The position numbers and the translations under genes are program-made. The notes under the pieces were generated by a model. That model made no database searches and was not told the DNA's origin. It saw only the letters and a list, made by a program, of their open reading frames with translations. A stretch of DNA of 64,000 nt from a virus. Its lineage: Duplodnaviria; Caudoviricetes. The DNA lies in IMG/VR virus record IMGVR_UViG_3300033463_000095, positions 1 through 64,000 of that record. The stretch is one strand, 5' to 3'. Shown here in pieces: positions 1 through 64,000 of the stretch. Numbering within the stretch: position 1 is the first letter of the stretch; each line of letters starts with the position of its first letter.

Positions 1-542
1 CCACTATTTGTAATGAAAGCACTTTCATTAACACTATTTAATTTATCTTGATTAGTTAAGCAATAATCACTATATTCTTTTGAGAAAGTAATTACTTTTG
101 ATATTTCTTGAGTATCAAGTAAATCTAATTTTTTAATTGGGTTATCAACTCCAAACTCTTCACATAATCTTGGAATTGCTTGTTGGTCGAACTTTCCATT
201 ATGAGCGACCATTATTTTAGCATTATATCTATTAATAATTTTTTCTAAGTCTTGTGCCATATCATTAGTACTTACTAATTTATATCTTTTATCATTTTCT
301 AGTTTTTCAAAATAACTTGGATATTTAGTAGCACTAAAAGTTGATAGCATTATATATTTATTATTAAAGAACTTTCTAATTAAATAACTTTTTTCCTTAA
401 CAACCTTCATATTTTCCAAGTCGAAGACCTTTATACCTATCTCAAATGGTAATATACTTTCCGCTACATATAGACTACCTATTGTTTCAGTATCTACAAA
501 TAGCAAATATTTTTGTTTCTTAATGTCAATTTTTTTAATCAT
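1..542 (-). CDS. DEDDh-family 3'-5' exonuclease (runs off window start)
   Basis: Manual translation MIKKIDIKKQKYLLFVDTETIG...MVAHNGKFDQQAI...LDLLDTQEIS gives ExoI (DTET) and ExoII (HNxxFD) motifs. RBS-like GGAAAGGA upstream. Absent from the ORF track because there is no stop in the window. Confidence 0.75.
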   Translation of the reverse strand, partial: MIKKIDIKKQKYLLFVDTETIGSLYVAESILPFEIGIKVFDLENMKVVKEKSYLIRKFFNNKYIMLSTFSATKYPSYFEKLENDKRYKLVSTNDMAQDLEKIINRYNAKIMVAHNGKFDQQAIPRLCEEFGVDNPIKKLDLLDTQEISKVITFSKEYSDYCLTNQDKLNSVNESAFITNS

Positions 543-590
543 TATATCATTTCCTTTCCTATCTCTCATTGATAATATAAGTATATCACA

Positions 591-773
591 TTACCATTTC
601 TTTGTCAATGCTTTTTTAAAAAAATCGTAAATTTTTTTATCTTTTTCACTAATTAAAATTAAACCTATTTTATTACATTTATTTAATTCAGTAAAGCATT
701 TTTCACAAAAATAATATTTACAACCATAACTATTATCCCAATTAATTTCTTTTTCACAAAAATAGCATTTCAT
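591..773 (-). CDS. Small Cys-rich (CxxC...CxxC) protein, possible Zn finger
   Basis: MKCYFCEKEINWDNSYGCKYYFCEKC; GAGGTG RBS and own promoter. Confidence 0.6.
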   Translation of the reverse strand: MKCYFCEKEINWDNSYGCKYYFCEKCFTELNKCNKIGLILISEKDKKIYDFFKKALTKKW

Positions 774-894
774 TTTTATCACCTCTTACATTATAAGTAT
801 ATCATAAGTAGTATAATAAGTCAATAAAAAAAATGTAATTTTTTCATTTTTTTACTTGACACTTTTAGGAATGTAAAGTTTTGTTAATAGTACA

Positions 895-1045
895 AATGTT
901 CAATGTAAAAAAGTGTAAATTGACACAATTTGACACATTGCGGCGCTTCCCTATTTAAACAGCCGGAAACGCGCCGCTTTACATGTCAATTGACATGTAA
1001 AATAAAGGGTTGCCGCAATTAAAAAAGTGTCAATTGACACTTTTA
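895..1045. repeat. TTGACA/TTTACA-rich palindromic element 1 around a GC-rich hairpin
   Basis: GCGGCGC(940-946)...GCGCCGC(971-977) stem; perfect palindromes TTTACATGTCAATTGACATGTAAA (978-1001) and AAAAGTGTCAATTGACACTTTT (1023-1044). Confidence 0.8.
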
Positions 1046-1047
1046 TT

Positions 1048-1212
1048 TTACGCAACTACAATATTATATTTTAGTGCTTTTGCGTTTGCGTTTCTTCCAC
1101 GCAATTTTTTATTAGTTTTACCTTTCTTTGCTAGGTTTTGTGCAGTTCTCATAAATTGTGCGGCGTTCTTATCAACTACCACCTTTTGTACTACATTTTT
1201 TCTTTTTGCCAT
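1048..1212 (-). CDS. 54-aa highly basic peptide
   Basis: MAKRKNVVQKVVVDKNAAQFMRTAQNLAKKGKTNKKLRGRNANAKALKYNIVVA; AGGAGAG RBS and promoter at 1246-1274. Below the ORF-track length cutoff. Confidence 0.6.
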   Translation of the reverse strand: MAKRKNVVQKVVVDKNAAQFMRTAQNLAKKGKTNKKLRGRNANAKALKYNIVVA

Positions 1213-1281
1213 TGTAATCACTCTCCTTTTCTTATTTACAATATTATTATAGCATACTTGAAATTATTAGTCAATAGTTTT

Positions 1282-1446
1282 TTAAAATATTTGTTGTAAA
1301 ATATATAAAGTAATAGGTATTGTTGTAGGTCTTAACCAAAAACCAATAAAATCTCCAACAAATTTAGAAATGTTTTCAATTTTTTGTTTTTTTATTTGAT
1401 ATTCTTGTTCTTGAGTTTTTAACCATAATTCAAATTCATTTTCCAT
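1282..1446 (-). CDS. 54-aa hypothetical protein
   Basis: MENEFELWLKTQEQEYQIKKQKIENISKFVGDFIGFWLRPTTIPITLYILQQIF; GAGGTG RBS and own promoter. Confidence 0.55.
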   Translation of the reverse strand: MENEFELWLKTQEQEYQIKKQKIENISKFVGDFIGFWLRPTTIPITLYILQQIF

Positions 1447-1525
1447 ACCATTCACCTCTTTTATATTATAAGTATATCACTTTTAAAATTATTTGTCAAT
1501 AGTTTTTTAATTAGTTATTCAATTT

Positions 1526-1717
1526 TTAAAATTGAATAACTAATTTTTCACAACCAAACTTTTCAACTACTAATTGATTAAGGGCTTGGATAGTCATATC
1601 TTTATTAATTCCACCCATAACCAATATGTAATCAGCATTATTCATATCACTTTTGTGAATATTCTTTGCGGCAATACTCATAGTTCCATTGTAATCTTTT
1701 TGTAAATATAATATCAT
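1526..1717 (-). CDS. Hypothetical early protein
   Basis: ORF track; RBS and own promoter. Confidence 0.6.
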   Translation of the reverse strand: MILYLQKDYNGTMSIAAKNIHKSDMNNADYILVMGGINKDMTIQALNQLVVEKFGCEKLVIQF

Positions 1718-1812
1718 TTCAATTCCCTCTTTCTTTCATTTCTTACATTATAATTATCTCATATTATTAATTATTTGTCAATAGTTTTTTTATTTTTTGT
1801 TGAGTTAGTTGA

Positions 1813-2022
1813 CTAATCAACTAACTCAACTTCTTCTATCCAAAAGTCCACTCTTTCAGGGAAGCAACAATTAATACTTTCTAAGAAATCTTTATCTTGT
1901 TTTAATTCTTCTATTGCTTTATTTGCTTGTCTTTTTGAAGAGTAGCAATATTTAAAAGTAAATTCTTCATAATCTTCATACTCTTCTCCATTATCATATT
2001 TTACTAAATAGATTTTTTTCAT
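1813..2022 (-). CDS. Small acidic hypothetical early protein
   Basis: ORF track (MKKIYLVKYDNGEEYEDY...); GAGGT RBS and own promoter. Confidence 0.65.
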   Translation of the reverse strand: MKKIYLVKYDNGEEYEDYEEFTFKYCYSSKRQANKAIEELKQDKDFLESINCCFPERVDFWIEEVELVD

Positions 2023-2087
2023 TTTAATTACCTCTCTTTCTTACATTATAAGTATATCATAGTATAGGTATTAAGTCAACACTTTTT

Positions 2088-2276
2088 TTAAAAATTTTTT
2101 ACTTTGTGTATTTTTGGAAGTTCTTGATAAAATGTTTCTCTATCAACAATTTCATTATTACAAAAGTAAACATAATGAGTAGAAACTTGAACGATAAAAA
2201 AACCCTTTCCATAATCACTTATCCAATTTTTTATTTGTAATCTTTTTAATAAATCTTTTACCATTTCTTTATTCAT
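2088..2276 (-). CDS. Hypothetical early protein
   Basis: ORF track; RBS and own promoter. Confidence 0.6.
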   Translation of the reverse strand: MNKEMVKDLLKRLQIKNWISDYGKGFFIVQVSTHYVYFCNNEIVDRETFYQELPKIHKVKNF

Positions 2277-2408
2277 AAAATATTCTCTTCCTTTCTTACA
2301 TTATAATTATCTCATACTATAAGAAAAAAGTCAATACTTTTTTTTAATTTTTTTAATGTGCGGCAACGCACCCTCATGTATCATAAGTTGCACTTTATAC
2401 ATTTTGGG

Positions 2409-2576
2409 AGTGTAAAGTGTAAATTGACAGTTGACATTTGGTTGACAAAAACTTGACATGTAAATTTACATGTCAATCGCGGCGCAGGTGGTGTCAGACT
2501 ACCGTAGGCGCGCCGCTTTACACTTTACATGTAAACTGTCAAATGTTAAAAAGTGTAAAGTTTACATACTTTACAC
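2409..2576. repeat. TTGACA/TTTACA-rich palindromic element 2 around a GC-rich hairpin
   Basis: Perfect palindrome TTGACATGTAAATTTACATGTCAA (2453-2476); GCGGCGC(2479-2485)...GCGCCGC(2510-2516) stem; shares AAAGTGTAAATTGACA and GCGCCGCTTTACA with element 1. Confidence 0.8.
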
Positions 2577-3284
2577 TAATTGCATATAATAATTGTAAAA
2601 TTCAGTTACGCCACCAACCCAATATTGATTTAAATTATTAGGGTCATTTATTGCACCAATAGGACAATACTTAGCACCGATTTCCGCAATTTCATTAAGT
2701 CCCATATCAAAGTAATAAGTTTTTACTATTCTAATAAAGTCATTAAGTCCTTCTTCATATGTTGTATATCTTTTGATTTCACTTGCACCATTACACATTA
2801 TTCCACCAAAATTATTTTTATCATTAAATGCTTTACTAGTCCAATTACCTGTTTCATGTCTTGATATACTTACTAATAATATTGCTTGTTCTTTTGTTAA
2901 ACCATTTTCTATTGCTTTATTATATATATTATTTGCATTATCATTTTGTAAATCTATTACTTTATTTTCTTCTATTTTTTCAGTAATATTATTACTTGTT
3001 TGTGTTTCTATTGTAATTGTTTGTATATTTTCTTTATAAATAACTTTTTCAATTACCTTTGGTTTGTATATATATAATACACTTAATATAATCATTGTAT
3101 ATATAATACTTACTTTTAATATTTTTGGTAATTTATTATATAATTTAATTGTTATTTTATTAATGTTTTTAATAAATAAATAAATCATTGTAATAGTTCC
3201 AATTAAACTATATAATATAGTTCTTACATACTCTTTAAAATAATTTATATATCTTTTCTTTTTATTCTTTTTAATTCTTGTCAT
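2571..3284 (-). CDS. Membrane-anchored glucosaminidase-like (GH73-type) peptidoglycan hydrolase
   Basis: Two N-terminal hydrophobic segments; C-terminal ISRHETGNWTS...NNFGGI...GAKYCP...NDPNNLNQYWVGGV resembles the glucosaminidase/lysozyme-like fold. Confidence 0.65.
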   Translation of the reverse strand: MTRIKKNKKKRYINYFKEYVRTILYSLIGTITMIYLFIKNINKITIKLYNKLPKILKVSIIYTMIILSVLYIYKPKVIEKVIYKENIQTITIETQTSNNITEKIEENKVIDLQNDNANNIYNKAIENGLTKEQAILLVSISRHETGNWTSKAFNDKNNFGGIMCNGASEIKRYTTYEEGLNDFIRIVKTYYFDMGLNEIAEIGAKYCPIGAINDPNNLNQYWVGGVTEFYNYYMQLV

Positions 3285-3323
3285 ATCAATACCTCTTTAT
3301 TAAGAGAACCTTTAAAGGTTCTC

Positions 3324-3509
3324 TTAAAATACCTCATTTGCATAACTTGATTTAATTAATCTATCAATTTGTTTTAATTCTTTTTTATATTCTTTATACA
3401 TTTTATTTGTATCTTTTTCTAATGTATTCATATTTAATTCTATTGTTAAAATATAATCTTTTAATTGTTTTTTATAATTCTTTAATTCTTTAATATTATT
3501 CTTTTTCAT
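3324..3509 (-). CDS. Hypothetical coiled-coil protein
   Basis: ORF track; GAGGT RBS. Confidence 0.55.
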   Translation of the reverse strand: MKKNNIKELKNYKKQLKDYILTIELNMNTLEKDTNKMYKEYKKELKQIDRLIKSSYANEVF

Positions 3510-3648
3510 AATTTATACCTCTTTCATTTTTTTTTATTATTTACTTGAAAGAGTTTTTCAACTCTTTCAAGTATTAGTTTTTTGTTTTTACTTTTCTTCG
3601 TTGTTTTCACTCATGTTGTCAATTATCATTTGAATAATTTCTTCCATT

Positions 3649-3834
3649 TTATTCACTCTCTCTTTCTTTTTCTATTTTTTCAATTCTTTGATAAAGTTCT
3701 TCGATTTGGTAATACTCATTTTCTTTATCATCATCATTAAAATTATTTTCTTCCATTTCTTTGTAAACTTTTCTTTGTAATTCATAAAGTCCTTTTCTAA
3801 TCAATTCTAATTCTTTATTATTTAATTCTTTCAT
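3649..3834 (-). CDS. Hypothetical charged protein
   Basis: ORF track; RBS and promoter at 3870-3898. Confidence 0.6.
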   Translation of the reverse strand: MKELNNKELELIRKGLYELQRKVYKEMEENNFNDDDKENEYYQIEELYQRIEKIEKERESE

Positions 3835-3948
3835 TTTAATTCCTTCTTTCTTTATTTATTTACAATTTAATTATAAACCTTTATTAGTTAATTGTCAATA
3901 CTTTTTTAAAAATTTTTTTATTTTTTTTTATTTTCTTGTAAAGTAGAT

Positions 3949-4131
3949 TTATTTATCTACTTTACAAGAAAAGTACTTGTCACCTTGATTAGTATAGTTT
4001 GTAATAACATTATCTTTTCCATTACAACGGTCTATTGCTTTTTTGTATTCATTATTACTCATTTTATTTAATACTAAAATACAAATTACAATTCCTACTA
4101 TACATAATACTTGGTAAAATTTTTCTTTCAT
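3949..4131 (-). CDS. Small protein with N-terminal TM segment and two C-terminal-region Cys
   Basis: ORF track; promoter at 4167-4195. Confidence 0.6.
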   Translation of the reverse strand: MKEKFYQVLCIVGIVICILVLNKMSNNEYKKAIDRCNGKDNVITNYTNQGDKYFSCKVDK

Positions 4132-4267
4132 TTTCTTTCCCTCTTTTCCTCTCTCATTGTACTTTAATTATACACCCATTCTAAAATAATGTCAATAGTT
4201 TTTCAAAAAATAATTATAAATTTTTTTAATAGTGTAAAGTATTTATTATAAAAATAATTTATAACAA

Positions 4268-4304
4268 AAAAATGCTTCTAATCGATTAGAAGCAAAAATT
4301 TTTT
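4268..4304. terminator. Bidirectional intrinsic terminator
   Basis: GCTTCTAAT-CG-ATTAGAAGC inverted repeat flanked by A/T tracts. Confidence 0.65.
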
Positions 4305-4310
4305 AATAAA

Positions 4311-4431
4311 TAGAGAGAGGGTTGCAACTCTACCTGGCGTTTCTTCTTAGTCAACTCTACGGGGCGTACCTTTTAGGAAAAAATGAAACGCCAGGACGCG
4401 TTGCCCCTTTGTCACGACACTACTCTCTCCA
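4311..4431 (-). ncRNA. Candidate structured RNA, family unassigned
   Basis: GC-rich non-coding stretch with nested stems: AGAGAG/CTCTCT, GCAAC/GTTGC, and an 11-bp CCTGGCGTTTC(4333-4343)/GAAACGCCAGG(4385-4395). Strand is inferred from the upstream gene and downstream terminator. Confidence 0.4.
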
Positions 4432-4550
4432 AAATATTTTTCCATTTCTAACCACGATCTTTTTATGAAAAACTCATCTTCCTCTTTCACTTAAATTCCA
4501 TTTCTAAATATACGCAAGCACGCTTTAGACTCCGTTATCGAAGCCCGCCG

Positions 4551-4703
4551 CTAATATCTTCCTTTTTCAATTCTTTTTTTATAATCTTTTGGTTTTGCTT
4601 TTGATCCTGTTACCACATTTATCATTTCATAAATACTCCTTTTTACTATTTTTTCAGGTTTTGGTAATAATCTTTCAGGTAATCTAAACTTTCTTTTACT
4701 CAT
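4551..4703 (-). CDS. 50-aa basic peptide
   Basis: MSKRKFRLPERLLPKPEKIVKRSIYEMINVVTGSKAKPKDYKKRIEKGRY; start overlaps the stop of the upstream gene. Confidence 0.5.
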   Translation of the reverse strand: MSKRKFRLPERLLPKPEKIVKRSIYEMINVVTGSKAKPKDYKKRIEKGRY

Positions 4704-5103
4704 ATTGCACCCAACCTCTTTTAGGTATCATCTTCTCAAAATAAATATAATTACAATCTTCCATAACTATTTGATAACCTCTAACACTCAAATAAGCATT
4801 TATCTCATCTTCATATTCATTATAAAAATCTTTATTTAAATATAAGCTAGTTGGTTTTCCAATCAATAACCTATCTATTTCATATTTCCATGCGGAAGCA
4901 TCGCTATGTCCGGACGTATCTACCTCATCAGATTCCTTACCGGCGTCGCCGCATTCAAATACATATTTTTTACTTTTATTATCATAAGTTACATACAAAG
5001 GTGGATCATCATTTTTTAATATCAATTCTTTATCTATCTCAACTCTTGTTAAACCTAAACTTATCATTAAAACATAAACACTTTTTATTAATTCATCACT
5101 CAT
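4696..5103 (-). CDS. Hypothetical protein
   Basis: ORF track, 135 aa; promoter at 5136-5164. Confidence 0.65.
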   Translation of the reverse strand: MSDELIKSVYVLMISLGLTRVEIDKELILKNDDPPLYVTYDNKSKKYVFECGDAGKESDEVDTSGHSDASAWKYEIDRLLIGKPTSLYLNKDFYNEYEDEINAYLSVRGYQIVMEDCNYIYFEKMIPKRGWVQYE

Positions 5104-5135
5104 TATAACACTTCCTTTTTTATTTTTCTATAATA

Positions 5136-5213
5136 ATTATATTAAAAATTTTAATCAAAATCAATTAATCTTTTTAAATCACGCTTGACCATCAAAAAAT
5201 TTTGTGATATAAT
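5136..5213. promoter_or_regulatory. Divergent sigmaA-type promoter pair
   Basis: Minus strand TTGATT-17-TATAAT (5164-5136); plus strand TTGACC-17-TATAAT with extended -10 TG (5185-5213). Confidence 0.8.
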
Positions 5214-5241
5214 TATACTATAAGAGAGATTAAGAAAGGAG

Positions 5242-6336
5242 ATGCTTAATACGGAAACTAAAAAATTAGATTATACATTAAAAGATGCGGCAGCTCGTCA
5301 GGAATTCGTAACCGAGCTTTTACCCACTTTAACGAAAGAACAATTAAATAGTAAAAAATATATGGAAATATTGGCTGATTATATTGTTTCCGCAATGACT
5401 CCAGAAGAAAAAAAAGAAAAATTAATCTTAACTGACAATAGACTAGTAACTGTAAATAAAAGAGAAACTTCATTTCAAAGTCTTGTTGATAAATTTGAAA
5501 ATGGCGAAGATGGTCTTTGAAATTTAATGATAGAAAATGATAAAAATGTATTATTAACTCATAAAAAAGAAATAACTAAAAAAGATTTAGAAGAAATAAA
5601 AGATTTAAATGATTTAAAAGAAAGTATTGCAATAATAGAAAAAATGGAAAAGGCGGCAACCGGTAAGAAAAAATTTAAGTTAAAAAAATGATTAATTGAA
5701 ATGCATCAAGAACAATATATTATAAAAGATGCTTACCGCAATGCGGTAACACCTACTTCCGCAGCAATTAAAAATTTAACAAAAGCAAGATTAAATGAAG
5801 AAATAACTATAGATGAAGATGGTGAACCTCATAGTAATTGTTTAATAGATTTATTTAACCCAACTCATATTAGTGCATTACTATGTAATTATTCTGCACT
5901 TAAAGAAGATTGTTGAGGTAATTTTTCTTGAGACTTTTGGTATTTAATGGAAGACTTAGATGTTTTAGTAGATGACACATTAAGAGAAAAATATCCATTA
6001 TATTATAAATTATTAATTTATAAAATAGATGGTAGAAGTAATGCAGAAATCCAAGAAGCATTAAACGATGAATTTGGTATTACTTATACTGTCGAATATT
6101 TATCTTCTTTATGGCGTAATAAAATACCTAAATTAATTGCGGAAAAAGCTAAAGAAAATTATTTAATTTGATATTATACTTATAAAGAATATGGTAAATG
6201 AAAAAGATGTTCTAAATGTGGTCAAGTCAAATTAGCTCATAACAGATTTTTTTCAAAAAATAACACTTCTAAAGACCATTTTTACAGTATATGTAAAGAA
6301 TGTAGAAACAAGAAGAATAAAGAAGGTGTTAATTAA
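5242..6336 (+). CDS. 364-aa protein with HTH-like segment and C-terminal Zn ribbon; candidate regulator
   Basis: Joins ORF fragments 5242, 5701 and 5947 through 6 in-frame TGA. Contains GRSNAEIQEALNDEFGITYTVEYLSSLWRNKI and ends in CSKC...CKEC. Confidence 0.7.
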
Positions 6337-7550
6337 TGGCTACTAAATACTGTCCAAAATGTAATAAAACTATGGATGCTGATACTAAATTTTATCAAAA
6401 ACGTAATGGGGAAAAAACTGATTTATGTAAAGAATGTTTAACTATGCATATTGATAATTTTAATCCTGATACTTATGTATGAATATTAAAAGATTTAGAT
6501 TTCCCTTATGTTCCAGAAGAATGAGATGTTATTAGAAATAGAGCTTTTGAAACTGCAAGACAAAAAGGAAAAGAATTAAATGGAATGTCTGTTTTTGGTA
6601 AATATTTGGCGAAAATGCGTATTAAACAATTTTTAGGCAAAGGTTGAGCTGATTCAGAGAAGATACAAGAAGAATATGAAACCAGAAGAAAACAGAATGC
6701 AGCGGCTAAGGAACAACATGAAGCTATTCTAAAAGGTCAGTTCGAGAATGGAGAAATAACTGAAGCTCAATATAGAACTTTAATGAGTGTTGAAGAACAA
6801 GCTAAAGAGTATGCGGCAGCCCCTGTGGTAGCTCCAGAAGAGGTTGAGAATCCTTATGGTGATGGAAGTTCATTTATGGACGATGCTGCAATTAAAAGTC
6901 TTGGTGCAGACTTGACTGAAGAAGATAAAACTTATTTATTAATGAAATGAGGTAAATATTATCATCCTTGAGAGTGAGTTGAATTAGAAAAGAAATATAA
7001 TGAAATGATGCAATCATTTGATATTCAAGATGCTGATACAATGAATACGCTTATTCTTATTTGTAAAACTGATTTAAAAATGAATCAAGCTCTTGATACT
7101 GCAGATATTGAAGGATATCAAAAATTATCAAAGGTAAGTAATGATTTACGTAAATCTGCAAAATTCACTGCTGCTCAAAACAAAGAACAAAATGCAGATT
7201 TTGTAGATTCTATTGGTGAATTGGTTGCTTATTGTGAAAAAAATGGTGGAATTATTCCCAAATATGAAATTACAACGCCTCAAGATATAATAGATACTGT
7301 TATTCAAGATTTAAAAAATTATACAAAAGATTTAATTTATGAAGATAAATCATTAGCAAAACAAATCGAAGATTATTTAAAAAAGGTTGAAATTGCAAAA
7401 CAAATGAAAATAGATTTAAAAGAAGCAAAAGAAGCTGGTTTAGATGCTGTTGAAATAAAAGATGAAGATTTAGTTGATTATGAAGATTCTTTACAAGAGC
7501 AAAGAGAACAAGATGCGGAAATGCTTAATGAAAGTCTTGGTGATGAATAA
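6336..7550 (+). CDS. 404-aa protein with N-terminal Zn finger, upstream of TerL (possible terminase small subunit)
   Basis: MATKYCPKC...CKEC; open under code 4 into the 7005-7550 fragment; ATG overlaps the previous TAA. Function inferred from position only. Confidence 0.6.
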
Positions 7551-9304
7551 TGGCACTTAAAGATTTGTTAGAGTTATCAGAATCTAGAGGGTTGTTTGGT
7601 AGAAAACAAGGAATGTCTCAAGAGCGATTAGATGCGCAAATGGATAATTTAAGAAAAAAGATTGCTTTTTATAGAGAATATCCTGATTTGTTTGTTGATG
7701 ATATAAAAGGTCCAGATTGCACTTTTAAATTTTATTTTTATCAACGTGTATTTTTACGTATAGTAATGCGACATAGATATGTTTATGCCACATTTCCGCG
7801 TGCTTATTCTAAATCATTTTTATCTATGATGGCTTTAATGATTAGATGTATATTATATCCTAATTCACATTTGTTTGTAACCACAGGTGGAAAGGAACAG
7901 GCGGCAAGTATTACAGTTGCAAAAATTGAAGAAATATGTCATCTTATTCCTGCTCTTGAAGGAGAAATAAATTGGGAAAGAGGAGTTTCTAAAAAATCAA
8001 AAAATGATGTTAAATATATATTTAAAAATGGTTCTGTTATAGATATACTTGCGGCGACCGAAAGATCACGTGGTCAACGTCGTACTGGTGGTGTAATGGA
8101 AGAGTGTGTTTCTATTGATCAAACTATGCTTAATGAAGTTATTATTCCAACTACCAACGTCGATAGACGACTTCCAGATGGAAGTAGAGATCCTAATGAG
8201 GTTGTTAACAAATCACAAGTTTATATTACTACAGCAGGTTGAAAAAATTCATTTGCTTTTTCTAAATTAATTGAACTTTTAATACGTTCAATACTAGATC
8301 CAAATGAAGTAATGATTATGGGTGGTACTTATGAAACACCTGTAAAAGAAGGATTATTAAATGAAGATTTTGTAGATGAATTAAAACTAAGTGGCACCTA
8401 TCAAGAAGATTCATTTGATAGAGAATATCGAAGTAAATGAAGTGGAGATGTAGAAAATGCTTTTTATTCATCTGAAGAATTTGATAAGCATAGAGTTTTA
8501 CTTCAACCCGAATATGAATTTAGTGGCAGAAGTTCAAAAAATGCATATTATGTTCTTGGAGTGGATGTTGGACGTACAGGATGTACTACTGAAGTGTGTG
8601 TTTTTAAAGTAACACCTCAACCACAAGGAACTGCTTTAAAAAGTTTAGTTAATGTATATACTTATGATGCAGAACATTTTGAAAAACAAGCTATTAATAT
8701 AAAGAAACTTTATTATAAATATAAAGCAAGAATAGTATCAATCGATGCTAATGGTCTTGGTGTGGGTCTTGTAGATTTTATGACTGTTGCACAGACAGAT
8801 CCTGAATCTGGAGATGTATTACCTGCATTTGGAGTTGAAGGCGGAACCGCAGAAGATGTTATGGATCAGTATAAAAAGGTTAAAGGTCCAGATGTTGAAG
8901 AAAATGCTTTATATTTAATCAAAGCAAATGCACCTATTAACACAGAAGCATATGCTTATACAAGAAATCAAATGTCTAGTGGTAAGGTTAAATTTTTAAT
9001 AGATGAACAACAAGCAAAAATAAAATTAATGGATACAAAAGTTGGTCAAAATATGAGTCCAGATAAAAGAAATGAATATTTACAACCTTTCCAATTAACT
9101 TCAATACTAAAGGCGCAAATGCTTAATTTAGTTGAAGAGACTCAAGGTGTTAATATTATTTTAAAACAATCTAATAAAGGAATTAAGAAAGATAAATTTT
9201 CTGCTTTTATCTATGGTTTATATTATATAAAACAAGAAGAAGATAAAAAGAAAAAAAGAAAAGGAAGAAGTATTGCTGATATGTTATTTTACAGTGGTAA
9301 TTAA
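7550..9304 (+). CDS. terL: Terminase large subunit (584 aa)
   Basis: Walker A-like PRAYSKS, GGKEQA, Walker B-like GVMEEC, ITTAG, nuclease motifs VLGVDVGR, IDANGLG and KKDKFSA; two in-frame TGA. Confidence 0.9.
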
Positions 9305-9308
9305 TTTT

Positions 9309-9348
9309 GGGCAAAGTTAAAATATTTTATTTAATTAATATTAATATA
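9309..9348 (+). promoter_or_regulatory. Putative late promoter motif copy
   Basis: GGGCAA-N29-ATATA; same spacing as six other intergenic copies. Confidence 0.6.
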
Positions 9349-9392
9349 AATATAGAAATATTTTAATGATATACAATTTATAAGGAGGAAAA

Positions 9393-9761
9393 ATGAGAGC
9401 TAGTAGAGGAGAAATAAAGATTGAAGAAGTTCTTCGAAATGCCGGAATGATTTTTGAACAAGAATATTCTTTTCCAGACTTGGTTAGCTCAAGTGGACAC
9501 CCTTTAAGATTTGATTTTGCAGTATTTGACGATGAATATCATTTAATGTTTTTAATTGAATATCAAGGAATACAACATTATGAACCTAAAAGTAAATTTG
9601 GTGGTTATACTGGTTTGCGCAAGCAACAATTTCATGATATGCAAAAAAGAGAATATTGTCAAAAACATAATATTATTTTAATTGAAATACCTTATACTGT
9701 TGAGGGTAGAATTGATTATGATTTTATTATGAATTTGTATTATTCAAAAGGCGGATACTAA
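9393..9761 (+). CDS. PD-(D/E)xK / Vsr-DUF559-like endonuclease
   Basis: LRFDFAVFD...LIEYQGIQHY...KREYCQKHNIILIEI pattern. Confidence 0.7.
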   Translation: MRASRGEIKIEEVLRNAGMIFEQEYSFPDLVSSSGHPLRFDFAVFDDEYHLMFLIEYQGIQHYEPKSKFGGYTGLRKQQFHDMQKREYCQKHNIILIEIPYTVEGRIDYDFIMNLYYSKGGY

Positions 9762-9795
9762 TTCATTAAAATAAAAGAAAAGCGAGGTGTCTATC

Positions 9796-11427
9796 TTGAT
9801 TAATAGAAAAGAAGAAATTAAGAAAAAAGGTTTTCATATATCTTTTAAAGATAGTACTCCAGAGGTTGAAGAATCTCAAAATAATTTTGTTCCAGTTGAT
9901 TTTACAAAAATTAAAGTTGGAGCAAAAACATTAGAAGATGCTACTTTAGATTTAGGTGACTATAAAAAAATAGATAAAAGATTAGCAAGAAAAGAAGCAG
10001 TTTTAAAATCAATATATGATAAAAACTGTACAGAAATGCGTGCTATATCTAATTTTTATTTCGAAACAAGTGGAATTTATTCAAGATTATGTAAATATAT
10101 GGCTTATATGTATAGATATGATTGAATGGTAACTCCTTATATAAATGAACAAAAAGATAAGGATAAAGAAAATACAAAAGCTAAAAAAGTTGAAGATAAT
10201 GTTTTACAAGATTTTTATAAGGTATTATTTTATTTAGATAATTCTGATTTAAAAAGATTATTTGGAAAAATTGCATTAAAAGTTGTTAGAGATGGATGCT
10301 TTTATGGTTATACTATTCAAGGAAATAAAAGAATTGCAATTCAAGAACTTCCACTTCTTTATTGTCGTTCTAGATTTGAAGTAAACAATCGTCCAGTAGT
10401 AGAATTTAACATGAAATATTTTGATATAATGTTTAAAGATGCTGGTCAAAAACAAAAGATATTAAAGGTTTTTGGTTCTGATTTTGAAAAAGGATATAAA
10501 TTATATAAACAAGGTAAATTACCACCTTTATTTGTTGGAGATACTGAAGGATGATATGTATTAGACCCTGGTCGTGCTATAAAATTTAATGTAAATGGAG
10601 AAGATACTCCAATGTTTATGGCGGTAATACCTGCTATAATTGATTTAGATGAAGCTAAAGATTTGGACAAGAGAAAAATGGCTCAAGAGCTATTAAAAAT
10701 TATTATTCAAAAGATGCCATTAGATAAAAATGGTGATTTAGTATTTGATGTTGATGAAGCTAGAGAATTACATAATAATGCAGTTAATATGTTAAGAAAA
10801 GCAATTGGTATTGATGTGTTAACTACATTTGCGGACGTCGATGTTGCCGATATGAGTGATAACCGCACAACTGCAGCTTCAGATGATCTCCAAAGAGTTG
10901 AGAGATCTGTATATAATGAAGCAGGAGTTTCTCAAATGCAATTCAATACAGATGGTAATATTGCTCTTGAAAAATCAATTTTAAATGATGTTGCTTCATT
11001 CTATGATTTAATTTTACAATTTCAAGCATTTATGAATGATATTATTGAAAAATATAATAAAAAACCTAAAAAATATTATTATAGAGCTCAAATCTTGACA
11101 ACAACAATTTACAATTATCAAGATATGGCTAAATTATATAAAGAACAAATGCAAGTTGGTTTCAGTAAAATGTTGCCGCAAATTGCACTTGGTCAAACTC
11201 AAAGTACAATATTAGCAAATGCTTACTTTGAAAATGAAATCTTAGATTTAGTTAATGTATTTATACCTCCTATGATGTCTAGTACAATGAATAGTGATGT
11301 ATTAAATAGATTAAATAATCAAAATAAACAAGAAAAAGAACAATCTGACAGTACAGGTGGTAGACCTGAAAAAGCAGATGATGAAAAGTCTGAAAAAACA
11401 ATAATGAATGAAGAGAGTCAATCTTAA
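9796..11427 (+). CDS. Portal protein (about 543 aa)
   Basis: Joins fragments 9787, 10126 and 10612 via two TGA. Size and position between TerL and the scaffold gene fit a portal. TTG start chosen by RBS spacing; GTG at 9787 is an alternative. Confidence 0.65.
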
Positions 11428-11436
11428 TAAAAAATC

Positions 11437-11476
11437 GGACAAAATAAGAAAAATGATTAAACACTTTATTTATATA
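11437..11476 (+). promoter_or_regulatory. Putative late promoter motif copy
   Basis: GGACAA-N29-ATATA. Confidence 0.6.
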
Positions 11477-11513
11477 ATAATAAGTGGAATATTAAGAAAG
11501 GATAGGTAGTTAT

Positions 11514-12884
11514 ATGATGCATCAATCAATTGCAACTATAGACTCTCCTGAGTTTATCAATCTACAACCTTTAGAGATTAACCCACTAATGAGCAGCTGT
11601 GAAATAAAAGTTTTATATCTAGGTGAAAATAGAAACCATAGTTATATAACTAAAGAAGTTGCGACAGAAATGGCAAAAACTCTACGTGGAGCGCCTATTG
11701 TTGGATATTACAAAGATGAAAAAGAAGATTTTAGAGACCATGGTGAAAAATTAATTATTGATGATGAAGGTATTAAATTTGAGTGTTTAACTAAACCTTA
11801 TGGTTTCGTAGCTCCAGATGCCAAAGTATGGTTTCAAAAATTTGAAGATACCGATGAGTTTGGTAACAAGATAAATAGAGAATATCTTATGACCACTGGG
11901 TATCTATGGACAGGTCAATTTGAAGAAGCTAAATTAGCTATTGATGAAGGTCGTCCTCAATCAATGGAGTTAGATGAGCAAACTTTAGATGGACATTGGT
12001 CAACAAATAATAATACAGGTATGGACTTTTTCATAATAAATGATGCTATCTTTTCAAAATTATGCATTCTTGGAGAAGATGTTGAACCTTGCTTCGAAGG
12101 AGCTCGCATTACCGCACCAGAAGTAAGTAAAACATTTACAAAAATGGATGATAATTTTAAAAGAACATTATTTACTATGATGCAAGATTTACAATCTGTA
12201 TTAAAAGGAGGATACAAAATGGAACTAGAAGATCAAAATGTTGAAACTGAAGTTACTACTGCTATTGAAGAAGAAGTAACTAATGTAGAAGAAGAATCTG
12301 TTGAAACTCCTGAAAATGAAACTGAAGCTCCTGAGGAAGAAGCTAAAGAAGAACAAGAAGAAGTTGCTGCAGAAGAAACTGATATTTCCATTGAAGCTAC
12401 TCAAGAAGAAAAAGCAGAAAATGAAGAAGAATTAATTGACACTGAAGACACAGAAGAAAACGCTAGTGAAGAAAATGTAGAAGAAGATTATGCTTTAATA
12501 AAGAGTGAAAATGAAGAATTAAAAACAAAATTTGCGGAAATGGAAGCAAAATATCAAGAGTTAGTAGCATTTAAAGAAGCTGTAGATAATAAAGAAAAAG
12601 ACGCTTTAATCGATAGTTTCTATATGTTATCTGACGAAGATAAAAAGGACGTTATTGAAAATAAATCAAACTATTCTCTAGATGAGATTGAAGCAAAATT
12701 ATCAGTAATTTGTGTTAGAAAAAAGGTTAATTTTGATTTAGATAATTCATCAAAAAGTGAAGATAAAGTAGAAACAGAAGATAAAGAAGAAGTTGCTACA
12801 ACTTATACTTTAGAAGAAACTGATTCTACTATTGTTCCTGAGTTTATACAAGCTTTAAGAAATAATAGAGATAGTAAAGAATAA
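11514..12884 (+). CDS. Prohead protease/scaffold protein
   Basis: N-terminal globular domain (GENRN...PIVGYY...QSMEL...LCILGEDVEPCFEGA) followed by a long acidic low-complexity tail; upstream of capsid genes. Confidence 0.65.
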   Translation: MMHQSIATIDSPEFINLQPLEINPLMSSCEIKVLYLGENRNHSYITKEVATEMAKTLRGAPIVGYYKDEKEDFRDHGEKLIIDDEGIKFECLTKPYGFVAPDAKVWFQKFEDTDEFGNKINREYLMTTGYLWTGQFEEAKLAIDEGRPQSMELDEQTLDGHWSTNNNTGMDFFIINDAIFSKLCILGEDVEPCFEGARITAPEVSKTFTKMDDNFKRTLFTMMQDLQSVLKGGYKMELEDQNVETEVTTAIEEEVTNVEEESVETPENETEAPEEEAKEEQEEVAAEETDISIEATQEEKAENEEELIDTEDTEENASEENVEEDYALIKSENEELKTKFAEMEAKYQELVAFKEAVDNKEKDALIDSFYMLSDEDKKDVIENKSNYSLDEIEAKLSVICVRKKVNFDLDNSSKSEDKVETEDKEEVATTYTLEETDSTIVPEFIQALRNNRDSKE

Positions 12885-12908
12885 TTTTAATAAGGAGGAT
12901 ATAAAACC

Positions 12909-13439
12909 ATGAAAATTACAAGAAAAGGTTTTGGTCAAGTTGAACCTAATCATTTATCTGCACAAAGAAATGGACAAATTTATGCTCAATTACCATTAGA
13001 TAGTGAATACACAGGTGTTCTTGAAAATGGTCAATTCATGAAATATGATTATGAAAATGGTAAGGTTGGTTTAACTGGAGACATTGATGAATATTTCTTA
13101 GTTTATAACGAAGTTAAAGTTTATGATGAAAGAGATTCTTATAAAGATTTCGCTATGAAAAAAGAAAATTATGTTGGTGGAGAAATTTATCCAAGATTAT
13201 TCAAAACTAATATTGGAGATATCTACACAACAAACTGTGTTGGTTTAGCTAACACTGATAAAAATGCTAGTGTTACTTATAATACTGAATTATCTCTTGG
13301 AGATAAATTAGAAGTAGATACTAGTACAGGATATTTAGTAAAAAATAATGGAAGTACTGCAAATATGATTTGGCAAGTTGTAAAAACTTATACTATGCCA
13401 GATGGACAAGATGCTGTAAAAATTCAAAGAATAAAATAG
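12909..13439 (+). CDS. Head decoration/minor capsid protein (putative)
   Basis: ORF track; strong RBS; directly before the major capsid gene. Confidence 0.55.
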   Translation: MKITRKGFGQVEPNHLSAQRNGQIYAQLPLDSEYTGVLENGQFMKYDYENGKVGLTGDIDEYFLVYNEVKVYDERDSYKDFAMKKENYVGGEIYPRLFKTNIGDIYTTNCVGLANTDKNASVTYNTELSLGDKLEVDTSTGYLVKNNGSTANMIWQVVKTYTMPDGQDAVKIQRIK

Positions 13440-13459
13440 TTTAAGGAGGATTTATAATT

Positions 13460-14506
13460 ATGGAATTTAAAGATTTATCTAAATTAGCAAAACTTGCTAG
13501 TACTGTAAAACCTTCTTCTACTTATTCTTTCGGTGAAGAAACTTACACTGCTAAAGAAATTAATGAAACATTAAGAAAAGAATTAAACAGTATTGCTGGA
13601 GCTAATTATCATTTATATGAACAAAACAAACATACAATCTTCGCTTTAATCGAAGAAACAATCGACGATGTTCTTCCTCAAAGAGTTTTAGAAGAATATG
13701 GTCAATTTGCTGAAATTAAACAAGTTGCTCAAGGTGACAAAGCTATTTTCAGACAAAAAGTAACTGCTGCTTCAAGAAGAAGAGCAAAACAATTCATTAC
13801 AAAAGTTGGTTTAGCAGGCGTTTATGAAGTATTTAAATTAGATGGTAAAAGTTATGAATTACCAGTAACTGCATTCGGTGGCGCTGCTCAAATCTCTATC
13901 GAAGAATTCTTAGATGGTAGATTAGATTGGAATGAATTAGTAGAAATCGTTATGGAAGGTTTAGATGAAGCTATTTATTTAGAAATAGAAAAAGCTTTAA
14001 TCGGAGCTGTTGATGAATTAGGAGAATATAATAAATATGCAGGTATCGGATTTAATGAACAAGCTATGGATAGCTTAATTGCTGTAGCTGATAGTTATGG
14101 AAGATCTACTATTTATTGTACATTCGAATTCGCAGCTACTATGATTCCTAGTGATAGTAGAATGTCTGATGCTATGAAAGATAGAATTTGGAACAATGGT
14201 CTTTTAGGAACTTATAAAGGACATAATGTTATCGTATTAAATCAATCATTAGTAGATGAAACTAATTCTAGAAAAGTTATTGATCCAGCTTATGCATGGA
14301 TTATCCCAGCTGGAGCAAATGAAAAACCAGTTAAAATTGCTTTCGAAGGTCAAACATTAGTTGATGATAGAAAGAATGATGATTGGTCTAAAGAAATTCA
14401 AGTTTACAAAAAACTTGGAGTTGGTGCTTTAATTACTAATAATATCTGTGTTTATAGAAATGCAGCATTAACAAAAGATGTAGTAATCCCAGCTAGTTCA
14501 ATTTAA
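13460..14506 (+). CDS. Major capsid protein
   Basis: 348 aa, strong AAGGAGG RBS, high-expression codon bias, position in the head module, followed by a terminator. Confidence 0.8.
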   Translation: MEFKDLSKLAKLASTVKPSSTYSFGEETYTAKEINETLRKELNSIAGANYHLYEQNKHTIFALIEETIDDVLPQRVLEEYGQFAEIKQVAQGDKAIFRQKVTAASRRRAKQFITKVGLAGVYEVFKLDGKSYELPVTAFGGAAQISIEEFLDGRLDWNELVEIVMEGLDEAIYLEIEKALIGAVDELGEYNKYAGIGFNEQAMDSLIAVADSYGRSTIYCTFEFAATMIPSDSRMSDAMKDRIWNNGLLGTYKGHNVIVLNQSLVDETNSRKVIDPAYAWIIPAGANEKPVKIAFEGQTLVDDRKNDDWSKEIQVYKKLGVGALITNNICVYRNAALTKDVVIPASSI

Positions 14507-14522
14507 TTTTAAAAATATAACT

Positions 14523-14578
14523 TGGGAAGGTTAAAAATTTCTTATAATAGAGATATTTTTACCTTCCCATTTTTTTAT
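14523..14578 (+). terminator. Probable terminator after the capsid gene
   Basis: TGGGAAGGT...ACCTTCCCA followed by a T-tract; long loop. Confidence 0.5.
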
Positions 14579-14602
14579 TAGGAGAGAAAAGGAGTTTTAT
14601 AT

Positions 14603-15193
14603 ATGAGAGAAATAGACAATAAAGAAATTATTAAAGTTACTAACAGATTTAATGGTTCTGTTGGTTATACAATTAGAGATTTAAATAATCTATCTAGAGT
14701 GTTTAGTCCAAATGAAACAAAAGAAATTACAATGGAAGAGTTAAGAAAATTATCTTGGGAAACAGGCGGCCGCACTTTAATTAACGATTATTTAATTATT
14801 CAAGATGAAGACGCTTTAAAAGAAATTTTAGGTAGTCCTGAACCTGAATATTATTATACAGAAGAAGATGTAAAAGATTTATTATTAAATAAATCATTAG
14901 ATGCTTTAAAAGATTGTTTAGATTTTGCCCCAAGAGGAACAATTGATTTAGTTAAAAAATTAGCAGTTGAATTACCTTTAAATGATGTGGCTAAAAGACA
15001 AGCTATTTTAGAAATGACTGGATTTAATGTTACTTCTGCAATTGAAATCAATGAAGCAACAAAAGAAGAGCAACCTGTAAATAATACAGGATTTAGAAGA
15101 ATAGATAGTAAGCCTGAAAAAGAACCAGAAAAACCTACTGGAAGAAGAGTAGCTGTTGTTAACGATAATAAATATAAAGTTGTTAATAAATAA
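14603..15193 (+). CDS. Hypothetical head-module protein
   Basis: ORF track, 196 aa. Confidence 0.65.
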   Translation: MREIDNKEIIKVTNRFNGSVGYTIRDLNNLSRVFSPNETKEITMEELRKLSWETGGRTLINDYLIIQDEDALKEILGSPEPEYYYTEEDVKDLLLNKSLDALKDCLDFAPRGTIDLVKKLAVELPLNDVAKRQAILEMTGFNVTSAIEINEATKEEQPVNNTGFRRIDSKPEKEPEKPTGRRVAVVNDNKYKVVNK

Positions 15194-15211
15194 AAAATAG
15201 GAGGTGTGAAT

Positions 15212-15748
15212 ATGGAAAATACAACACCTTTTTCTGTTGTTTATGATAGTTTTTTATCTAAAATCACTGAAGATATGTATATGGAATTAAATGAAAAAGA
15301 TACATTTAACTTATTAGAAGAATTACTTATGTCTGCTATACATAAATTTGAATTTCCTAGAATTAATATTTTTGATTATGTAGCTAAAAAAGATTTAGAT
15401 AAAAAAGCTGCTAAAAAACTTGATATAGGATATTTTAATTGTGAATTAAATGATGAAGAAGTTAATATTTTAGCTACTTATATGGTAGTAGAATGATTAG
15501 GACAACAACTTGCAACAGTTGAAAATACTAGAATGAAATATAGCGGAAGTGATTTTAAATTTACTTCACAAGCAAATCATATGAGTAAAATACTATCATT
15601 AAAGAAAGATTATGAAAGAGAAGGTTTTCATCTTCAAAGATTATATAAAAGAAGATTAAAAGATGAAGATGGAATTATGCGCTCAACTTTTGGAAGTATA
15701 ATGGAAGAATCTCCTGAGGGAAGAGAGGTTCAAACAATATGGAAATAA
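15212..15748 (+). CDS. Putative head-tail adaptor (178 aa)
   Basis: Joins fragments 15206 and 15533 via TGA (MVVEW); function from position. Confidence 0.55.
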
Positions 15749-16074
15749 GTACTGGAGCAAATATAAAAAATGAAGCTATTATTGAAAATCTTAAAAAATT
15801 AACTAATCAAATATTTAAATTATTACCTGATTGAGAAGAGGCTCTAGATTGACAAACCCCATTAGGAACTATTATAGAAGAATTATCTGGAATGGATGAA
15901 TTGTTAACAAATTATCATGAAAAATTATTTTCTTTATTATGCAAACTAAAAGGTCTTTATGATTATAAAGAAAATAATGAAAGAGATGATTTTTCTGATT
16001 ATCGAAGAACTATATTTGAATGTCTAAATATTTTATCTAGTATCAAAAATGAGGTTGAACAATGTCAGGATTAG
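15739..16074 (+). CDS. Hypothetical virion-module protein (111 aa)
   Basis: ATG at 15739, in frame with the 15892 fragment through two TGA. Confidence 0.6.
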
Positions 16075-17030
16075 ATAATTTAGGGCTTAGATTACAATAT
16101 ACTGGCGGCAACCGTCAAATAGATAGAATGAATGAAGATAAATTAAAAAGTTTGAAAAAAGCTCTTCTATATTCTTATCAAAGTGCAACTGCAATTTTAG
16201 CAGATGGTAGAGAATTTAGATGTTTAATTAATCCAGATAAGTTGAAAAATGTTTATGATGATAAAATTATTTCAATTCCTTTTAAAGATATCTGTTTAAA
16301 TAAAGATAGAATTGGTAAAACAACAAATGGAATTGAAGATATAGGTATGAAGCCAGGTGATATATTTACATGGAAAGAAAATGAAACAGATTGATTAGTT
16401 TTTTTACAAAGATTTGAAGAAACTGCATATTTTAGGGCGGAAATCCGTAGATGTAAATATACAGTTACAATAGATGACACTGAATACAAGTGTTATGCGG
16501 CAAGACCTTCACTTAATGAAATTGATTGAAGAGAACAAAAAGAGAAAGCTTGAAATGATATAGATTATACATTACAAATGTATATAACAAAAGATGAAAA
16601 AACTGAAGCATTTTTTCATAGGTTCGCAATTATAAAAGTAAATGGTCAACCTTGAGAGGTACAAAGTGTAGATAGTATGAGTTCAGATGGTATCATTCTT
16701 GTATATTTAAAAGAATGATATAATAATAGTATCCAAGAGGCTAAAGATGCAGAAGATGCGAAAATCGCACCTGAGGATGATATAGACGCAAATGATCCTG
16801 TAATAATCGGCCCTGCCGCAGTTTATCCATATGATAAAAAATCTTATACTATTGAAAATGCTGAAGGTGGACAATGGGTTATAGGTAGTCAAAAAGCAAA
16901 AATAATAGACCAAGATGAAACAATGGTTAAGATTGAAATAGTTTCAGGTCGTAGTGGTAATTTTGAGTTAAAATATGTAAGAGATGGTGAAGACGATATC
17001 ATTTTGCCTATTGAAATAAAATCATTATAG
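16062..17030 (+). CDS. Putative head-closure/neck protein (322 aa)
   Basis: Open under code 4 to TAG at 17028-17030; function from position. Confidence 0.55.
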
Positions 17031-17049
17031 GAGTTAAAGGAGAGTAAAT

Positions 17050-17637
17050 ATGAGAAGAGATGTTATTAGCACAGTTCCATTAAAATCATCTTTCTTATCT
17101 TTTGAAAAAGATGTAGAAACTATATTAAAAGCATTGTTTGTTCAAAGCCAACCTCACAGTGATGGATTAAAAAGATTGCTAGTATTAAATACAAGAGACT
17201 GTTTAGATAGTACAACAAGTCAAGTATATAAAAACATCCTTGATAATATAACATTAGCAACATTAATTCAAGATGGATATATTAGATTAAATCCTAAAAT
17301 GAGAATGCCTGAGCATGAAGAGGTCAAGTCTTATATAATTATTTCTATGGATAATTTTGTTCCTACTACAAATCCTCAATATAGAGATTGTACTTTAACT
17401 TTTGATATTATTTGTCATATTGATTATTGAGATATTGGAAATTATAGACAAAGACCAATTAAAATTGCAGGATATTTAGATGGCTTATTAAATAATGCTA
17501 AATTAAGTGGAATTGGTGAATTACAATTTTTAGGAATGAATGAGCTTATTCTTAATGAAGATTTAGCTGGTTATACTCTTATGTATAGAGCTACCCATGG
17601 AAATGATGATCGTTTACCTCCATCAGATTTAAATTAG
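17050..17637 (+). CDS. Putative tail terminator/completion protein (195 aa)
   Basis: Reads through TGA (HIDYW) to TAG, abutting the next ATG. Confidence 0.55.
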
Positions 17638-18369
17638 ATGGATAATGAGTTGTTATATCTATCAGGTAATGATATTCCTTTTACAGAAGCTCAAGTTACT
17701 ATACATCAACCTACAATAAAAGAGATCGCATATATTGGGGAGGAAGCATTCTTTATTGGATGTGAATTAATTAATTTTTCTAAAAATAATTTAACAGAAG
17801 AGGACAAATTAAATTTAGAAGATAAGACAGATTTTGATATATTAATAGCAATACTAAGAGAGCGTAATGCGGTAATGCAAAGAAATAGGAATTGCGTAGA
17901 AATGGTTCTAGCATTGGTTTTTCCTGAATATTCTTTTGATTTTACAAACAAAGAAATTTTATTAAAGAAAAATGATGAAGCTTATTCTATAAATAATAAG
18001 AATTTTGAACAATTCAAAAGTATATTTAATAAAATGTTTGATTATAAAAAGAGTATAGAAGATAGTTATAATCCTGCGGGAGATATGGCGAAAAGAATTG
18101 CTAATAAATTGAAAGAACGTCATCAAAGATTAGCACAAGAAAAACATGAACAAAAGAAAATTGATGTTTTTGGTAGATACATTTCTATTTTAACTGTAGG
18201 AGAGCGTAAAGATATGAATTCTTTAATGCAATATACAGTATATCAATTAAATGATGAGTTTACTCGTTATGAATTGAAAAATAGTTATGATATTCATTTA
18301 AAAGCTCAATTAGCTGGAGCCAAGGATTTAAAGGAAGCTGAAGACTGAATGAAAGATATTCATTCATAG
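17638..18369 (+). CDS. Conserved tail-module protein (243 aa)
   Basis: ORF track plus read-through EDW(TGA)MKDIHS. Confidence 0.6.
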
Positions 18370-18401
18370 TTTATTAAAATTTTTTAAGGAGGATTATAGA
18401 T

Positions 18402-19328
18402 ATGAAGTTCGGAGTTCGTGAGATTACAGACGTAGTTTTTAAAGCTAAAGCTGATACTAAAATCGGATCAACTACATTTAAAGCTGGACAACCAGTATTA
18501 TATATCGATACAGCTAAAACTTCTACAGTTGAAGGTGCTGCTACTACTGTATATGCTACAGGTGGTAAAGGTAATACAAGATTAATCGCTTGGGAAGGTG
18601 AAAGAACTTTAACATTTACAGTTGAAGATGCTTTATTATCTCCAATTGGTTTCTCTATTTTATCTGGAGCTGGATTATTTAAAGCTAATGATAAAAATGT
18701 TCATGTTCACATGACTGCTAATGCATATGTAAGTACTAATGGTACTATTGATCTAACTGATTCTTTAGCAGCTAGTGAAAATATTGATGGTACTGCACCA
18801 GTATTTGTTATGACAACTGAAGCAGATGGTTCATTAAAAGGTGAATTATTAACTGGTTTAACAGTTAATGGAAAAACTATTACAGGAGCTACTAGTGCAG
18901 CAGGTAAAACTGTATTTGTAGATTTCTATGTTGTTAAGAGTGCTGCTAATGTATCTGAATTAACAATTGATGCAGGACATTTTGCAGGAAATTATTATGT
19001 TGAAGCTAGTACATTAGTTAGAAGAGAAGCTGATGGTGTTGATATGCCAACTGAAATTACATTACCAAATGTTAAAATCCAATCTAACTTTACATTCAAT
19101 ATGGCTGCAACAGGAGATCCAAGTACATTCTCATTCACAATGGATGCATTCCCTGGATTCACTACTTTCGATAGAACACGTAAAGTATTAATGGTTATGC
19201 AAATTGTTGAAGATGCTACTGCAGGTGCTGAAACTGTAAATTCAGTAATGGGACATCCAGCAGGATTTGAAATTGAAATAACTGAAAACGATTCAACAAA
19301 TGAATCTGGAGAACCAGCAAGTATTTAA
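18402..19328 (+). CDS. Major tail tube protein
   Basis: 308 aa, beta-rich, high-expression codons, strong RBS, followed by a terminator, upstream of TMP. Confidence 0.75.
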   Translation: MKFGVREITDVVFKAKADTKIGSTTFKAGQPVLYIDTAKTSTVEGAATTVYATGGKGNTRLIAWEGERTLTFTVEDALLSPIGFSILSGAGLFKANDKNVHVHMTANAYVSTNGTIDLTDSLAASENIDGTAPVFVMTTEADGSLKGELLTGLTVNGKTITGATSAAGKTVFVDFYVVKSAANVSELTIDAGHFAGNYYVEASTLVRREADGVDMPTEITLPNVKIQSNFTFNMAATGDPSTFSFTMDAFPGFTTFDRTRKVLMVMQIVEDATAGAETVNSVMGHPAGFEIEITENDSTNESGEPASI

Positions 19329-19336
19329 TATTAATA

Positions 19337-19367
19337 AAAGAGAGGGCGGCAACGGCCTCTCTTTTTT
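19337..19367 (+). terminator. Intrinsic terminator
   Basis: AAAGAGAGG-GCGGCAACGG-CCTCTCTTT plus T-tract; the loop carries the GCGGCAA motif. Confidence 0.75.
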
Positions 19368-19388
19368 GTTTATTAGGAGTTGATAATT

Positions 19389-20837
19389 ATGGGTAGTGCA
19401 ATTGGAAATTATGTGCATTTACTTGGAAAAAATTATGAAAAATCTGGAACTTCTATGTATGGTACTGAAGGTGGAATGAGCCTTTCAACAGCGATTGCCG
19501 CACAACATGAATTAATACAAAATAAAATTCAAGAATATGAACAAATCAACAATCTTTCTTTATATAGACTACAAAATAAGATAAATAAATTGATTAAATT
19601 AATGGGTTCTAATGAATCTAGTAATAATAAAGGTTTAAGTGGAGAGCAAGTTAGACAATTTTTAGAGCAAGTTATGAATGAAGAATTTGATAATTTACAA
19701 ACATTAGATTTTAAAACTGGTTCTGTTAAAGAAACTGGTGGTAAAGGAAGTAAAGATAGAGGAATATTTAAAGATCCTAGCAAATATAAAAATTGAAGAA
19801 AAGCACTTGTAGCAAGAGTTAATCAATTAAATAAAATATTACATGATTTAGAACAGCAGGCTAATGAAAATAACGATGGGGTTAAAATGGAAGAATATGG
19901 TGTAGCTATTGATAAATTATCAACACTTTTAAATGATACTTATCAAAAAACTTGAGAAAGCATATCTCAAACAGGTTTTAGAGTTAGCCAAAAGAAAACT
20001 CAAAATCTAATAAAAGAATTAAATGAATTAATTAAAACCTATGCAGCAATGCCTGCTATTAGTTTGCAAAATGGAACTTTTTTTGAAAATATACTTCAAT
20101 TAATTCCTCAAATGGCAAATGATGAGGTTGATAAAGCTATATTTGAAGCTGCAGGAAAAGGACAGGATCAATTAAAAGTAAGTTATAATCAATCTGCTTT
20201 TGCTTCACAATTAAATGGTCAAAAAAAATTTGATGAAATGATTCAAACAGTTAAAACTTCTCAAGGTAAAATAGATGTAAGTTTTAAATGAGAAGAAAAA
20301 GATTTAAATATTTCTGCAAAAAATTTAGATATTAGTACAAAAGGATATAAGTATATATCTACAGTTACTGATAGTCCTTTAATTTATTTATTGCAAGATG
20401 CTAATCCAAGTTTTGTTAATCATTATTTAAATATATATAGTAATCATATCGATAAAAAAAGTATGAATTCTAATTTAGCAAGTCAAAAAAGTGCTATACA
20501 AGATGTCATGAGATTAACTCTTGCTTATAAAGGATTAACTGGAGATACTTATGGAAGACATGATTTTAAAACTAATGTATTTATAGTTAATGATTATACG
20601 GGTAAAAAAAGTAATAATATAAGAGTTATTTCTATTTATACCTTATTAAATAGAATGAATAAAACTAATTCTAGTGATTTGTTTGTAACTAATAATGTTT
20701 GAAATATGTATGCTAATAAAAAAGTTACTGGTTATCCAAGCACAGCAAAATGAGAAAGAATTGGAAAGATTATCCAAGAAATGCATGATAGAAAAATAAG
20801 AACATCTTTCCATAGTAAATTACTTGACATTCAATAA
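19389..20837 (+). CDS. Unknown 482-aa protein between tail tube and TMP
   Basis: Joins fragments 19380, 20049 and 20391 via TGA; ends at TAA 20835-20837. Confidence 0.65.
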
Positions 20838-20852
20838 AAATTTTGATATAAT
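20824..20852 (+). promoter_or_regulatory. Consensus sigmaA promoter inside the tail module
   Basis: TTGACA-17-TATAAT with extended -10 TG. Confidence 0.8.
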
Positions 20853-20885
20853 ATTATAAAGAAAGAGAAAAAAGGAGATGTAACA

Positions 20886-21419
20886 ATGGAAAAGGTTACT
20901 TACGCAAGTTTAAAATTAAAAAATAAAATTGAAACTGAAAAATTTGATTTTAATGGTCATCAAATTGAAGTACTACAATATTTGCCTATTGAAGATAAAT
21001 ATAGTTTAATAAATATTACTTTACAAAAAGCAAAAGAAGGTAGTATTTACAATCCAGTTAAAATTGACCATTTTTTTCATTTAAATTTAATTTATATGTA
21101 TAGTAATATTACTTTTACAGATAAGCAAAGAGAAGATGAAGCTAAATTATATGATATATTGGTTACTAATGGATTAAGAGATGCTATTATTAGTAAAATA
21201 CCTGAAAGTGAATATGAAACATTATTTAGTTTTATGAACGATTTAATGGCAGATACTTTAAATTATAAAAATGGTATTAGTGGAGTTATTTCTGAGTTAG
21301 TTAATTCGTTACCAGAAAGAGCTGAAGAAATGCAAAAAATAGTTGATAATTTTGATAAGAACAAATTTCAAGAAGTAATTAATTTTGCTAAGGCGGCAAA
21401 TGGTGGAAGAGATATTTAA
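20886..21419 (+). CDS. Helical protein upstream of TMP (possible tail assembly chaperone)
   Basis: ORF track, 177 aa; AAGGAG RBS; function from position only. Confidence 0.55.
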   Translation: MEKVTYASLKLKNKIETEKFDFNGHQIEVLQYLPIEDKYSLINITLQKAKEGSIYNPVKIDHFFHLNLIYMYSNITFTDKQREDEAKLYDILVTNGLRDAIISKIPESEYETLFSFMNDLMADTLNYKNGISGVISELVNSLPERAEEMQKIVDNFDKNKFQEVINFAKAANGGRDI

Positions 21420-21427
21420 TTTAGCAA

Positions 21428-21467
21428 GGTCAAATTAAATTAATTTAAATCCCTTTTTATTGATATA
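21428..21467 (+). promoter_or_regulatory. Putative late promoter motif copy (overlaps hairpin 21448-21490)
   Basis: GGTCAA-N29-ATATA. Confidence 0.6.
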
Positions 21468-21528
21468 TCAATAATAAAAGGGATTTTTTATTTTGTAATA
21501 AAAATAAAAAAGGAGGAAAAGGATTATT

Positions 21529-24500
21529 ATGGCTGATAGACAAATTAAATATGAAATTGATGTCGAGTTAAAAAGAGACTCTTTCGAAAAAATTAAAAAA
21601 AGTTTATTAGATTTAAATAAAACTTTAACAGGAAATATAAATAAAGCAAGTCCTATTCGAGATATGTATAATTTATTAGACAAGTCTTGAAATAAAAAAT
21701 TGGATCAATTAGATTTAAGTAAAATTTACGGAGAAATAAATAAAAGTGGACAATCTTTATTAGATTTTAAAAAATCTTTAGAATCTATGGGACCTGCAGG
21801 GGCTCAAGCTTATAATGATTTTAGTCGAGCTGTTTTAAATACAAATTTACATCTTTCTGAAGGTAGTAAATTATTAGATAATATGGCAGATACTATGGCT
21901 AAGACTGTTAAGTGGGGTATTGCTTCTCGTATAATGAATAACATGGTTGGTTCAATAGAGAAAGCATGAAGTTTTAGTGTTAAATTAGATTCGTCATTAA
22001 ATGATATTAGAATAGTTACTGGTAAAAGCGCAGATGAAATGGAGCGTTTTGCGGTAACAGCTAATAAAGCTGCAAAAGCATTAGGTGCTAGTACAAGAGA
22101 TTATACAGAAGCATCTTTAATTTATTATCAACAAGGTTTAACAGATCAAGAGGCTCAAAGAAGGGCGGAAATCACTCTTAAAGCAGCTAATGTTACAGGT
22201 CAATCTGCACAAGAGGTATCTGAACAATTAACTGCAGTATGGAATGGTTATAATGTCGCTCTTGGAGAAACAGAAGAATATGTAGATAAATTAGCGGCAG
22301 TTGCTGCAAGTACAGCTGCTGATCTAGAAGAGTTATCTACTGGTATGAGCAAAGTAGCATCTGCTGCCGCAACTATGGGTGTAGACATTGACCAATTAAA
22401 TGCTCAATTAGCTACTATTGTTTCTGTTACTAGACAAGCTCCTGAATCTGTTGGTACTGCTTTAAGAACAATTTATGCTCGTATGGGTGATATTAAAGCA
22501 GGACTTGATGAAGAAACCACTCTTGGTAATTATACATCTAAGATGGCTCAATTAGGAGTTAATGTTTTAGATGCGAATGGTAATTTAAGAGAAATGGGAG
22601 ATGTTGTTGAAGAAATTGGTAATAAATGAAATGATTTAACTAATGAACAACAAGTCGCTCTTGCTCAAACAATGGCTGGTACTAGACAATATAATAATTT
22701 GTTAGCATTATTTAATAATTGAGATATGTACACAAAAGCTTTAAATACTTCTGCAAATGCTGCAGGTACTTTACAAAAACAACAAGATATTTATATGGAA
22801 AGTACTGAAGCTCATTTACAACAAATGAGAACCGAAGCAGAAAAAACATATGATATATTATTTGATACAAAAACAGTAAATAGTTTTATTGATGCTTTTA
22901 CAGGACTTAATAGCGTATTTAATACGTTTTTAAAAGGTCTTGGCGGAGGAATGAATGATTTTGTTTATTTTGGTTCACTTTTAACCAATATCTTTAATAA
23001 ACAAATTGCAGGTGGAATTGAAAATTCAATTCAAAAATTAAGAAACTTTAATGATAATAAAAAAACTATAGAGTTATTTGAGAACATAGTTAAAGAAGGT
23101 AAGGCTGGATATACAGATGAGAATGGCCAAATGATATATGATATTACTGAGGCTGAAGCTGCAGATTTTGAACGTGCCAGTCAACTATTAAAATTACAAA
23201 GAAGTATAAAAAACGAAGATTTTAATAGACTAAATACTTTAAGACAACAAATTTTTGCGTATGATGAAATTCTTGAAAAAAGAGCTCTTGAAGATGGTAT
23301 TGGTAGTGACATTACTAAAAAATTAGCTGATGAACTTGCTTCTTTAACGAACAAAAGAGAATTAATAACAGACGTTACTCAAAAAGAATTGTTAAATACA
23401 GAAGCTGCAAAAGAACGAATTGCTATTTTGTTAGAAAGTAAAGCCAGTGAATTACAAAAAGTACAATTAAAAACTTTAAATGAAAAACTTGATAAGGGAG
23501 AAATTTTAACTGAAGAAGAAATACAAAAATTATTAAAAATTCAAGAAGAAATAAAAATTAAATTATTACATTTAGAAGAACAAAAATCAAAAGCATTAGA
23601 AATATCTAAGGAACATGAAGAAGATGAAACCGCTGCAATTCAATATCGAAGAGATGCGCTTCAAAAGGAATATGAAGATGAAACAAAAATTAAATTTGAG
23701 GCTCAAGAAATAGGAGATATTGTTAAAGGAATTTCTATAGCAACTCAATTGTGAGTTTCAGGAACTGGGATAGTAAAAACACTTTTTGATGATACTTTAA
23801 CAGCAGGAGAAAAGCTTTCTCAAATATTTAGTGTACTTTCTTCAAGTTTAATAACAATAGCATTACATGCAAAAGATTTTAAAGAGATTGGAGCTTCTTT
23901 TGTAAAAGTATTTGCTAAAATAGGAATAGAAGGAATGGTTGCGGTTGCAGCTATTACTGCAATGGTAGGAATTTTTGTTTTAGTTACTGATGCTATAAAA
24001 GAAAGTCAAAGAGAAATTGAAAAACTTGAACAAGCCACAAAATCTTTTGCTGACCAAGCAGAAAAGTTAAAAAATGAAGCTAAAGAAATAAAAGACACTT
24101 TTGATAAATATACTTCTATAGAAAAAACTTTAGAATCTTGTGCTGAGGGCTCTGAAGCTTGAAATAAAGCTATTGAAGAGCTTAATAAAAATATTTTAGA
24201 ATTAACTCAAAAATATCCTGATTTATTAAAAGTGCAAAATTTGTTTACTAGAGATAGTTCTACAAATGCTTTATTGGTAAATAAAGATACTCTAAATAAT
24301 TATCTTGCTGAGTTGAATAATCAGGAAAGAATTTCTCAAATTGCAAGTTTATCTAGTGGAGCAAAAGCAAAACAACTAAAAACTGAAAGTTCTAGAGAAA
24401 ATTTATTAGATAGAATAATAAATAGTATAGCTTCAACAGAAATAAGTTCGAATATACTTTTTGGAGGGAAAAAATTTACTCAAGAAGAATTTAATGACAC

Positions 24501-27500
24501 TAGAGAAAATTTAAATAAAAATTTATCTAGTTTATCTAATTTAACTCAAGAAGAATATAAGCAACAATTAGAAAAAATAGGTATTGATAAAAAATATATA
24601 GATAATTTAATAAAATATCAATCTCAAATAGATTTATTAATACAAAGTACAAATGATGTTTCGAACTCTTTAAAAAATACAGCTACTTTAATAGCTGAAA
24701 CAGATCTTGGAGCTTGAACATCAGAAACAGAAAAACAAATTTATTCAAGTAAATATTTACAAAATTATAATGAAATAAGAGAAAACACTATAAAAGAAAT
24801 AAATTCATTAAATAGAGTTTTTACTGATACAAATAAGGTTGCGGATTTAATAAAAAGATATAATGCAGCTATGGGAACAAATTATGAAATGGCTCAAGGT
24901 GGAAATTTTGTAAAATATGGGGGAGCTAATAGACAAATTTTAGTTCAAAATGGTGAACAGACTCAATATTTTACAAGAGAAGAACTTGCTTCTGGAATTG
25001 CTGCGGGCGAAGCTAGAAGTGGTATTGGTAAATTAAAAATAGATGAAATAGCACAAGAATTTAATCAAAAAATATCTAATAATATAGAAGGAATTTCAGA
25101 ATTATTAGCAGATCAAATTCTTTCAAGAACTTTTACATCAAAATCTTTAAATGAAAGTACTTATAATTTAATAAAAGATAATATAGATAATATTGATAAT
25201 CTTTTTTCAGATTCAGATTGAGAACAAATGGGATATTTAGGTCAAGAATGGGCAAATAATATTCGAGAACAATTTAAAAATAATTGAAATCAAGAAGAAT
25301 ATCAAAATTTCATTAAAGAACAATTTGAAAGTTCTTTATCTGCTGCAAGCGCATTAGCAAAAGAAAAATATAATTTTGATGAAAAAGATTTTGAAAACTA
25401 TGGTCGATATATTGCAGAAATAGCAGATGAGTCTGAAGAATTGGCAGATGCCTTAGAAAAAGATGGTCAAGCTACAGGAATTGTCGTTCAAAGTATAATG
25501 AGAATGAATAAAGGTATCGAAGATCTTGCTAAAGGAATTGAAAATTGGTTAGATATTTTAAAAAATAGTACCAAAGAATCTTATGAATATTGAGAAGCTT
25601 TAGATGGAATAAGAAAAAGTTTAGCAAATATATTAGATATTGAAGAAGATTTAATTGATTATAAATTTATTGTTGGCGATGAAAATACTGAAGGACATCT
25701 TGATGATATTACATTAGCTGCAGAGGGTAATGCAGAAGCAATAGAAAGATTAAGAGATGCTTATGCAGATCAAGTAATATTAGATATTGCAGCAAATATG
25801 GATTTTACAGATGAAAGTATTAAAACAACAAAAGAAAAAATGGTTGAAGCAATAAATGATATTCAAGCACAAATTCCTAATATAGATATTGGACCAGTAA
25901 ATGATGAAGACTTCATTAATTCTTTGCAAGCAATTATCGACAATGCTAATATGACAGTTGAAGATGCTAACACAATGTTTTCTGCGTTAGGTTTTCAAGC
26001 TGAATATCAAGAGGATAACCAACAAACCACTTCTACAGTTCCTGTTTATACAACATATGAAAAAATCAATGAAACCCCAAAAGATGATAAGGGAGAAGAA
26101 ATTCCTGGATATAGAGCTAAAAAAAGTACTTTTACAGTTCAAACAGATACTGTCACTTTACCTGGATCTATAGCTAGTTATTCAATGGGAGTTACTACTA
26201 ATGATGGTAAAAATGTTAGAAAGCCTCAAATTAAAAAATTAATTAAAAAAGGTACTGGAGCTTCTAATAATTATTCTTCTAGAAATGCTGGAGGCGGTAG
26301 CCCAGGAAAATCAAGTGGTGGTAGCGGTGGAGGCGGAGGTTCTTCTAAACAGCCTAACACAATTGATCCAATTGAAAAAGAAAAAGATAGATATCATGAT
26401 GTAAATATTCAATTAAAACAAATAAGTAATGAATTAAATAAATTAGATAAACAAAAAGATAAATTGTTTGGTGATGATTTAATTGAGAATTTAAATAAAC
26501 AGCTAGAATATTTAAATCAACAAATAGATACCACTAATGAAAAAATGAAAATTGCGGAAGGTGAAGCTCAAGAATTACAAGGTAAGCTTGCTGCAAGTGG
26601 TGTTACATTTAATCCAGATGGAACTATAAGTAATTATGCCCAAGCATATCAAGCTCAATTAAATTATGTAAATGGAATTATTAATCAATATAATTCAATG
26701 GGAGCTGAAGCTCAAGAAGGCTTTAAAGATACTGTTGAAAATGCAAAAGAAAATTTTGAAAAATTTATTGATAATATTAATAGATATGATGAAGTTATTA
26801 CTGATTTAATACCAGGTCTTGCCGCAGATATCCAAGATGCTGTTGATAAACAAATTGATATTCAAATTGAAGAATTTGATATGGAAATTGAAATTCGTTT
26901 AGACATGGCTGAGGCGGAAAGAGATTGAAATGAATTTAAAAAGAAAATAATTGATGGTATAAAAGATGATGATATATTAGGCAATGCAATGGCTAAATTA
27001 GTAGATTTCTCTTCTTATTATAAAGAAGATGATACTGGTGCAGCTCAAGCATTAAGAAAACAAATTGATAATACATTAAAAGAATTATCTCAAATGGATG
27101 AAACTGGAACATCTAGAGTTTATGGTGATAATAGAACTGCTGCTCTTGAAGATTTAAAGAAATATTATGATGAATTAAGAAAACAAATGCAAGATATTTT
27201 AAAACTTCAAGAAGAAATTCATAAATCTTATATTGACATGATGAATGAAGCGCAAGAAAAATTTGATGAACAAGTTAAATCATATGAAATGATTAGTAAA
27301 TTAGTTGAACATGATAAAAAAGTTATTTCAATGGTTTATGGCGAAGATGCTTATCGCCAATTAAGTGCTTTTTATGATAAGCAAGAATTAAATTATAAAG
27401 CTCAATTAGATTTCCAAAAACAACAAGTTGAATTCTGAAAAGAACAAATGGAAGCTGCGGAAGCCGGTTCTGAAGCGTGGGACGAAGCCAAGGAGAAATG

Positions 27501-29394
27501 GGCGGCCGCAACAGAAGAATTAAACAGTTTAATTGAAACTTCTATTGAAAATCTAGAAGATAAATATTTAAATGCAATAAATGCTATATTCCAAGATTTA
27601 AATAATAAAGTTACTAGTGGAGCTGGACTTGATTATGTAGAAGAAGAGTGAAATTTAATAAATAAAAATGCAGAACAATACTTAGATAATATTAATAGAT
27701 TATATGGTATTCAAGCATTAGAAAATAAATATTTAGATGCAATTAATGATAATGATAATATTGCCGCACAAAGACAACTTAAGAGAATAATGGATGAAGA
27801 ACTTAAAGCCCTTCGTGAAAGAGATAAATTAACAGAATATGATATTGAAAGAGCAAATAAGAAATATGAAATTGCATTAAAACAAATTGCCTTAGAAGAA
27901 GCTCAACAAAATAAAACACAATTAAGATTAAGAAGAGATACTCAAGGTAATTATAGATATGAATTTATAAGTGACATTGATCAAGTTAATCAATTACAAA
28001 ACGATTTAGATGATTTGTATAATTCATTATATAATTTTGATAAAGAAAATTATGCAGATAATTTAAATCAATTATATGATGTATGAAAAGAATTCCAAGA
28101 TAAAATGGCGGAAGCCGCACAAATTAATGATCCTCAAGCAAGAGCTGAAAGAGAGTTATTAATACAACAACAATATAGTGATTTAATAAATGGATTAGTT
28201 GAACAAAATGAAACTATTCGTAGTAATTTATATGATTCTGCTTTTGAAGATTTAGCTAGATTATATGATAAAGATAAAAACAACTTCCTACAAATGACTC
28301 AAGCTGAACAAGATGCAATAATGAATGATTTAATTCCTTATTGAGACGCGGGAGTTCAACATATGGCTGATGTATTTGCAGGCGAAGGTGGATTTATTCC
28401 AACTTGTGAAGATGCTATTGATGAACTTCATGAGGCTACTAAAGAGTATGAAGATGGATTAAAAGAAGTTGAAAATACTGCTGATATTAGTTTTGATAAT
28501 ATTGGTAATGGTATTGATGATGTAATTGATAAAACTCAAGAACTATTAAAAGATAATAATGATTTAATTGATAGTTATAAAGAAGAAATGGATGCTATTG
28601 GTGGAGTTGTTAATGAATTAGATAATTTAGTTAATAAGTACCAAGAAAGCGCGGACGCCGCTAAGGCAGCGGAGAAGGCAGCTTATGATTATTGAAGTGA
28701 ACAACAACGTCAAGCAGCAGAGGCCGCCGCAAGAGATCAAGCTGAAAAAGAACGTAAAGCCGCAGAAGAAGCAGCTAAGAAAGCAGCAGAACAACCTGCT
28801 CCAGCACCGGTTGCCGCAGCTCCAAGTTATAGTAGTGGCGGAGATGGTCAATTAAATATTGGTGATACTGTTACATTTAGTGGAACTTATTATGCTACTT
28901 CGTATGGTGAAGGTTCAAGTGGTTCATTATATTCAGGTGTAGCTCAAGGAGTTATAGTTGATAGAATTAATGGAAATCCATTTGGTGTACATATTCACAG
29001 TGCTGATGGTAGATATCCTGCATTAGGTTGGGTTAGACGTTCTCAACTATCTGGATATGATACTGGAGGTTATACTGGTGAATGAGGTAATTCTGGTCGT
29101 CTAGCTTTATTACATCAAAAAGAATTAGTATTAAATCAACAAGATACTAGAAATTTATTAAATGCAGTTAATATAATGAGAACAATTACTAATACTATTG
29201 GTAGCAAAGTATTAGATAGATTAGCTACTATAAGTGCAAATAATGGATTTAATGGTGGAGTTGGTGGAGTATTAGATCAAAATGTTAATATTCAAGCAAC
29301 ATTCCCTAATGTAAGAGACCATAATGAAATAGAAGAAGCCTTAAATAATTTAGTTAATCGTGCTTCACAATTTGTACAAAACAAAGAGAGATAA
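21529..29394 (+). CDS. Tape measure protein (2621 aa)
   Basis: Thirteen ORF-track fragments lie in one frame joined by TGA. TP901-type TMP core near 22040-22700 (LSTGMSKVAS...SVGTALRTIYARM), long coiled coils, C-terminal SH3-like segment and YDTGGYTG. Confidence 0.9.
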
Positions 29395-29420
29395 ATTTAA
29401 TTATCTCTCTCTTTTTATTT
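29385..29420 (+). terminator. Intrinsic terminator after TMP
   Basis: AGAGAGATAA-ATTTAA-TTATCTCTCT plus T-tract. Confidence 0.7.
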
Positions 29421-29460
29421 GGTCTAATTTAAATAAGATAGAATAATAAAAATTCATATA
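29421..29460 (+). promoter_or_regulatory. Putative late promoter motif copy
   Basis: GGTCTA-N29-ATATA immediately after the terminator. Confidence 0.6.
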
Positions 29461-29486
29461 AATTAAGAAAATTGGAGAAAAAGGAG

Positions 29487-32400
29487 ATGGAAGAAAATAT
29501 GTATGAAAATAAAATATTAGACGCCATTCAAATGCTAGTAGATAATGCTATTGATAAAGCAAGTTTCGATAAAACTATTAGAGGTGTTATTTCTAAATGC
29601 GTAGATGAAAAGAATGGTAAATATGTAGTTATTTATCAAGATAGTTCTTTTTATGCGTATAGTACAGATACTAGCCAAATTTATAGTGCGGGAACTCCTG
29701 TATATGTTTTAGTACCTCGAAACGATATGAAACAAACTAAAACTATTATTGGTTCAGTTAATAAACTTGGTTCTGATTACATTAATACTATTGAAAGTAC
29801 TGATAGATATGAAGTTATTGGTAATTCAGTAGCTACTTTAGATTCAGAACAAGGGGTTTGTTCTTATAAAGTTGATGGAGATGCTTTAATTCTATATGAT
29901 AAAACTGCAGTTAGTTCAATAGTAGATATTGATACAGTTGCGGCAACCACTTATATAAAACAAGCTAAATACTTAACTTTAGGTGGAGAATTTAGAACAG
30001 CTTTAGCAAAAGAGCAAAGATATAAAGGTAATTATGGATTAGGTTTTGATATTAATTTTACAGATAATATGACTAATGAAACTGTTAAAAGAACATATTT
30101 AGTTGATGTAAATAATATGTTAGGTAATCCTTATGAATATACAAAAGCAAGTAATCAAAAAGTAGTATTTGACATTGATGGTGCTAATTTTGTTGATATA
30201 GATAAAATTTATTTATTTTGTTATGACTTCCCTGTTACAACTGCGGAAACGAAACCAGACGATATATTCGTGGTTAATCTTACTTTAGAGGCAGCCGCCG
30301 CGCTTACAGATGATGAATTAGCAGGAAATAAATTAACTTTAATAACTCCTCAAGGAATCTATTTTAGTAATAATGACAGTATCACATCTAGCAGAAAAAT
30401 TGACACAGAGGTTAAAATAGATAACAAAGTGGTTAACAAAGATTCGAGTCTTTTAAAATATTTTTGATTTAAAGAGAATTATAGTATAAATACATCTAGT
30501 CTATTGTATAATAGATATGGTGGTAATGGTTGGGAATGTTTAAATGAATATAATATAGTTGAAACTGATGGTAATAATAATCCAACTTTAATAGATTGAA
30601 TAACTAATCAATCTAGTTATCTCATAAGAAAAAGTAATACAATAGCGAGAGAGACTGATTACAAGTGTGTAGTTTCTTACAATAATGAAATTGTATTAAC
30701 TAAAAAATTTACTGTTTATAATTATAGTTCTAATTATATTGTAACCATTGATTCAGATAGTGGAACTTATTTTTCTTATGATAATGGACGTCCTACATTA
30801 ACATGTACAGTTAATCAAATTGGTAGTTATGAGTATGTTTGAGGTATGATGAATGGCGGAGGCGCTTTTACTCCAATTCAAGAAACTACAACTACAAATA
30901 CGGCATATCATACTGCCGCAGATAGATATACTGAGTTAGAAACTGGTTTAAGAAATGGAACTATTGTATTAACTTCAGCAATTCAACAAGAGTTTAGTGA
31001 TTTAAAATATACTTTAGAACAATATAATAATGATATTATGAGAGTAGAAGATAATGTTATTTATAATTTAAAATTAAATATGATAACTAATTTTGCTACT
31101 TTTGTATGTTCAGTTTATAATAATGGAGCTTATATTGGTAAAGGCTCTATTAAAATAGAAAACGATTTAAATACTAGTGATAATAGTTATACTTTAATAA
31201 TTAATAATGGAGACCAAGTATTTAAATATAATGGAGATGGAATTTCTCCAACTAGTAGATCATTAGATAAGCCTCAAGAATTATATCCATTATCTTTTAC
31301 TTTATATGATGAAAAAGGTAATGAGATTAGTAATGATGTAATAAACGCAGATAAGGTATATTGGACAGTACCTACTTCTGATACTATGATTAAAGTATCT
31401 GCAGTTCATGGTAATCCAAGTGAAGTTGATGAGTATGCGGAAACTGCTACTTATACAGGCTATAAATCATTTAATTTTGAAATACCTGTATTATACACTG
31501 CTAATAAAACAAGAAACACAATTCAATTAAAAGTTAAATATAAAAATAAAATAGTAGTTGCTAATACTGAATTAATGTTCTTAAAAGAAGGTGAGTCAGG
31601 TTCTAATGGTACTGATTTTATATGTAGAATTGTACCTAATACAATAGATGGAGCTATACCTCCTTTATATCCAATAGTAACTTGAAATAATAATGCGGCA
31701 GCTGGTGCTACTAACCCAGTAATTAACTTTACACCTCGAACTAGTGGAGTATGGTTTAAGGCTCAATTATATCATAATGGTAGTGAAATATTCGATAGTC
31801 CTGTTTCTGGACCTACAACTGAAGATAAAAATGTCATACTTAAATGGGAAATGATAAAAAACAAATATGATACAACTCATTCAGATGTATCTAATTTTAA
31901 TGTTAATAGTTCTACTGGAGTTTTTAGTTATGATAATTTAGATAATATTACAAATGAAACTTTAAAATCTAATCCTGTAAATATAGTTAAATGTACTTTG
32001 ACTTATGATGAAATTGATTATGTTGCGACAATACCTATTATACTAGTTAAAGTTAATAATAGTGGAAGTGCACAATATAAGGTTGAATTAATTGAAAATA
32101 CAGGATTTAGATATGCGATGTATACAACCGACGGCCGCACTCCTATTTATGATAATTCTAATCCATTTGCATTAAAGGTTATACAAACAGTTGAAAATAC
32201 TGACCAAGATATTAGTATAAATACATTAACTGATTATGCTGTTGATTATAATTGAAGTGTAAAAGGTTTAATTTATGCTAATGATTGAGAAACTCAATCA
32301 AATTTAATTTTAGATACTTTACGTTCTAGAAATTTACAAAGAAATGAAAAATATTATAAACCTGTTGATAATTTTAATGGTTTATGTTTAAGTAATGCAT

Positions 32401-35400
32401 TATTTTGTGATATTAAAAGAAATAATGTAACTTTAGCAACTATTCACTTACCAATTCATATGTATTTAAATAGATATGGAAATGCGGCAATGAATAGTTG
32501 AGATGGAAATTCCATTGCTATTGATAATGATGGTGGTTTCATTTTAGCACCTCAAGTTGGAGCAGGTAAAAAAGAACAAGATAATTCATTTACAGGTGTA
32601 TTTATGGGTTCAGTTAAAGAAGCTGGATCTAGTGAAGAAGAAGTCGGCCTATTTGGATATAATAGCGGTGCCCGCACACTTGAATTGAATTCAAAAGATG
32701 GTTCTGCTAAATTTGGTAAGGTTGGAAAAGGTCAAATTATAATTGAACCAGGTGAAGATAAAGCAGTTATTCAATCTGGTGATTATGAAATGATATTATC
32801 TCAAGCCTCAGGTAAATATATTGCTGGTAATGTATATTTTAGAAGAGCTGATAATGTATATACTGAGCTTGATGAAGGTACTGATTATCACAATGGAGAT
32901 AATATTACAGGTGGTAACATTTATGTATGAACTGATGGTTCTGGTATGGAAATTGACTTAAATGATCCGCATATTAGATTCGGTAGTGGCAATTTTAGAA
33001 TTGATTCAGATGGTAACGTGTATGCTAAGGGTTATGCTACTATTGCTGAATTGGAAGCTGGAGATGTTAATATCCCTGGTATTGAAAACTGGAAAGCTGA
33101 GTACGCTACTGATAGAGTTCAATTTGAAACAGATTCAACATTAACACCTGTTGACACTAATTTAACAAAAACAATTACAGGTAAATGTTTATATAAAGAT
33201 AGTTATGTATCTGGTTATACAGTTCAATTAGTTGATGCAGGCGGAAATCCAATTACACATGATCAAACTACTGATGGTATTGGAATTTCAACTAATACAA
33301 CTGGACAAGTATTTACAATTAGTTTTAATGCACAATCCCAATATACATGAACTAATGCAGTAAATAATTATAATTTTAAATTTAGTTATACACCTATTGG
33401 TAGTACAACTCAAAGTATAATTAAACAATTTAGTGCTAATGCAGTTATAATGGCAGAGGATGGAAGAGGTATTACTTCTGTTGAAGTAAGATATCAAAGT
33501 GGAATATCTGGAACCACTCCTCCTAGTGATGAATCTGGATGGGTAGTAAATCCTCCTAGTGTTGCTCAGGGAAATTATTTATGAACAAGAACTAAAATAA
33601 ACTATTCAACTGGAAATCCTGACATTAGTTATTCAGTTGCCTATATGGGTACTGATGGTCAACAAGGTCAAGCAGGAGCGTCTTCTTATACTTATGTAAG
33701 ATATTCAATTAATTCAACAGGTAATCCAATGGTTGATACTCCAACTAGTGAAACTAAATATGTTGGTATTTATAGTGGAAATAGCTCTACAGTTCCAGCT
33801 TATACTGCATTTACTTGATCTAAGTATGTAGGTGAAAATGGAGCTCCTGGAGTTGGAGTTTCTAACACAGAGGTAAAATATCAAGGAAGCTCTTCTGGAA
33901 CTACTCCACCTAGTAGTGAAGCAGGATGGGTAGATGCACCACCTACTGTAACACAAGGAAATTATTTATGAACAAGGGTAAAAATAACTTATACTAATAA
34001 TACTACTTCAACAAGTTATTCTGTTTCTTATATTGCAGAAGATGGAACTGCAGGAACTTCTTATTATACATATATAAGATATTCTGCTAATAGTGATGGA
34101 AGTAATATGGTTACAAATCCAACTAGTTCAACAAAATATATTGGAGTTTATTCAGGAACTAGTTCAACAGTTCCAGCTTACACATCTTTTATTTGGTCTA
34201 AATATATGGGAGATAATGGTGATAATGGTAGAGGCATTACATCTGTTGTTATTACTTATCAAGAAGGTACTTCTGGAACCACTCCACCAAGTAATGTTAG
34301 TGGTTGAGTAAACAACCCTCCGAGTGTAACCCCTGGTAACTATTTATGAACAAGAGCTATAACAAATTATACTGATTCAAGTTCTCCTTCTATAAGTTAT
34401 TCAGTTGCGAGAATGGGATTAGATGGACAAACTGGAGCTCAAGGGCCTGCGGGACCAGCTGGAAAAGACGGAACTTCAGTTACAGTTAAAGGTTCTTATA
34501 ATACTTTATCAGATTTGATTACTGCACATCCAAGTGGCAATACCTTAGGTGATGGATATGTTGTTGGAAACGATTTATATGTATATACAAATGCGGCTGG
34601 CGGTGGAGGATCTCAAACTGGCGACTGGAATGATGTAGGTCAGTTTAAGGGATTAGATGCAAAGAGATGCTTTATAGTAGCTTCTACTGAGGTATTTAAA
34701 TCTACAAATGGAGGAAGTACATTTACTCCAACATCAACAACTATAACTCCTTATTTCCAAGCTGTAAGTTATACAAGTTGAGCTTATAGTACAAATGGAG
34801 GAAGTTCATTTACTACTATAACAGGAACTGTTAGTGGTATTTCAATTGATAATACTTCAAAAGTTTTAACATTACAAAATTCAAGTACATTATTTAATAC
34901 AAACTCAACATTAGTATTTAAATGTTCTACTGATGATGCTGATGTTTTTGATACTATTACAATTACTAAGATTCAAGATGGTGTAAATGGACGTGGAGTT
35001 ACTTCTACTTCAGTTACATATCAAGCTGGTACAAGTGGCACTGTAGAGCCTTCAGGAACATGGTCTAGTTCAGTCCCATCTGTAAGTACTGGTCAATTTT
35101 TATGAACTAAAACAGTATTAACCTATACTGATAATACATCTACAACTAGTTATGCAGTTGCATATAGAGGAACAAATGGAACTTCTATTACTATATCAAG
35201 TCAAAGTATTCAATATGCTCAAGGAGATAGTGGAACTACTGCTCCTAGTAGCGGATGGCAAAGTTCAATACCTTCAGTTGCAGATGGTAAATATTTATGG
35301 ACTAAAACTACTGTTAACTACTCTGATAATACTACAACGACTAGCTATTCAGTATCATATCAAAGTATTGATGGTGTTAATGGAATTAGTGCTACAAATA

Positions 35401-37844
35401 TAGTATGCGGAAATGAAGCTCAAGCAATAGTATGTAATGCTAGCGGAAATGTAAGTGCAGCAACAACTATAACAATTCCTTTTGCAGGATATATTGGAAG
35501 TAGTAGAGCTGCATGTTCAGTTACTTATAGTACATTGCCTAGTGGTATCACTTTAACATCTAATACTGCAGCAACAACTAGTGCAGATGGTAGCTTAGTA
35601 TTAATGGTTGCCGCAAATTCGAATCTTGGTGGAACAACTAATGGAGTAATTACATTAACATTTAGTTGTAATTCACAGACTTTTGTTAAAAAATTTAACT
35701 GAGCAAAATCTATTGCAGGAGTAAATGGAACTAATGGAACAAGTCCTTATAATGTTATTTTGACTAACGAATCACAAAGTATTGCTGGTAGTACGACTGC
35801 GGCAATAGCTACTACAATTACAACTAATGTTCTTGGATATATGGGAACTTCTCAACAAAACACAACTGTTGGAACTATAACTGGACTTCCTACAGGAATG
35901 ACTGCCGCAATAAGTAATAATGGTTCAACAAATACTTCTATTACTTTTACAGTTACTACAAGTATGACAACTAAATCTGGTCAAGTTACAATTCCAGTTA
36001 CTATGGGATCAACAACCATAAATAAAATTTTTAGTTATTCATTAAGTTTAACAGGTGCGACTGGATCTGCAGGAACCGCCGCCAAGGTTGTAAATATTAG
36101 TCCTAGTTCACAAATATTTAAATCAACAACCGGAGCAAGTGGAACATTTACTCCACAATATATATATTTATATCCTAATTTTCAAGGGTGTAGTTATTCT
36201 AAATGGCAATACTCAACGGACGGAACTACTTGAACTGATGTAACAAGTGGTTCTAATAGTCTAACTATCGGAACTTATAATTCAATAGCTAATAGTTTGA
36301 GAATTGAAAGAAATAGTAATTTATATACAAGTTCAATTACTTCAGTTTCATTTAAATGCATTTCAAACACTGCAAGTGTTTATGATATTGTTAGTATTGC
36401 TAAAATATATGATGTAACTGAAATTGAAATAGGTGGAAGGAATTTGATTTTAGGTACAAGTAAAGATGAATGAAGTTTTACTGCTAATATGTCTGATTAT
36501 TATAAATTTTCTAGTTATGCAAAAGAATATATTAAATCAACAGATACATTAACTTTAACATTAGAAGCTAAAGGTAGTGTAGCTATGTGATTTGATATGT
36601 ATTATAGATCAAGTTCAACTTCTTACACTAGTGGTTTTTATCCAACATTTCAAGTTACAACAGATTATCAAAAATTTACTTACACTCATTTATCAGCTCA
36701 AGATTTAGCAGATATGACTTCATTAAGAATTAGACAAAATGCAAGTTCTCACGGTAGCAGTTCTCAACAAGGTACATTATATATTAAAAATTTAAAACTT
36801 GAAAAAGGTAATGTAAATACAGATTGAACCGCTGCTCCTGAAGATTTAAAAAATAATCAATTATTACAATACGCAACTACAGAAAATGCGGCGGCCCCTG
36901 CTAGTGGAGCGTCATGGTCGCCTTCAGTTCCAATATCTACAGAATATTATATTTGACAAAGAATGCAAACAACTTATGACAATGGAACTATTGAATATAG
37001 TACTCCAGTATGTATTTATACGCCACCAATTCAAATAAGTAGTATTGAAGAGCAATATTTTATTCATACTAGCGATACGACACCGCCATCAGAAAGTTCT
37101 ACAGAGTGATTAAATAAAAAACCTGAATGAAAAGATGAATATTATCAACCTTCTACAAGAAGATATTTATGAGTTAGAACTAAATATACTTATACAGGCA
37201 ATATATCAAAAGTAGAATATTCAATACCTTATTATGATCCAACTTGAGAAACCATTTCCGCACTTAATGCATCTATAATTGAAAATGCAGATAAGGTTAA
37301 TGCGGCAATTAATAATGGTTATGTTACAATTAAAGATGGTTATATTGAAATTAAAGACACATCAGATCCAAATAAAGGTATTTTGTTAAGTAAAGAAGGT
37401 ATTTCATTTAAAATAAATAATAATACTTATACTTCTGTATGAGCTCTTGATGGTACATTTAATGCTCAAAGTATTTTAGTTCAAAATTTAAATGCAAGTA
37501 ATATTTTAAGTGGTACGCTAACATTGCAAGAAGCAAATGATTCAACTAATGGAGTATTTGTATTACTAAATGATGGCGGAAATCAAGTTGCAAAAATAGA
37601 TGTTAATGGTTTAAAGGTAACTGCTGTTGATGGTAGTTATGTTTATTTAAGAACAGGTGAAGATGATAATACTAAAAAAGGTATTTATTTAGTAGATGCT
37701 ACTGGAAATACATTTGTTAGTAGTAATACTACAAATGGAATATTTACAGTAACTAAAGAAGTTATTACTGATTATCAAGAGTTTAGTGGTAATATTAGAA
37801 TTATTCAACTTGGTAATCGTGGAATTGGATTTATTGGAATCTAA
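29487..37844 (+). CDS. Giant tail adhesin/host-specificity protein (2785 aa) with repeated beta modules and short collagen-like Gxx runs
   Basis: One frame under code 4; repeated GRGITS...YQ.G.SGT.PP..W...P.V..G.YLWT and YxRYS...KYxGIY...WSKY modules; GAQGPAGPAGKDG; GGRNL...KLEKGN..TDW..APED segment. Confidence 0.85.
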
Positions 37845-37865
37845 TAAAAGGAGGAAAAAGGATTT

Positions 37866-40265
37866 ATGGCAACATTTTTACAAGAAGTTAATTTAGATGG
37901 ATGAGCTGGTGGGAATTTTTATTTAAAATTAACTTATGATTTATTATCTCAAAGCGTTGAAAATAATAAGTCTACAGTTCGTTATTATGAATATGTTGGC
38001 TCAAGAAATGGATGATCTGGTTGGGGAGCTGATGCGAGCGGTTATATTAACGATGCTTGAGTTGGTTCCACAACTTCTATTGGTACAAACTCTGAAGTTT
38101 ATTTAGGTTATAAAGATATTGAATATACTCATAATACTGATGGTACTAAAACTGCAAATTATAAAGCGGGTTTTTATACTTCTTGGGATGGTGTAGGTGG
38201 AGCTACTTTTGAAGGTACCTTCACTTTACCAACTATTCCTAGATATTTTAGTTCGGATCCAGTATTTACATTGAGTAAAAACAATGAAACTAGTTTTTCA
38301 GTTAGTTGAACAACACCTGAAAATTGTAGTAAAGTTAGATATAGTTTAAATAATGGGGCATCATGAACAACAGCTCAAAGTAGTATAAATACTACATCAG
38401 GAACTTTTACTATTTCTGGATTAACTGCGGGAACCCTATATAATATAGTTGGAGAATTCACAAGAAAAGATAGTAGTTTAACTAGTAATGTTACTTCACA
38501 ACAAACTACTTATAGTTATCCTTATATTAGTGCAATTACGCCTACAGCAGGGTCGGTATGGAATATGAGTGGAAGTTCACAAAATGTATCTGCAACAATT
38601 TATAATCCATTAAGTAGAAGTATAAAAGCTTATATTTCAGTTAATACTACTTCTGGAACGAAAGTAGTAACTTTTACTACCGGAACTGGAACAAGCTTTT
38701 CTAGCTCAATGACTAAATCGACTGTTAATAATGCTATTACAACAGCTCAATCAGCTACTCTAATTTATTGATGTGAATATTCAACTGATGGAACTAATTA
38801 TACAACTAGTGGAACAACAGTTACTAATACTTACCAGTTAAGAGAAGCAGATTGCAAACCTACAATAAGTAATTTCACTTATGATGATGGAAATTCAACT
38901 ACTAAAAGTGTTATTGGTAATAGTGGACAGACATTAGTTCAAAATTATAGTATTTTAAAAGCGAAAGTTGGAACAGCTACTTATCAATATGGTGCTACTT
39001 TTAAATCTATGACTATTACATTAGGTAGTAAAACAGTTGCGGCAACCATTAATACTGCGGCAGAACTTGGTAAATTTAATTATTCATCTGCTCAAACTAT
39101 GAGTGCAACAATTACAGATTCTCGTGGATGAACCCATACAATAACTAAATCTGTTACATTTGTTGGTTACTCTCCTCCGCAAGTTAGTGTTTCAGCGCAG
39201 CGTACAGGTGGATATGGTACTGCGGCAACATTTACAGTTAATGCAAGTTATACAAATATTACTATTGGCGAAACTCAAAAAAATGCTTGATCAAATAGCA
39301 GTACTGCATATGTAAGATACGCGATATCACCTGCGCCATCGACTCCCGCCGCAACTGGTAATGTAAGTAATGCAAATCCAGTTAATGATGTTGTTACTAA
39401 TATAACTGGTGCAGATAATGATACTACTTATACAATTACTATTTATGCTAATGATAAAATTACTAGTGCAACAGCAACTGCTACTTTTGGTAAAGGTCAA
39501 CCTATTTTAGGCGTATTTAAAGATAATCAAACAGTTGGTGTAAATAGAATTCCTGAAACAACTGATGCTTCTGGTTTATATGTTACAGGAGTTACTAATT
39601 TAAATGGTGCGACTACTATTACAGGTGCTACAGGTATAACTGGAAATACAACTATCACAGGAAATTTAAGTAATGTAACAGGAACTGCTAAAATAACTGG
39701 TGCGACTACAACTGCGGCAATCACTGCCAGTGGAAAAATTACTGCAAATAATACAACTGCAAGTACTTCTACCACTACTGGTTCTATAATATGTAAAGGT
39801 GGAGTTGGAATTGCTAAAAATAGCTATTTTGGTGGTAATATAAATGTTACTAGTAATGCAACTATAGGAGGAACATTAACAGTAAATTCTAAAACATTGT
39901 TAGATTGAACTCATCCTGTAGGTAGTATTTATATTTCTACTGTTTCAACCAGTCCCGCAACATTATTTGGTGGAACTTGAACACAAATAAAAGATACTTT
40001 CTTACTTACCGCAGGTGATACATATACAGCTGGAGATACTGGTGGAGAAGCTACACATCTATTAACAATAGATGAAATGCCTAGTCATAATCATAATAAT
40101 TTGAAACCTAGATGAAATACTAATCCTGGAGCCAATGCCGTTTACGGTTCTACTGGTGAAGGTTCTGGTGCTCAATATGATTATTTATTTTATTCAGGCG
40201 GCGATCAACCTCACAATAATATGCCACCTTATCAAGTAGTATATGCATGAGAAAGAACAGCTTAA
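37866..40265 (+). CDS. Siphovirus minor tail protein (DUF859-like) with C-terminal fibre-tip domain (799 aa)
   Basis: PTISNFTYDD, ITDSRGW, Thr/Gly-rich stalk, C-terminal HPVGSIYIST...FGGTW...HNNMPPY.VVYAWERTA. Confidence 0.7.
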
Positions 40266-40274
40266 TTTATAATT

Positions 40275-40314
40275 GGGTAATTTAGGTTAATCTAAGTTAC
40301 CTTTTTTTTATATT
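40275..40314 (+). promoter_or_regulatory. Putative late promoter motif copy
   Basis: GGGTAA-N29-ATATT. Confidence 0.55.
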
Positions 40315-40334
40315 ATTAAAAAGGAGGAAATATT

Positions 40335-40697
40335 ATGTTTATAATAGATGGAGATACTTTTCATGTTACATGAGGAGATAAAGGTTCATTTGATTTAACA
40401 TTTGAAGATTATACTTTTCAACCTGATGATGAGGTTTATTTAAGAGTATATGAAGAAGATGCTATGGATGAAGAACCTGTCTTAGATAAAAAATTAGTGG
40501 TAGATGCGGCAACTGATACTGTTACTATGAATTTATTAAAAGCAGATACTAAACTAGGCGAACCAAGCAATGAAAGACAAACTTATTGATATGAAATTAC
40601 ATTAGGTCACGATGGTTCAATTCCAGATCAAACACCATTTTGTTTTAATGATAAGGGACCTAAGTTATTCTACATATATCCAGGAGGTGTTGAATAA
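40335..40697 (+). CDS. BppU N-terminal-like baseplate/fibre attachment protein (120 aa)
   Basis: MFIIDGDTFHVTWGDKG...YWYEITL...YPGGVE; two TGA; strong RBS; stop overlaps the next ATG. Confidence 0.55.
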
Positions 40698-43315
40698 TGG
40701 CAGGAAGTGCTAATTCAATAGTTGCACGTAATGTATTAAAAGGTACTCTTAATGCAAATAATTTAATGGAAGGACATGTAGATACCGCTTTTAATCCTAC
40801 TTATGCTCTTGTAGATGAAGCAGGCAATCAAATTGCTTTATATATTGATAGTTCTAATTATCAATTTTATGCAGAATTAAAAGATAAAAATGGTAATCAT
40901 ATAAATAGTTCCAATATTATTGATTTACCTCTTGAATCAATGGTTGTAAATGGAAGTTATGATGCTGAAACTAAAGAAGTTGTACTTACACTTAACAATG
41001 GTAATGAAGTAAGATTTAGTGTAGCAGATTTAGTTGAAGGTTTAGTTAGTACTGAACAATTAACTACTATATTAGGAGACTATGTTAAATTTACTAATTA
41101 TGCTGGTAATAGTATAAGTGGAGTATTTAAAACATCTAATGACTATGCAACAGAAACAAATAATGGTATATTAACCTCACAAACTAAAACTTATTCAGAG
41201 TACAATAATTTAAACAATAATGCTTTTATTTCAAAAAGTACTCTTGAAAATGTAATAACAGGTAAGGAATTAACTAATAAAACATATGTTGATAATGCAG
41301 ATGCAGTATTTGAAGAAGATTTATTTGGTAATGAAACTGTTAGTGGTAGTGGAGAAACTATTACCTTAAATAATACTACTGATAAAACACCACTAAAAAT
41401 AGACTTAAAAGGTAATACTTATCAAAATGGAGAGCCAACACCAGATACACCAATAGGCATACACGTAGTAAGTGGAGATAACTCTATTAAGGTAGAGGGG
41501 AAGAATTTTGCTTACTTTCCTAATGGAACTGACACAAAAAACGGAATAGATTTAACAGCACAAAATGGAATTGTAACATTAAACAATACTGCTACAGCAA
41601 ATGCAATTTTTAATTTTGCATTACCACATTATATTGAAAGTAATACTGTATGTACTATATCATTAAATAACTCAACAATTAATACAGGAGTAAGTGTAAG
41701 ACTATATGGAGAAACAACAGGAGATACTGAAACATCTTCAAATACGGAAGCAGATACTATAAATAAAACCAATACATTTACAACTACAAAAATATGTAAA
41801 GGTATAGGAGTTAGAGTAGGAAACGGAAAAACGGTAAATAATTTTGAATTAAAAATACAATTAGAAAAAAAAGATAGTGCAACCTCATACACCCCTTATG
41901 TATCACAAAGCTATCCTATAAATATTGGTTATGATTTACCAAGTGATTATCAGCAAGTGGAATATATTGAAACTGATGGAAATCAATATATAGATACAGG
42001 TTATTACTTAAATTCCAACAATCTTAATATAAAAACAAAAATATATACTCCAAATATACCAAGTGCAGAACAAGATATCTTGTCAAATCAAGATGAAACA
42101 ACAGGAAGATTTGTATTAGGATTATTTTCTAAAAGAGTATTTGGTTATAGTAAATATGGTTCAAGTAGTCCAGAAACTAATGTTTTCTCACCTTTTTATA
42201 ATGGAGAAGCGACATTAGATATTGAAATGGATTATAATAGTGCAACACAAATAAAAACATTGATAGTTAATGGAGAAACTAATACAGAATCTTTTAAAAA
42301 TAGTATTTCTAATTCAAATCAAAATATAAGATTATTTTGGAATACGTCAGTAAGCTCAACAACTGCACATTTCATAGGTAAAATATATTCAATGCAAATA
42401 AAAATTGATAATAGCTTGAAATTTAAATTTATTCCTTGTTATAGAAAAAGTAATAATGAAATAGGTCTATATGATTTAGTAAGCAATACTTTCTTTATAA
42501 ATCAAGGTACTGGAACATTCACAAAAGGAAATGATATACCCAATGGAATGGAACTATGTAAAATAGGAACATACCAAGATTATATAGTAAAAGATAATGG
42601 TAAATGGTACTTAAAAAAGGAAATAGGTAAAGTTGTATTGGATGGTAGTGAGGATTGGAATGTTTCTTCTTATTGGGGAAAAATTAATACTAATGTATAT
42701 TATGCTACTACTAAAAATGATATATATTTTCCTGATTGGACTAGCAATTATTGTCTATCTAATTATTTTACAACGTATGCAAGAAGTGCTTTATATTTTC
42801 TTGATGAAGATGGTTTTGGTTTTAGTGGAACAGGTGGAATAACAAACCCAAGTTTTACTATAAGAATTGATAAAACATTAGCAAGTGACACTCAAAACTT
42901 TCAAACTTGGTTATCAACACATAACACAATAGTCTATTATGTACTAGCAACACCAACTTATGAAGAAATAACCGATAGTACACTTATTAATCAATTAAAT
43001 GCTTTAGAAAAAGCAAATTCTTACGATAATCAAACTAACATTTCACAAGTGAATAACGATATGCCATTTGAACTTGCGGTAACCGCCTTTATAGATAGTA
43101 CTGCGGGTAAGTTAGCAGCAGCTGCCGCACAAATTAACACTCTTAATGAGGTAGATGATAATTTATCAGCTAACAAAGAAGATAAATCAAATAAAGTAGC
43201 AACCATTTCCGCATCAAGTACAGATACAGAATATCCTACAGCAAAATGTGTATATGATATAATTGGAGATATAGAAACCCTATTAACAACTCTTGATATT
43301 GGAAGCGGGGTGTAA
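40697..43315 (+). CDS. Tail fibre/receptor-binding protein 1 (872 aa)
   Basis: ORF track; contains one copy of the about 200-aa YxQVEYIExxGxQYIDTG beta module. Confidence 0.75.
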   Translation: MAGSANSIVARNVLKGTLNANNLMEGHVDTAFNPTYALVDEAGNQIALYIDSSNYQFYAELKDKNGNHINSSNIIDLPLESMVVNGSYDAETKEVVLTLNNGNEVRFSVADLVEGLVSTEQLTTILGDYVKFTNYAGNSISGVFKTSNDYATETNNGILTSQTKTYSEYNNLNNNAFISKSTLENVITGKELTNKTYVDNADAVFEEDLFGNETVSGSGETITLNNTTDKTPLKIDLKGNTYQNGEPTPDTPIGIHVVSGDNSIKVEGKNFAYFPNGTDTKNGIDLTAQNGIVTLNNTATANAIFNFALPHYIESNTVCTISLNNSTINTGVSVRLYGETTGDTETSSNTEADTINKTNTFTTTKICKGIGVRVGNGKTVNNFELKIQLEKKDSATSYTPYVSQSYPINIGYDLPSDYQQVEYIETDGNQYIDTGYYLNSNNLNIKTKIYTPNIPSAEQDILSNQDETTGRFVLGLFSKRVFGYSKYGSSSPETNVFSPFYNGEATLDIEMDYNSATQIKTLIVNGETNTESFKNSISNSNQNIRLFWNTSVSSTTAHFIGKIYSMQIKIDNSLKFKFIPCYRKSNNEIGLYDLVSNTFFINQGTGTFTKGNDIPNGMELCKIGTYQDYIVKDNGKWYLKKEIGKVVLDGSEDWNVSSYWGKINTNVYYATTKNDIYFPDWTSNYCLSNYFTTYARSALYFLDEDGFGFSGTGGITNPSFTIRIDKTLASDTQNFQTWLSTHNTIVYYVLATPTYEEITDSTLINQLNALEKANSYDNQTNISQVNNDMPFELAVTAFIDSTAGKLAAAAAQINTLNEVDDNLSANKEDKSNKVATISASSTDTEYPTAKCVYDIIGDIETLLTTLDIGSGV

Positions 43316-43317
43316 TA

Positions 43318-45738
43318 ATGAGTATAGCAAGTAGAATTGAGACCATAGAAGAACATATTAGTAATATCTATGACACACTGGAATTAGGCGGTGCAGATTT
43401 AACTAATGTAGATAAAAATATAATTAATATTGATGCTGAATGGAAAAATAGATTAAAAGATTATTTAGCTAATGGTATTGAAGTAATATGAGATAATTGA
43501 GAAAAAGTAGTAGGAGAAGGAACTCAATTAAATTTAACCCCAACAATAAAAGGCAAAATGAAAATAGATTTAAAAGGAAATACAAAACAATCAATTCTTC
43601 CTAGCGGTTATACACAAGTAGAATATATTGAAACAAGTGGAACACAATATATAGATACAGGTTATTATCTAAATTCTAACAATATTAATATAAAAACAAA
43701 AATATATACTCCAAGTATGCCAAATGAAGAACAAGATATTTTATCAAATCAAGATTATACAACAGGTAGATTTACTCTAGGTTTATATAATTATCATGTA
43801 TTTGGTTATTCAAGAAATGCAAACAACGGTGAAGCTAATGTTGATTCTTCAACATTTAGTGGAGGTCAAACATTAGATATTGAATTAGATTATAATTGGA
43901 CAACTAATAAAAAAACATTAATAGTAAATGGAAATACAACAACAGCAAATTATGTTTGGAGTATTATAAATTCAAATAGAACCATTAAAGTATTAAGAAA
44001 TGGTGCAGAAGATAACCCCGTTGTAAATGCTTTCATAGGTAAAATGTACTCAATGCAAATAAAAGTAGATAATCAATTAAAGTTTGATTTTATTCCTTGT
44101 TATAGAAATAGTGATAATGAAATAGGACTATATGACCTAGTAGGAAATCAATTTTACACAAATGCAGGGACAGGAACATTTACAAAAGGAAGCAATGCAC
44201 CAACACCAGAAACACCAGTAGACATACAAGTAGTAAGTGGAGATAACTCTATTAATGTATTTGGTTTACAACAATGCGTTCCTTATACACACACAAGAAC
44301 TGCTGGAAGTTTTACATTTACAACAAATGAAGACGGAACAATAACTGCAAATGGAACTTCAAGTTCAAGTTTTGCATCAATAACGGTTGCAAATGCACAA
44401 AGTTATTTGTTCACATTACAAGCAGGAACATATACTTTAAGTGGCGGATATAATAGTAATCTATTTGTTCAAATTGCAAATAATAGTGGTACTGCATTAG
44501 CTTATTCAGGAACAACAAATGAAACTTTTACATTAACAGAAGCAACACAAGTTTATTATCGTGCTTATGTAAATAGTGGAACAAGTGTAAGCAATATTAC
44601 ATTAAAACCAATGCTAGTAAAAGGAAGTGTAGCAAAACCATTTGAAGCATATCAAAGTCAAACTTATCCTGTTAATTTAGGAAATATAGAACTATGTAAA
44701 ATAGGAACATATCAAGACTATATAAGTAAATATAAAGATATGATAAAAGTACCAAGTGGATATACACAAGTAGAATATATACAAAGTAGTGGAACTCAAT
44801 ATATTGATACTGGACATAAAGCAACAAATAAAACACAAGTAGAAGCAAAATTATACACTACTGAAACAGGAAATAAAAACTGGTTTGGTGGGAGTGCTAG
44901 TTTACCAAGTTATTTTATATTTGATTCTTTTTCTTCAAATCAAATTGAATATAGATATGACAATATGAATAATTGGAGTACATTAACAATTCAAAATAAT
45001 GTCGTTAATAGAGATTTTATAGTTAAATTTGGTAATGGAATATTAGATATAGATAATGTTAATTATGCACAATTATCAACAGACACATTTCAAGATACAT
45101 TAAATTTATGCTTATTTGTTAGAAATGGTGGAAGTTCATATATAAGTGGTAGAATTTATTATTTTAAAATATATGAAGATAATACATTAGTAAGAGATTT
45201 CATACCATGTAAAAGAAACAACGATAACGCAGTAGGACTATATGATTTAGTAAGTAATACTTTCTATGAAAATAGTGGAACAGGTTCATTTACTTATGGT
45301 AGAGAAGTAGGTAGTTGGTACAAGTATGGTGCTATTGGTAAAGTAATATTTACAGGTGCAAGTTCAGAGGGTTGGAGTACACAAACAAATTATCATCAAT
45401 CTCCTCTTTCTAATCGTGGAATAGCAAATAACGCATTAACTACTCATTTTTCTTTAACAAGTACAAATGGTTTTACTACAACATCAGGTTATATAAGAAT
45501 ATGGGATAAAACAAAATTCCCTACTGAAAGTGATTTAACAACTTGGTTAGGAACTAATAATACGACACTTTACTATGCGTTAGAAACACCAACATATACA
45601 CAAATAACAGATAATACTTTAATAGGACAGTTAAACGATTTAGAAAAAGCAAAATCTTACGATAATCAAACTAATGTTAGTCAAGTAAACAATGATAAAC
45701 CTTTTATTATTGATGCAATAGCTTTAAAAAATATATAA
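43318..45738 (+). CDS. Tail fibre/receptor-binding protein 2 (806 aa)
   Basis: ATG at 43318, in frame with the 43558 fragment via two TGA (VIWDNWEK); paralogous scaffold to protein 1 with two module copies. Confidence 0.75.
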
Positions 45739-45829
45739 TAGGGTAATAATAATTAATTATATTAATTAAAAAATAAAATACATTAAGAGAAAGAGAATTG
45801 AATAAAAATATATAAAAGGAGGAAAATTT

Positions 45830-45901
45830 ATGAGTAAGTCAGGAATTGAAAATGTTGAAATAACTGGTCAAGTTTCTGGAGAAGAAGGAGGGGAAGAATA
45901 G
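45830..45901 (+). CDS. 23-aa acidic peptide upstream of the endolysin
   Basis: MSKSGIENVEITGQVSGEEGGEE; AAAGGAGG RBS; TAG overlaps the endolysin GTG. Confidence 0.5.
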   Translation: MSKSGIENVEITGQVSGEEGGEE

Positions 45902-46917
45902 TGTACGCAGGACAAAGATCTATTAGAGATGGTATAGAAGATTTTATGTGTCCTTTTACAGATTTCTATATGACTTGTGGACCTAATGAATCTCAATTTC
46001 ATATGGGAACAATGGCAATAGATGTAAGAGGAGCTGAACCTGGAGTATGTTATGCTTATTATGCTCCCGCTACTGTTAGATGTATCACTACATATCCACA
46101 ATCAGGTCAAGCAATGTGGCAAACTGTTAATAATGTAAGATGTTCTAATGGATACATTGGAAAAGTAACATTTATGACAGTACACGATGATACTTTAAAT
46201 GCTTATCCAGGTATGGTAGTTAATCAAGGTGATCAATTAGGTAATATGGGAACTAAAGGTTATGCTACTGGAGTTCATTGTCATATTGAATGTAGTCAAT
46301 CAGATAATACTTCTTGGTGGCAAAATAGTTATGGTAATTGAAATTTTAATTATGAGGTAGATCCTGAAGATGTGTTCTTTATGGATAATACTAATATTTT
46401 AAATGGAATGGGAAATTGGAAATATTTAAGTGATGTACCTGTAAAAGATAAAGTAACACCAAATGTAGATAGAGATGAATATAAAAATCAAATTGAAGTT
46501 ATAGTACCTGAATTAAGAGTTAGAACAGATGCTAGTTTAAGTGCGGAAATCCTTAGTTATGCAGGACAAGGTTATTTTGATTATTATGAAACAAGAGATA
46601 ATGATGACTATACTTGGTATAGAATTGCAGACAATCAATGGATAGCTTATTCAGATGAATGGGAAAGAGTATACCCTGCTAAACCTAGAGAAGAATTTGT
46701 TAATATTCCACCTACAATAGAAGCAAGAAATATCTATATGTTAGATGATAAATTACAATTTGCTGCTTTAAATCCAGGTAATACAGATGGTTTAAGTTAT
46801 AAAATATTATCTAAAGATGGAGAATATGCGGAAATTGCAATTGGAAATGTTTGAATTAAGGTTACAGATAGTACACCAGTAACTAACGAACCACAATATA
46901 GTAGAGGAAATAAATAG
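45901..46917 (+). CDS. Endolysin: M23-family peptidase plus SH3-like cell-wall-binding region (338 aa)
   Basis: HMGTMAID (HxxxxxD-like), MTVHDD, MGTKGYATGVHCHIE (HxH); C-terminal VPELRVR...YTWYRIADNQWIA; two in-frame TGA (46339, 46852). Confidence 0.8.
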
Positions 46918-46991
46918 CGGGAAGGCGGTCTGTCCGAACATGGGTAGATACCCTAGGACAGAGCGTGGCTTCCGCATTGGGAGGTTTTGTT
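46914..46991 (+). promoter_or_regulatory. GC-rich structured leader upstream of the holin
   Basis: Stems GCGG(G)AAG/CTTCCGC, TCTGTCC/GGACAGA and GGGT/ACCC directly before SD GGGAGG (46979-46984). Confidence 0.6.
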
Positions 46992-47234
46992 GTGAAAAAG
47001 AAATGGACATTAGCTGATAAACTTTATAAAATTTTAAAATGGGTTTTAGCAACTGCTGTTGCACCAACAGTAGCACTTATTACAGGATTAGGAGAGTTAT
47101 ATCATTTTGATACAACTTTAATAGTTGGAACAATTACATTAGTTGCAACTTTCTTAGGTGCATTGATTGGTTATTCTAGTCATAATTATAAAGTTAATCA
47201 AGCAAACGAATCAGGTAGCGAAGCAGCTGAATAG
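46992..47234 (+). CDS. Holin, Dp-1 family-like (80 aa)
   Basis: GTG start with SD; LYKILKWVLATAVAP...IVGTITLVATFLGALIGYSSHNY, two TM segments; follows the endolysin. Confidence 0.8.
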   Translation: MKKKWTLADKLYKILKWVLATAVAPTVALITGLGELYHFDTTLIVGTITLVATFLGALIGYSSHNYKVNQANESGSEAAE

Positions 47235-47253
47235 TTGCCGCTATCTTTTTTTG
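47214..47253 (+). terminator. Intrinsic terminator overlapping the holin stop
   Basis: GGTAGCG-AA-GCAGCT-GAAT-AGTTGC-CGCTATC plus T7. Confidence 0.65.
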
Positions 47254-47256
47254 TTT

Positions 47257-47296
47257 GGTCAAATATTTTTAATCTTCAATCCCTTTTTTTAATATT
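47257..47296 (+). promoter_or_regulatory. Putative late promoter motif copy
   Basis: GGTCAA-N29-ATATT immediately after the terminator. Confidence 0.6.
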
Positions 47297-47338
47297 ATAA
47301 TAAGGTAATAATACTTGAAGAAAGGAAGGTTTGTAAAG

Positions 47339-47812
47339 ATGCCAGAACTATTTAAAACATATACATTAGATGAAATCGTTGTTTTTATTATTCTTTTGGC
47401 TCTTGCAATAAAAAGTATAATTGATTTATATGATTGGTTTATTGCTCGTTTTAAAAAACCAATAGATAAAGCAAATAATGAGAAACAAAAGGAATTAGAT
47501 ATGCTAGATACATTAAATTCTCATGAAGAACAAATACTTGGATGCAAAGAGTGTTTAAATAAAATATTAACTACAACAAGTATTTTAATGGAATCTGATA
47601 AAGATGATATAAAAGCATGAATAACAGAAAAACATCATTATTTTTGTTATGAATTAGGTTATATTGATGATTATAATTTACAATGTATTGAAGCTAGATA
47701 TAAACATTACAAAGAAGAGGATGGTAATACTTTTATCGATGGTTTTATGATTGATATTAGAAAACTACCAATTGTTTCAGTTCTTAATAAAAAAGAAAAA
47801 GAGAATGAGTAA
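47339..47812 (+). CDS. Membrane protein with N-terminal TM and coiled coil (lysis-adjacent family)
   Basis: TM segment IVVFIILLALAI; read-through KAW(TGA)ITEKHH...YKHYKEEDGNTFIDG. Confidence 0.65.
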
Positions 47813-47843
47813 TTCAAATAAGAGATTAAAAGGAGTGATATAA

Positions 47844-49493
47844 ATGAGTATTGTAACAAACTTATATCCACCAGTAATATATAATAGTTATATGCCTGCA
47901 TTTGTATATAATACAACTGCTAGAGTTTATTTTAGTTTATCTGAATTTAATAGTTTAAGTGAGATGAAAAGTTATGCACAAGTAACTGTTAGTAATCAAA
48001 ATACTAATTTAAGTGTTCTTGATACCAGTAAATATCCAAGTGAAATAATGCTTACTACTATTAAAACTGATAGTACTAGAACAACAGATGATAAATATTA
48101 TATTGAAATTGCTAATAGTGATATTAATGGCGGATTTCAAATAGATGAATATTATAATGTTCAAATTAGATTTATTGATGGTGCGGCAACCGATATGGCT
48201 TTAACCACACCTCAAGCACTTGATGCATGACTTGCCGCAAATTTAGATTACTTTTCTGAATGATCTAGATTAATCATCATTCGCGCCATAAGTCAACCTA
48301 CTATGTCAGTAGCTGGATATGAAATTGTAGATGGTCATATCACATGGTCAATGGCTAATAATAATTTAATTGGAACATTAACATTTGCCGCAGATGATGA
48401 AACTGAATATTTAAAAGATTATAGAATTAAATTATATAATTCAGATGATGAATTATTAACTGATAGTGAAACATTATATACAGATAATTATAATAACCCA
48501 AACTCATTTATTTATAGTTTTAAATATAATTTTGAAATAGGTGAATCATATTCATTTACTATTGATTATGAAACTAATAATTTATATAGTAATTCAACTA
48601 CTATTGAATTTGATGTAGTTCAAGATAGTCCAGATGAAGTAGATTTTTCATTCGGTGCTAAGTTAGATGAGAATAATGCAAGAGTAGATATTGATATTAA
48701 ACGTAGTGAAGATAAACCTAGTTACACTGGTAAGTTAGTTATTAGAAGAACTTCTAGTGAAAGCAATTTTACTATATGGGAAGATATGCATGTTATTAAT
48801 TTAACTGCGGTAACTAGATATAAATATGAATGATTTGATGAAACTATTAAAAGTGGAGTATGATATAATTATGCTTTACAAGAAGTTAGTACAGGCAATA
48901 TAAGGCAAGGTATTAGAATTGGTAAAAAACCTTTAATGGCTATATTTGATGATGTATTCTTAACTACAAAAGATAAACAATTAAAAATTAAATTTAATCC
49001 TACTGTTAATTCATTTAAACAAAATATTAGTGAAATGAAAATTGAAACAATAGGAAATAAATATCCATTTATAAGAAGAAATGGTTCTATTAACTATGCG
49101 GAATTCCCTATTTCAGGATTAATCTCATTCCAAATGGATGAAGACCAAATTTTTATAACCAAAGAAGAATTATATTTAAATAAAACTATTATGAAGAAAT
49201 ATGATAGATACAATGATGAAATATCTGAAGACTTACCTATTACTGAAGCAAATGATTTTGTTTATGAAAAATTATTTAGAGATAAGGTAATGGAATTTTT
49301 ATATGATGGGGAAACTAAATTATTTAGGTCTCCAACTGAAGGAAATTATTTAGTTAGATTGTTAGATGTTTCTTTTGCTCCTAACCAATCTTTAGGTCGA
49401 ATGATTTGAAGTTTTTCTGCGACTGCAACCGAAATAGATGAAGATACTGTTGATAATTATGAAAAATATGGTATAATTGCGGCAAGGGGGTAA
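47844..49493 (+). CDS. Tail/baseplate-like structural protein (549 aa)
   Basis: Joins fragments 47844, 48303 and 48936 via TGA; Ig/Fn3-like middle; C-terminal IETIGNKYPFI...FPISGL...KLFRSPTEGN resembles distal-tail proteins. Confidence 0.55.
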
Positions 49494-49499
49494 TTGATT

Positions 49500-51539
49500 A
49501 TGAAAGTTAATTATCCTTATTTAAGTGATAGTAATTTTTTAGATACTATTGACACAATGCATTATCTAGAACAATATGTTAAGATTACTGCTCTTGATTG
49601 AGATGAAAGACCAATTAAAGATATTCAAGGCATTATTAACAATGGTAGCATTAGTATTGATGGTAAATCTGCTGTAAGAAGAACTATTAGTTTAAATTCT
49701 TCTTTTGGTAGTAATGTTACTGATGTAAATAACATTTTTTCTATTAATAGAAAAATTAATGTTGAAATTGGTTTTAAAAATAATACTAACAAATATGTTG
49801 ATTATCCTATTATATGATTTCCACAAGGTGTTTTTATTGTTATTTCCGCAAATGTGAGTCATAGTTTAGGTGGAGTAACAGTTAATCTACAAGCAAGAGA
49901 TAAAATGAGCTTATTAAATGGAGATTGCGGCGGTGTGATCCCCGCGTCAACACGATTAGATACATATGAAACTGTGGATAGTGAAGGTAATTGAGTAGTT
50001 GAAAAACCTTGTATTGACCAGATTATTAGAGAAGTAGTTAATCACTTTGGAGAAGAACAATTAAGTAGAATTATTATAAGTGATGTAGACAAGAGAATTA
50101 AGACTGTTATGAAGTGAATTGGTAATACACCTATTTATTTAATTACAGAAGGTGGAAATAATTGGTATACTACTGATTTTAGTAGAGCGGTTGCCGCAGG
50201 TTCTTATACTCAATATGATTATAATGCAGATGTTGGTTATATTTATTCAGATTTTACTTACGTAGGTGAATTTATTGCAGATGCTGGAAATACAGTTTGC
50301 AATGTGTTAGATAAAATAGTTTCTTATCTAGGTGGTAATTATGAATATTTTTATGATGTGTATGGTAATTTTATTTTTCAAGAAGTAAAAAATTATATGA
50401 ATATATCTCATCAAACAGTTGAAATAGATAAAATAAAAAATAGCGACTATCTTGTAGATATGAGTAGAGGTAGAATAGCTTATGATTTTAGTAATAAAAA
50501 TATAATTACTTCTTATTCTAATTCGCCTCAATATAATAATGTAAAAAATGATTTTATTGTATGAGGAATTAGAGAAACTTCTGAAGGACTTACTTTACCT
50601 ATTAGATATCATATGGCTATTGATACAAAACCTAAAACAGGAAATATATATAAAGTATTTTTCTATATAGATCCGGATGATGGATTAGAGAAAGCGAAAA
50701 TACCTATTAAATATGGTAGTTATGCGGCAATTACTGCTACACCAGGTAAGGCTGGAGTATTCTATGAGGATACCAGTACTGGCAATATATATATTTGAAA
50801 TGGCAGTGAGTATGAACAAGTAAGCGATAGTGAATTTGTAAGAATTATGACTAATGATTGGAGAAGTGAGCTATATTTACAAGGGGTTGCCGCTGAACCA
50901 TTGGGTATAGCATCTAATTATTATTATACTGAATTAGCTGCTGAATGACCTAAATTATACAATTTAAAAGCAGATAGTCATACCGATAGTGAAGGTACTT
51001 ATTATACAGGTGCTTTTTATCAAGATGTGTTAGATAATCCTTCTGGTATTGATTATTTCTTAGATTTTATTGATTCAGAAGCTGCTATATCTAAATTTAG
51101 TATTAAAAATATTGGTAGAAGAACTATTGTTGAGAACAGTAATGATTTTAATTGTGTATTTGAACCTACCATTCCTAATTTTGTTATTATAAATACTGCT
51201 AATCCTGAAGAGGCCGCAGAAAAACGTGCTGAATGTGAGGCTAGAGGACAAGCGTATATTCAAGTGGATGGAAACATATTTGATTCACTTGCGGTTGGTG
51301 GTAATTTTAATAGTTGCTATTGAGAAATAAAAAATTTATTATATACAAAAACTGGATATAATGAGACTATTCAAATACAAGCATTACCTATTTATCATAT
51401 TGAACCTAATATTAGAGTTAAGGCTTTTGATAGTAATAGCGATATATATGGTGATTATATGATTAATAGTATATCATTACCTTTAGGTATAGATGGACAA
51501 ATGTCGATTAGCGCTATTAGAGCTAATGAAAAAATATAA
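49500..51539 (+). CDS. Baseplate hub-like tail protein (DUF5048-like, 679 aa)
   Basis: One frame under code 4; GSISIDGKSAVRRTISL...DKMSLLNGDCGG...YFYDVYGNFIFQE...NVKNDFIVWG. Confidence 0.55.
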
Positions 51540-51542
51540 AAT

Positions 51543-51583
51543 AAAAAAGAGATGAACTTTTTATGGTTCATCTCTTTTTTTTT
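51543..51583. terminator. Bidirectional intrinsic terminator
   Basis: AAAAAAGAGATGAAC...GTTCATCTCTTTTTT. Confidence 0.8.
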
Positions 51584-51704
51584 GCTTTAAATTTGAGGAG
51601 ATTTTATTATTTAAACTGTTAGTTTATTAATATGATGATAGTTTGATTATAAGTTTTAAAAATTTTTATTTTAGTGCCAAATTTATAAGTTTTTATAAAA
51701 ATTT

Positions 51705-51744
51705 TGACAAAGTAAGGAAATGAGTTTTTATAAAAACTTATATA
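51705..51744 (+). promoter_or_regulatory. Putative late promoter motif copy with an internal 16-bp palindrome
   Basis: TGACAA-N29-ATATA; AGTTTTTATAAAAACT at 51723-51738 lies within the spacer. Confidence 0.55.
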
Positions 51745-51785
51745 ATAATGTAAGGAAATAACAATAGAAAGGAGTATTTAAAATT

Positions 51786-52211
51786 ATGAACTATTATCCT
51801 AACAATAATTTTTATCAAGGCTATTCAAGTTATAATAATACTTATCAACCTGCGGCGACGGCGATTAACGCTCTTCAAGGTAAGATTGTTGATAGCATAG
51901 ACATGGTTAGAGCTAATGAGGTTCCATTTGGTGGATTTGGTATCTTTCCTAAAGGAGATTTAAGTGAAGTATATATTAAATCATGGAATAGCAATGGAAC
52001 TACTCAAATTAATACTTACAAACCTGTACCTAATGAAGAATCAATAGAGGTTAAAGAAAATAATTTAAGAAATGAATTACTTGAAAAGATTGATGATTTA
52101 AATAAAAAATTAGATATGCTAATGAGCGGCAATGGCGCTAAAGTAGAACAGACTTCAGTACCAGCTACACAACTAGCCGCCGCAAAGGATGTGAGAGTAA
52201 ATGCTTATTAA
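51786..52211 (+). CDS. Cassette gene 1: Tyr/Asn/Gln-rich N-terminus plus small beta domain
   Basis: ORF track; AGGAG RBS. Confidence 0.75.
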   Translation: MNYYPNNNFYQGYSSYNNTYQPAATAINALQGKIVDSIDMVRANEVPFGGFGIFPKGDLSEVYIKSWNSNGTTQINTYKPVPNEESIEVKENNLRNELLEKIDDLNKKLDMLMSGNGAKVEQTSVPATQLAAAKDVRVNAY

Positions 52212-52452
52212 AAGTCCTCAAGATATGTTTAAATTAATTTCTAATTTTAAAAATCAAGATCCTTCAACTATTGTAGCTAACATGGTAAATGAAGCTGCAG
52301 AACAGGGTAATCCAGTCATGCAAAACTTATCAAACTTGATTAAAGAAGGAAAAACTGATGAAATAGAACAAGTTGTTCGTAATATTGCTAAAGAGCGTGG
52401 AATGGATTATGATAAAGAATTTAAAGCCTTTAAAAAAACTTTTAGGCTTTAA
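52201..52452 (+). CDS. Cassette gene 2: small helical protein
   Basis: ORF track, 83 aa; overlaps gene 1. Confidence 0.75.
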   Translation: MLIKSPQDMFKLISNFKNQDPSTIVANMVNEAAEQGNPVMQNLSNLIKEGKTDEIEQVVRNIAKERGMDYDKEFKAFKKTFRL

Positions 52453-52488
52453 AGATATATAAAAATATTTTAGGAAAGGAGAGTTTAT

Positions 52489-53316
52489 ATGTTTAGTTCA
52501 AACAATGGTTACAGCTTAGCTGATATAGCTGCAGCAACTGGCAATAACAACGGAGGTTTCTTTGGAAATGGCTTCGGTGGAGACGGCTGGTGGATTATTA
52601 TTTTATTCTTATTCGCATTTGGTGGATGGGGATTCGGAGGAAACGGTTTCTGAGGAGGAAATGGTGGAATTAACAGCGCTGCCGCACAAGGTGCTTTAAC
52701 TAGATCTGATTTAAGTCAAGAATTAGGTTTCTCAGATTTATCTCATACAATGAGAAATGCTAGAGAAGATTTAAGTAGTGATTATCACGATTTAAGCACA
52801 AATATTTTACAAGGTGTTTGTGATTTAAATGGTGTAATTAATGCAGGATTTAATACAACTAATAGTAATTTAAATAACTTAGGTTATCAATTACAATCAG
52901 GTATTAATGATGTAAATGTTAATGGTATGAGAAATACTTTTGATATTGGTACACAAATTACTGCATTAGGAAATCAAATGGCTAGTTGCTGCTGCGATTC
53001 TAGATTCCAAATTGAAAAAGGTTTTGCAGATACTAATTATAATTTAGCAACTCAAGTAAATGCTATTAGAAATGATATTTGCACTCAAACAAGAGATATT
53101 ACAGATAATGCAAATGCTAATACTAGAGCTATTTTAGATTTCTTAACTAATAGTAAATTAGAAGACTTAAGAGATGAAAATCAAGCATTAAAATTTGCTG
53201 CATCTCAAGTTGCACAAAATAATTATTTAGTTGACCAACTTAGACCAAGTCCAATTCCAGCTTATATGGTACAAAATCCATATTGTTGTAATGGATATTA
53301 TAACACAATGATGTAA
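52489..53316 (+). CDS. Cassette gene 3: Gly-rich/TM N-terminus, coiled coil, Cys clusters (275 aa)
   Basis: MFSSNNGYSLADIAAATG...GGDGWWIIILFLFAFGGWGFGG; one TGA; SCCCD and NPYCC motifs. Confidence 0.8.
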
Positions 53317-53344
53317 TTAAAATTTTAAATGGAGGTAATAAAAA

Positions 53345-53770
53345 ATGGCAGAATTTACAGCTGTGGCTCAACAAACTGTTGAACCAAATCAAGTAGTTTT
53401 ATTTACAGATACCCCAGTGCGTGGTAGTAACTCCATAATGCATAGAGATGGTAGCGGGTTAGTTAGTTTACGTGGATTAACTTGCTGCCAACCTCGTGCA
53501 AGATTTAAAGTATCTTTTGGAGGAAATATTGCAGTGCCAACTGGTGGAACTGTAGGTCCTATTTCAGTTGCTATTGCAATTGATGGAGAACCTGTTACTA
53601 GTACAAAAATGATAGTAACACCTGCGGCAGTAGAAGAATTTTTCAATGTAAATAGAGATGTTAATATTGATGTTCCTGCAGGATGTTGTGCTCAAATAAG
53701 TGTTGAAAACACTAGCACAGGAGATATATTAGTAGAAAATGCAAATTTAATTGCAGAAAGGGTGGCATAG
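53345..53770 (+). CDS. Cassette gene 4: BclA C-terminal/C1q-TNF-like beta protein (tentative)
   Basis: All-beta pattern (QTVEPNQVVLF...FKVSFGGNIA...SVAIAIDGEP...ISVENTS...NANL); two CC pairs. Confidence 0.65.
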   Translation: MAEFTAVAQQTVEPNQVVLFTDTPVRGSNSIMHRDGSGLVSLRGLTCCQPRARFKVSFGGNIAVPTGGTVGPISVAIAIDGEPVTSTKMIVTPAAVEEFFNVNRDVNIDVPAGCCAQISVENTSTGDILVENANLIAERVA

Positions 53771-53771
53771 T

Positions 53772-54296
53772 ATGGAAAGATTAAAAGCAATGAAAGATAG
53801 GTTAATGAGTTGCGTTGAAAGTCAAATGAATGATTTGTCTAAAACAAATACTCAAGAATTAGGTGAAGTAGTTGACATGATTAAAGACTTAGAAGAAACT
53901 ATTTATTATTGCACTGTCGTTGAGGCTATGGAAAATAAGGATAAAGATAAAAATGTTATGTATTATCCTGTTATGTATACTGATGGCGGCAATAGATATT
54001 ATCCATCTACTAGCCGTATGTATTATAACGCCTATGACAAAGGTATGCGTGATTATGACAATATTTACCCTAGAAATGTAATGAAAGATTTCCGCGAAGG
54101 CAGAAGTGGTGAATATAGAAGAACCTATATGGAAACAAAAGAAATGCATCAAGGTAAAGAAAAACAAATGCATGATTTAGAAAAATATCTTCATGAATTA
54201 AGTGAAGATGTTATGGATATGATTAATGACGCTTCTCAAGAAGAAAAAGAAATTCTTTCTCAAAAATTAAATACTTTAGCAGAAAAAGTTAAATAA
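53772..54296 (+). CDS. Cassette gene 5: helical protein with Tyr-rich middle
   Basis: MERLKAMKDRLMSCVESQM...ELGEVVDMIKDLEE...YY; ATG at 53772. Confidence 0.75.
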   Translation: MERLKAMKDRLMSCVESQMNDLSKTNTQELGEVVDMIKDLEETIYYCTVVEAMENKDKDKNVMYYPVMYTDGGNRYYPSTSRMYYNAYDKGMRDYDNIYPRNVMKDFREGRSGEYRRTYMETKEMHQGKEKQMHDLEKYLHELSEDVMDMINDASQEEKEILSQKLNTLAEKVK

Positions 54297-54610
54297 TGTT
54301 TGATATAAATGGAATATGATGGAAAATAGAGTTTACTAATATGCGAAATCCCGCATTAAGACGCACAGATGGCACTTACGCTCTCGGAGTTTGCGATAAT
54401 AAAACTAAAACCATATATTTAGCAAGTTGATTAGAAGGAAGTATGCTAAAGAAAGTTCTTACCCATGAGATAGTGCATGCCGCAATGTTCTCCTATAATG
54501 TCTATCTTTCTCTTGAACAGGAAGAAGTAATTGCGGATATAATCGCTACTTATGGAGAAGAAATAATTAATATTACTAATAAAGTATTTAAAAAGCTACA
54601 ACATATTTAG
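54296..54610 (+). CDS. Cassette gene 6: small zincin-like metalloprotease (104 aa)
   Basis: Visible only under code 4 (two TGA); LGVCD...IYL...VLTHEIVHAAMF (HExxH)...EEVIAD. Confidence 0.75.
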
Positions 54611-54627
54611 TTGTAGCTCTTTTTTTA
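54594..54627. terminator. Terminator between convergent units
   Basis: AGCTACAAC...GTTGTAGCT plus T-tract. Confidence 0.7.
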
Positions 54628-55137
54628 TTCTCCTCAATTGAATCCTTCAGTTGTTGCTTTAGTAAACTGTGCTAATCCAATACATATTGCATCAGCTTCG
54701 TCATCATTTACATCTATGTTATATTTATTTTTAACAAAAGCAATATCTGCTTCTTTTAAAGTTGTTCTTTTAATACCACGTCCATTTTTAATACCAAGAG
54801 TTGCTCTTCATGAGCTTGGATATATATACTCAATGCCAATTTTTGGATAGTTATCGTGAATTAAGAATTCAACTGCAGCTTGTAAAAACATAAGTGCTTT
54901 ATGTGTTTTTTGATTACCAACACCATAGCCGCCTTCAGGTCTAACCTCTTCTATTATTAGTTTAGTTATATCTGGATTATTTTGTAATATAGTATTTATA
55001 TTATCGGTCATAACATGAATTCTTTTTATTAAATCTGTAGATGCGGAAGTTATACATCCATGAGTTGTAAGTTCACCATTGTTAAAGCAAGCCCAGCCGC
55101 TTGATTTAGTTGAAAGGTCTAACGCTAAGATTGCCAT
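54625..55137 (-). CDS. RuvC-like Holliday junction resolvase (170 aa)
   Basis: ILALDLSTKSSGW...LIIEE...PSSW(TGA)RATLG...DDEADAICIG acidic tetrad. Confidence 0.8.
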
Positions 55138-56234
55138 TCTGGATCACCTTCCTTAATTACTTTTATTAATTTAACATATTGTTGATTAAATGGATTATCA
55201 CCTGTTAATATATCTAATCTATCTCTTGATACTATCCACTGCTCTCCCTCTTCAGGAACATAACCTAATTGATTATCTATTCTATTTTCATTTTTATATG
55301 CTTTAGTTGCAGTAACCAGATATTTATTTTTTAATTCTTCTTGATAAATAGATTTGCTTTTTGTTATAAATTGATTTCAAATATCTTCTTTTGGTATATA
55401 TTTAAAATTAAATTCTTTTTCATAAATTTCTTTAGCAGGGATTTCCGCCATATCAAAAGGAAGAATAAAACCATATTTTTCATCTACACCTAATTCTTTT
55501 AAACATTTTCAAGGAGTAATTATAACAGGAGTACCTAGTAAGAGACTTTCTATCATAGTATAACAATAGGCTTCTGTATCACTTAATTGAATTACATAAT
55601 CTGCTTTTGCTATATAATCTCTTATATCTAACTGAGGTTTCATAAATATTATTCTAGGGTGTTGAATTGCCTGTGTATCATTCGTAAATACGAACCAAAT
55701 GTAGGGTATTCCTTCCTTATCAAGTGCTTCCGCTAGTTTTATTATTCTATCTTTACCCTTTTCTCTTGTTAATCTTGTAGCAGATACTAGCATTAATACC
55801 CTTTTAGGTTTTTCTATTGTTATTGGATTATAACATAATGTACAAGGTAATCCAGTTAATTCTGTAAAGCTATCACAAACAGCTTGACTTACGCCAATAT
55901 ATTCATCTATTTTAGGATGAACTTTTGGCATAACTCCCATATCTTTGTAATCAGCATGAATAATAGAATAATATTTATTAGCATGAACTTTTTCAATAGG
56001 TCTTAAATTATAATTAAAAAAGGCTTTATCACACTTAATATCTTGACCTGTATATTTTTCTACTCTAATATATTTTTTTAATCTTTTTAATTGTTCTTGG
56101 TCTCCTCAATTATAAAATATTGTAATATCATTTTCACAATATTTTTTTGCTATTTCGAAGAACATTGTTTCTACTCCACCTATTGAGTTAATTCTATCAA
56201 AATAAAATATATTAGTATAATAATCCTGTTTCAT
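55125..56234 (-). CDS. GT-B (GT4-like) glycosyltransferase (369 aa)
   Basis: IGGVET at the N-terminus, SATRLTREKG, EAYCYTMIE (Ex7E) LLGTPVI; three TGA. Confidence 0.8.
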
Positions 56235-56253
56235 TATTAACCCTCTCCATTTT

Positions 56254-56856
56254 TTAATTATTACCGCCTGTTACAGTTAAACTTCCAGGTCTACCATCAT
56301 TATAATAATAAAGTATTTTATTTATTATTTCTTTTTTACCATTTTTAGCTTTCATTACTTGTTGCCAAGAAATATCTTCACAAAATCTTATATTATCATC
56401 AAACAACTCTACATATTCTCTTTTATATATTGCATTTCATACAGCATAATTCCATTCTGGCGGATTGTCTTCTATTATTACAGTTAAATCTGAATTCATT
56501 GCTTTTCAACTAAAATAACAATAATCAAATTTACTTGTGTTTATTTTATTTAATATGGTTTTTATATAATCTAAAGCTATGCTATCATCACTATCTATAA
56601 ATACTAGATAACTACCTTTTGCTCTTTGTATTCCTTGATTTCTTGCATAACTTAGTCCATGATTTTCTTCTAAATGTATTATATTTATATTATATCTATC
56701 TAATCTCTCTTCATGACAACCGTCATCTATTAAAAACACTTCTACTTCATCAGTTAATTGTGGTATTAGTGTATCTAATAATTTAACTGTTTCTTCAAAT
56801 GTTTTATAATATGGAATAATAATTGAAAGCTTAATCAACAAATCCTCTTTTTTCAT
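56254..56856 (-). CDS. GT2-family glycosyltransferase (about 200 aa; true start may be TTG near 56841)
   Basis: SIIIPYY, LIDDG, GLSYARNQGI, FIDSDD. Confidence 0.85.
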
Positions 56857-57490
56857 AATCTACTTTTATACCCTCACTTTCGAAAAATGGAACTACCTCT
56901 CTACATCATTTACCTTTACACACTCCTGCATATATTCATGTTTTATATCCTCAATCTATTATATATTCTCCTGAGTTTATATAGAAGTCATATCCTTTAT
57001 TATCTTGATTTAATTCTACATCTCAAGGATCGCTATCTTTTGAAATAATATCTAACAATTTATCTTTTTGTCATATTCCACAGTTTATACACACTTCATA
57101 GCTAGAACCATGTTTTCTTTTTTTCATACCTATAATATTAGTTTCTTCATCATTTTTATCAAATGATTTTTCAAAATAAAATGCTGCCATATTATCTTTT
57201 ATTTGGTCTTTTAGATATTCTATTCTTTCTACGTCTACTGGTTTTCTTATAAAATCATCATCTATTATTGTTAAAATTATATTATCATCTATTTCATTCA
57301 AAGTTTCTCTTATGCGCTTAGTTCATATTTTTAATGGATAATTTTTACATATAGTTTTATAATAGGGGTTTATTTTTGTTTCAGTTGCATATATTATTTC
57401 CGGGTGATTAGGATAATATTTTTCTATACAATGATTAAATGGTTGCCATAAATCTTCATTTTTATCACAACTTAAAACTAATATTTTCAT
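56831..57490 (-). CDS. GT-A-like glycosyltransferase (219 aa)
   Basis: MKILVLSCDKNEDLWQPF...ILTIIDDDFI (DxD-like); open under code 4. Confidence 0.6.
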
Positions 57491-57512
57491 AAACACTTCT
57501 CCTTATAGTTTA

Positions 57513-57541
57513 ATTATATCAAAAAATTCGCACTCAGTCAA
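57513..57541 (-). promoter_or_regulatory. sigmaA promoter of the glycosyltransferase operon
   Basis: TTGACT-17-TATAAT with extended -10 TG. Confidence 0.8.
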
Positions 57542-57567
57542 ATTTTAAACAAAATAAAAAAAGTGAT

Positions 57568-57726
57568 TTACATCACTTTTATACTATCTTCATAAACTCT
57601 TTTTATTTGAACTTGCTTTTTAGATTTTTCTTTTTTATCTTTTGCAACAAATTGTTCTATTTTTTCTTCTTTTATTGTTTCTTTTTCTTCTTCATTAAAA
57701 AAATTTTTTCTTTTCTTGTTACCCAT
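57568..57726 (-). CDS. 52-aa charged hypothetical protein
   Basis: MGNKKRKNFFNEEEKETIKEEK...; AGGAGG RBS; ends at a hairpin. Confidence 0.5.
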   Translation of the reverse strand: MGNKKRKNFFNEEEKETIKEEKIEQFVAKDKKEKSKKQVQIKRVYEDSIKVM

Positions 57727-57802
57727 ATAAAAATAACCTCCTTAATGTATTTAAAAATTTTTTATTTTATATTAAATAATTCTTCCCTTAGAGAATATTA
57801 TT

Positions 57803-58474
57803 TTATTTGTTTTTTCTAATTTGGTTATACTCATCATATCTTAATTTTAATGTTTTTTGTTCTTCTAGAGTAGCATCTTCCATAAGCTTATCATAAAAAC
57901 CACAATTTTTAAATTCTACACAGCCACCACATCTTACACATTGAGGAACACAAGCTCAATATATATCTTCATCATATTCTTTAATAGCTTCTAATAAAGC
58001 TTTTCAATATTTTCTAGTTGTTGGATCTGCTGTAGAACATAATCTTCTTGCAGATATATTTATTAAAGCTTGAATATTTGCATCCATCTCCATAGGAACA
58101 CAATCCATTTGTGAACGTTGAGTTCTATCTATACCAGTCCTATCTTCTCTTGATGTGCCTATAAATTTTTCACATCCTTCGTGATGTCTAGCGAAATGAG
58201 TTGAAATAGCATAAGGTATTTCAGGTCATTTTCAACTAATTACACCCCTACGGATAGGGCTGTGTTCACACAATAGTAACTTACGTTTTCACGCTTGAGT
58301 TGGTTCCCCTTCACCTGCTTCTTTTCTAATAGTTGTCATACAAGCACTTTTAATAGCTTGTCAATTAATATTAAAATTAGTAATAATTGTTTTTGTATTA
58401 TATTTATCCATTGTTCCTCCAGATTGTTTTATTCCAGGATAATAGAAACTACATCTATTATCATAAAATTCCAT
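57803..58474 (-). CDS. thyX: ThyX-like flavin-dependent thymidylate synthase
   Basis: EHSPIR, HFARH and SREDR motifs; six in-frame TGA; a second in-frame ATG with RBS lies at 58411. Confidence 0.7.

Positions 58475-64000: not shown

What the first reader, a model, noticed from the sequence alone, without database searches (positions are those of the whole stretch)
1..5103. Leftward early block uses only TGG, and TGA use starts at the divergent promoter
Seen: all 10 Trp codons I found in the minus-strand genes from 591 to 5103 are TGG. The first gene past the divergent promoters (5242-6336) has 6 TGA versus 2 TGG, and ThyX has 6 TGA and no TGG. In such AT-rich DNA a freely usable TGA should be favoured. 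Inference: these genes must be translated by an unmodified standard-code host before a phage recoding factor appears, so the code would act as a developmental switch. Alternative: the block came recently from a code-11 phage. Caveat: other sigmaA-driven genes (glycosyltransferases) do use TGA, so a simple early/late split does not fit everything.
Basis: partly seen in the sequence, partly recalled or inferred. Interest (0 to 1): 0.8.

Follow-up and report, generated by a model that had tools for sequence, protein, structure and literature searches.

The report
TGA-free early genes in recoded phage
A gut or rumen phage that reads the stop codon TGA as tryptophan keeps TGA out of a block of small, probably early, genes; this is real and conserved in related phages, but it fits a published model of phage code switching rather than a new mechanism.

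Summary
The 12 small minus-strand genes at 591-5103 have 0 TGA and 10 TGG. The rest of the 72-kb contig has 153 TGA and 101 TGG (Fisher p=1.4e-4). Other A/G codon pairs in the block are 89% A-ending.

TGA means Trp: it swaps with TGG at aligned positions in 32 relatives. The avoidance is conserved. Leftward gene families lying more than 1.5 kb from the sigma gene in TGA-using relatives have 2 TGA and 75 TGG, so recent import from a code-11 phage is unlikely.

The contig is a fragment with no tRNA genes. All five large relatives (100-144 kb) carry a Trp-like tRNA with a UCA anticodon and no RF or TrpRS gene. Recoding is therefore phage-driven, probably on a standard-code host.

It needs three qualifications:
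- The head genes (11514-15193, 0/9; 7/140 in relatives) are also TGA-free, so expression level matters as well as timing.
- An 89-aa leftward gene in sister phages, behind the homologous promoter, uses TGA freely (21/12).
- Sigma70-like promoters also precede TGA-rich genes.

"ThyX" (6336-7550) is not supported. Noticed in passing: the relatives' UCA tRNA has a second, CCA-bearing anticodon-like arm.

The parts
591..5103 (-). Leftward block of 12 small genes: 591-782, 1048-1221, 1282-1455, 1526-1717, 1813-2022, 2088-2276, 2571-3284, 3324-3509, 3649-3834, 3949-4131, 4551-4703, 4696-5103. Together they have 0 TGA and 10 TGG. All stop codons are TAA or TAG.
   Evidence: Five of the genes have conserved homologues in relatives.
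2571..3284 (-). Cell-wall hydrolase (glucosaminidase-like) inside the block. It has 0 TGA and 2 TGG; its homologues in relatives have 0 TGA and 2-3 TGG each.
   Evidence: PDB 8yxk_A 'Phage cell wall hydrolase', E=1.4e-8. Weak Pfam Glucosaminidase hit. Counts in relatives.
552..4195 (-). Cluster of near-consensus sigma70-type promoters (TTGACA-17-TATAAT, 11-12 of 12 matches). Their -10 ends lie at 580, 1246, 1471, 1753, 3870 and 4167. Terminator-like hairpins lie at 2476-2453 and 4294-4273.
   Evidence: These are consensus matches only; function was not shown.
3..569 (-). N-terminal 189 aa of a polymerase-exonuclease-like ORF, cut by the contig start. It has no Trp codons. It follows the block on the same strand and has its own promoter.
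   Evidence: phrog_192, E=3.2e-8. Relatives continue for about 65 aa beyond residue 197.
5104..5241 (.). Divergent promoter region. Leftward: TTGATT-17-TATAAT. Rightward: TTGACC-17-TATAAT with TG. The region is conserved in relatives.
5242..6336 (+). Putative phage sigma factor with a C-terminal zinc-finger/HNH-like tail. It has 6 TGA and 2 TGG; the first TGA is at codon 93.
   Evidence: phrog_5767 'sigma factor', E=1.7e-43. TGA positions. The fold search is inconclusive: sigma-H 3mzy_A, Z 6.6, 72 residues aligned, rmsd 3.2.
6336..7550 (+). It has 6 TGA and 0 TGG; orthologues in relatives have 86 TGA and 36 TGG.
11514..15193 (+). Head-gene island, including the probable major capsid gene at 13460-14506. 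It has 0 TGA and 9 TGG and is a second TGA-free island among late genes.
   Evidence: Orthologues in relatives sum to 7 TGA and 140 TGG. The capsid gene of the TAG-recoded L031 has no TAG.
40697..43315 (+). 872-aa gene of unknown function with 0 TGA and 6 TGG. Only partly conserved in relatives.

Best explanation
The contig is a fragment of a large (about 125-145 kb) virulent phage of gut or rumen Bacillota. The phage reads TGA as Trp only partly, and through its own tRNA(UCA).

The host most likely uses the standard code and has RF2. Any gene that must be fully translated before enough suppressor tRNA has built up therefore has to avoid in-frame TGA.

The leftward block at 591-5103 is such a set. 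It consists of small, fast-evolving genes, many behind their own strong host-type promoter, and it looks like a host-takeover or early module. Selection removes TGA there, even though mutation bias favours A-ending codons about 9 to 1.

Genes with TGA can be transcribed early yet only completed once the tRNA is present. Examples are the putative sigma gene and the gene at 6336-7550. The code thus acts as a gene-by-gene translational delay.

A second selective force keeps TGA out of the most abundantly made head proteins: decoding by a suppressor that competes with RF2 is inefficient.

Shown: the codon counts, TGA = Trp, conservation of the avoidance, and tRNA(UCA) in relatives. Inferred: early timing, the host's code, and presence of the tRNA in this particular phage.
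For: - TGA = Trp. TGA and TGG interchange at aligned, conserved positions of four genes in 32 related loci.
- Block counts of 0/10 against 153/101 elsewhere, p=1.4e-4. A-ending fraction 0.89 in the same genes. The avoidance is frame-specific.
- Conserved in TGA-using relatives. Leftward families more than 1.5 kb from sigma have 2 TGA and 75 TGG. Every family that includes a window gene has 0 TGA.
- Strong sigma70-like promoters are concentrated in the block.
- Relatives of 100-144 kb hold 5-28 tRNAs. G001, G003 and G004 have an intact tRNA(UCA) with a Trp-type acceptor; G002 and G005 have a split copy. None has TrpRS or an RF gene.
- The family mixes codes. L017-L019 show no TGA use and L031 uses TAG.
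- Only 53% of genes carry TGA. Borges et al. report 26-71% for phages of standard-code hosts and about 90% for phages of recoded hosts.
- The two genomes with related endolysins both have RF2.
Against: - Timing was not measured.
- This contig holds no tRNA. The suppressor is inferred from relatives and from the contig being a fragment.
- Late head genes are just as TGA-free. Timing is therefore not needed to produce a TGA-free island.
- In five relatives, an 89-aa gene behind the homologous leftward promoter is TGA-rich, at 21/12.
- Sigma70-like promoters also precede TGA-rich genes at 5242, 49494 and 56831.
- The block contains a cell-wall hydrolase, which is not a typical early function.
- The sample is small: 10 Trp codons.
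Confidence: 0.6

Rival explanations
1. Expression level alone explains the pattern. TGA is decoded slowly or leakily, so any strongly expressed gene avoids it, whatever its timing. The block is TGA-free because of its very strong promoters, just as the head genes are.
For: - Head island 0/9 in the window and 7/140 in relatives.
- The TAG-recoded relative L031 also keeps its capsid gene free of TAG.
- The block has 11-12/12 consensus promoters.
- Genome-wide TGA share (58%) is well below the A-ending bias of about 90%, so TGA is costly everywhere.
Against: - NrdD and polymerase genes are also TGA-poor: 8/19 here, and 9/77 across the run of replication-arm genes that contains them in G001. I would not expect these to be among the most abundant products.
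- The sigma gene has an 11/12 promoter with TG yet has 6 TGA.
- No expression data exist.
Confidence: 0.25
2. The block was recently acquired from a standard-code phage and has not yet accumulated TGA.
For: - The block's gene content is highly variable between relatives; six of its twelve genes have no homologue in the 32 loci.
- The family includes members that do not use TGA.
Against: - Gene families shared by many TGA-using relatives stay TGA-free: 0/37, 0/15, 0/10 and 0/7.
- Codon bias (A-ending 0.89, GC3 0.145) matches the rest of the genome.
- The divergent promoter region is conserved.
Confidence: 0.05
3. The host itself uses code 4, so no switch exists. The TGG preference in some genes would then have another cause.
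For: - No tRNA, RF or TrpRS gene in the 72-kb contig.
- Very AT-rich genome.
Against: - Relatives carry their own tRNA(UCA).
- Sister phages use code 11 or TAG recoding.
- Only 53% of genes have TGA.
- Two peptidoglycan hydrolases are encoded, which argues against a wall-less Mollicute host.
- Candidate host genomes have RF2.
Confidence: 0.05
4. Chance: only 10 Trp codons happen to be TGG.
For: Small sample and post hoc choice of region.
Against: - Fisher p=1.4e-4.
- Scan-corrected run test: P=0.007 for the longest run, and below 5e-5 for the top two.
- Independent replication in relatives, 2/75.
Confidence: 0.02

Closest known systems
[quoted passage not shown]
   Same: - TGA read as Trp in only part of the genes.
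- Relatives of about 125-145 kb from animal and human guts.
- Codes 4, 11 and 15 mixed within the clade.
- A phage TGA-suppressor tRNA.
- Replication genes poor in TGA.
- A homing endonuclease with TGA inside an early polymerase gene (69976-70755, 2 TGA and 0 TGG).
- The same proposed standard-to-alternative code switch during infection.
   Different: - Clade membership could not be tested, because no Agate reference sequence was to hand.
- The TGA-free set here is a block of small genes, many with their own sigma70-like promoters.
- The head genes are also TGA-free, whereas that paper stresses recoding of structural and lysis genes.
- The endolysin here is mostly TGG (2/7).
phAss-1 / proposed Phassvirus group (PMC10607447)
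   Same: - Portal protein 36% identical over 94% of its length.
- Large gut phage with a tRNA array and suppressor tRNAs.
- Predicted Bacillota (Clostridia) host.
   Different: phAss-1 recodes TAG, not TGA. The similarity is distant, so this phage is not in that genus.
Host-takeover early modules of large Bacillus phages such as SPO1 (from my own knowledge)
   Same: Many small genes of unknown function, each behind a strong host sigmaA promoter, at one side of the genome.
   Different: No sequence similarity was found. Timing is unproven here, and SPO1 does not recode.
Phages of hosts that natively use code 4 or code 25
   Same: In-frame TGA is read as an amino acid.
   Different: - TGA here is Trp, not Gly.
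- Only 53% of genes carry it.
- Relatives bring their own tRNA(UCA).
- Peptidoglycan hydrolases are present.

Membership tests
Partially TGA-recoded phage on a standard-code host (Borges model) | In-frame TGA at conserved Trp positions of bona fide phage genes | tested here: met
   TGA and TGG interchange at aligned positions of sigma, 6336-7550, the terminase and the portal in 32 loci. Code 4 restores full-length terminase, portal and tail genes.
Partially TGA-recoded phage on a standard-code host (Borges model) | Only a subset of genes recoded, with TGA-free gene sets | tested here: met
   40 of 75 genes carry TGA. TGG-only runs of 11, 10 and 9 exceed shuffles.
Partially TGA-recoded phage on a standard-code host (Borges model) | Phage-encoded UGA suppressor tRNA | tested here: inconclusive
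   None in the 72-kb contig, but the contig is a fragment. All five large relatives have one, intact or split.
Partially TGA-recoded phage on a standard-code host (Borges model) | Host uses the standard code (has RF2) | tested here: inconclusive
   The host is not identified. The two genomes with related endolysins (an uncultured Bacilli MAG and a Lachnospiraceae MAG) have prfB above the cut-off.
Partially TGA-recoded phage on a standard-code host (Borges model) | TGA-free genes are expressed before the code switch | not testable with these tools
   Only promoter-consensus matches are available.
Agate clade (Borges et al.) | Placement in the terminase phylogeny or ANI with named Agate genomes | not tested
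Only descriptive features match.
Phage of a native code-4 host (Mycoplasma/Spiroplasma type) | Nearly all genes use TGA; no need for a phage suppressor; wall-less host | tested here: not met
   53% of genes carry TGA. Relatives have tRNA(UCA). Cell-wall hydrolases are present.
Code 25 (TGA=Gly) phage of Gracilibacteria/Absconditabacteria | TGA aligns with Gly | tested here: not met
   Aligned codons are TGG, then TAT/TAC. GGN codons are essentially absent.
ThyX (label given to 6336-7550) | Match to the Thy1/ThyX family | tested here: not met
   No Pfam family at E<=0.001. No PDB sequence match at E<=1. Only phrog_3314, of unknown function.

The most novel reading that the evidence does not exclude
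The code switch sits upstream of the transcription cascade. The putative phage sigma gene (5242-6336) is transcribed from a host-type promoter next to the early block. Its six in-frame TGAs (first at codon 93; 69 TGA and 70 TGG across relatives) would block full-length sigma, and hence late transcription, until the phage tRNA(UCA) matures.

That tRNA is itself unusual. Its variable arm is a covarying hairpin that copies the CCA anticodon loop of tRNA-Trp, possibly to keep recognition by host TrpRS. In some relatives it must first lose a ~620-670-nt insert carrying an ORF.
Probability: 0.25. Interest if true: 0.65.

Novelty: new member of a known kind. Interest (0 to 1): 0.3.

Why it matters
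This locus is a clear, replicated example of partial recoding. Within a few hundred bases of one divergent promoter region, genes go from 0% to 75-100% TGA. The TGA-free state is held by selection across a whole phage family.

It supports the published idea that phages use a private genetic code to time translation. It also adds a caution: the most abundant late proteins avoid the recoded codon too, so codon maps alone cannot be read as expression-timing maps.

For annotation, it shows why mixed-code gene calling is needed. The family's odd tRNA(UCA) may interest people who build orthogonal translation systems.

Tried and rejected
- Code 25 (TGA=Gly): rejected by codon swaps.
- A Ser-type suppressor, suggested by the 95-97-nt length and ARAGORN's 'SeC' label: rejected. 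The acceptor stem, G73 and anticodon stem are tRNA-Trp-like, and the extra arm is a CCA anticodon-loop copy.
- Complete 72-kb circular genome, suggested by an in-frame ORF across the joined contig ends: rejected. In G001 the two halves belong to different genes about 55 kb apart. The exonuclease ORF lacks its last ~65 aa and the polymerase ORF lacks its first ~125 aa.
- A possible TGA-bearing gene in the gaps 2277-2570 or 4132-4550: rejected. These gaps hold a terminator and a promoter, and the ORFs are not conserved.
- The raw count of TGA in relatives' leftward ORFs overstated use. Many were read-through fusions or spurious 5' extensions. It was replaced by counts on conserved alignment columns.
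- Sigma fold. The model had mean pLDDT 64.6. Foldseek against the PDB gave nothing at E<=0.001. VIA-align gave a sigma-H match tied with generic helical hairpins.
- Rfam found no tRNA or other family at gathering score in the window.
- Group I intron models did not match the insert in the G002 tRNA. There was only a weak HDV-like hit (19 bits, E=0.85) just 3' of it.
- A literature search found no description of a suppressor tRNA with a second anticodon-like arm. That is not proof of absence.
Full report
**What the sequence is**

The window is the first 64 kb of a 72,016-bp viral contig with 28.6% GC. Under code 11 the plus-strand genes beyond 5242 fall into pieces. Under code 4 they become full-length genes for a terminase, portal, tail proteins and two giant proteins of 2621 and 2790 aa.

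TGA means tryptophan. In 32 related IMG/VR loci found with the 5242-6336 protein, codons aligned to the window's TGAs are TGG or TGA, with some TAT/TAC. Codons aligned to the window's TGGs are often TGA. Glycine codons are essentially absent, so this is code 4 and not code 25.

The nearest named relatives are a 12-kb human faecal phage fragment (portal 62% identical) and the TAG-recoded gut phage phAss-1 (36%). Large Enterococcus and Bacillus siphophages follow at 25-28%.

**Checking the observation**

The minus-strand ORFs between 591 and 5103 are identical under codes 11 and 4. I added two short genes that are conserved in relatives (1048-1221 and 4551-4703). I dropped three ORFs that lie over conserved genes, a terminator or a promoter. 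That leaves 12 genes.

- The 12 genes have 975 codons, 0 TGA, 10 TGG, and only TAA or TAG stops.
- The next genes rightward have 6 TGA/2 TGG (5242-6336) and 6/0 (6336-7550).
- The contig as a whole has 153 TGA and 111 TGG.
- Fisher's test of the block against the rest gives p=1.4e-4.
- In the same 12 genes the other A/G two-fold codon pairs are 89% A-ending, so mutation bias should favour TGA strongly.
- TGA is frequent in the two other frames of these genes (92 copies) and absent only in frame.
- Allowing for post hoc choice of region, TGG-only runs along the genome are 11, 10 and 9 codons long. P=0.007 for the longest, and no shuffle of 20,000 matched the top two.

It is, however, one of several TGA-poor islands. 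The others are the head genes at 11514-15193 (0/9), gene 40697-43315 (0/6), and NrdD plus the polymerase (8/19).

**What the block looks like**

Seven of the thirteen intergenic sigma70 matches scoring at least 11 of 12 in the whole contig lie at 580-4167 on the minus strand. Six of them sit directly upstream of small block genes, and the one at 580 is upstream of the exonuclease-like ORF. Two are perfect TTGACA-17-TATAAT. Terminator-like hairpins separate some genes.

Most of the proteins have no family. Gene 2571-3284 is a cell-wall hydrolase (PDB 8yxk_A, E=1.4e-8). Gene content varies greatly between relatives.

This is the anatomy of an early or host-takeover module. Its timing is inferred, not shown.

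**Is the avoidance conserved?**

I clustered leftward ORFs from the TGA-using relatives into families with at least three distinct sequences. I then counted codons only in well-occupied alignment columns.

- Families more than 1.5 kb from the sigma gene have 2 TGA and 75 TGG. Examples are a 160-aa family at 0/37 and 62- and 67-aa families at 0/15 and 0/10.
- Every family that includes a window gene has 0 TGA.
- In the same phages, orthologues of sigma, 6336-7550 and the terminase have 69/70, 86/36 and 53/64.

This argues against recent import from a code-11 phage. The block's codon bias, which matches the rest of the genome, argues the same way.

The rule is not absolute. Within 1.5 kb of the sigma gene the count is 24/25. 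Most of that comes from a well-conserved 89-aa protein in five relatives (21/12), which sits behind the homologue of the window's leftward promoter. An earlier raw count had overstated TGA use, because it included read-through fusions and false 5' extensions.

**The recoding factor**

The contig has no tRNA gene, but it is a fragment. Joining its ends gives an in-frame ORF. In the 134.9-kb relative G001, however, the two halves of that ORF belong to different genes about 55 kb apart. The window's exonuclease ORF lacks its last ~65 aa, and the polymerase ORF at the far end lacks its first ~125 aa.

In relatives the missing stretch holds a tRNA array. The five large relatives (100-144 kb) have 5-28 tRNAs each.

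- G001, G003 and G004 carry a 95-97-nt tRNA with anticodon UCA, as well as a tRNA-Trp(CCA).
- G002 and G005 carry the same gene split after position 33 by about 620-670 nt. In G002 the insert holds a 153-aa ORF.
- None has a TrpRS or a release-factor gene.

The family also contains members without TGA use (L017-L019) and a TAG-recoded one (L031). Only 53% of this contig's genes carry TGA. Two genomes with related endolysins, an uncultured Bacilli MAG and a Lachnospiraceae MAG, both encode RF2.

Together this points to phage-driven suppression on a standard-code, walled Bacillota host. The host itself is not identified.

**Mechanism**

The best reading is that in-frame TGA is a stop for the host's RF2 until the phage tRNA(UCA) accumulates. 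Genes that must work first are therefore kept TGA-free by selection. TGA-bearing genes may be transcribed early but are completed later. Among them is the putative sigma gene, which has its own 11/12 promoter.

A second force is needed. The head genes, surely late and abundant, are equally TGA-free here (0/9) and in relatives (7/140). The TAG-recoded L031 likewise has no TAG in its capsid gene. Inefficient suppression would explain this, and it could in principle explain the block as well, so I keep that rival at 0.25.

Replication genes being TGA-poor favours a timing component: 8/19 here, and 9/77 across the run of replication-arm genes that includes NrdD and the polymerase in G001.

**Comparison with what is known**

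Borges et al. (bioRxiv 10.1101/2021.08.26.457843) describe exactly this model:
- alternatively coded gut phages on standard-code Firmicutes and Bacteroidetes hosts;
- suppressor tRNAs;
- 26-71% of genes recoded;
- early genes compatible with the standard code;
- a switch part-way through infection.

[quoted passage not shown] They mix codes 4, 11 and 15, keep replication genes in the standard code, and have a TGA-rich intron endonuclease inside an early gene. This contig matches that description: a GIY-YIG endonuclease at 69976-70755 (2 TGA/0 TGG) splits the polymerase gene. I could not test clade membership directly.

The details worth keeping are:
- the sharp 0% to 75-100% step at one divergent promoter region;
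- family-wide conservation of the TGA-free state;
- the TGA-rich 89-aa exception;
- the TGA-free head genes.

**Side finding**

The relatives' tRNA(UCA) has a tRNA-Trp-like acceptor stem (A1-U72, G73) and anticodon stem. Its long 'variable arm' is a 5-bp hairpin with the 7-nt loop CUCCAAA, which is a copy of the tRNA-Trp(CCA) anticodon loop.

A pattern scan of IMG/VR found 34 loci, from which ARAGORN called 20 distinct tRNA sequences. In the extra helix, four of five pairs show compensatory changes and 99% of cells pair. The scan pattern fixed the loop sequence, so only the stem covariation is independent evidence.

I found no description of this tRNA in the paper library. It may keep TrpRS recognition of a UCA-anticodon tRNA; that is speculation.

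**Verdict**

This is a new member of a known kind, of modest interest.

Noticed in passing
Relatives, not the window: L064:8093-8188 (+), L067:1371-1467 (-), L068:2766-2860 (-); 34 more loci, L085-L118: The family's UGA-decoding tRNA is Trp-like (A1-U72, G73, Trp-type anticodon stem, anticodon UCA). Its long variable arm is a second anticodon-arm look-alike: a 5-bp stem with the loop CUCCAAA. There are 20 distinct sequences in IMG/VR, and 4 of 5 stem pairs covary. I found no description in the papers searched.
   Followed up: partly
L065:9450-10146 (G002) and G005:C1:99216-99918: In two relatives the tRNA(UCA) gene is split after position 33, in the anticodon loop, by about 620-670 nt. In G002 the insert carries a 153-aa ORF on the same strand. 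No Rfam intron match was found. There is a weak HDV-like ribozyme hit (19 bits, E=0.85) just 3' of the tRNA, which recalls the 'theta ribozymes' reported next to phage suppressor tRNAs (PMC10879173).
   Followed up: partly
window 11514-15193: The head genes, including the probable capsid gene, have 0 TGA and 9 TGG. Orthologues in TGA-using relatives have 7 TGA and 140 TGG, and the TAG-recoded L031 has no TAG in its capsid gene. The most abundant late proteins avoid the recoded codon.
   Followed up: yes
window 1-590 and contig 71002-72016: The contig ends join in frame into a 535-aa ORF. This is a chance fusion of two cut genes (an exonuclease-like ORF and a polymerase) that lie about 55 kb apart in G001. 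The 72-kb record is a fragment lacking the tRNA region.
   Followed up: yes
contig 63927-71811 (L063): NrdD is split by a homing-endonuclease gene (65464-65964). The DNA polymerase is split by a GIY-YIG endonuclease gene (69976-70755, 2 TGA and 0 TGG). This matches the TGA-rich intron endonuclease reported in Agate phages.
   Followed up: partly
window 61350-61802 (-): A phage-encoded peptide deformylase (Pfam Pep_deformylase, E=5e-35) sits behind an 11/12 sigma70-like promoter. It has 0 TGA and 2 TGG.
   Followed up: no
L001:4466-4735, L002:2173-2442, L006:1646-1915, L008:9589-9858, L020:8712-8981 (all -): A conserved 89-aa Trp-rich protein is the first leftward gene in five relatives and is absent from the window. 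It uses TGA for most of its Trp codons (21 TGA, 12 TGG) despite a sigma70-like promoter.
   Followed up: partly
It has no Pfam or PDB sequence match and belongs to phrog_3314, of unknown function. It is the most TGA-rich conserved family, with 86 TGA and 36 TGG in relatives.
   Followed up: partly

What the first reader, a model, noticed from the sequence alone, without database searches (positions are those of the whole stretch)
51786..54610. Self-contained six-gene cassette resembling a cross-linked protein shell or spore-coat-like system
Seen: a tightly coupled operon with its own putative late promoter and terminator. It encodes a Tyr/Asn/Gln low-complexity protein, a small helical protein, a Gly-rich membrane protein with coiled coil and CCC/CC clusters, an all-beta protein with two CC pairs (BclA-C/C1q-like pattern), a Tyr-rich helical protein and an HExxH protease. 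None is a known head, tail or lysis component. Known: spore crust and exosporium proteins (CotY/ExsY, BclA) are Cys-rich or C1q-fold and cross-link via disulfides or dityrosine. From memory (not a search), similar gene strings recur in gut Firmicute phages without assigned function. Inference: a late-expressed self-assembling surface or occlusion structure, matured by its own protease, that could protect virions or remodel the host cell or spore surface for transmission.
Basis: partly seen in the sequence, partly recalled or inferred. Interest (0 to 1): 0.85.

Follow-up and report, generated by a model that had tools for sequence, protein, structure and literature searches.

The report
Portable phage rod-and-knob gene cassette
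The six genes are a real, terminator-bounded copy of a very common but unstudied gut-phage cassette, built around a greasy-headed helical rod protein and a small knob folded like Bacillus spore-surface proteins; its job is unknown and does not look tied to spores.

Summary
Six tightly packed + strand genes (51786-54610) lie between two intrinsic terminators, at the end of the late block of a long-tailed phage that reads TGA as Trp. Genes 3 and 6 are whole only under that code.

- **Gene 4:** folds with very high confidence (pLDDT 97) into a TNF/C1q jelly roll.
- **Gene 3:** a conserved N-terminal peptide, a short and almost invariant Trp-flanked hydrophobic segment, a roughly 170-residue helical rod with an invariant CCC, and a Pro-rich Cys-rich tail.
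- **Synteny:** genes 3 and 4 are adjacent in 79 of 82 phage loci and 9 of 11 prophage hits. The other genes recur in distant phages.
- **Peptidase slot:** it holds either this HExxH enzyme or an unrelated Cys/His protein, never both.
- **Spore link:** rod-type cassettes also occur in crAss-like and Bacteroides phages, which argues against a spore-coat role.

No function could be assigned. My best reading is a peptidase-matured, membrane-anchored rod-and-knob assembly made late in infection. This scan has met the same cassette repeatedly on other DNA, with the same conclusion.

The parts
51543..51580 (+). Intrinsic terminator that ends the upstream tail-like gene (49494-51539) and isolates the cassette
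   Evidence: 16-bp stem with 4 GC pairs followed by a T-run.
51689..51759 (+). Promoter/operator-like region: TTGACA at 51704 and TATAAT at 51741 (31 nt apart), with two copies of GTTTTTATAAAAA...GTAAGGAAAT
   Evidence: The repeats are unique in the window. The region is conserved in relatives L003/L004. No canonical sigma-70 spacing was found, so function is inferred.
51786..52211 (+). g1, 141 aa: N/Y/Q-rich head, small domain, coiled-coil tail; unknown function
   Evidence: phrog_21718 at 2.9e-7. The first-position analogue in distant cassette L013 hits the same PHROG at 4.9e-25. The ESM Atlas finds only viral hypothetical clusters.
52201..52452 (+). g2, 83 aa, small charged protein, probably helical (not modelled); unknown function
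   Evidence: Conserved in 9 closer loci at 39-83% identity. A Q-rich 74-aa analogue holds the same slot in L013. No family hit.
52489..53316 (+). g3, 275 aa, the 'rod': conserved N-terminal peptide, G/N spacer, Trp-flanked hydrophobic segment (33-51), Gly-rich linker, helix about 81-251 with invariant CCC (167-169), tail with a P.P.PAY motif plus CC. In-frame TGA (Trp55) at 52651-52653.
   Evidence: phrog_16490 at 4e-42. At least 7399 homologue clusters. Invariant columns. The AF2 monomer is poor (pLDDT 48) but helical over 81-251. Flank charges.
53345..53770 (+). g4, 141 aa, the 'knob': stand-alone TNF/C1q-like jelly roll with no signal peptide
   Evidence: phrog_20016 at 8e-58. AF2 pLDDT 97. 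VIA Z 17.3 (9h38), 16.2 (1wck) and 15.1 (7r1m); Foldseek agrees. 645 clusters at 50% identity.
53772..54296 (+). g5, 174 aa: acidic N-terminal region, Tyr/Arg/Met-rich middle, C-terminal region scoring weakly on coiled-coil-type families (no model made); unknown function
   Evidence: Conserved in 9 closer loci. An analogue holds the same slot in L013. The ESM Atlas finds viral hypothetical clusters; the nearest named one is DUF7841 at 0.83, a lead only.
54296..54610 (+). g6, 104 aa, minimal HExxH zincin-like peptidase. In-frame TGA at 54317-54319 and 54428-54430.
   Evidence: H57, E58, H61, E76, E77 and D81 are invariant in 5 homologues. phrog_1233 at 3e-16, phrog_13742 'peptidase' at 1.6e-5, phrog_87 'metallo-protease' at 6.8e-5. 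Pfam DUF6782, SprT-like and M78 fall below their cut-offs.
54594..54618 (+). Intrinsic terminator that closes the cassette; convergent minus-strand genes follow
   Evidence: 9-bp stem with 4 GC pairs followed by a T-run. A minus-strand ORF with a RuvC-like N-terminus (my reading; no Pfam hit) starts at 55137, then two glycosyltransferases.

Best explanation
This is one copy of a portable accessory cassette of gut and rumen tailed phages. It is transcribed as its own unit at the end of the late gene block.

Shown:
- The core is a conserved gene pair. g3 has a short acidic N-terminal peptide, an almost invariant Trp-flanked hydrophobic segment of 12-16 residues, a helical stretch of about 170 residues with an invariant CCC, and a Pro-rich, Cys-rich tail.
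- g4 is a stand-alone TNF/C1q jelly roll.

Inferred:
- g3 forms a trimeric coiled-coil rod held in, or on, the cytoplasmic membrane by its hydrophobic head. The rod most likely faces the cytoplasm, because no other cassette product has an export signal.
- g4 trimers cap the rod by taking a Pro-rich g3 peptide into their inter-subunit clefts, as ExsF/BxpB takes the leader peptides of BclA and F-Anchor.
- The small zinc peptidase g6 matures one component, most likely the conserved N-terminus of g3.
- g1, g2 and g5 act as adaptors or matrix.

The biological role of the assembly is not established. It is not spore-specific.
For: - Terminators on both sides and a conserved upstream spacer.
- g3 and g4 are adjacent in 79 of 82 phage loci and in 9 of 11 prophage hits from a sample of about 400 genomes, including g4 relatives as distant as E 1e-10.
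- The order g1, g2, g3, g4, g5 is kept in the distant temperate phage L013, and g1 shares a PHROG with its analogue there.
- g4 fold. BFVD holds stand-alone knobs of 130-142 aa in sipho-, myo- and podovirus contigs, with TM scores up to 0.9.
- g3 anatomy and invariant residues: W34, W35, F42, G46, G48, C167-169, P255, P257, A258 and P264.
- The N-tail of about 30 aa is acidic, with almost no Lys or Arg (mean 0.5).
- ExsF binds Pro-rich leader peptides in its trimer clefts, and the BclA N-terminus is cleaved (PMC12357932).
- The peptidase slot holds either HExxH (9 loci) or a Cys/His protein (74 loci), never both. A zinc peptidase also closes the Bacteroides-phage version.
Against: - No complex could be modelled; the g3 monomer model is poor (pLDDT 48).
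- The hydrophobic core is short for a membrane span, and the flank charges give only a weak topology signal.
- The exosporium-leader model did not appear in the NCBIfam scan of g3 at E<=1.
- The g3 Pro-rich tail is kept even where no g4 homologue is detectable (hhalign probability <1%), so it may bind something else.
- N-terminal leader type does not track peptidase type strictly: L087 has the Cys/His protein but an ADIAAVT-type leader.
- The either/or pattern of the peptidase rests on few independent lineages.
- Peptidase activity and the Cys/His protein's fold are unproven (no hits).
Confidence: 0.45

Rival explanations
1. Virion accessory: g3 and g4 form a fibre with a receptor- or glycan-binding TNF-like knob that is added to the head or tail of the particle (a decoration or auxiliary adhesin). 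The other products would be assembly helpers.
For: - TNF-like knobs tip many phage fibres. Matches include cyanophage A-1(L) short tail fibre at Z 13.0, Sf6 needle knob at 9.6, PRD1 P5 at 9.8 and TM4 gp23 RBD at 9.9.
- The cassette has late-strand orientation directly after tail-like genes.
- Coiled-coil rods are typical fibre shafts.
- TNF-like lectins also appear among the matches (BC2L-C; PLTL and a Bdellovibrio fibre).
Against: - The cassette is a separate transcription unit behind a strong terminator.
- It sits at different genome positions in unrelated phages: after the endolysin, next to the integrase, or among replication genes.
- It occurs in sipho-, myo- and podo-type contigs, so it cannot depend on one virion architecture.
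- A conserved hydrophobic head and a private peptidase are unusual for fibres.
- g4 shows no hypervariable patch among 102 close homologues.
- No PHROG structural annotation.
Confidence: 0.2
2. Lysis-linked, membrane-active device: after leader removal, g3 acts like a class I fusion protein or a spanin. Its Gly-rich hydrophobic peptide would insert into a membrane and the coiled coil would refold, helping envelope disruption or release at the end of infection.
For: - The hydrophobic segment is the most conserved part of g3, as fusion peptides are.
- The g3 profile's only PDB hits are influenza HA2, starting at the fusion peptide, and coronavirus heptad repeats, at E 0.014-0.4.
- AF2 breaks the helix near residue 143, which is compatible with a hairpin.
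- The cassette often sits beside lysis genes: after the endolysin in Ceridwen and Dulem virus 33, and after the holin and a LysB-like gene in cr53_1.
- Spanins are Cys-linked coiled coils with Pro-rich partners (established knowledge).
Against: - The PDB hits are not significant and are probably compositional.
- Most carriers infect Gram-positive hosts, which have no outer membrane to fuse.
- This phage already has a holin and an endolysin 4.5 kb upstream.
- In C3_41T2LP the cassette lies among replication genes.
- The idea gives no role to a TNF-like knob or to three low-complexity proteins.
Confidence: 0.15
3. One reading: a spore-coat/exosporium-like or occlusion-like cross-linked shell that protects virions or remodels the host spore surface.
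For: - g4's nearest structures are exosporium proteins.
- Cys clusters and Tyr-rich low-complexity partners recall coat proteins.
- The exosporium nap also needs N-terminal cleavage of BclA.
- No cassette product has a signal peptide, as with mother-cell coat proteins.
Against: - No sequence match to any coat, crust or exosporium family.
- The cassette is present in a Butyrivibrio phage, and the rod-type core is present in Bacteroides and crAss-like phages.
- Only about 2% of sampled genomes of the class carry it, which is a prophage-like pattern.
- The Baculo_PEP_C hit is far below its cut-off (14.4 against 38 bits).
Confidence: 0.07
4. A moron-type cassette expressed from the prophage for superinfection exclusion or another host-benefit or defence function at the membrane.
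For: - In temperate relatives it occupies the classic moron slot between the lysis genes and the integrase, with its own terminators.
- It includes a membrane-anchored component.
Against: - Six co-conserved genes are far more than known exclusion proteins need.
- The cassette also occurs in crAss-like phages, which I take to be virulent (my knowledge), and here in a 72-kb window contig in which I saw no integrase.
- No PADLOC hit.
- It has the same orientation as the late genes.
Confidence: 0.08

Closest known systems
BclA / F-Anchor docking on the ExsF (BxpB, ExsFA) trimer of the Bacillus cereus-group exosporium (PDB 1wck, 9h38, 7r1m, 9h3d)
   Same: g4 has the same TNF/C1q jelly roll (Z 15-17) and, like ExsF, is a stand-alone protein of about 140-170 residues. 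A fibrous partner with a Pro-rich peptide and a proteolytic maturation step are plausible parallels.
   Different: - No detectable sequence homology: no BclA_C Pfam hit, 8-16% identity.
- The stalk is an alpha-helical rod with a hydrophobic head, not collagen.
- No exosporium leader was detected.
- The genes are phage-borne, late, and found in phages of non-sporulating hosts.
TNF-like knobs of phage fibres and needles (Sf6 tail-needle knob 3rwn, PRD1 P5 1yq5, cyanophage A-1(L) short tail fibre 8ke9, TM4 gp23 9n6a)
   Same: A trimeric jelly-roll knob at the end of a rod. The Sf6 needle is a coiled coil plus knob.
   Different: In those proteins the knob is fused to the shaft and encoded inside the tail module. 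Here the knob is a separate gene in a portable, terminator-bounded cassette with a peptidase. Structural scores are lower (Z 9.6-13.2).
Class I viral fusion proteins (influenza HA2) and phage spanins
   Same: A Gly-rich, strongly conserved hydrophobic peptide is followed by long Asn/Gln-rich heptad helices. Priming by proteolysis is possible. Spanins also carry Cys links and Pro-rich partners.
   Different: Only non-significant profile hits (E 0.014-0.4). There is no second membrane anchor. Most hosts are Gram-positive. This is an analogy, not membership.
Minimal zincins of mobile elements (SprT-like, ImmA/IrrE M78, DUF6782, MPTase-PolyVal)
   Same: g6 has the HExxH core, a size of about 100 residues and the preceding beta-strand motif. 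A 'PolyVal metallopeptidase' closes the Bacteroides-phage version of the cassette.
   Different: All Pfam scores fall below their gathering thresholds. The substrate is unknown. In most cassettes the enzyme is replaced by an unrelated Cys/His protein.

Membership tests
TNF/C1q-like jelly roll (BclA-C type fold), g4 | Compact ten-strand jelly-roll fold that superposes over the whole domain | tested here: met
   AF2 pLDDT 97. VIA Z 17.3, rmsd 1.8 A over 123 residues to 9h38; Z 16.2 to 1wck. Foldseek probability 1.00, TM 0.67-0.75.
TNF/C1q-like jelly roll (BclA-C type fold), g4 | Sequence membership of Pfam BclA_C (PF18573) or C1q | tested here: not met
   No Pfam family for g4, even at E<=1; no NCBIfam hit.
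TNF/C1q-like jelly roll (BclA-C type fold), g4 | Homotrimer | not testable with these tools
   Only monomer prediction was available.
BclA-type collagen-like exosporium glycoprotein | Collagen GXY stalk fused to the knob, plus an N-terminal exosporium leader | tested here: not met
   g4 is 141 aa and all jelly roll. No GXY repeats in any cassette product. The NCBIfam scan of g3 and g4 at E<=1 did not return an exosporium-leader model.
ExsFA/BxpB exosporium basal-layer protein | Stand-alone TNF-like trimer that binds a Pro-rich leader peptide in its inter-subunit clefts, in a sporulating host | tested here: inconclusive
   Fold and size are met (Z 15.1 to 7r1m). Peptide docking is not testable here. 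Host context is not met, since the cassette is phage-borne and occurs in a Butyrivibrio phage.
Cys-rich spore coat/crust/exosporium lattice proteins (CotY/ExsY/CsxA type) | Sequence or profile similarity to these families | tested here: not met
   No such family for any of the six proteins in Pfam or NCBIfam at E<=1.
Zincin metallopeptidase (HExxH), g6 | Conserved HExxH plus a downstream acidic or His third ligand | tested here: met
   H57, E58, H61, E76, E77 and D81 are invariant in 5 homologues at 50-75% identity.
Zincin metallopeptidase (HExxH), g6 | Score above the curated threshold of a named peptidase family | tested here: inconclusive
   DUF6782 21.9 bits (cut-off 27), SprT-like 16.8 (25.6), M78 13.0 (22). 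PHROG 'peptidase' and 'metallo-protease' at 1.6e-5 and 6.8e-5.
Phage lysis cassette (holin/endolysin/spanin) | Homology to holin, endolysin or spanin families, with no other lysis genes in the phage | tested here: not met
   No lysis PHROG among the six. A separate endolysin (45901-46917) and holin (46965-47234) exist.
Class I viral fusion protein | Significant profile similarity or a trimer-of-hairpins fold | tested here: inconclusive
   HA2 and coronavirus-spike hits only at E 0.014-0.4. The g3 model is too poor to compare.
Anti-phage defence systems | Match to a PADLOC model | tested here: not met
   No hit at E<=0.1 for any of the six.

The most novel reading that the evidence does not exclude
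The cassette encodes a previously undescribed, self-contained machine of tailed phages. A protease-primed, fusion-protein-like trimeric rod carries a highly conserved Gly-rich hydrophobic peptide. A TNF-like knob aims or caps it, and prion-like Tyr/Arg/Gln-rich partners embed it. It would be shared by phages of both Gram-positive and Gram-negative gut bacteria and would remodel a membrane, or build a cross-linked structure, late in infection.
Probability: 0.15. Interest if true: 0.85.

Novelty: new variant of a known kind. Interest (0 to 1): 0.55.

Why it matters
The two core families each have thousands of sequence clusters in gut and rumen viromes, yet no paper in the searched library describes them and every database calls them hypothetical. 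The cassette moves between unrelated phages: temperate 40-kb phages, large stop-codon-recoded phages and crAss-like phages. It keeps its gene order and always carries a private peptidase. That argues for a selected, self-sufficient function in infection that current phage biology does not name. Cultured carriers exist (Butyrivibrio virus Ceridwen and Bacteroides phage C3_41T2LP), so the question can be tested directly. This window adds a copy from a TGA-to-Trp phage and shows the HExxH variant of the peptidase slot.

Tried and rejected
- **Family scans:** Pfam, NCBIfam and PADLOC scans of all six proteins gave nothing above threshold.
- **g3 structure:** the AF2 model was too poor (pLDDT 48) for a fold search.
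- **Protein atlas:** g5 and g1 returned only viral hypothetical clusters.
- **Genome searches:** the alignment-based search of genome contigs failed for lack of conserved stretches. The single-protein scan gave only 3 loci.
- **Literature:** searches for BclA-like or C1q-like phage proteins, DUF7841 and the B. uniformis host strain MB20-41 found no description of the cassette.
- **Leader type against peptidase type:** the idea that the g3 leader tracks the peptidase type is contradicted by L087.
- **Diversifying patch on g4:** per-site entropy shows only scattered variable sites.
- **Position-4 beta proteins of cr53_1 and C3_41T2LP as g4 homologues:** hhalign probability is below 1%.
- **Cys/His protein:** no PDB or Pfam match, so 'cysteine peptidase' remains a motif-based guess.
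- **Promoter:** no canonical sigma-70 promoter upstream of g1.
- **Residue encoded by TGA:** a PDB search with the tail-protein C-terminus, run to check it, found nothing. Codon comparison with relatives settled it instead.
Full report
**Setting**

The window is part of a 72-kb virus contig with about 28% G+C. Under table 11 the + strand block is shattered. With TGA read as a sense codon it closes into long genes:
- a sigma factor, terminase and portal;
- a 2621-aa tape-measure protein and a 2790-aa protein;
- tail proteins, an endolysin (45901-46917) and a holin (46965-47234).

TGA means Trp. In the cassette genes of relatives L003 and L004, TGG and TGA swap at four conserved Trp positions, namely g3 W35 and W47, g6 W9 and g1 W67. 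Long ORFs hold 174 TGA against 115 TGG, and the contig has no tRNA gene.

After the cassette the strand flips. The minus-strand genes there are:
- an ORF with a RuvC-like N-terminus (my reading; no Pfam hit);
- two glycosyltransferases;
- thymidine kinase;
- dUTPase.

**The observation**

Six genes lie at 51786-54610: g1 (141 aa), g2 (83), g3 (275, one TGA), g4 (141), g5 (174, ATG 53772) and g6 (104, two TGA). They overlap or sit 1-36 nt apart.

A 16-bp-stem terminator (51543-51580) precedes the block and a second one (54594-54618) closes it. The 246-nt spacer upstream is the longest in the late block. It holds TTGACA and a twice-repeated element that is unique in the window and conserved in L003/L004. 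No canonical sigma-70 spacing is present. The block is therefore an isolated unit with a probable, unverified promoter.

**The knob (g4)**

g4 matches phrog_20016 (8e-58), a family of unknown function, and no Pfam or NCBIfam family. It has at least 7983 clusters at 90% identity and 645 at 50%, nearly all stand-alone proteins of 135-160 aa.

With a 70-sequence alignment, AF2 gives pLDDT 97. The model is a TNF/C1q jelly roll. VIA-align scores are:
- Z 17.3 to the F-BclA C-terminal domain;
- Z 16.2 to the BclA C-terminal domain;
- Z 15.1 to ExsFA;
- lower scores to C1q/TNF proteins and phage fibre tips.

Foldseek agrees. BFVD shows the same stand-alone knob in sipho-, myo- and podovirus contigs. 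g4 has no signal peptide and no collagen stalk.

**The rod (g3)**

g3 matches phrog_16490 (4e-42) and has at least 7399 clusters. Alignments show a fixed plan:
1. a short conserved N-terminal peptide;
2. a Gly/Asn spacer;
3. a Trp-flanked hydrophobic segment, which is the best-conserved part of the protein (W34, W35, F42, G46 and G48 invariant; L39, F40 and L41 nearly so);
4. a Gly-rich linker;
5. a long helix, 81-251 in the poor AF2 monomer (pLDDT 48), with an invariant CCC;
6. an invariant Pro-rich motif (P255, P257, A258, P264) followed by Cys or Cys/Gly tails.

The N-tail averages 30 residues, is acidic and has almost no Lys or Arg. The C-side flank is also acidic but carries slightly more positive charge. 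That weakly favours the N-terminus outside and the rod inside.

The g3 profile hits only influenza HA2, from the fusion peptide onward, and coronavirus heptad repeats, at E 0.014-0.4. These hits are not significant. They probably explain the 'spike glycoprotein' label on crAss-like homologues.

**Conservation of the set**

g3 and g4 are adjacent in 79 of 82 phage loci. They are also adjacent in 9 of 11 prophage hits from a sample of about 400 genomes of one bacterial class. Only 9 of 399 scored genomes carry g4 at all.

Nine closer loci, all from 9-185-kb contigs, keep g2 to g6; three of them keep g1 as well. Some of those relatives carry in-frame TAG in their g3 and g6 homologues.

The distant temperate phage L013 keeps analogues of g1, g2, g3, g4 and g5 in the same order, next to its integrase. 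Its first-position protein shares phrog_21718 with g1. In Butyrivibrio virus Ceridwen and Dulem virus 33 the set follows the endolysin.

**The peptidase slot**

g6 has invariant HExxH plus E76, E77 and D81, with sub-threshold zincin hits. Across the 99 loci held:
- 9 have the HExxH gene at the end of the cassette;
- 74 have an unrelated 125-147-aa protein at the front, with invariant Asp-Cys, His and Asp residues;
- none has both.

This looks like non-orthologous replacement and ties a protease-like activity to the cassette. Two cautions apply. The loci represent few independent lineages, and the Cys/His protein has no detectable relative. Leader type in g3 does not strictly follow peptidase type (L087).

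**Beyond Firmicutes**

crAss-like cr53_1 and Bacteroides uniformis phage C3_41T2LP encode full g3-type rods with the hydrophobic head, the CCC and the Pro-rich tail. Each rod is followed by a small beta-rich protein with no detectable g4 homology and by a coiled-coil protein. Both phages also carry Arg/Asp/Tyr-rich sequence and a DUF7841 protein (1.9e-42 in cr53_1). C3_41T2LP adds an HExxH peptidase. These hosts do not sporulate, which argues against a spore-specific role.

**Interpretation**

Shown:
- a portable, self-contained cassette;
- a knob with the exosporium-type TNF fold;
- a conserved hydrophobic-headed helical partner;
- a peptidase slot.

Inferred:
- a trimeric rod anchored in or on the membrane;
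- a knob docked on a Pro-rich g3 peptide, as ExsF binds the leaders of BclA and F-Anchor (PMC12357932);
- proteolytic maturation;
- low-complexity partners acting as adaptors.

The role is open.

**Earlier scan notes**

After my fold results I consulted the scan's notes. The same cassette has been reported many times on other DNA. Follow-ups reached the same verdict: rod-and-knob, function unknown, not spore-tied. I treat these notes as agreement, not as evidence.

**Limits**

No multimer modelling was possible.

Noticed in passing
whole window, e.g. 52651, 54317, 54428: The phage reads TGA as Trp on both strands. Long ORFs hold 174 TGA against 115 TGG, and relatives swap TGG and TGA at conserved Trp positions. 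No tRNA gene is on the 72-kb contig, so any suppressor tRNA lies elsewhere or the host itself uses code 4.
   Followed up: partly
L010:5876-6745 and 7851-8153; L011: Relatives with the same HExxH-type cassette carry in-frame TAG, not TGA, in their g3 and g6 homologues. The cassette is therefore shared by phages with different stop-codon reassignments. crAss-like cr53_1 also uses TAG as a sense codon.
   Followed up: partly
21529-29394 and 29472-37844: Two giant genes. One is a 2621-aa tape-measure protein (PhageMin_Tail, 6e-29), which implies a very long tail. The other is a 2790-aa protein with no family match.
   Followed up: partly
5242-6336: A phage sigma factor (phrog_5767, 1.7e-43) with a C-terminal HNH/Zn-ribbon-like end. 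A near-consensus extended -10 sigma-70 promoter (TTGACC, 17 nt, TGTGATATAAT) lies upstream.
   Followed up: no
45901-47234: The endolysin and holin are embedded among tail-like genes, and three more + strand genes (47315-51539) follow before the cassette.
   Followed up: partly
55125-56856 (- strand): Two glycosyltransferases (GT1 and GT2 families) converge on the cassette, followed by thymidine kinase, dUTPase, DUF5662 and a phosphoesterase. Whether the glycosyltransferases modify cassette products is unknown.
   Followed up: no
L083:3123-3758 and L099:7021-7422: DUF7841 proteins accompany the rod gene in crAss-like and Bacteroides phages. In cr53_1 the domain is fused to an Arg/Gly/Tyr-rich tail that resembles the middle of g5 in composition.
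   Followed up: partly
L085/L086 (CAVEPP010000001.1): A 46.7-kb contig binned as Alloprevotella carries the cassette at both ends. It is probably a circular phage genome assembled with a terminal duplication, so the bin name is not good host evidence.
   Followed up: no
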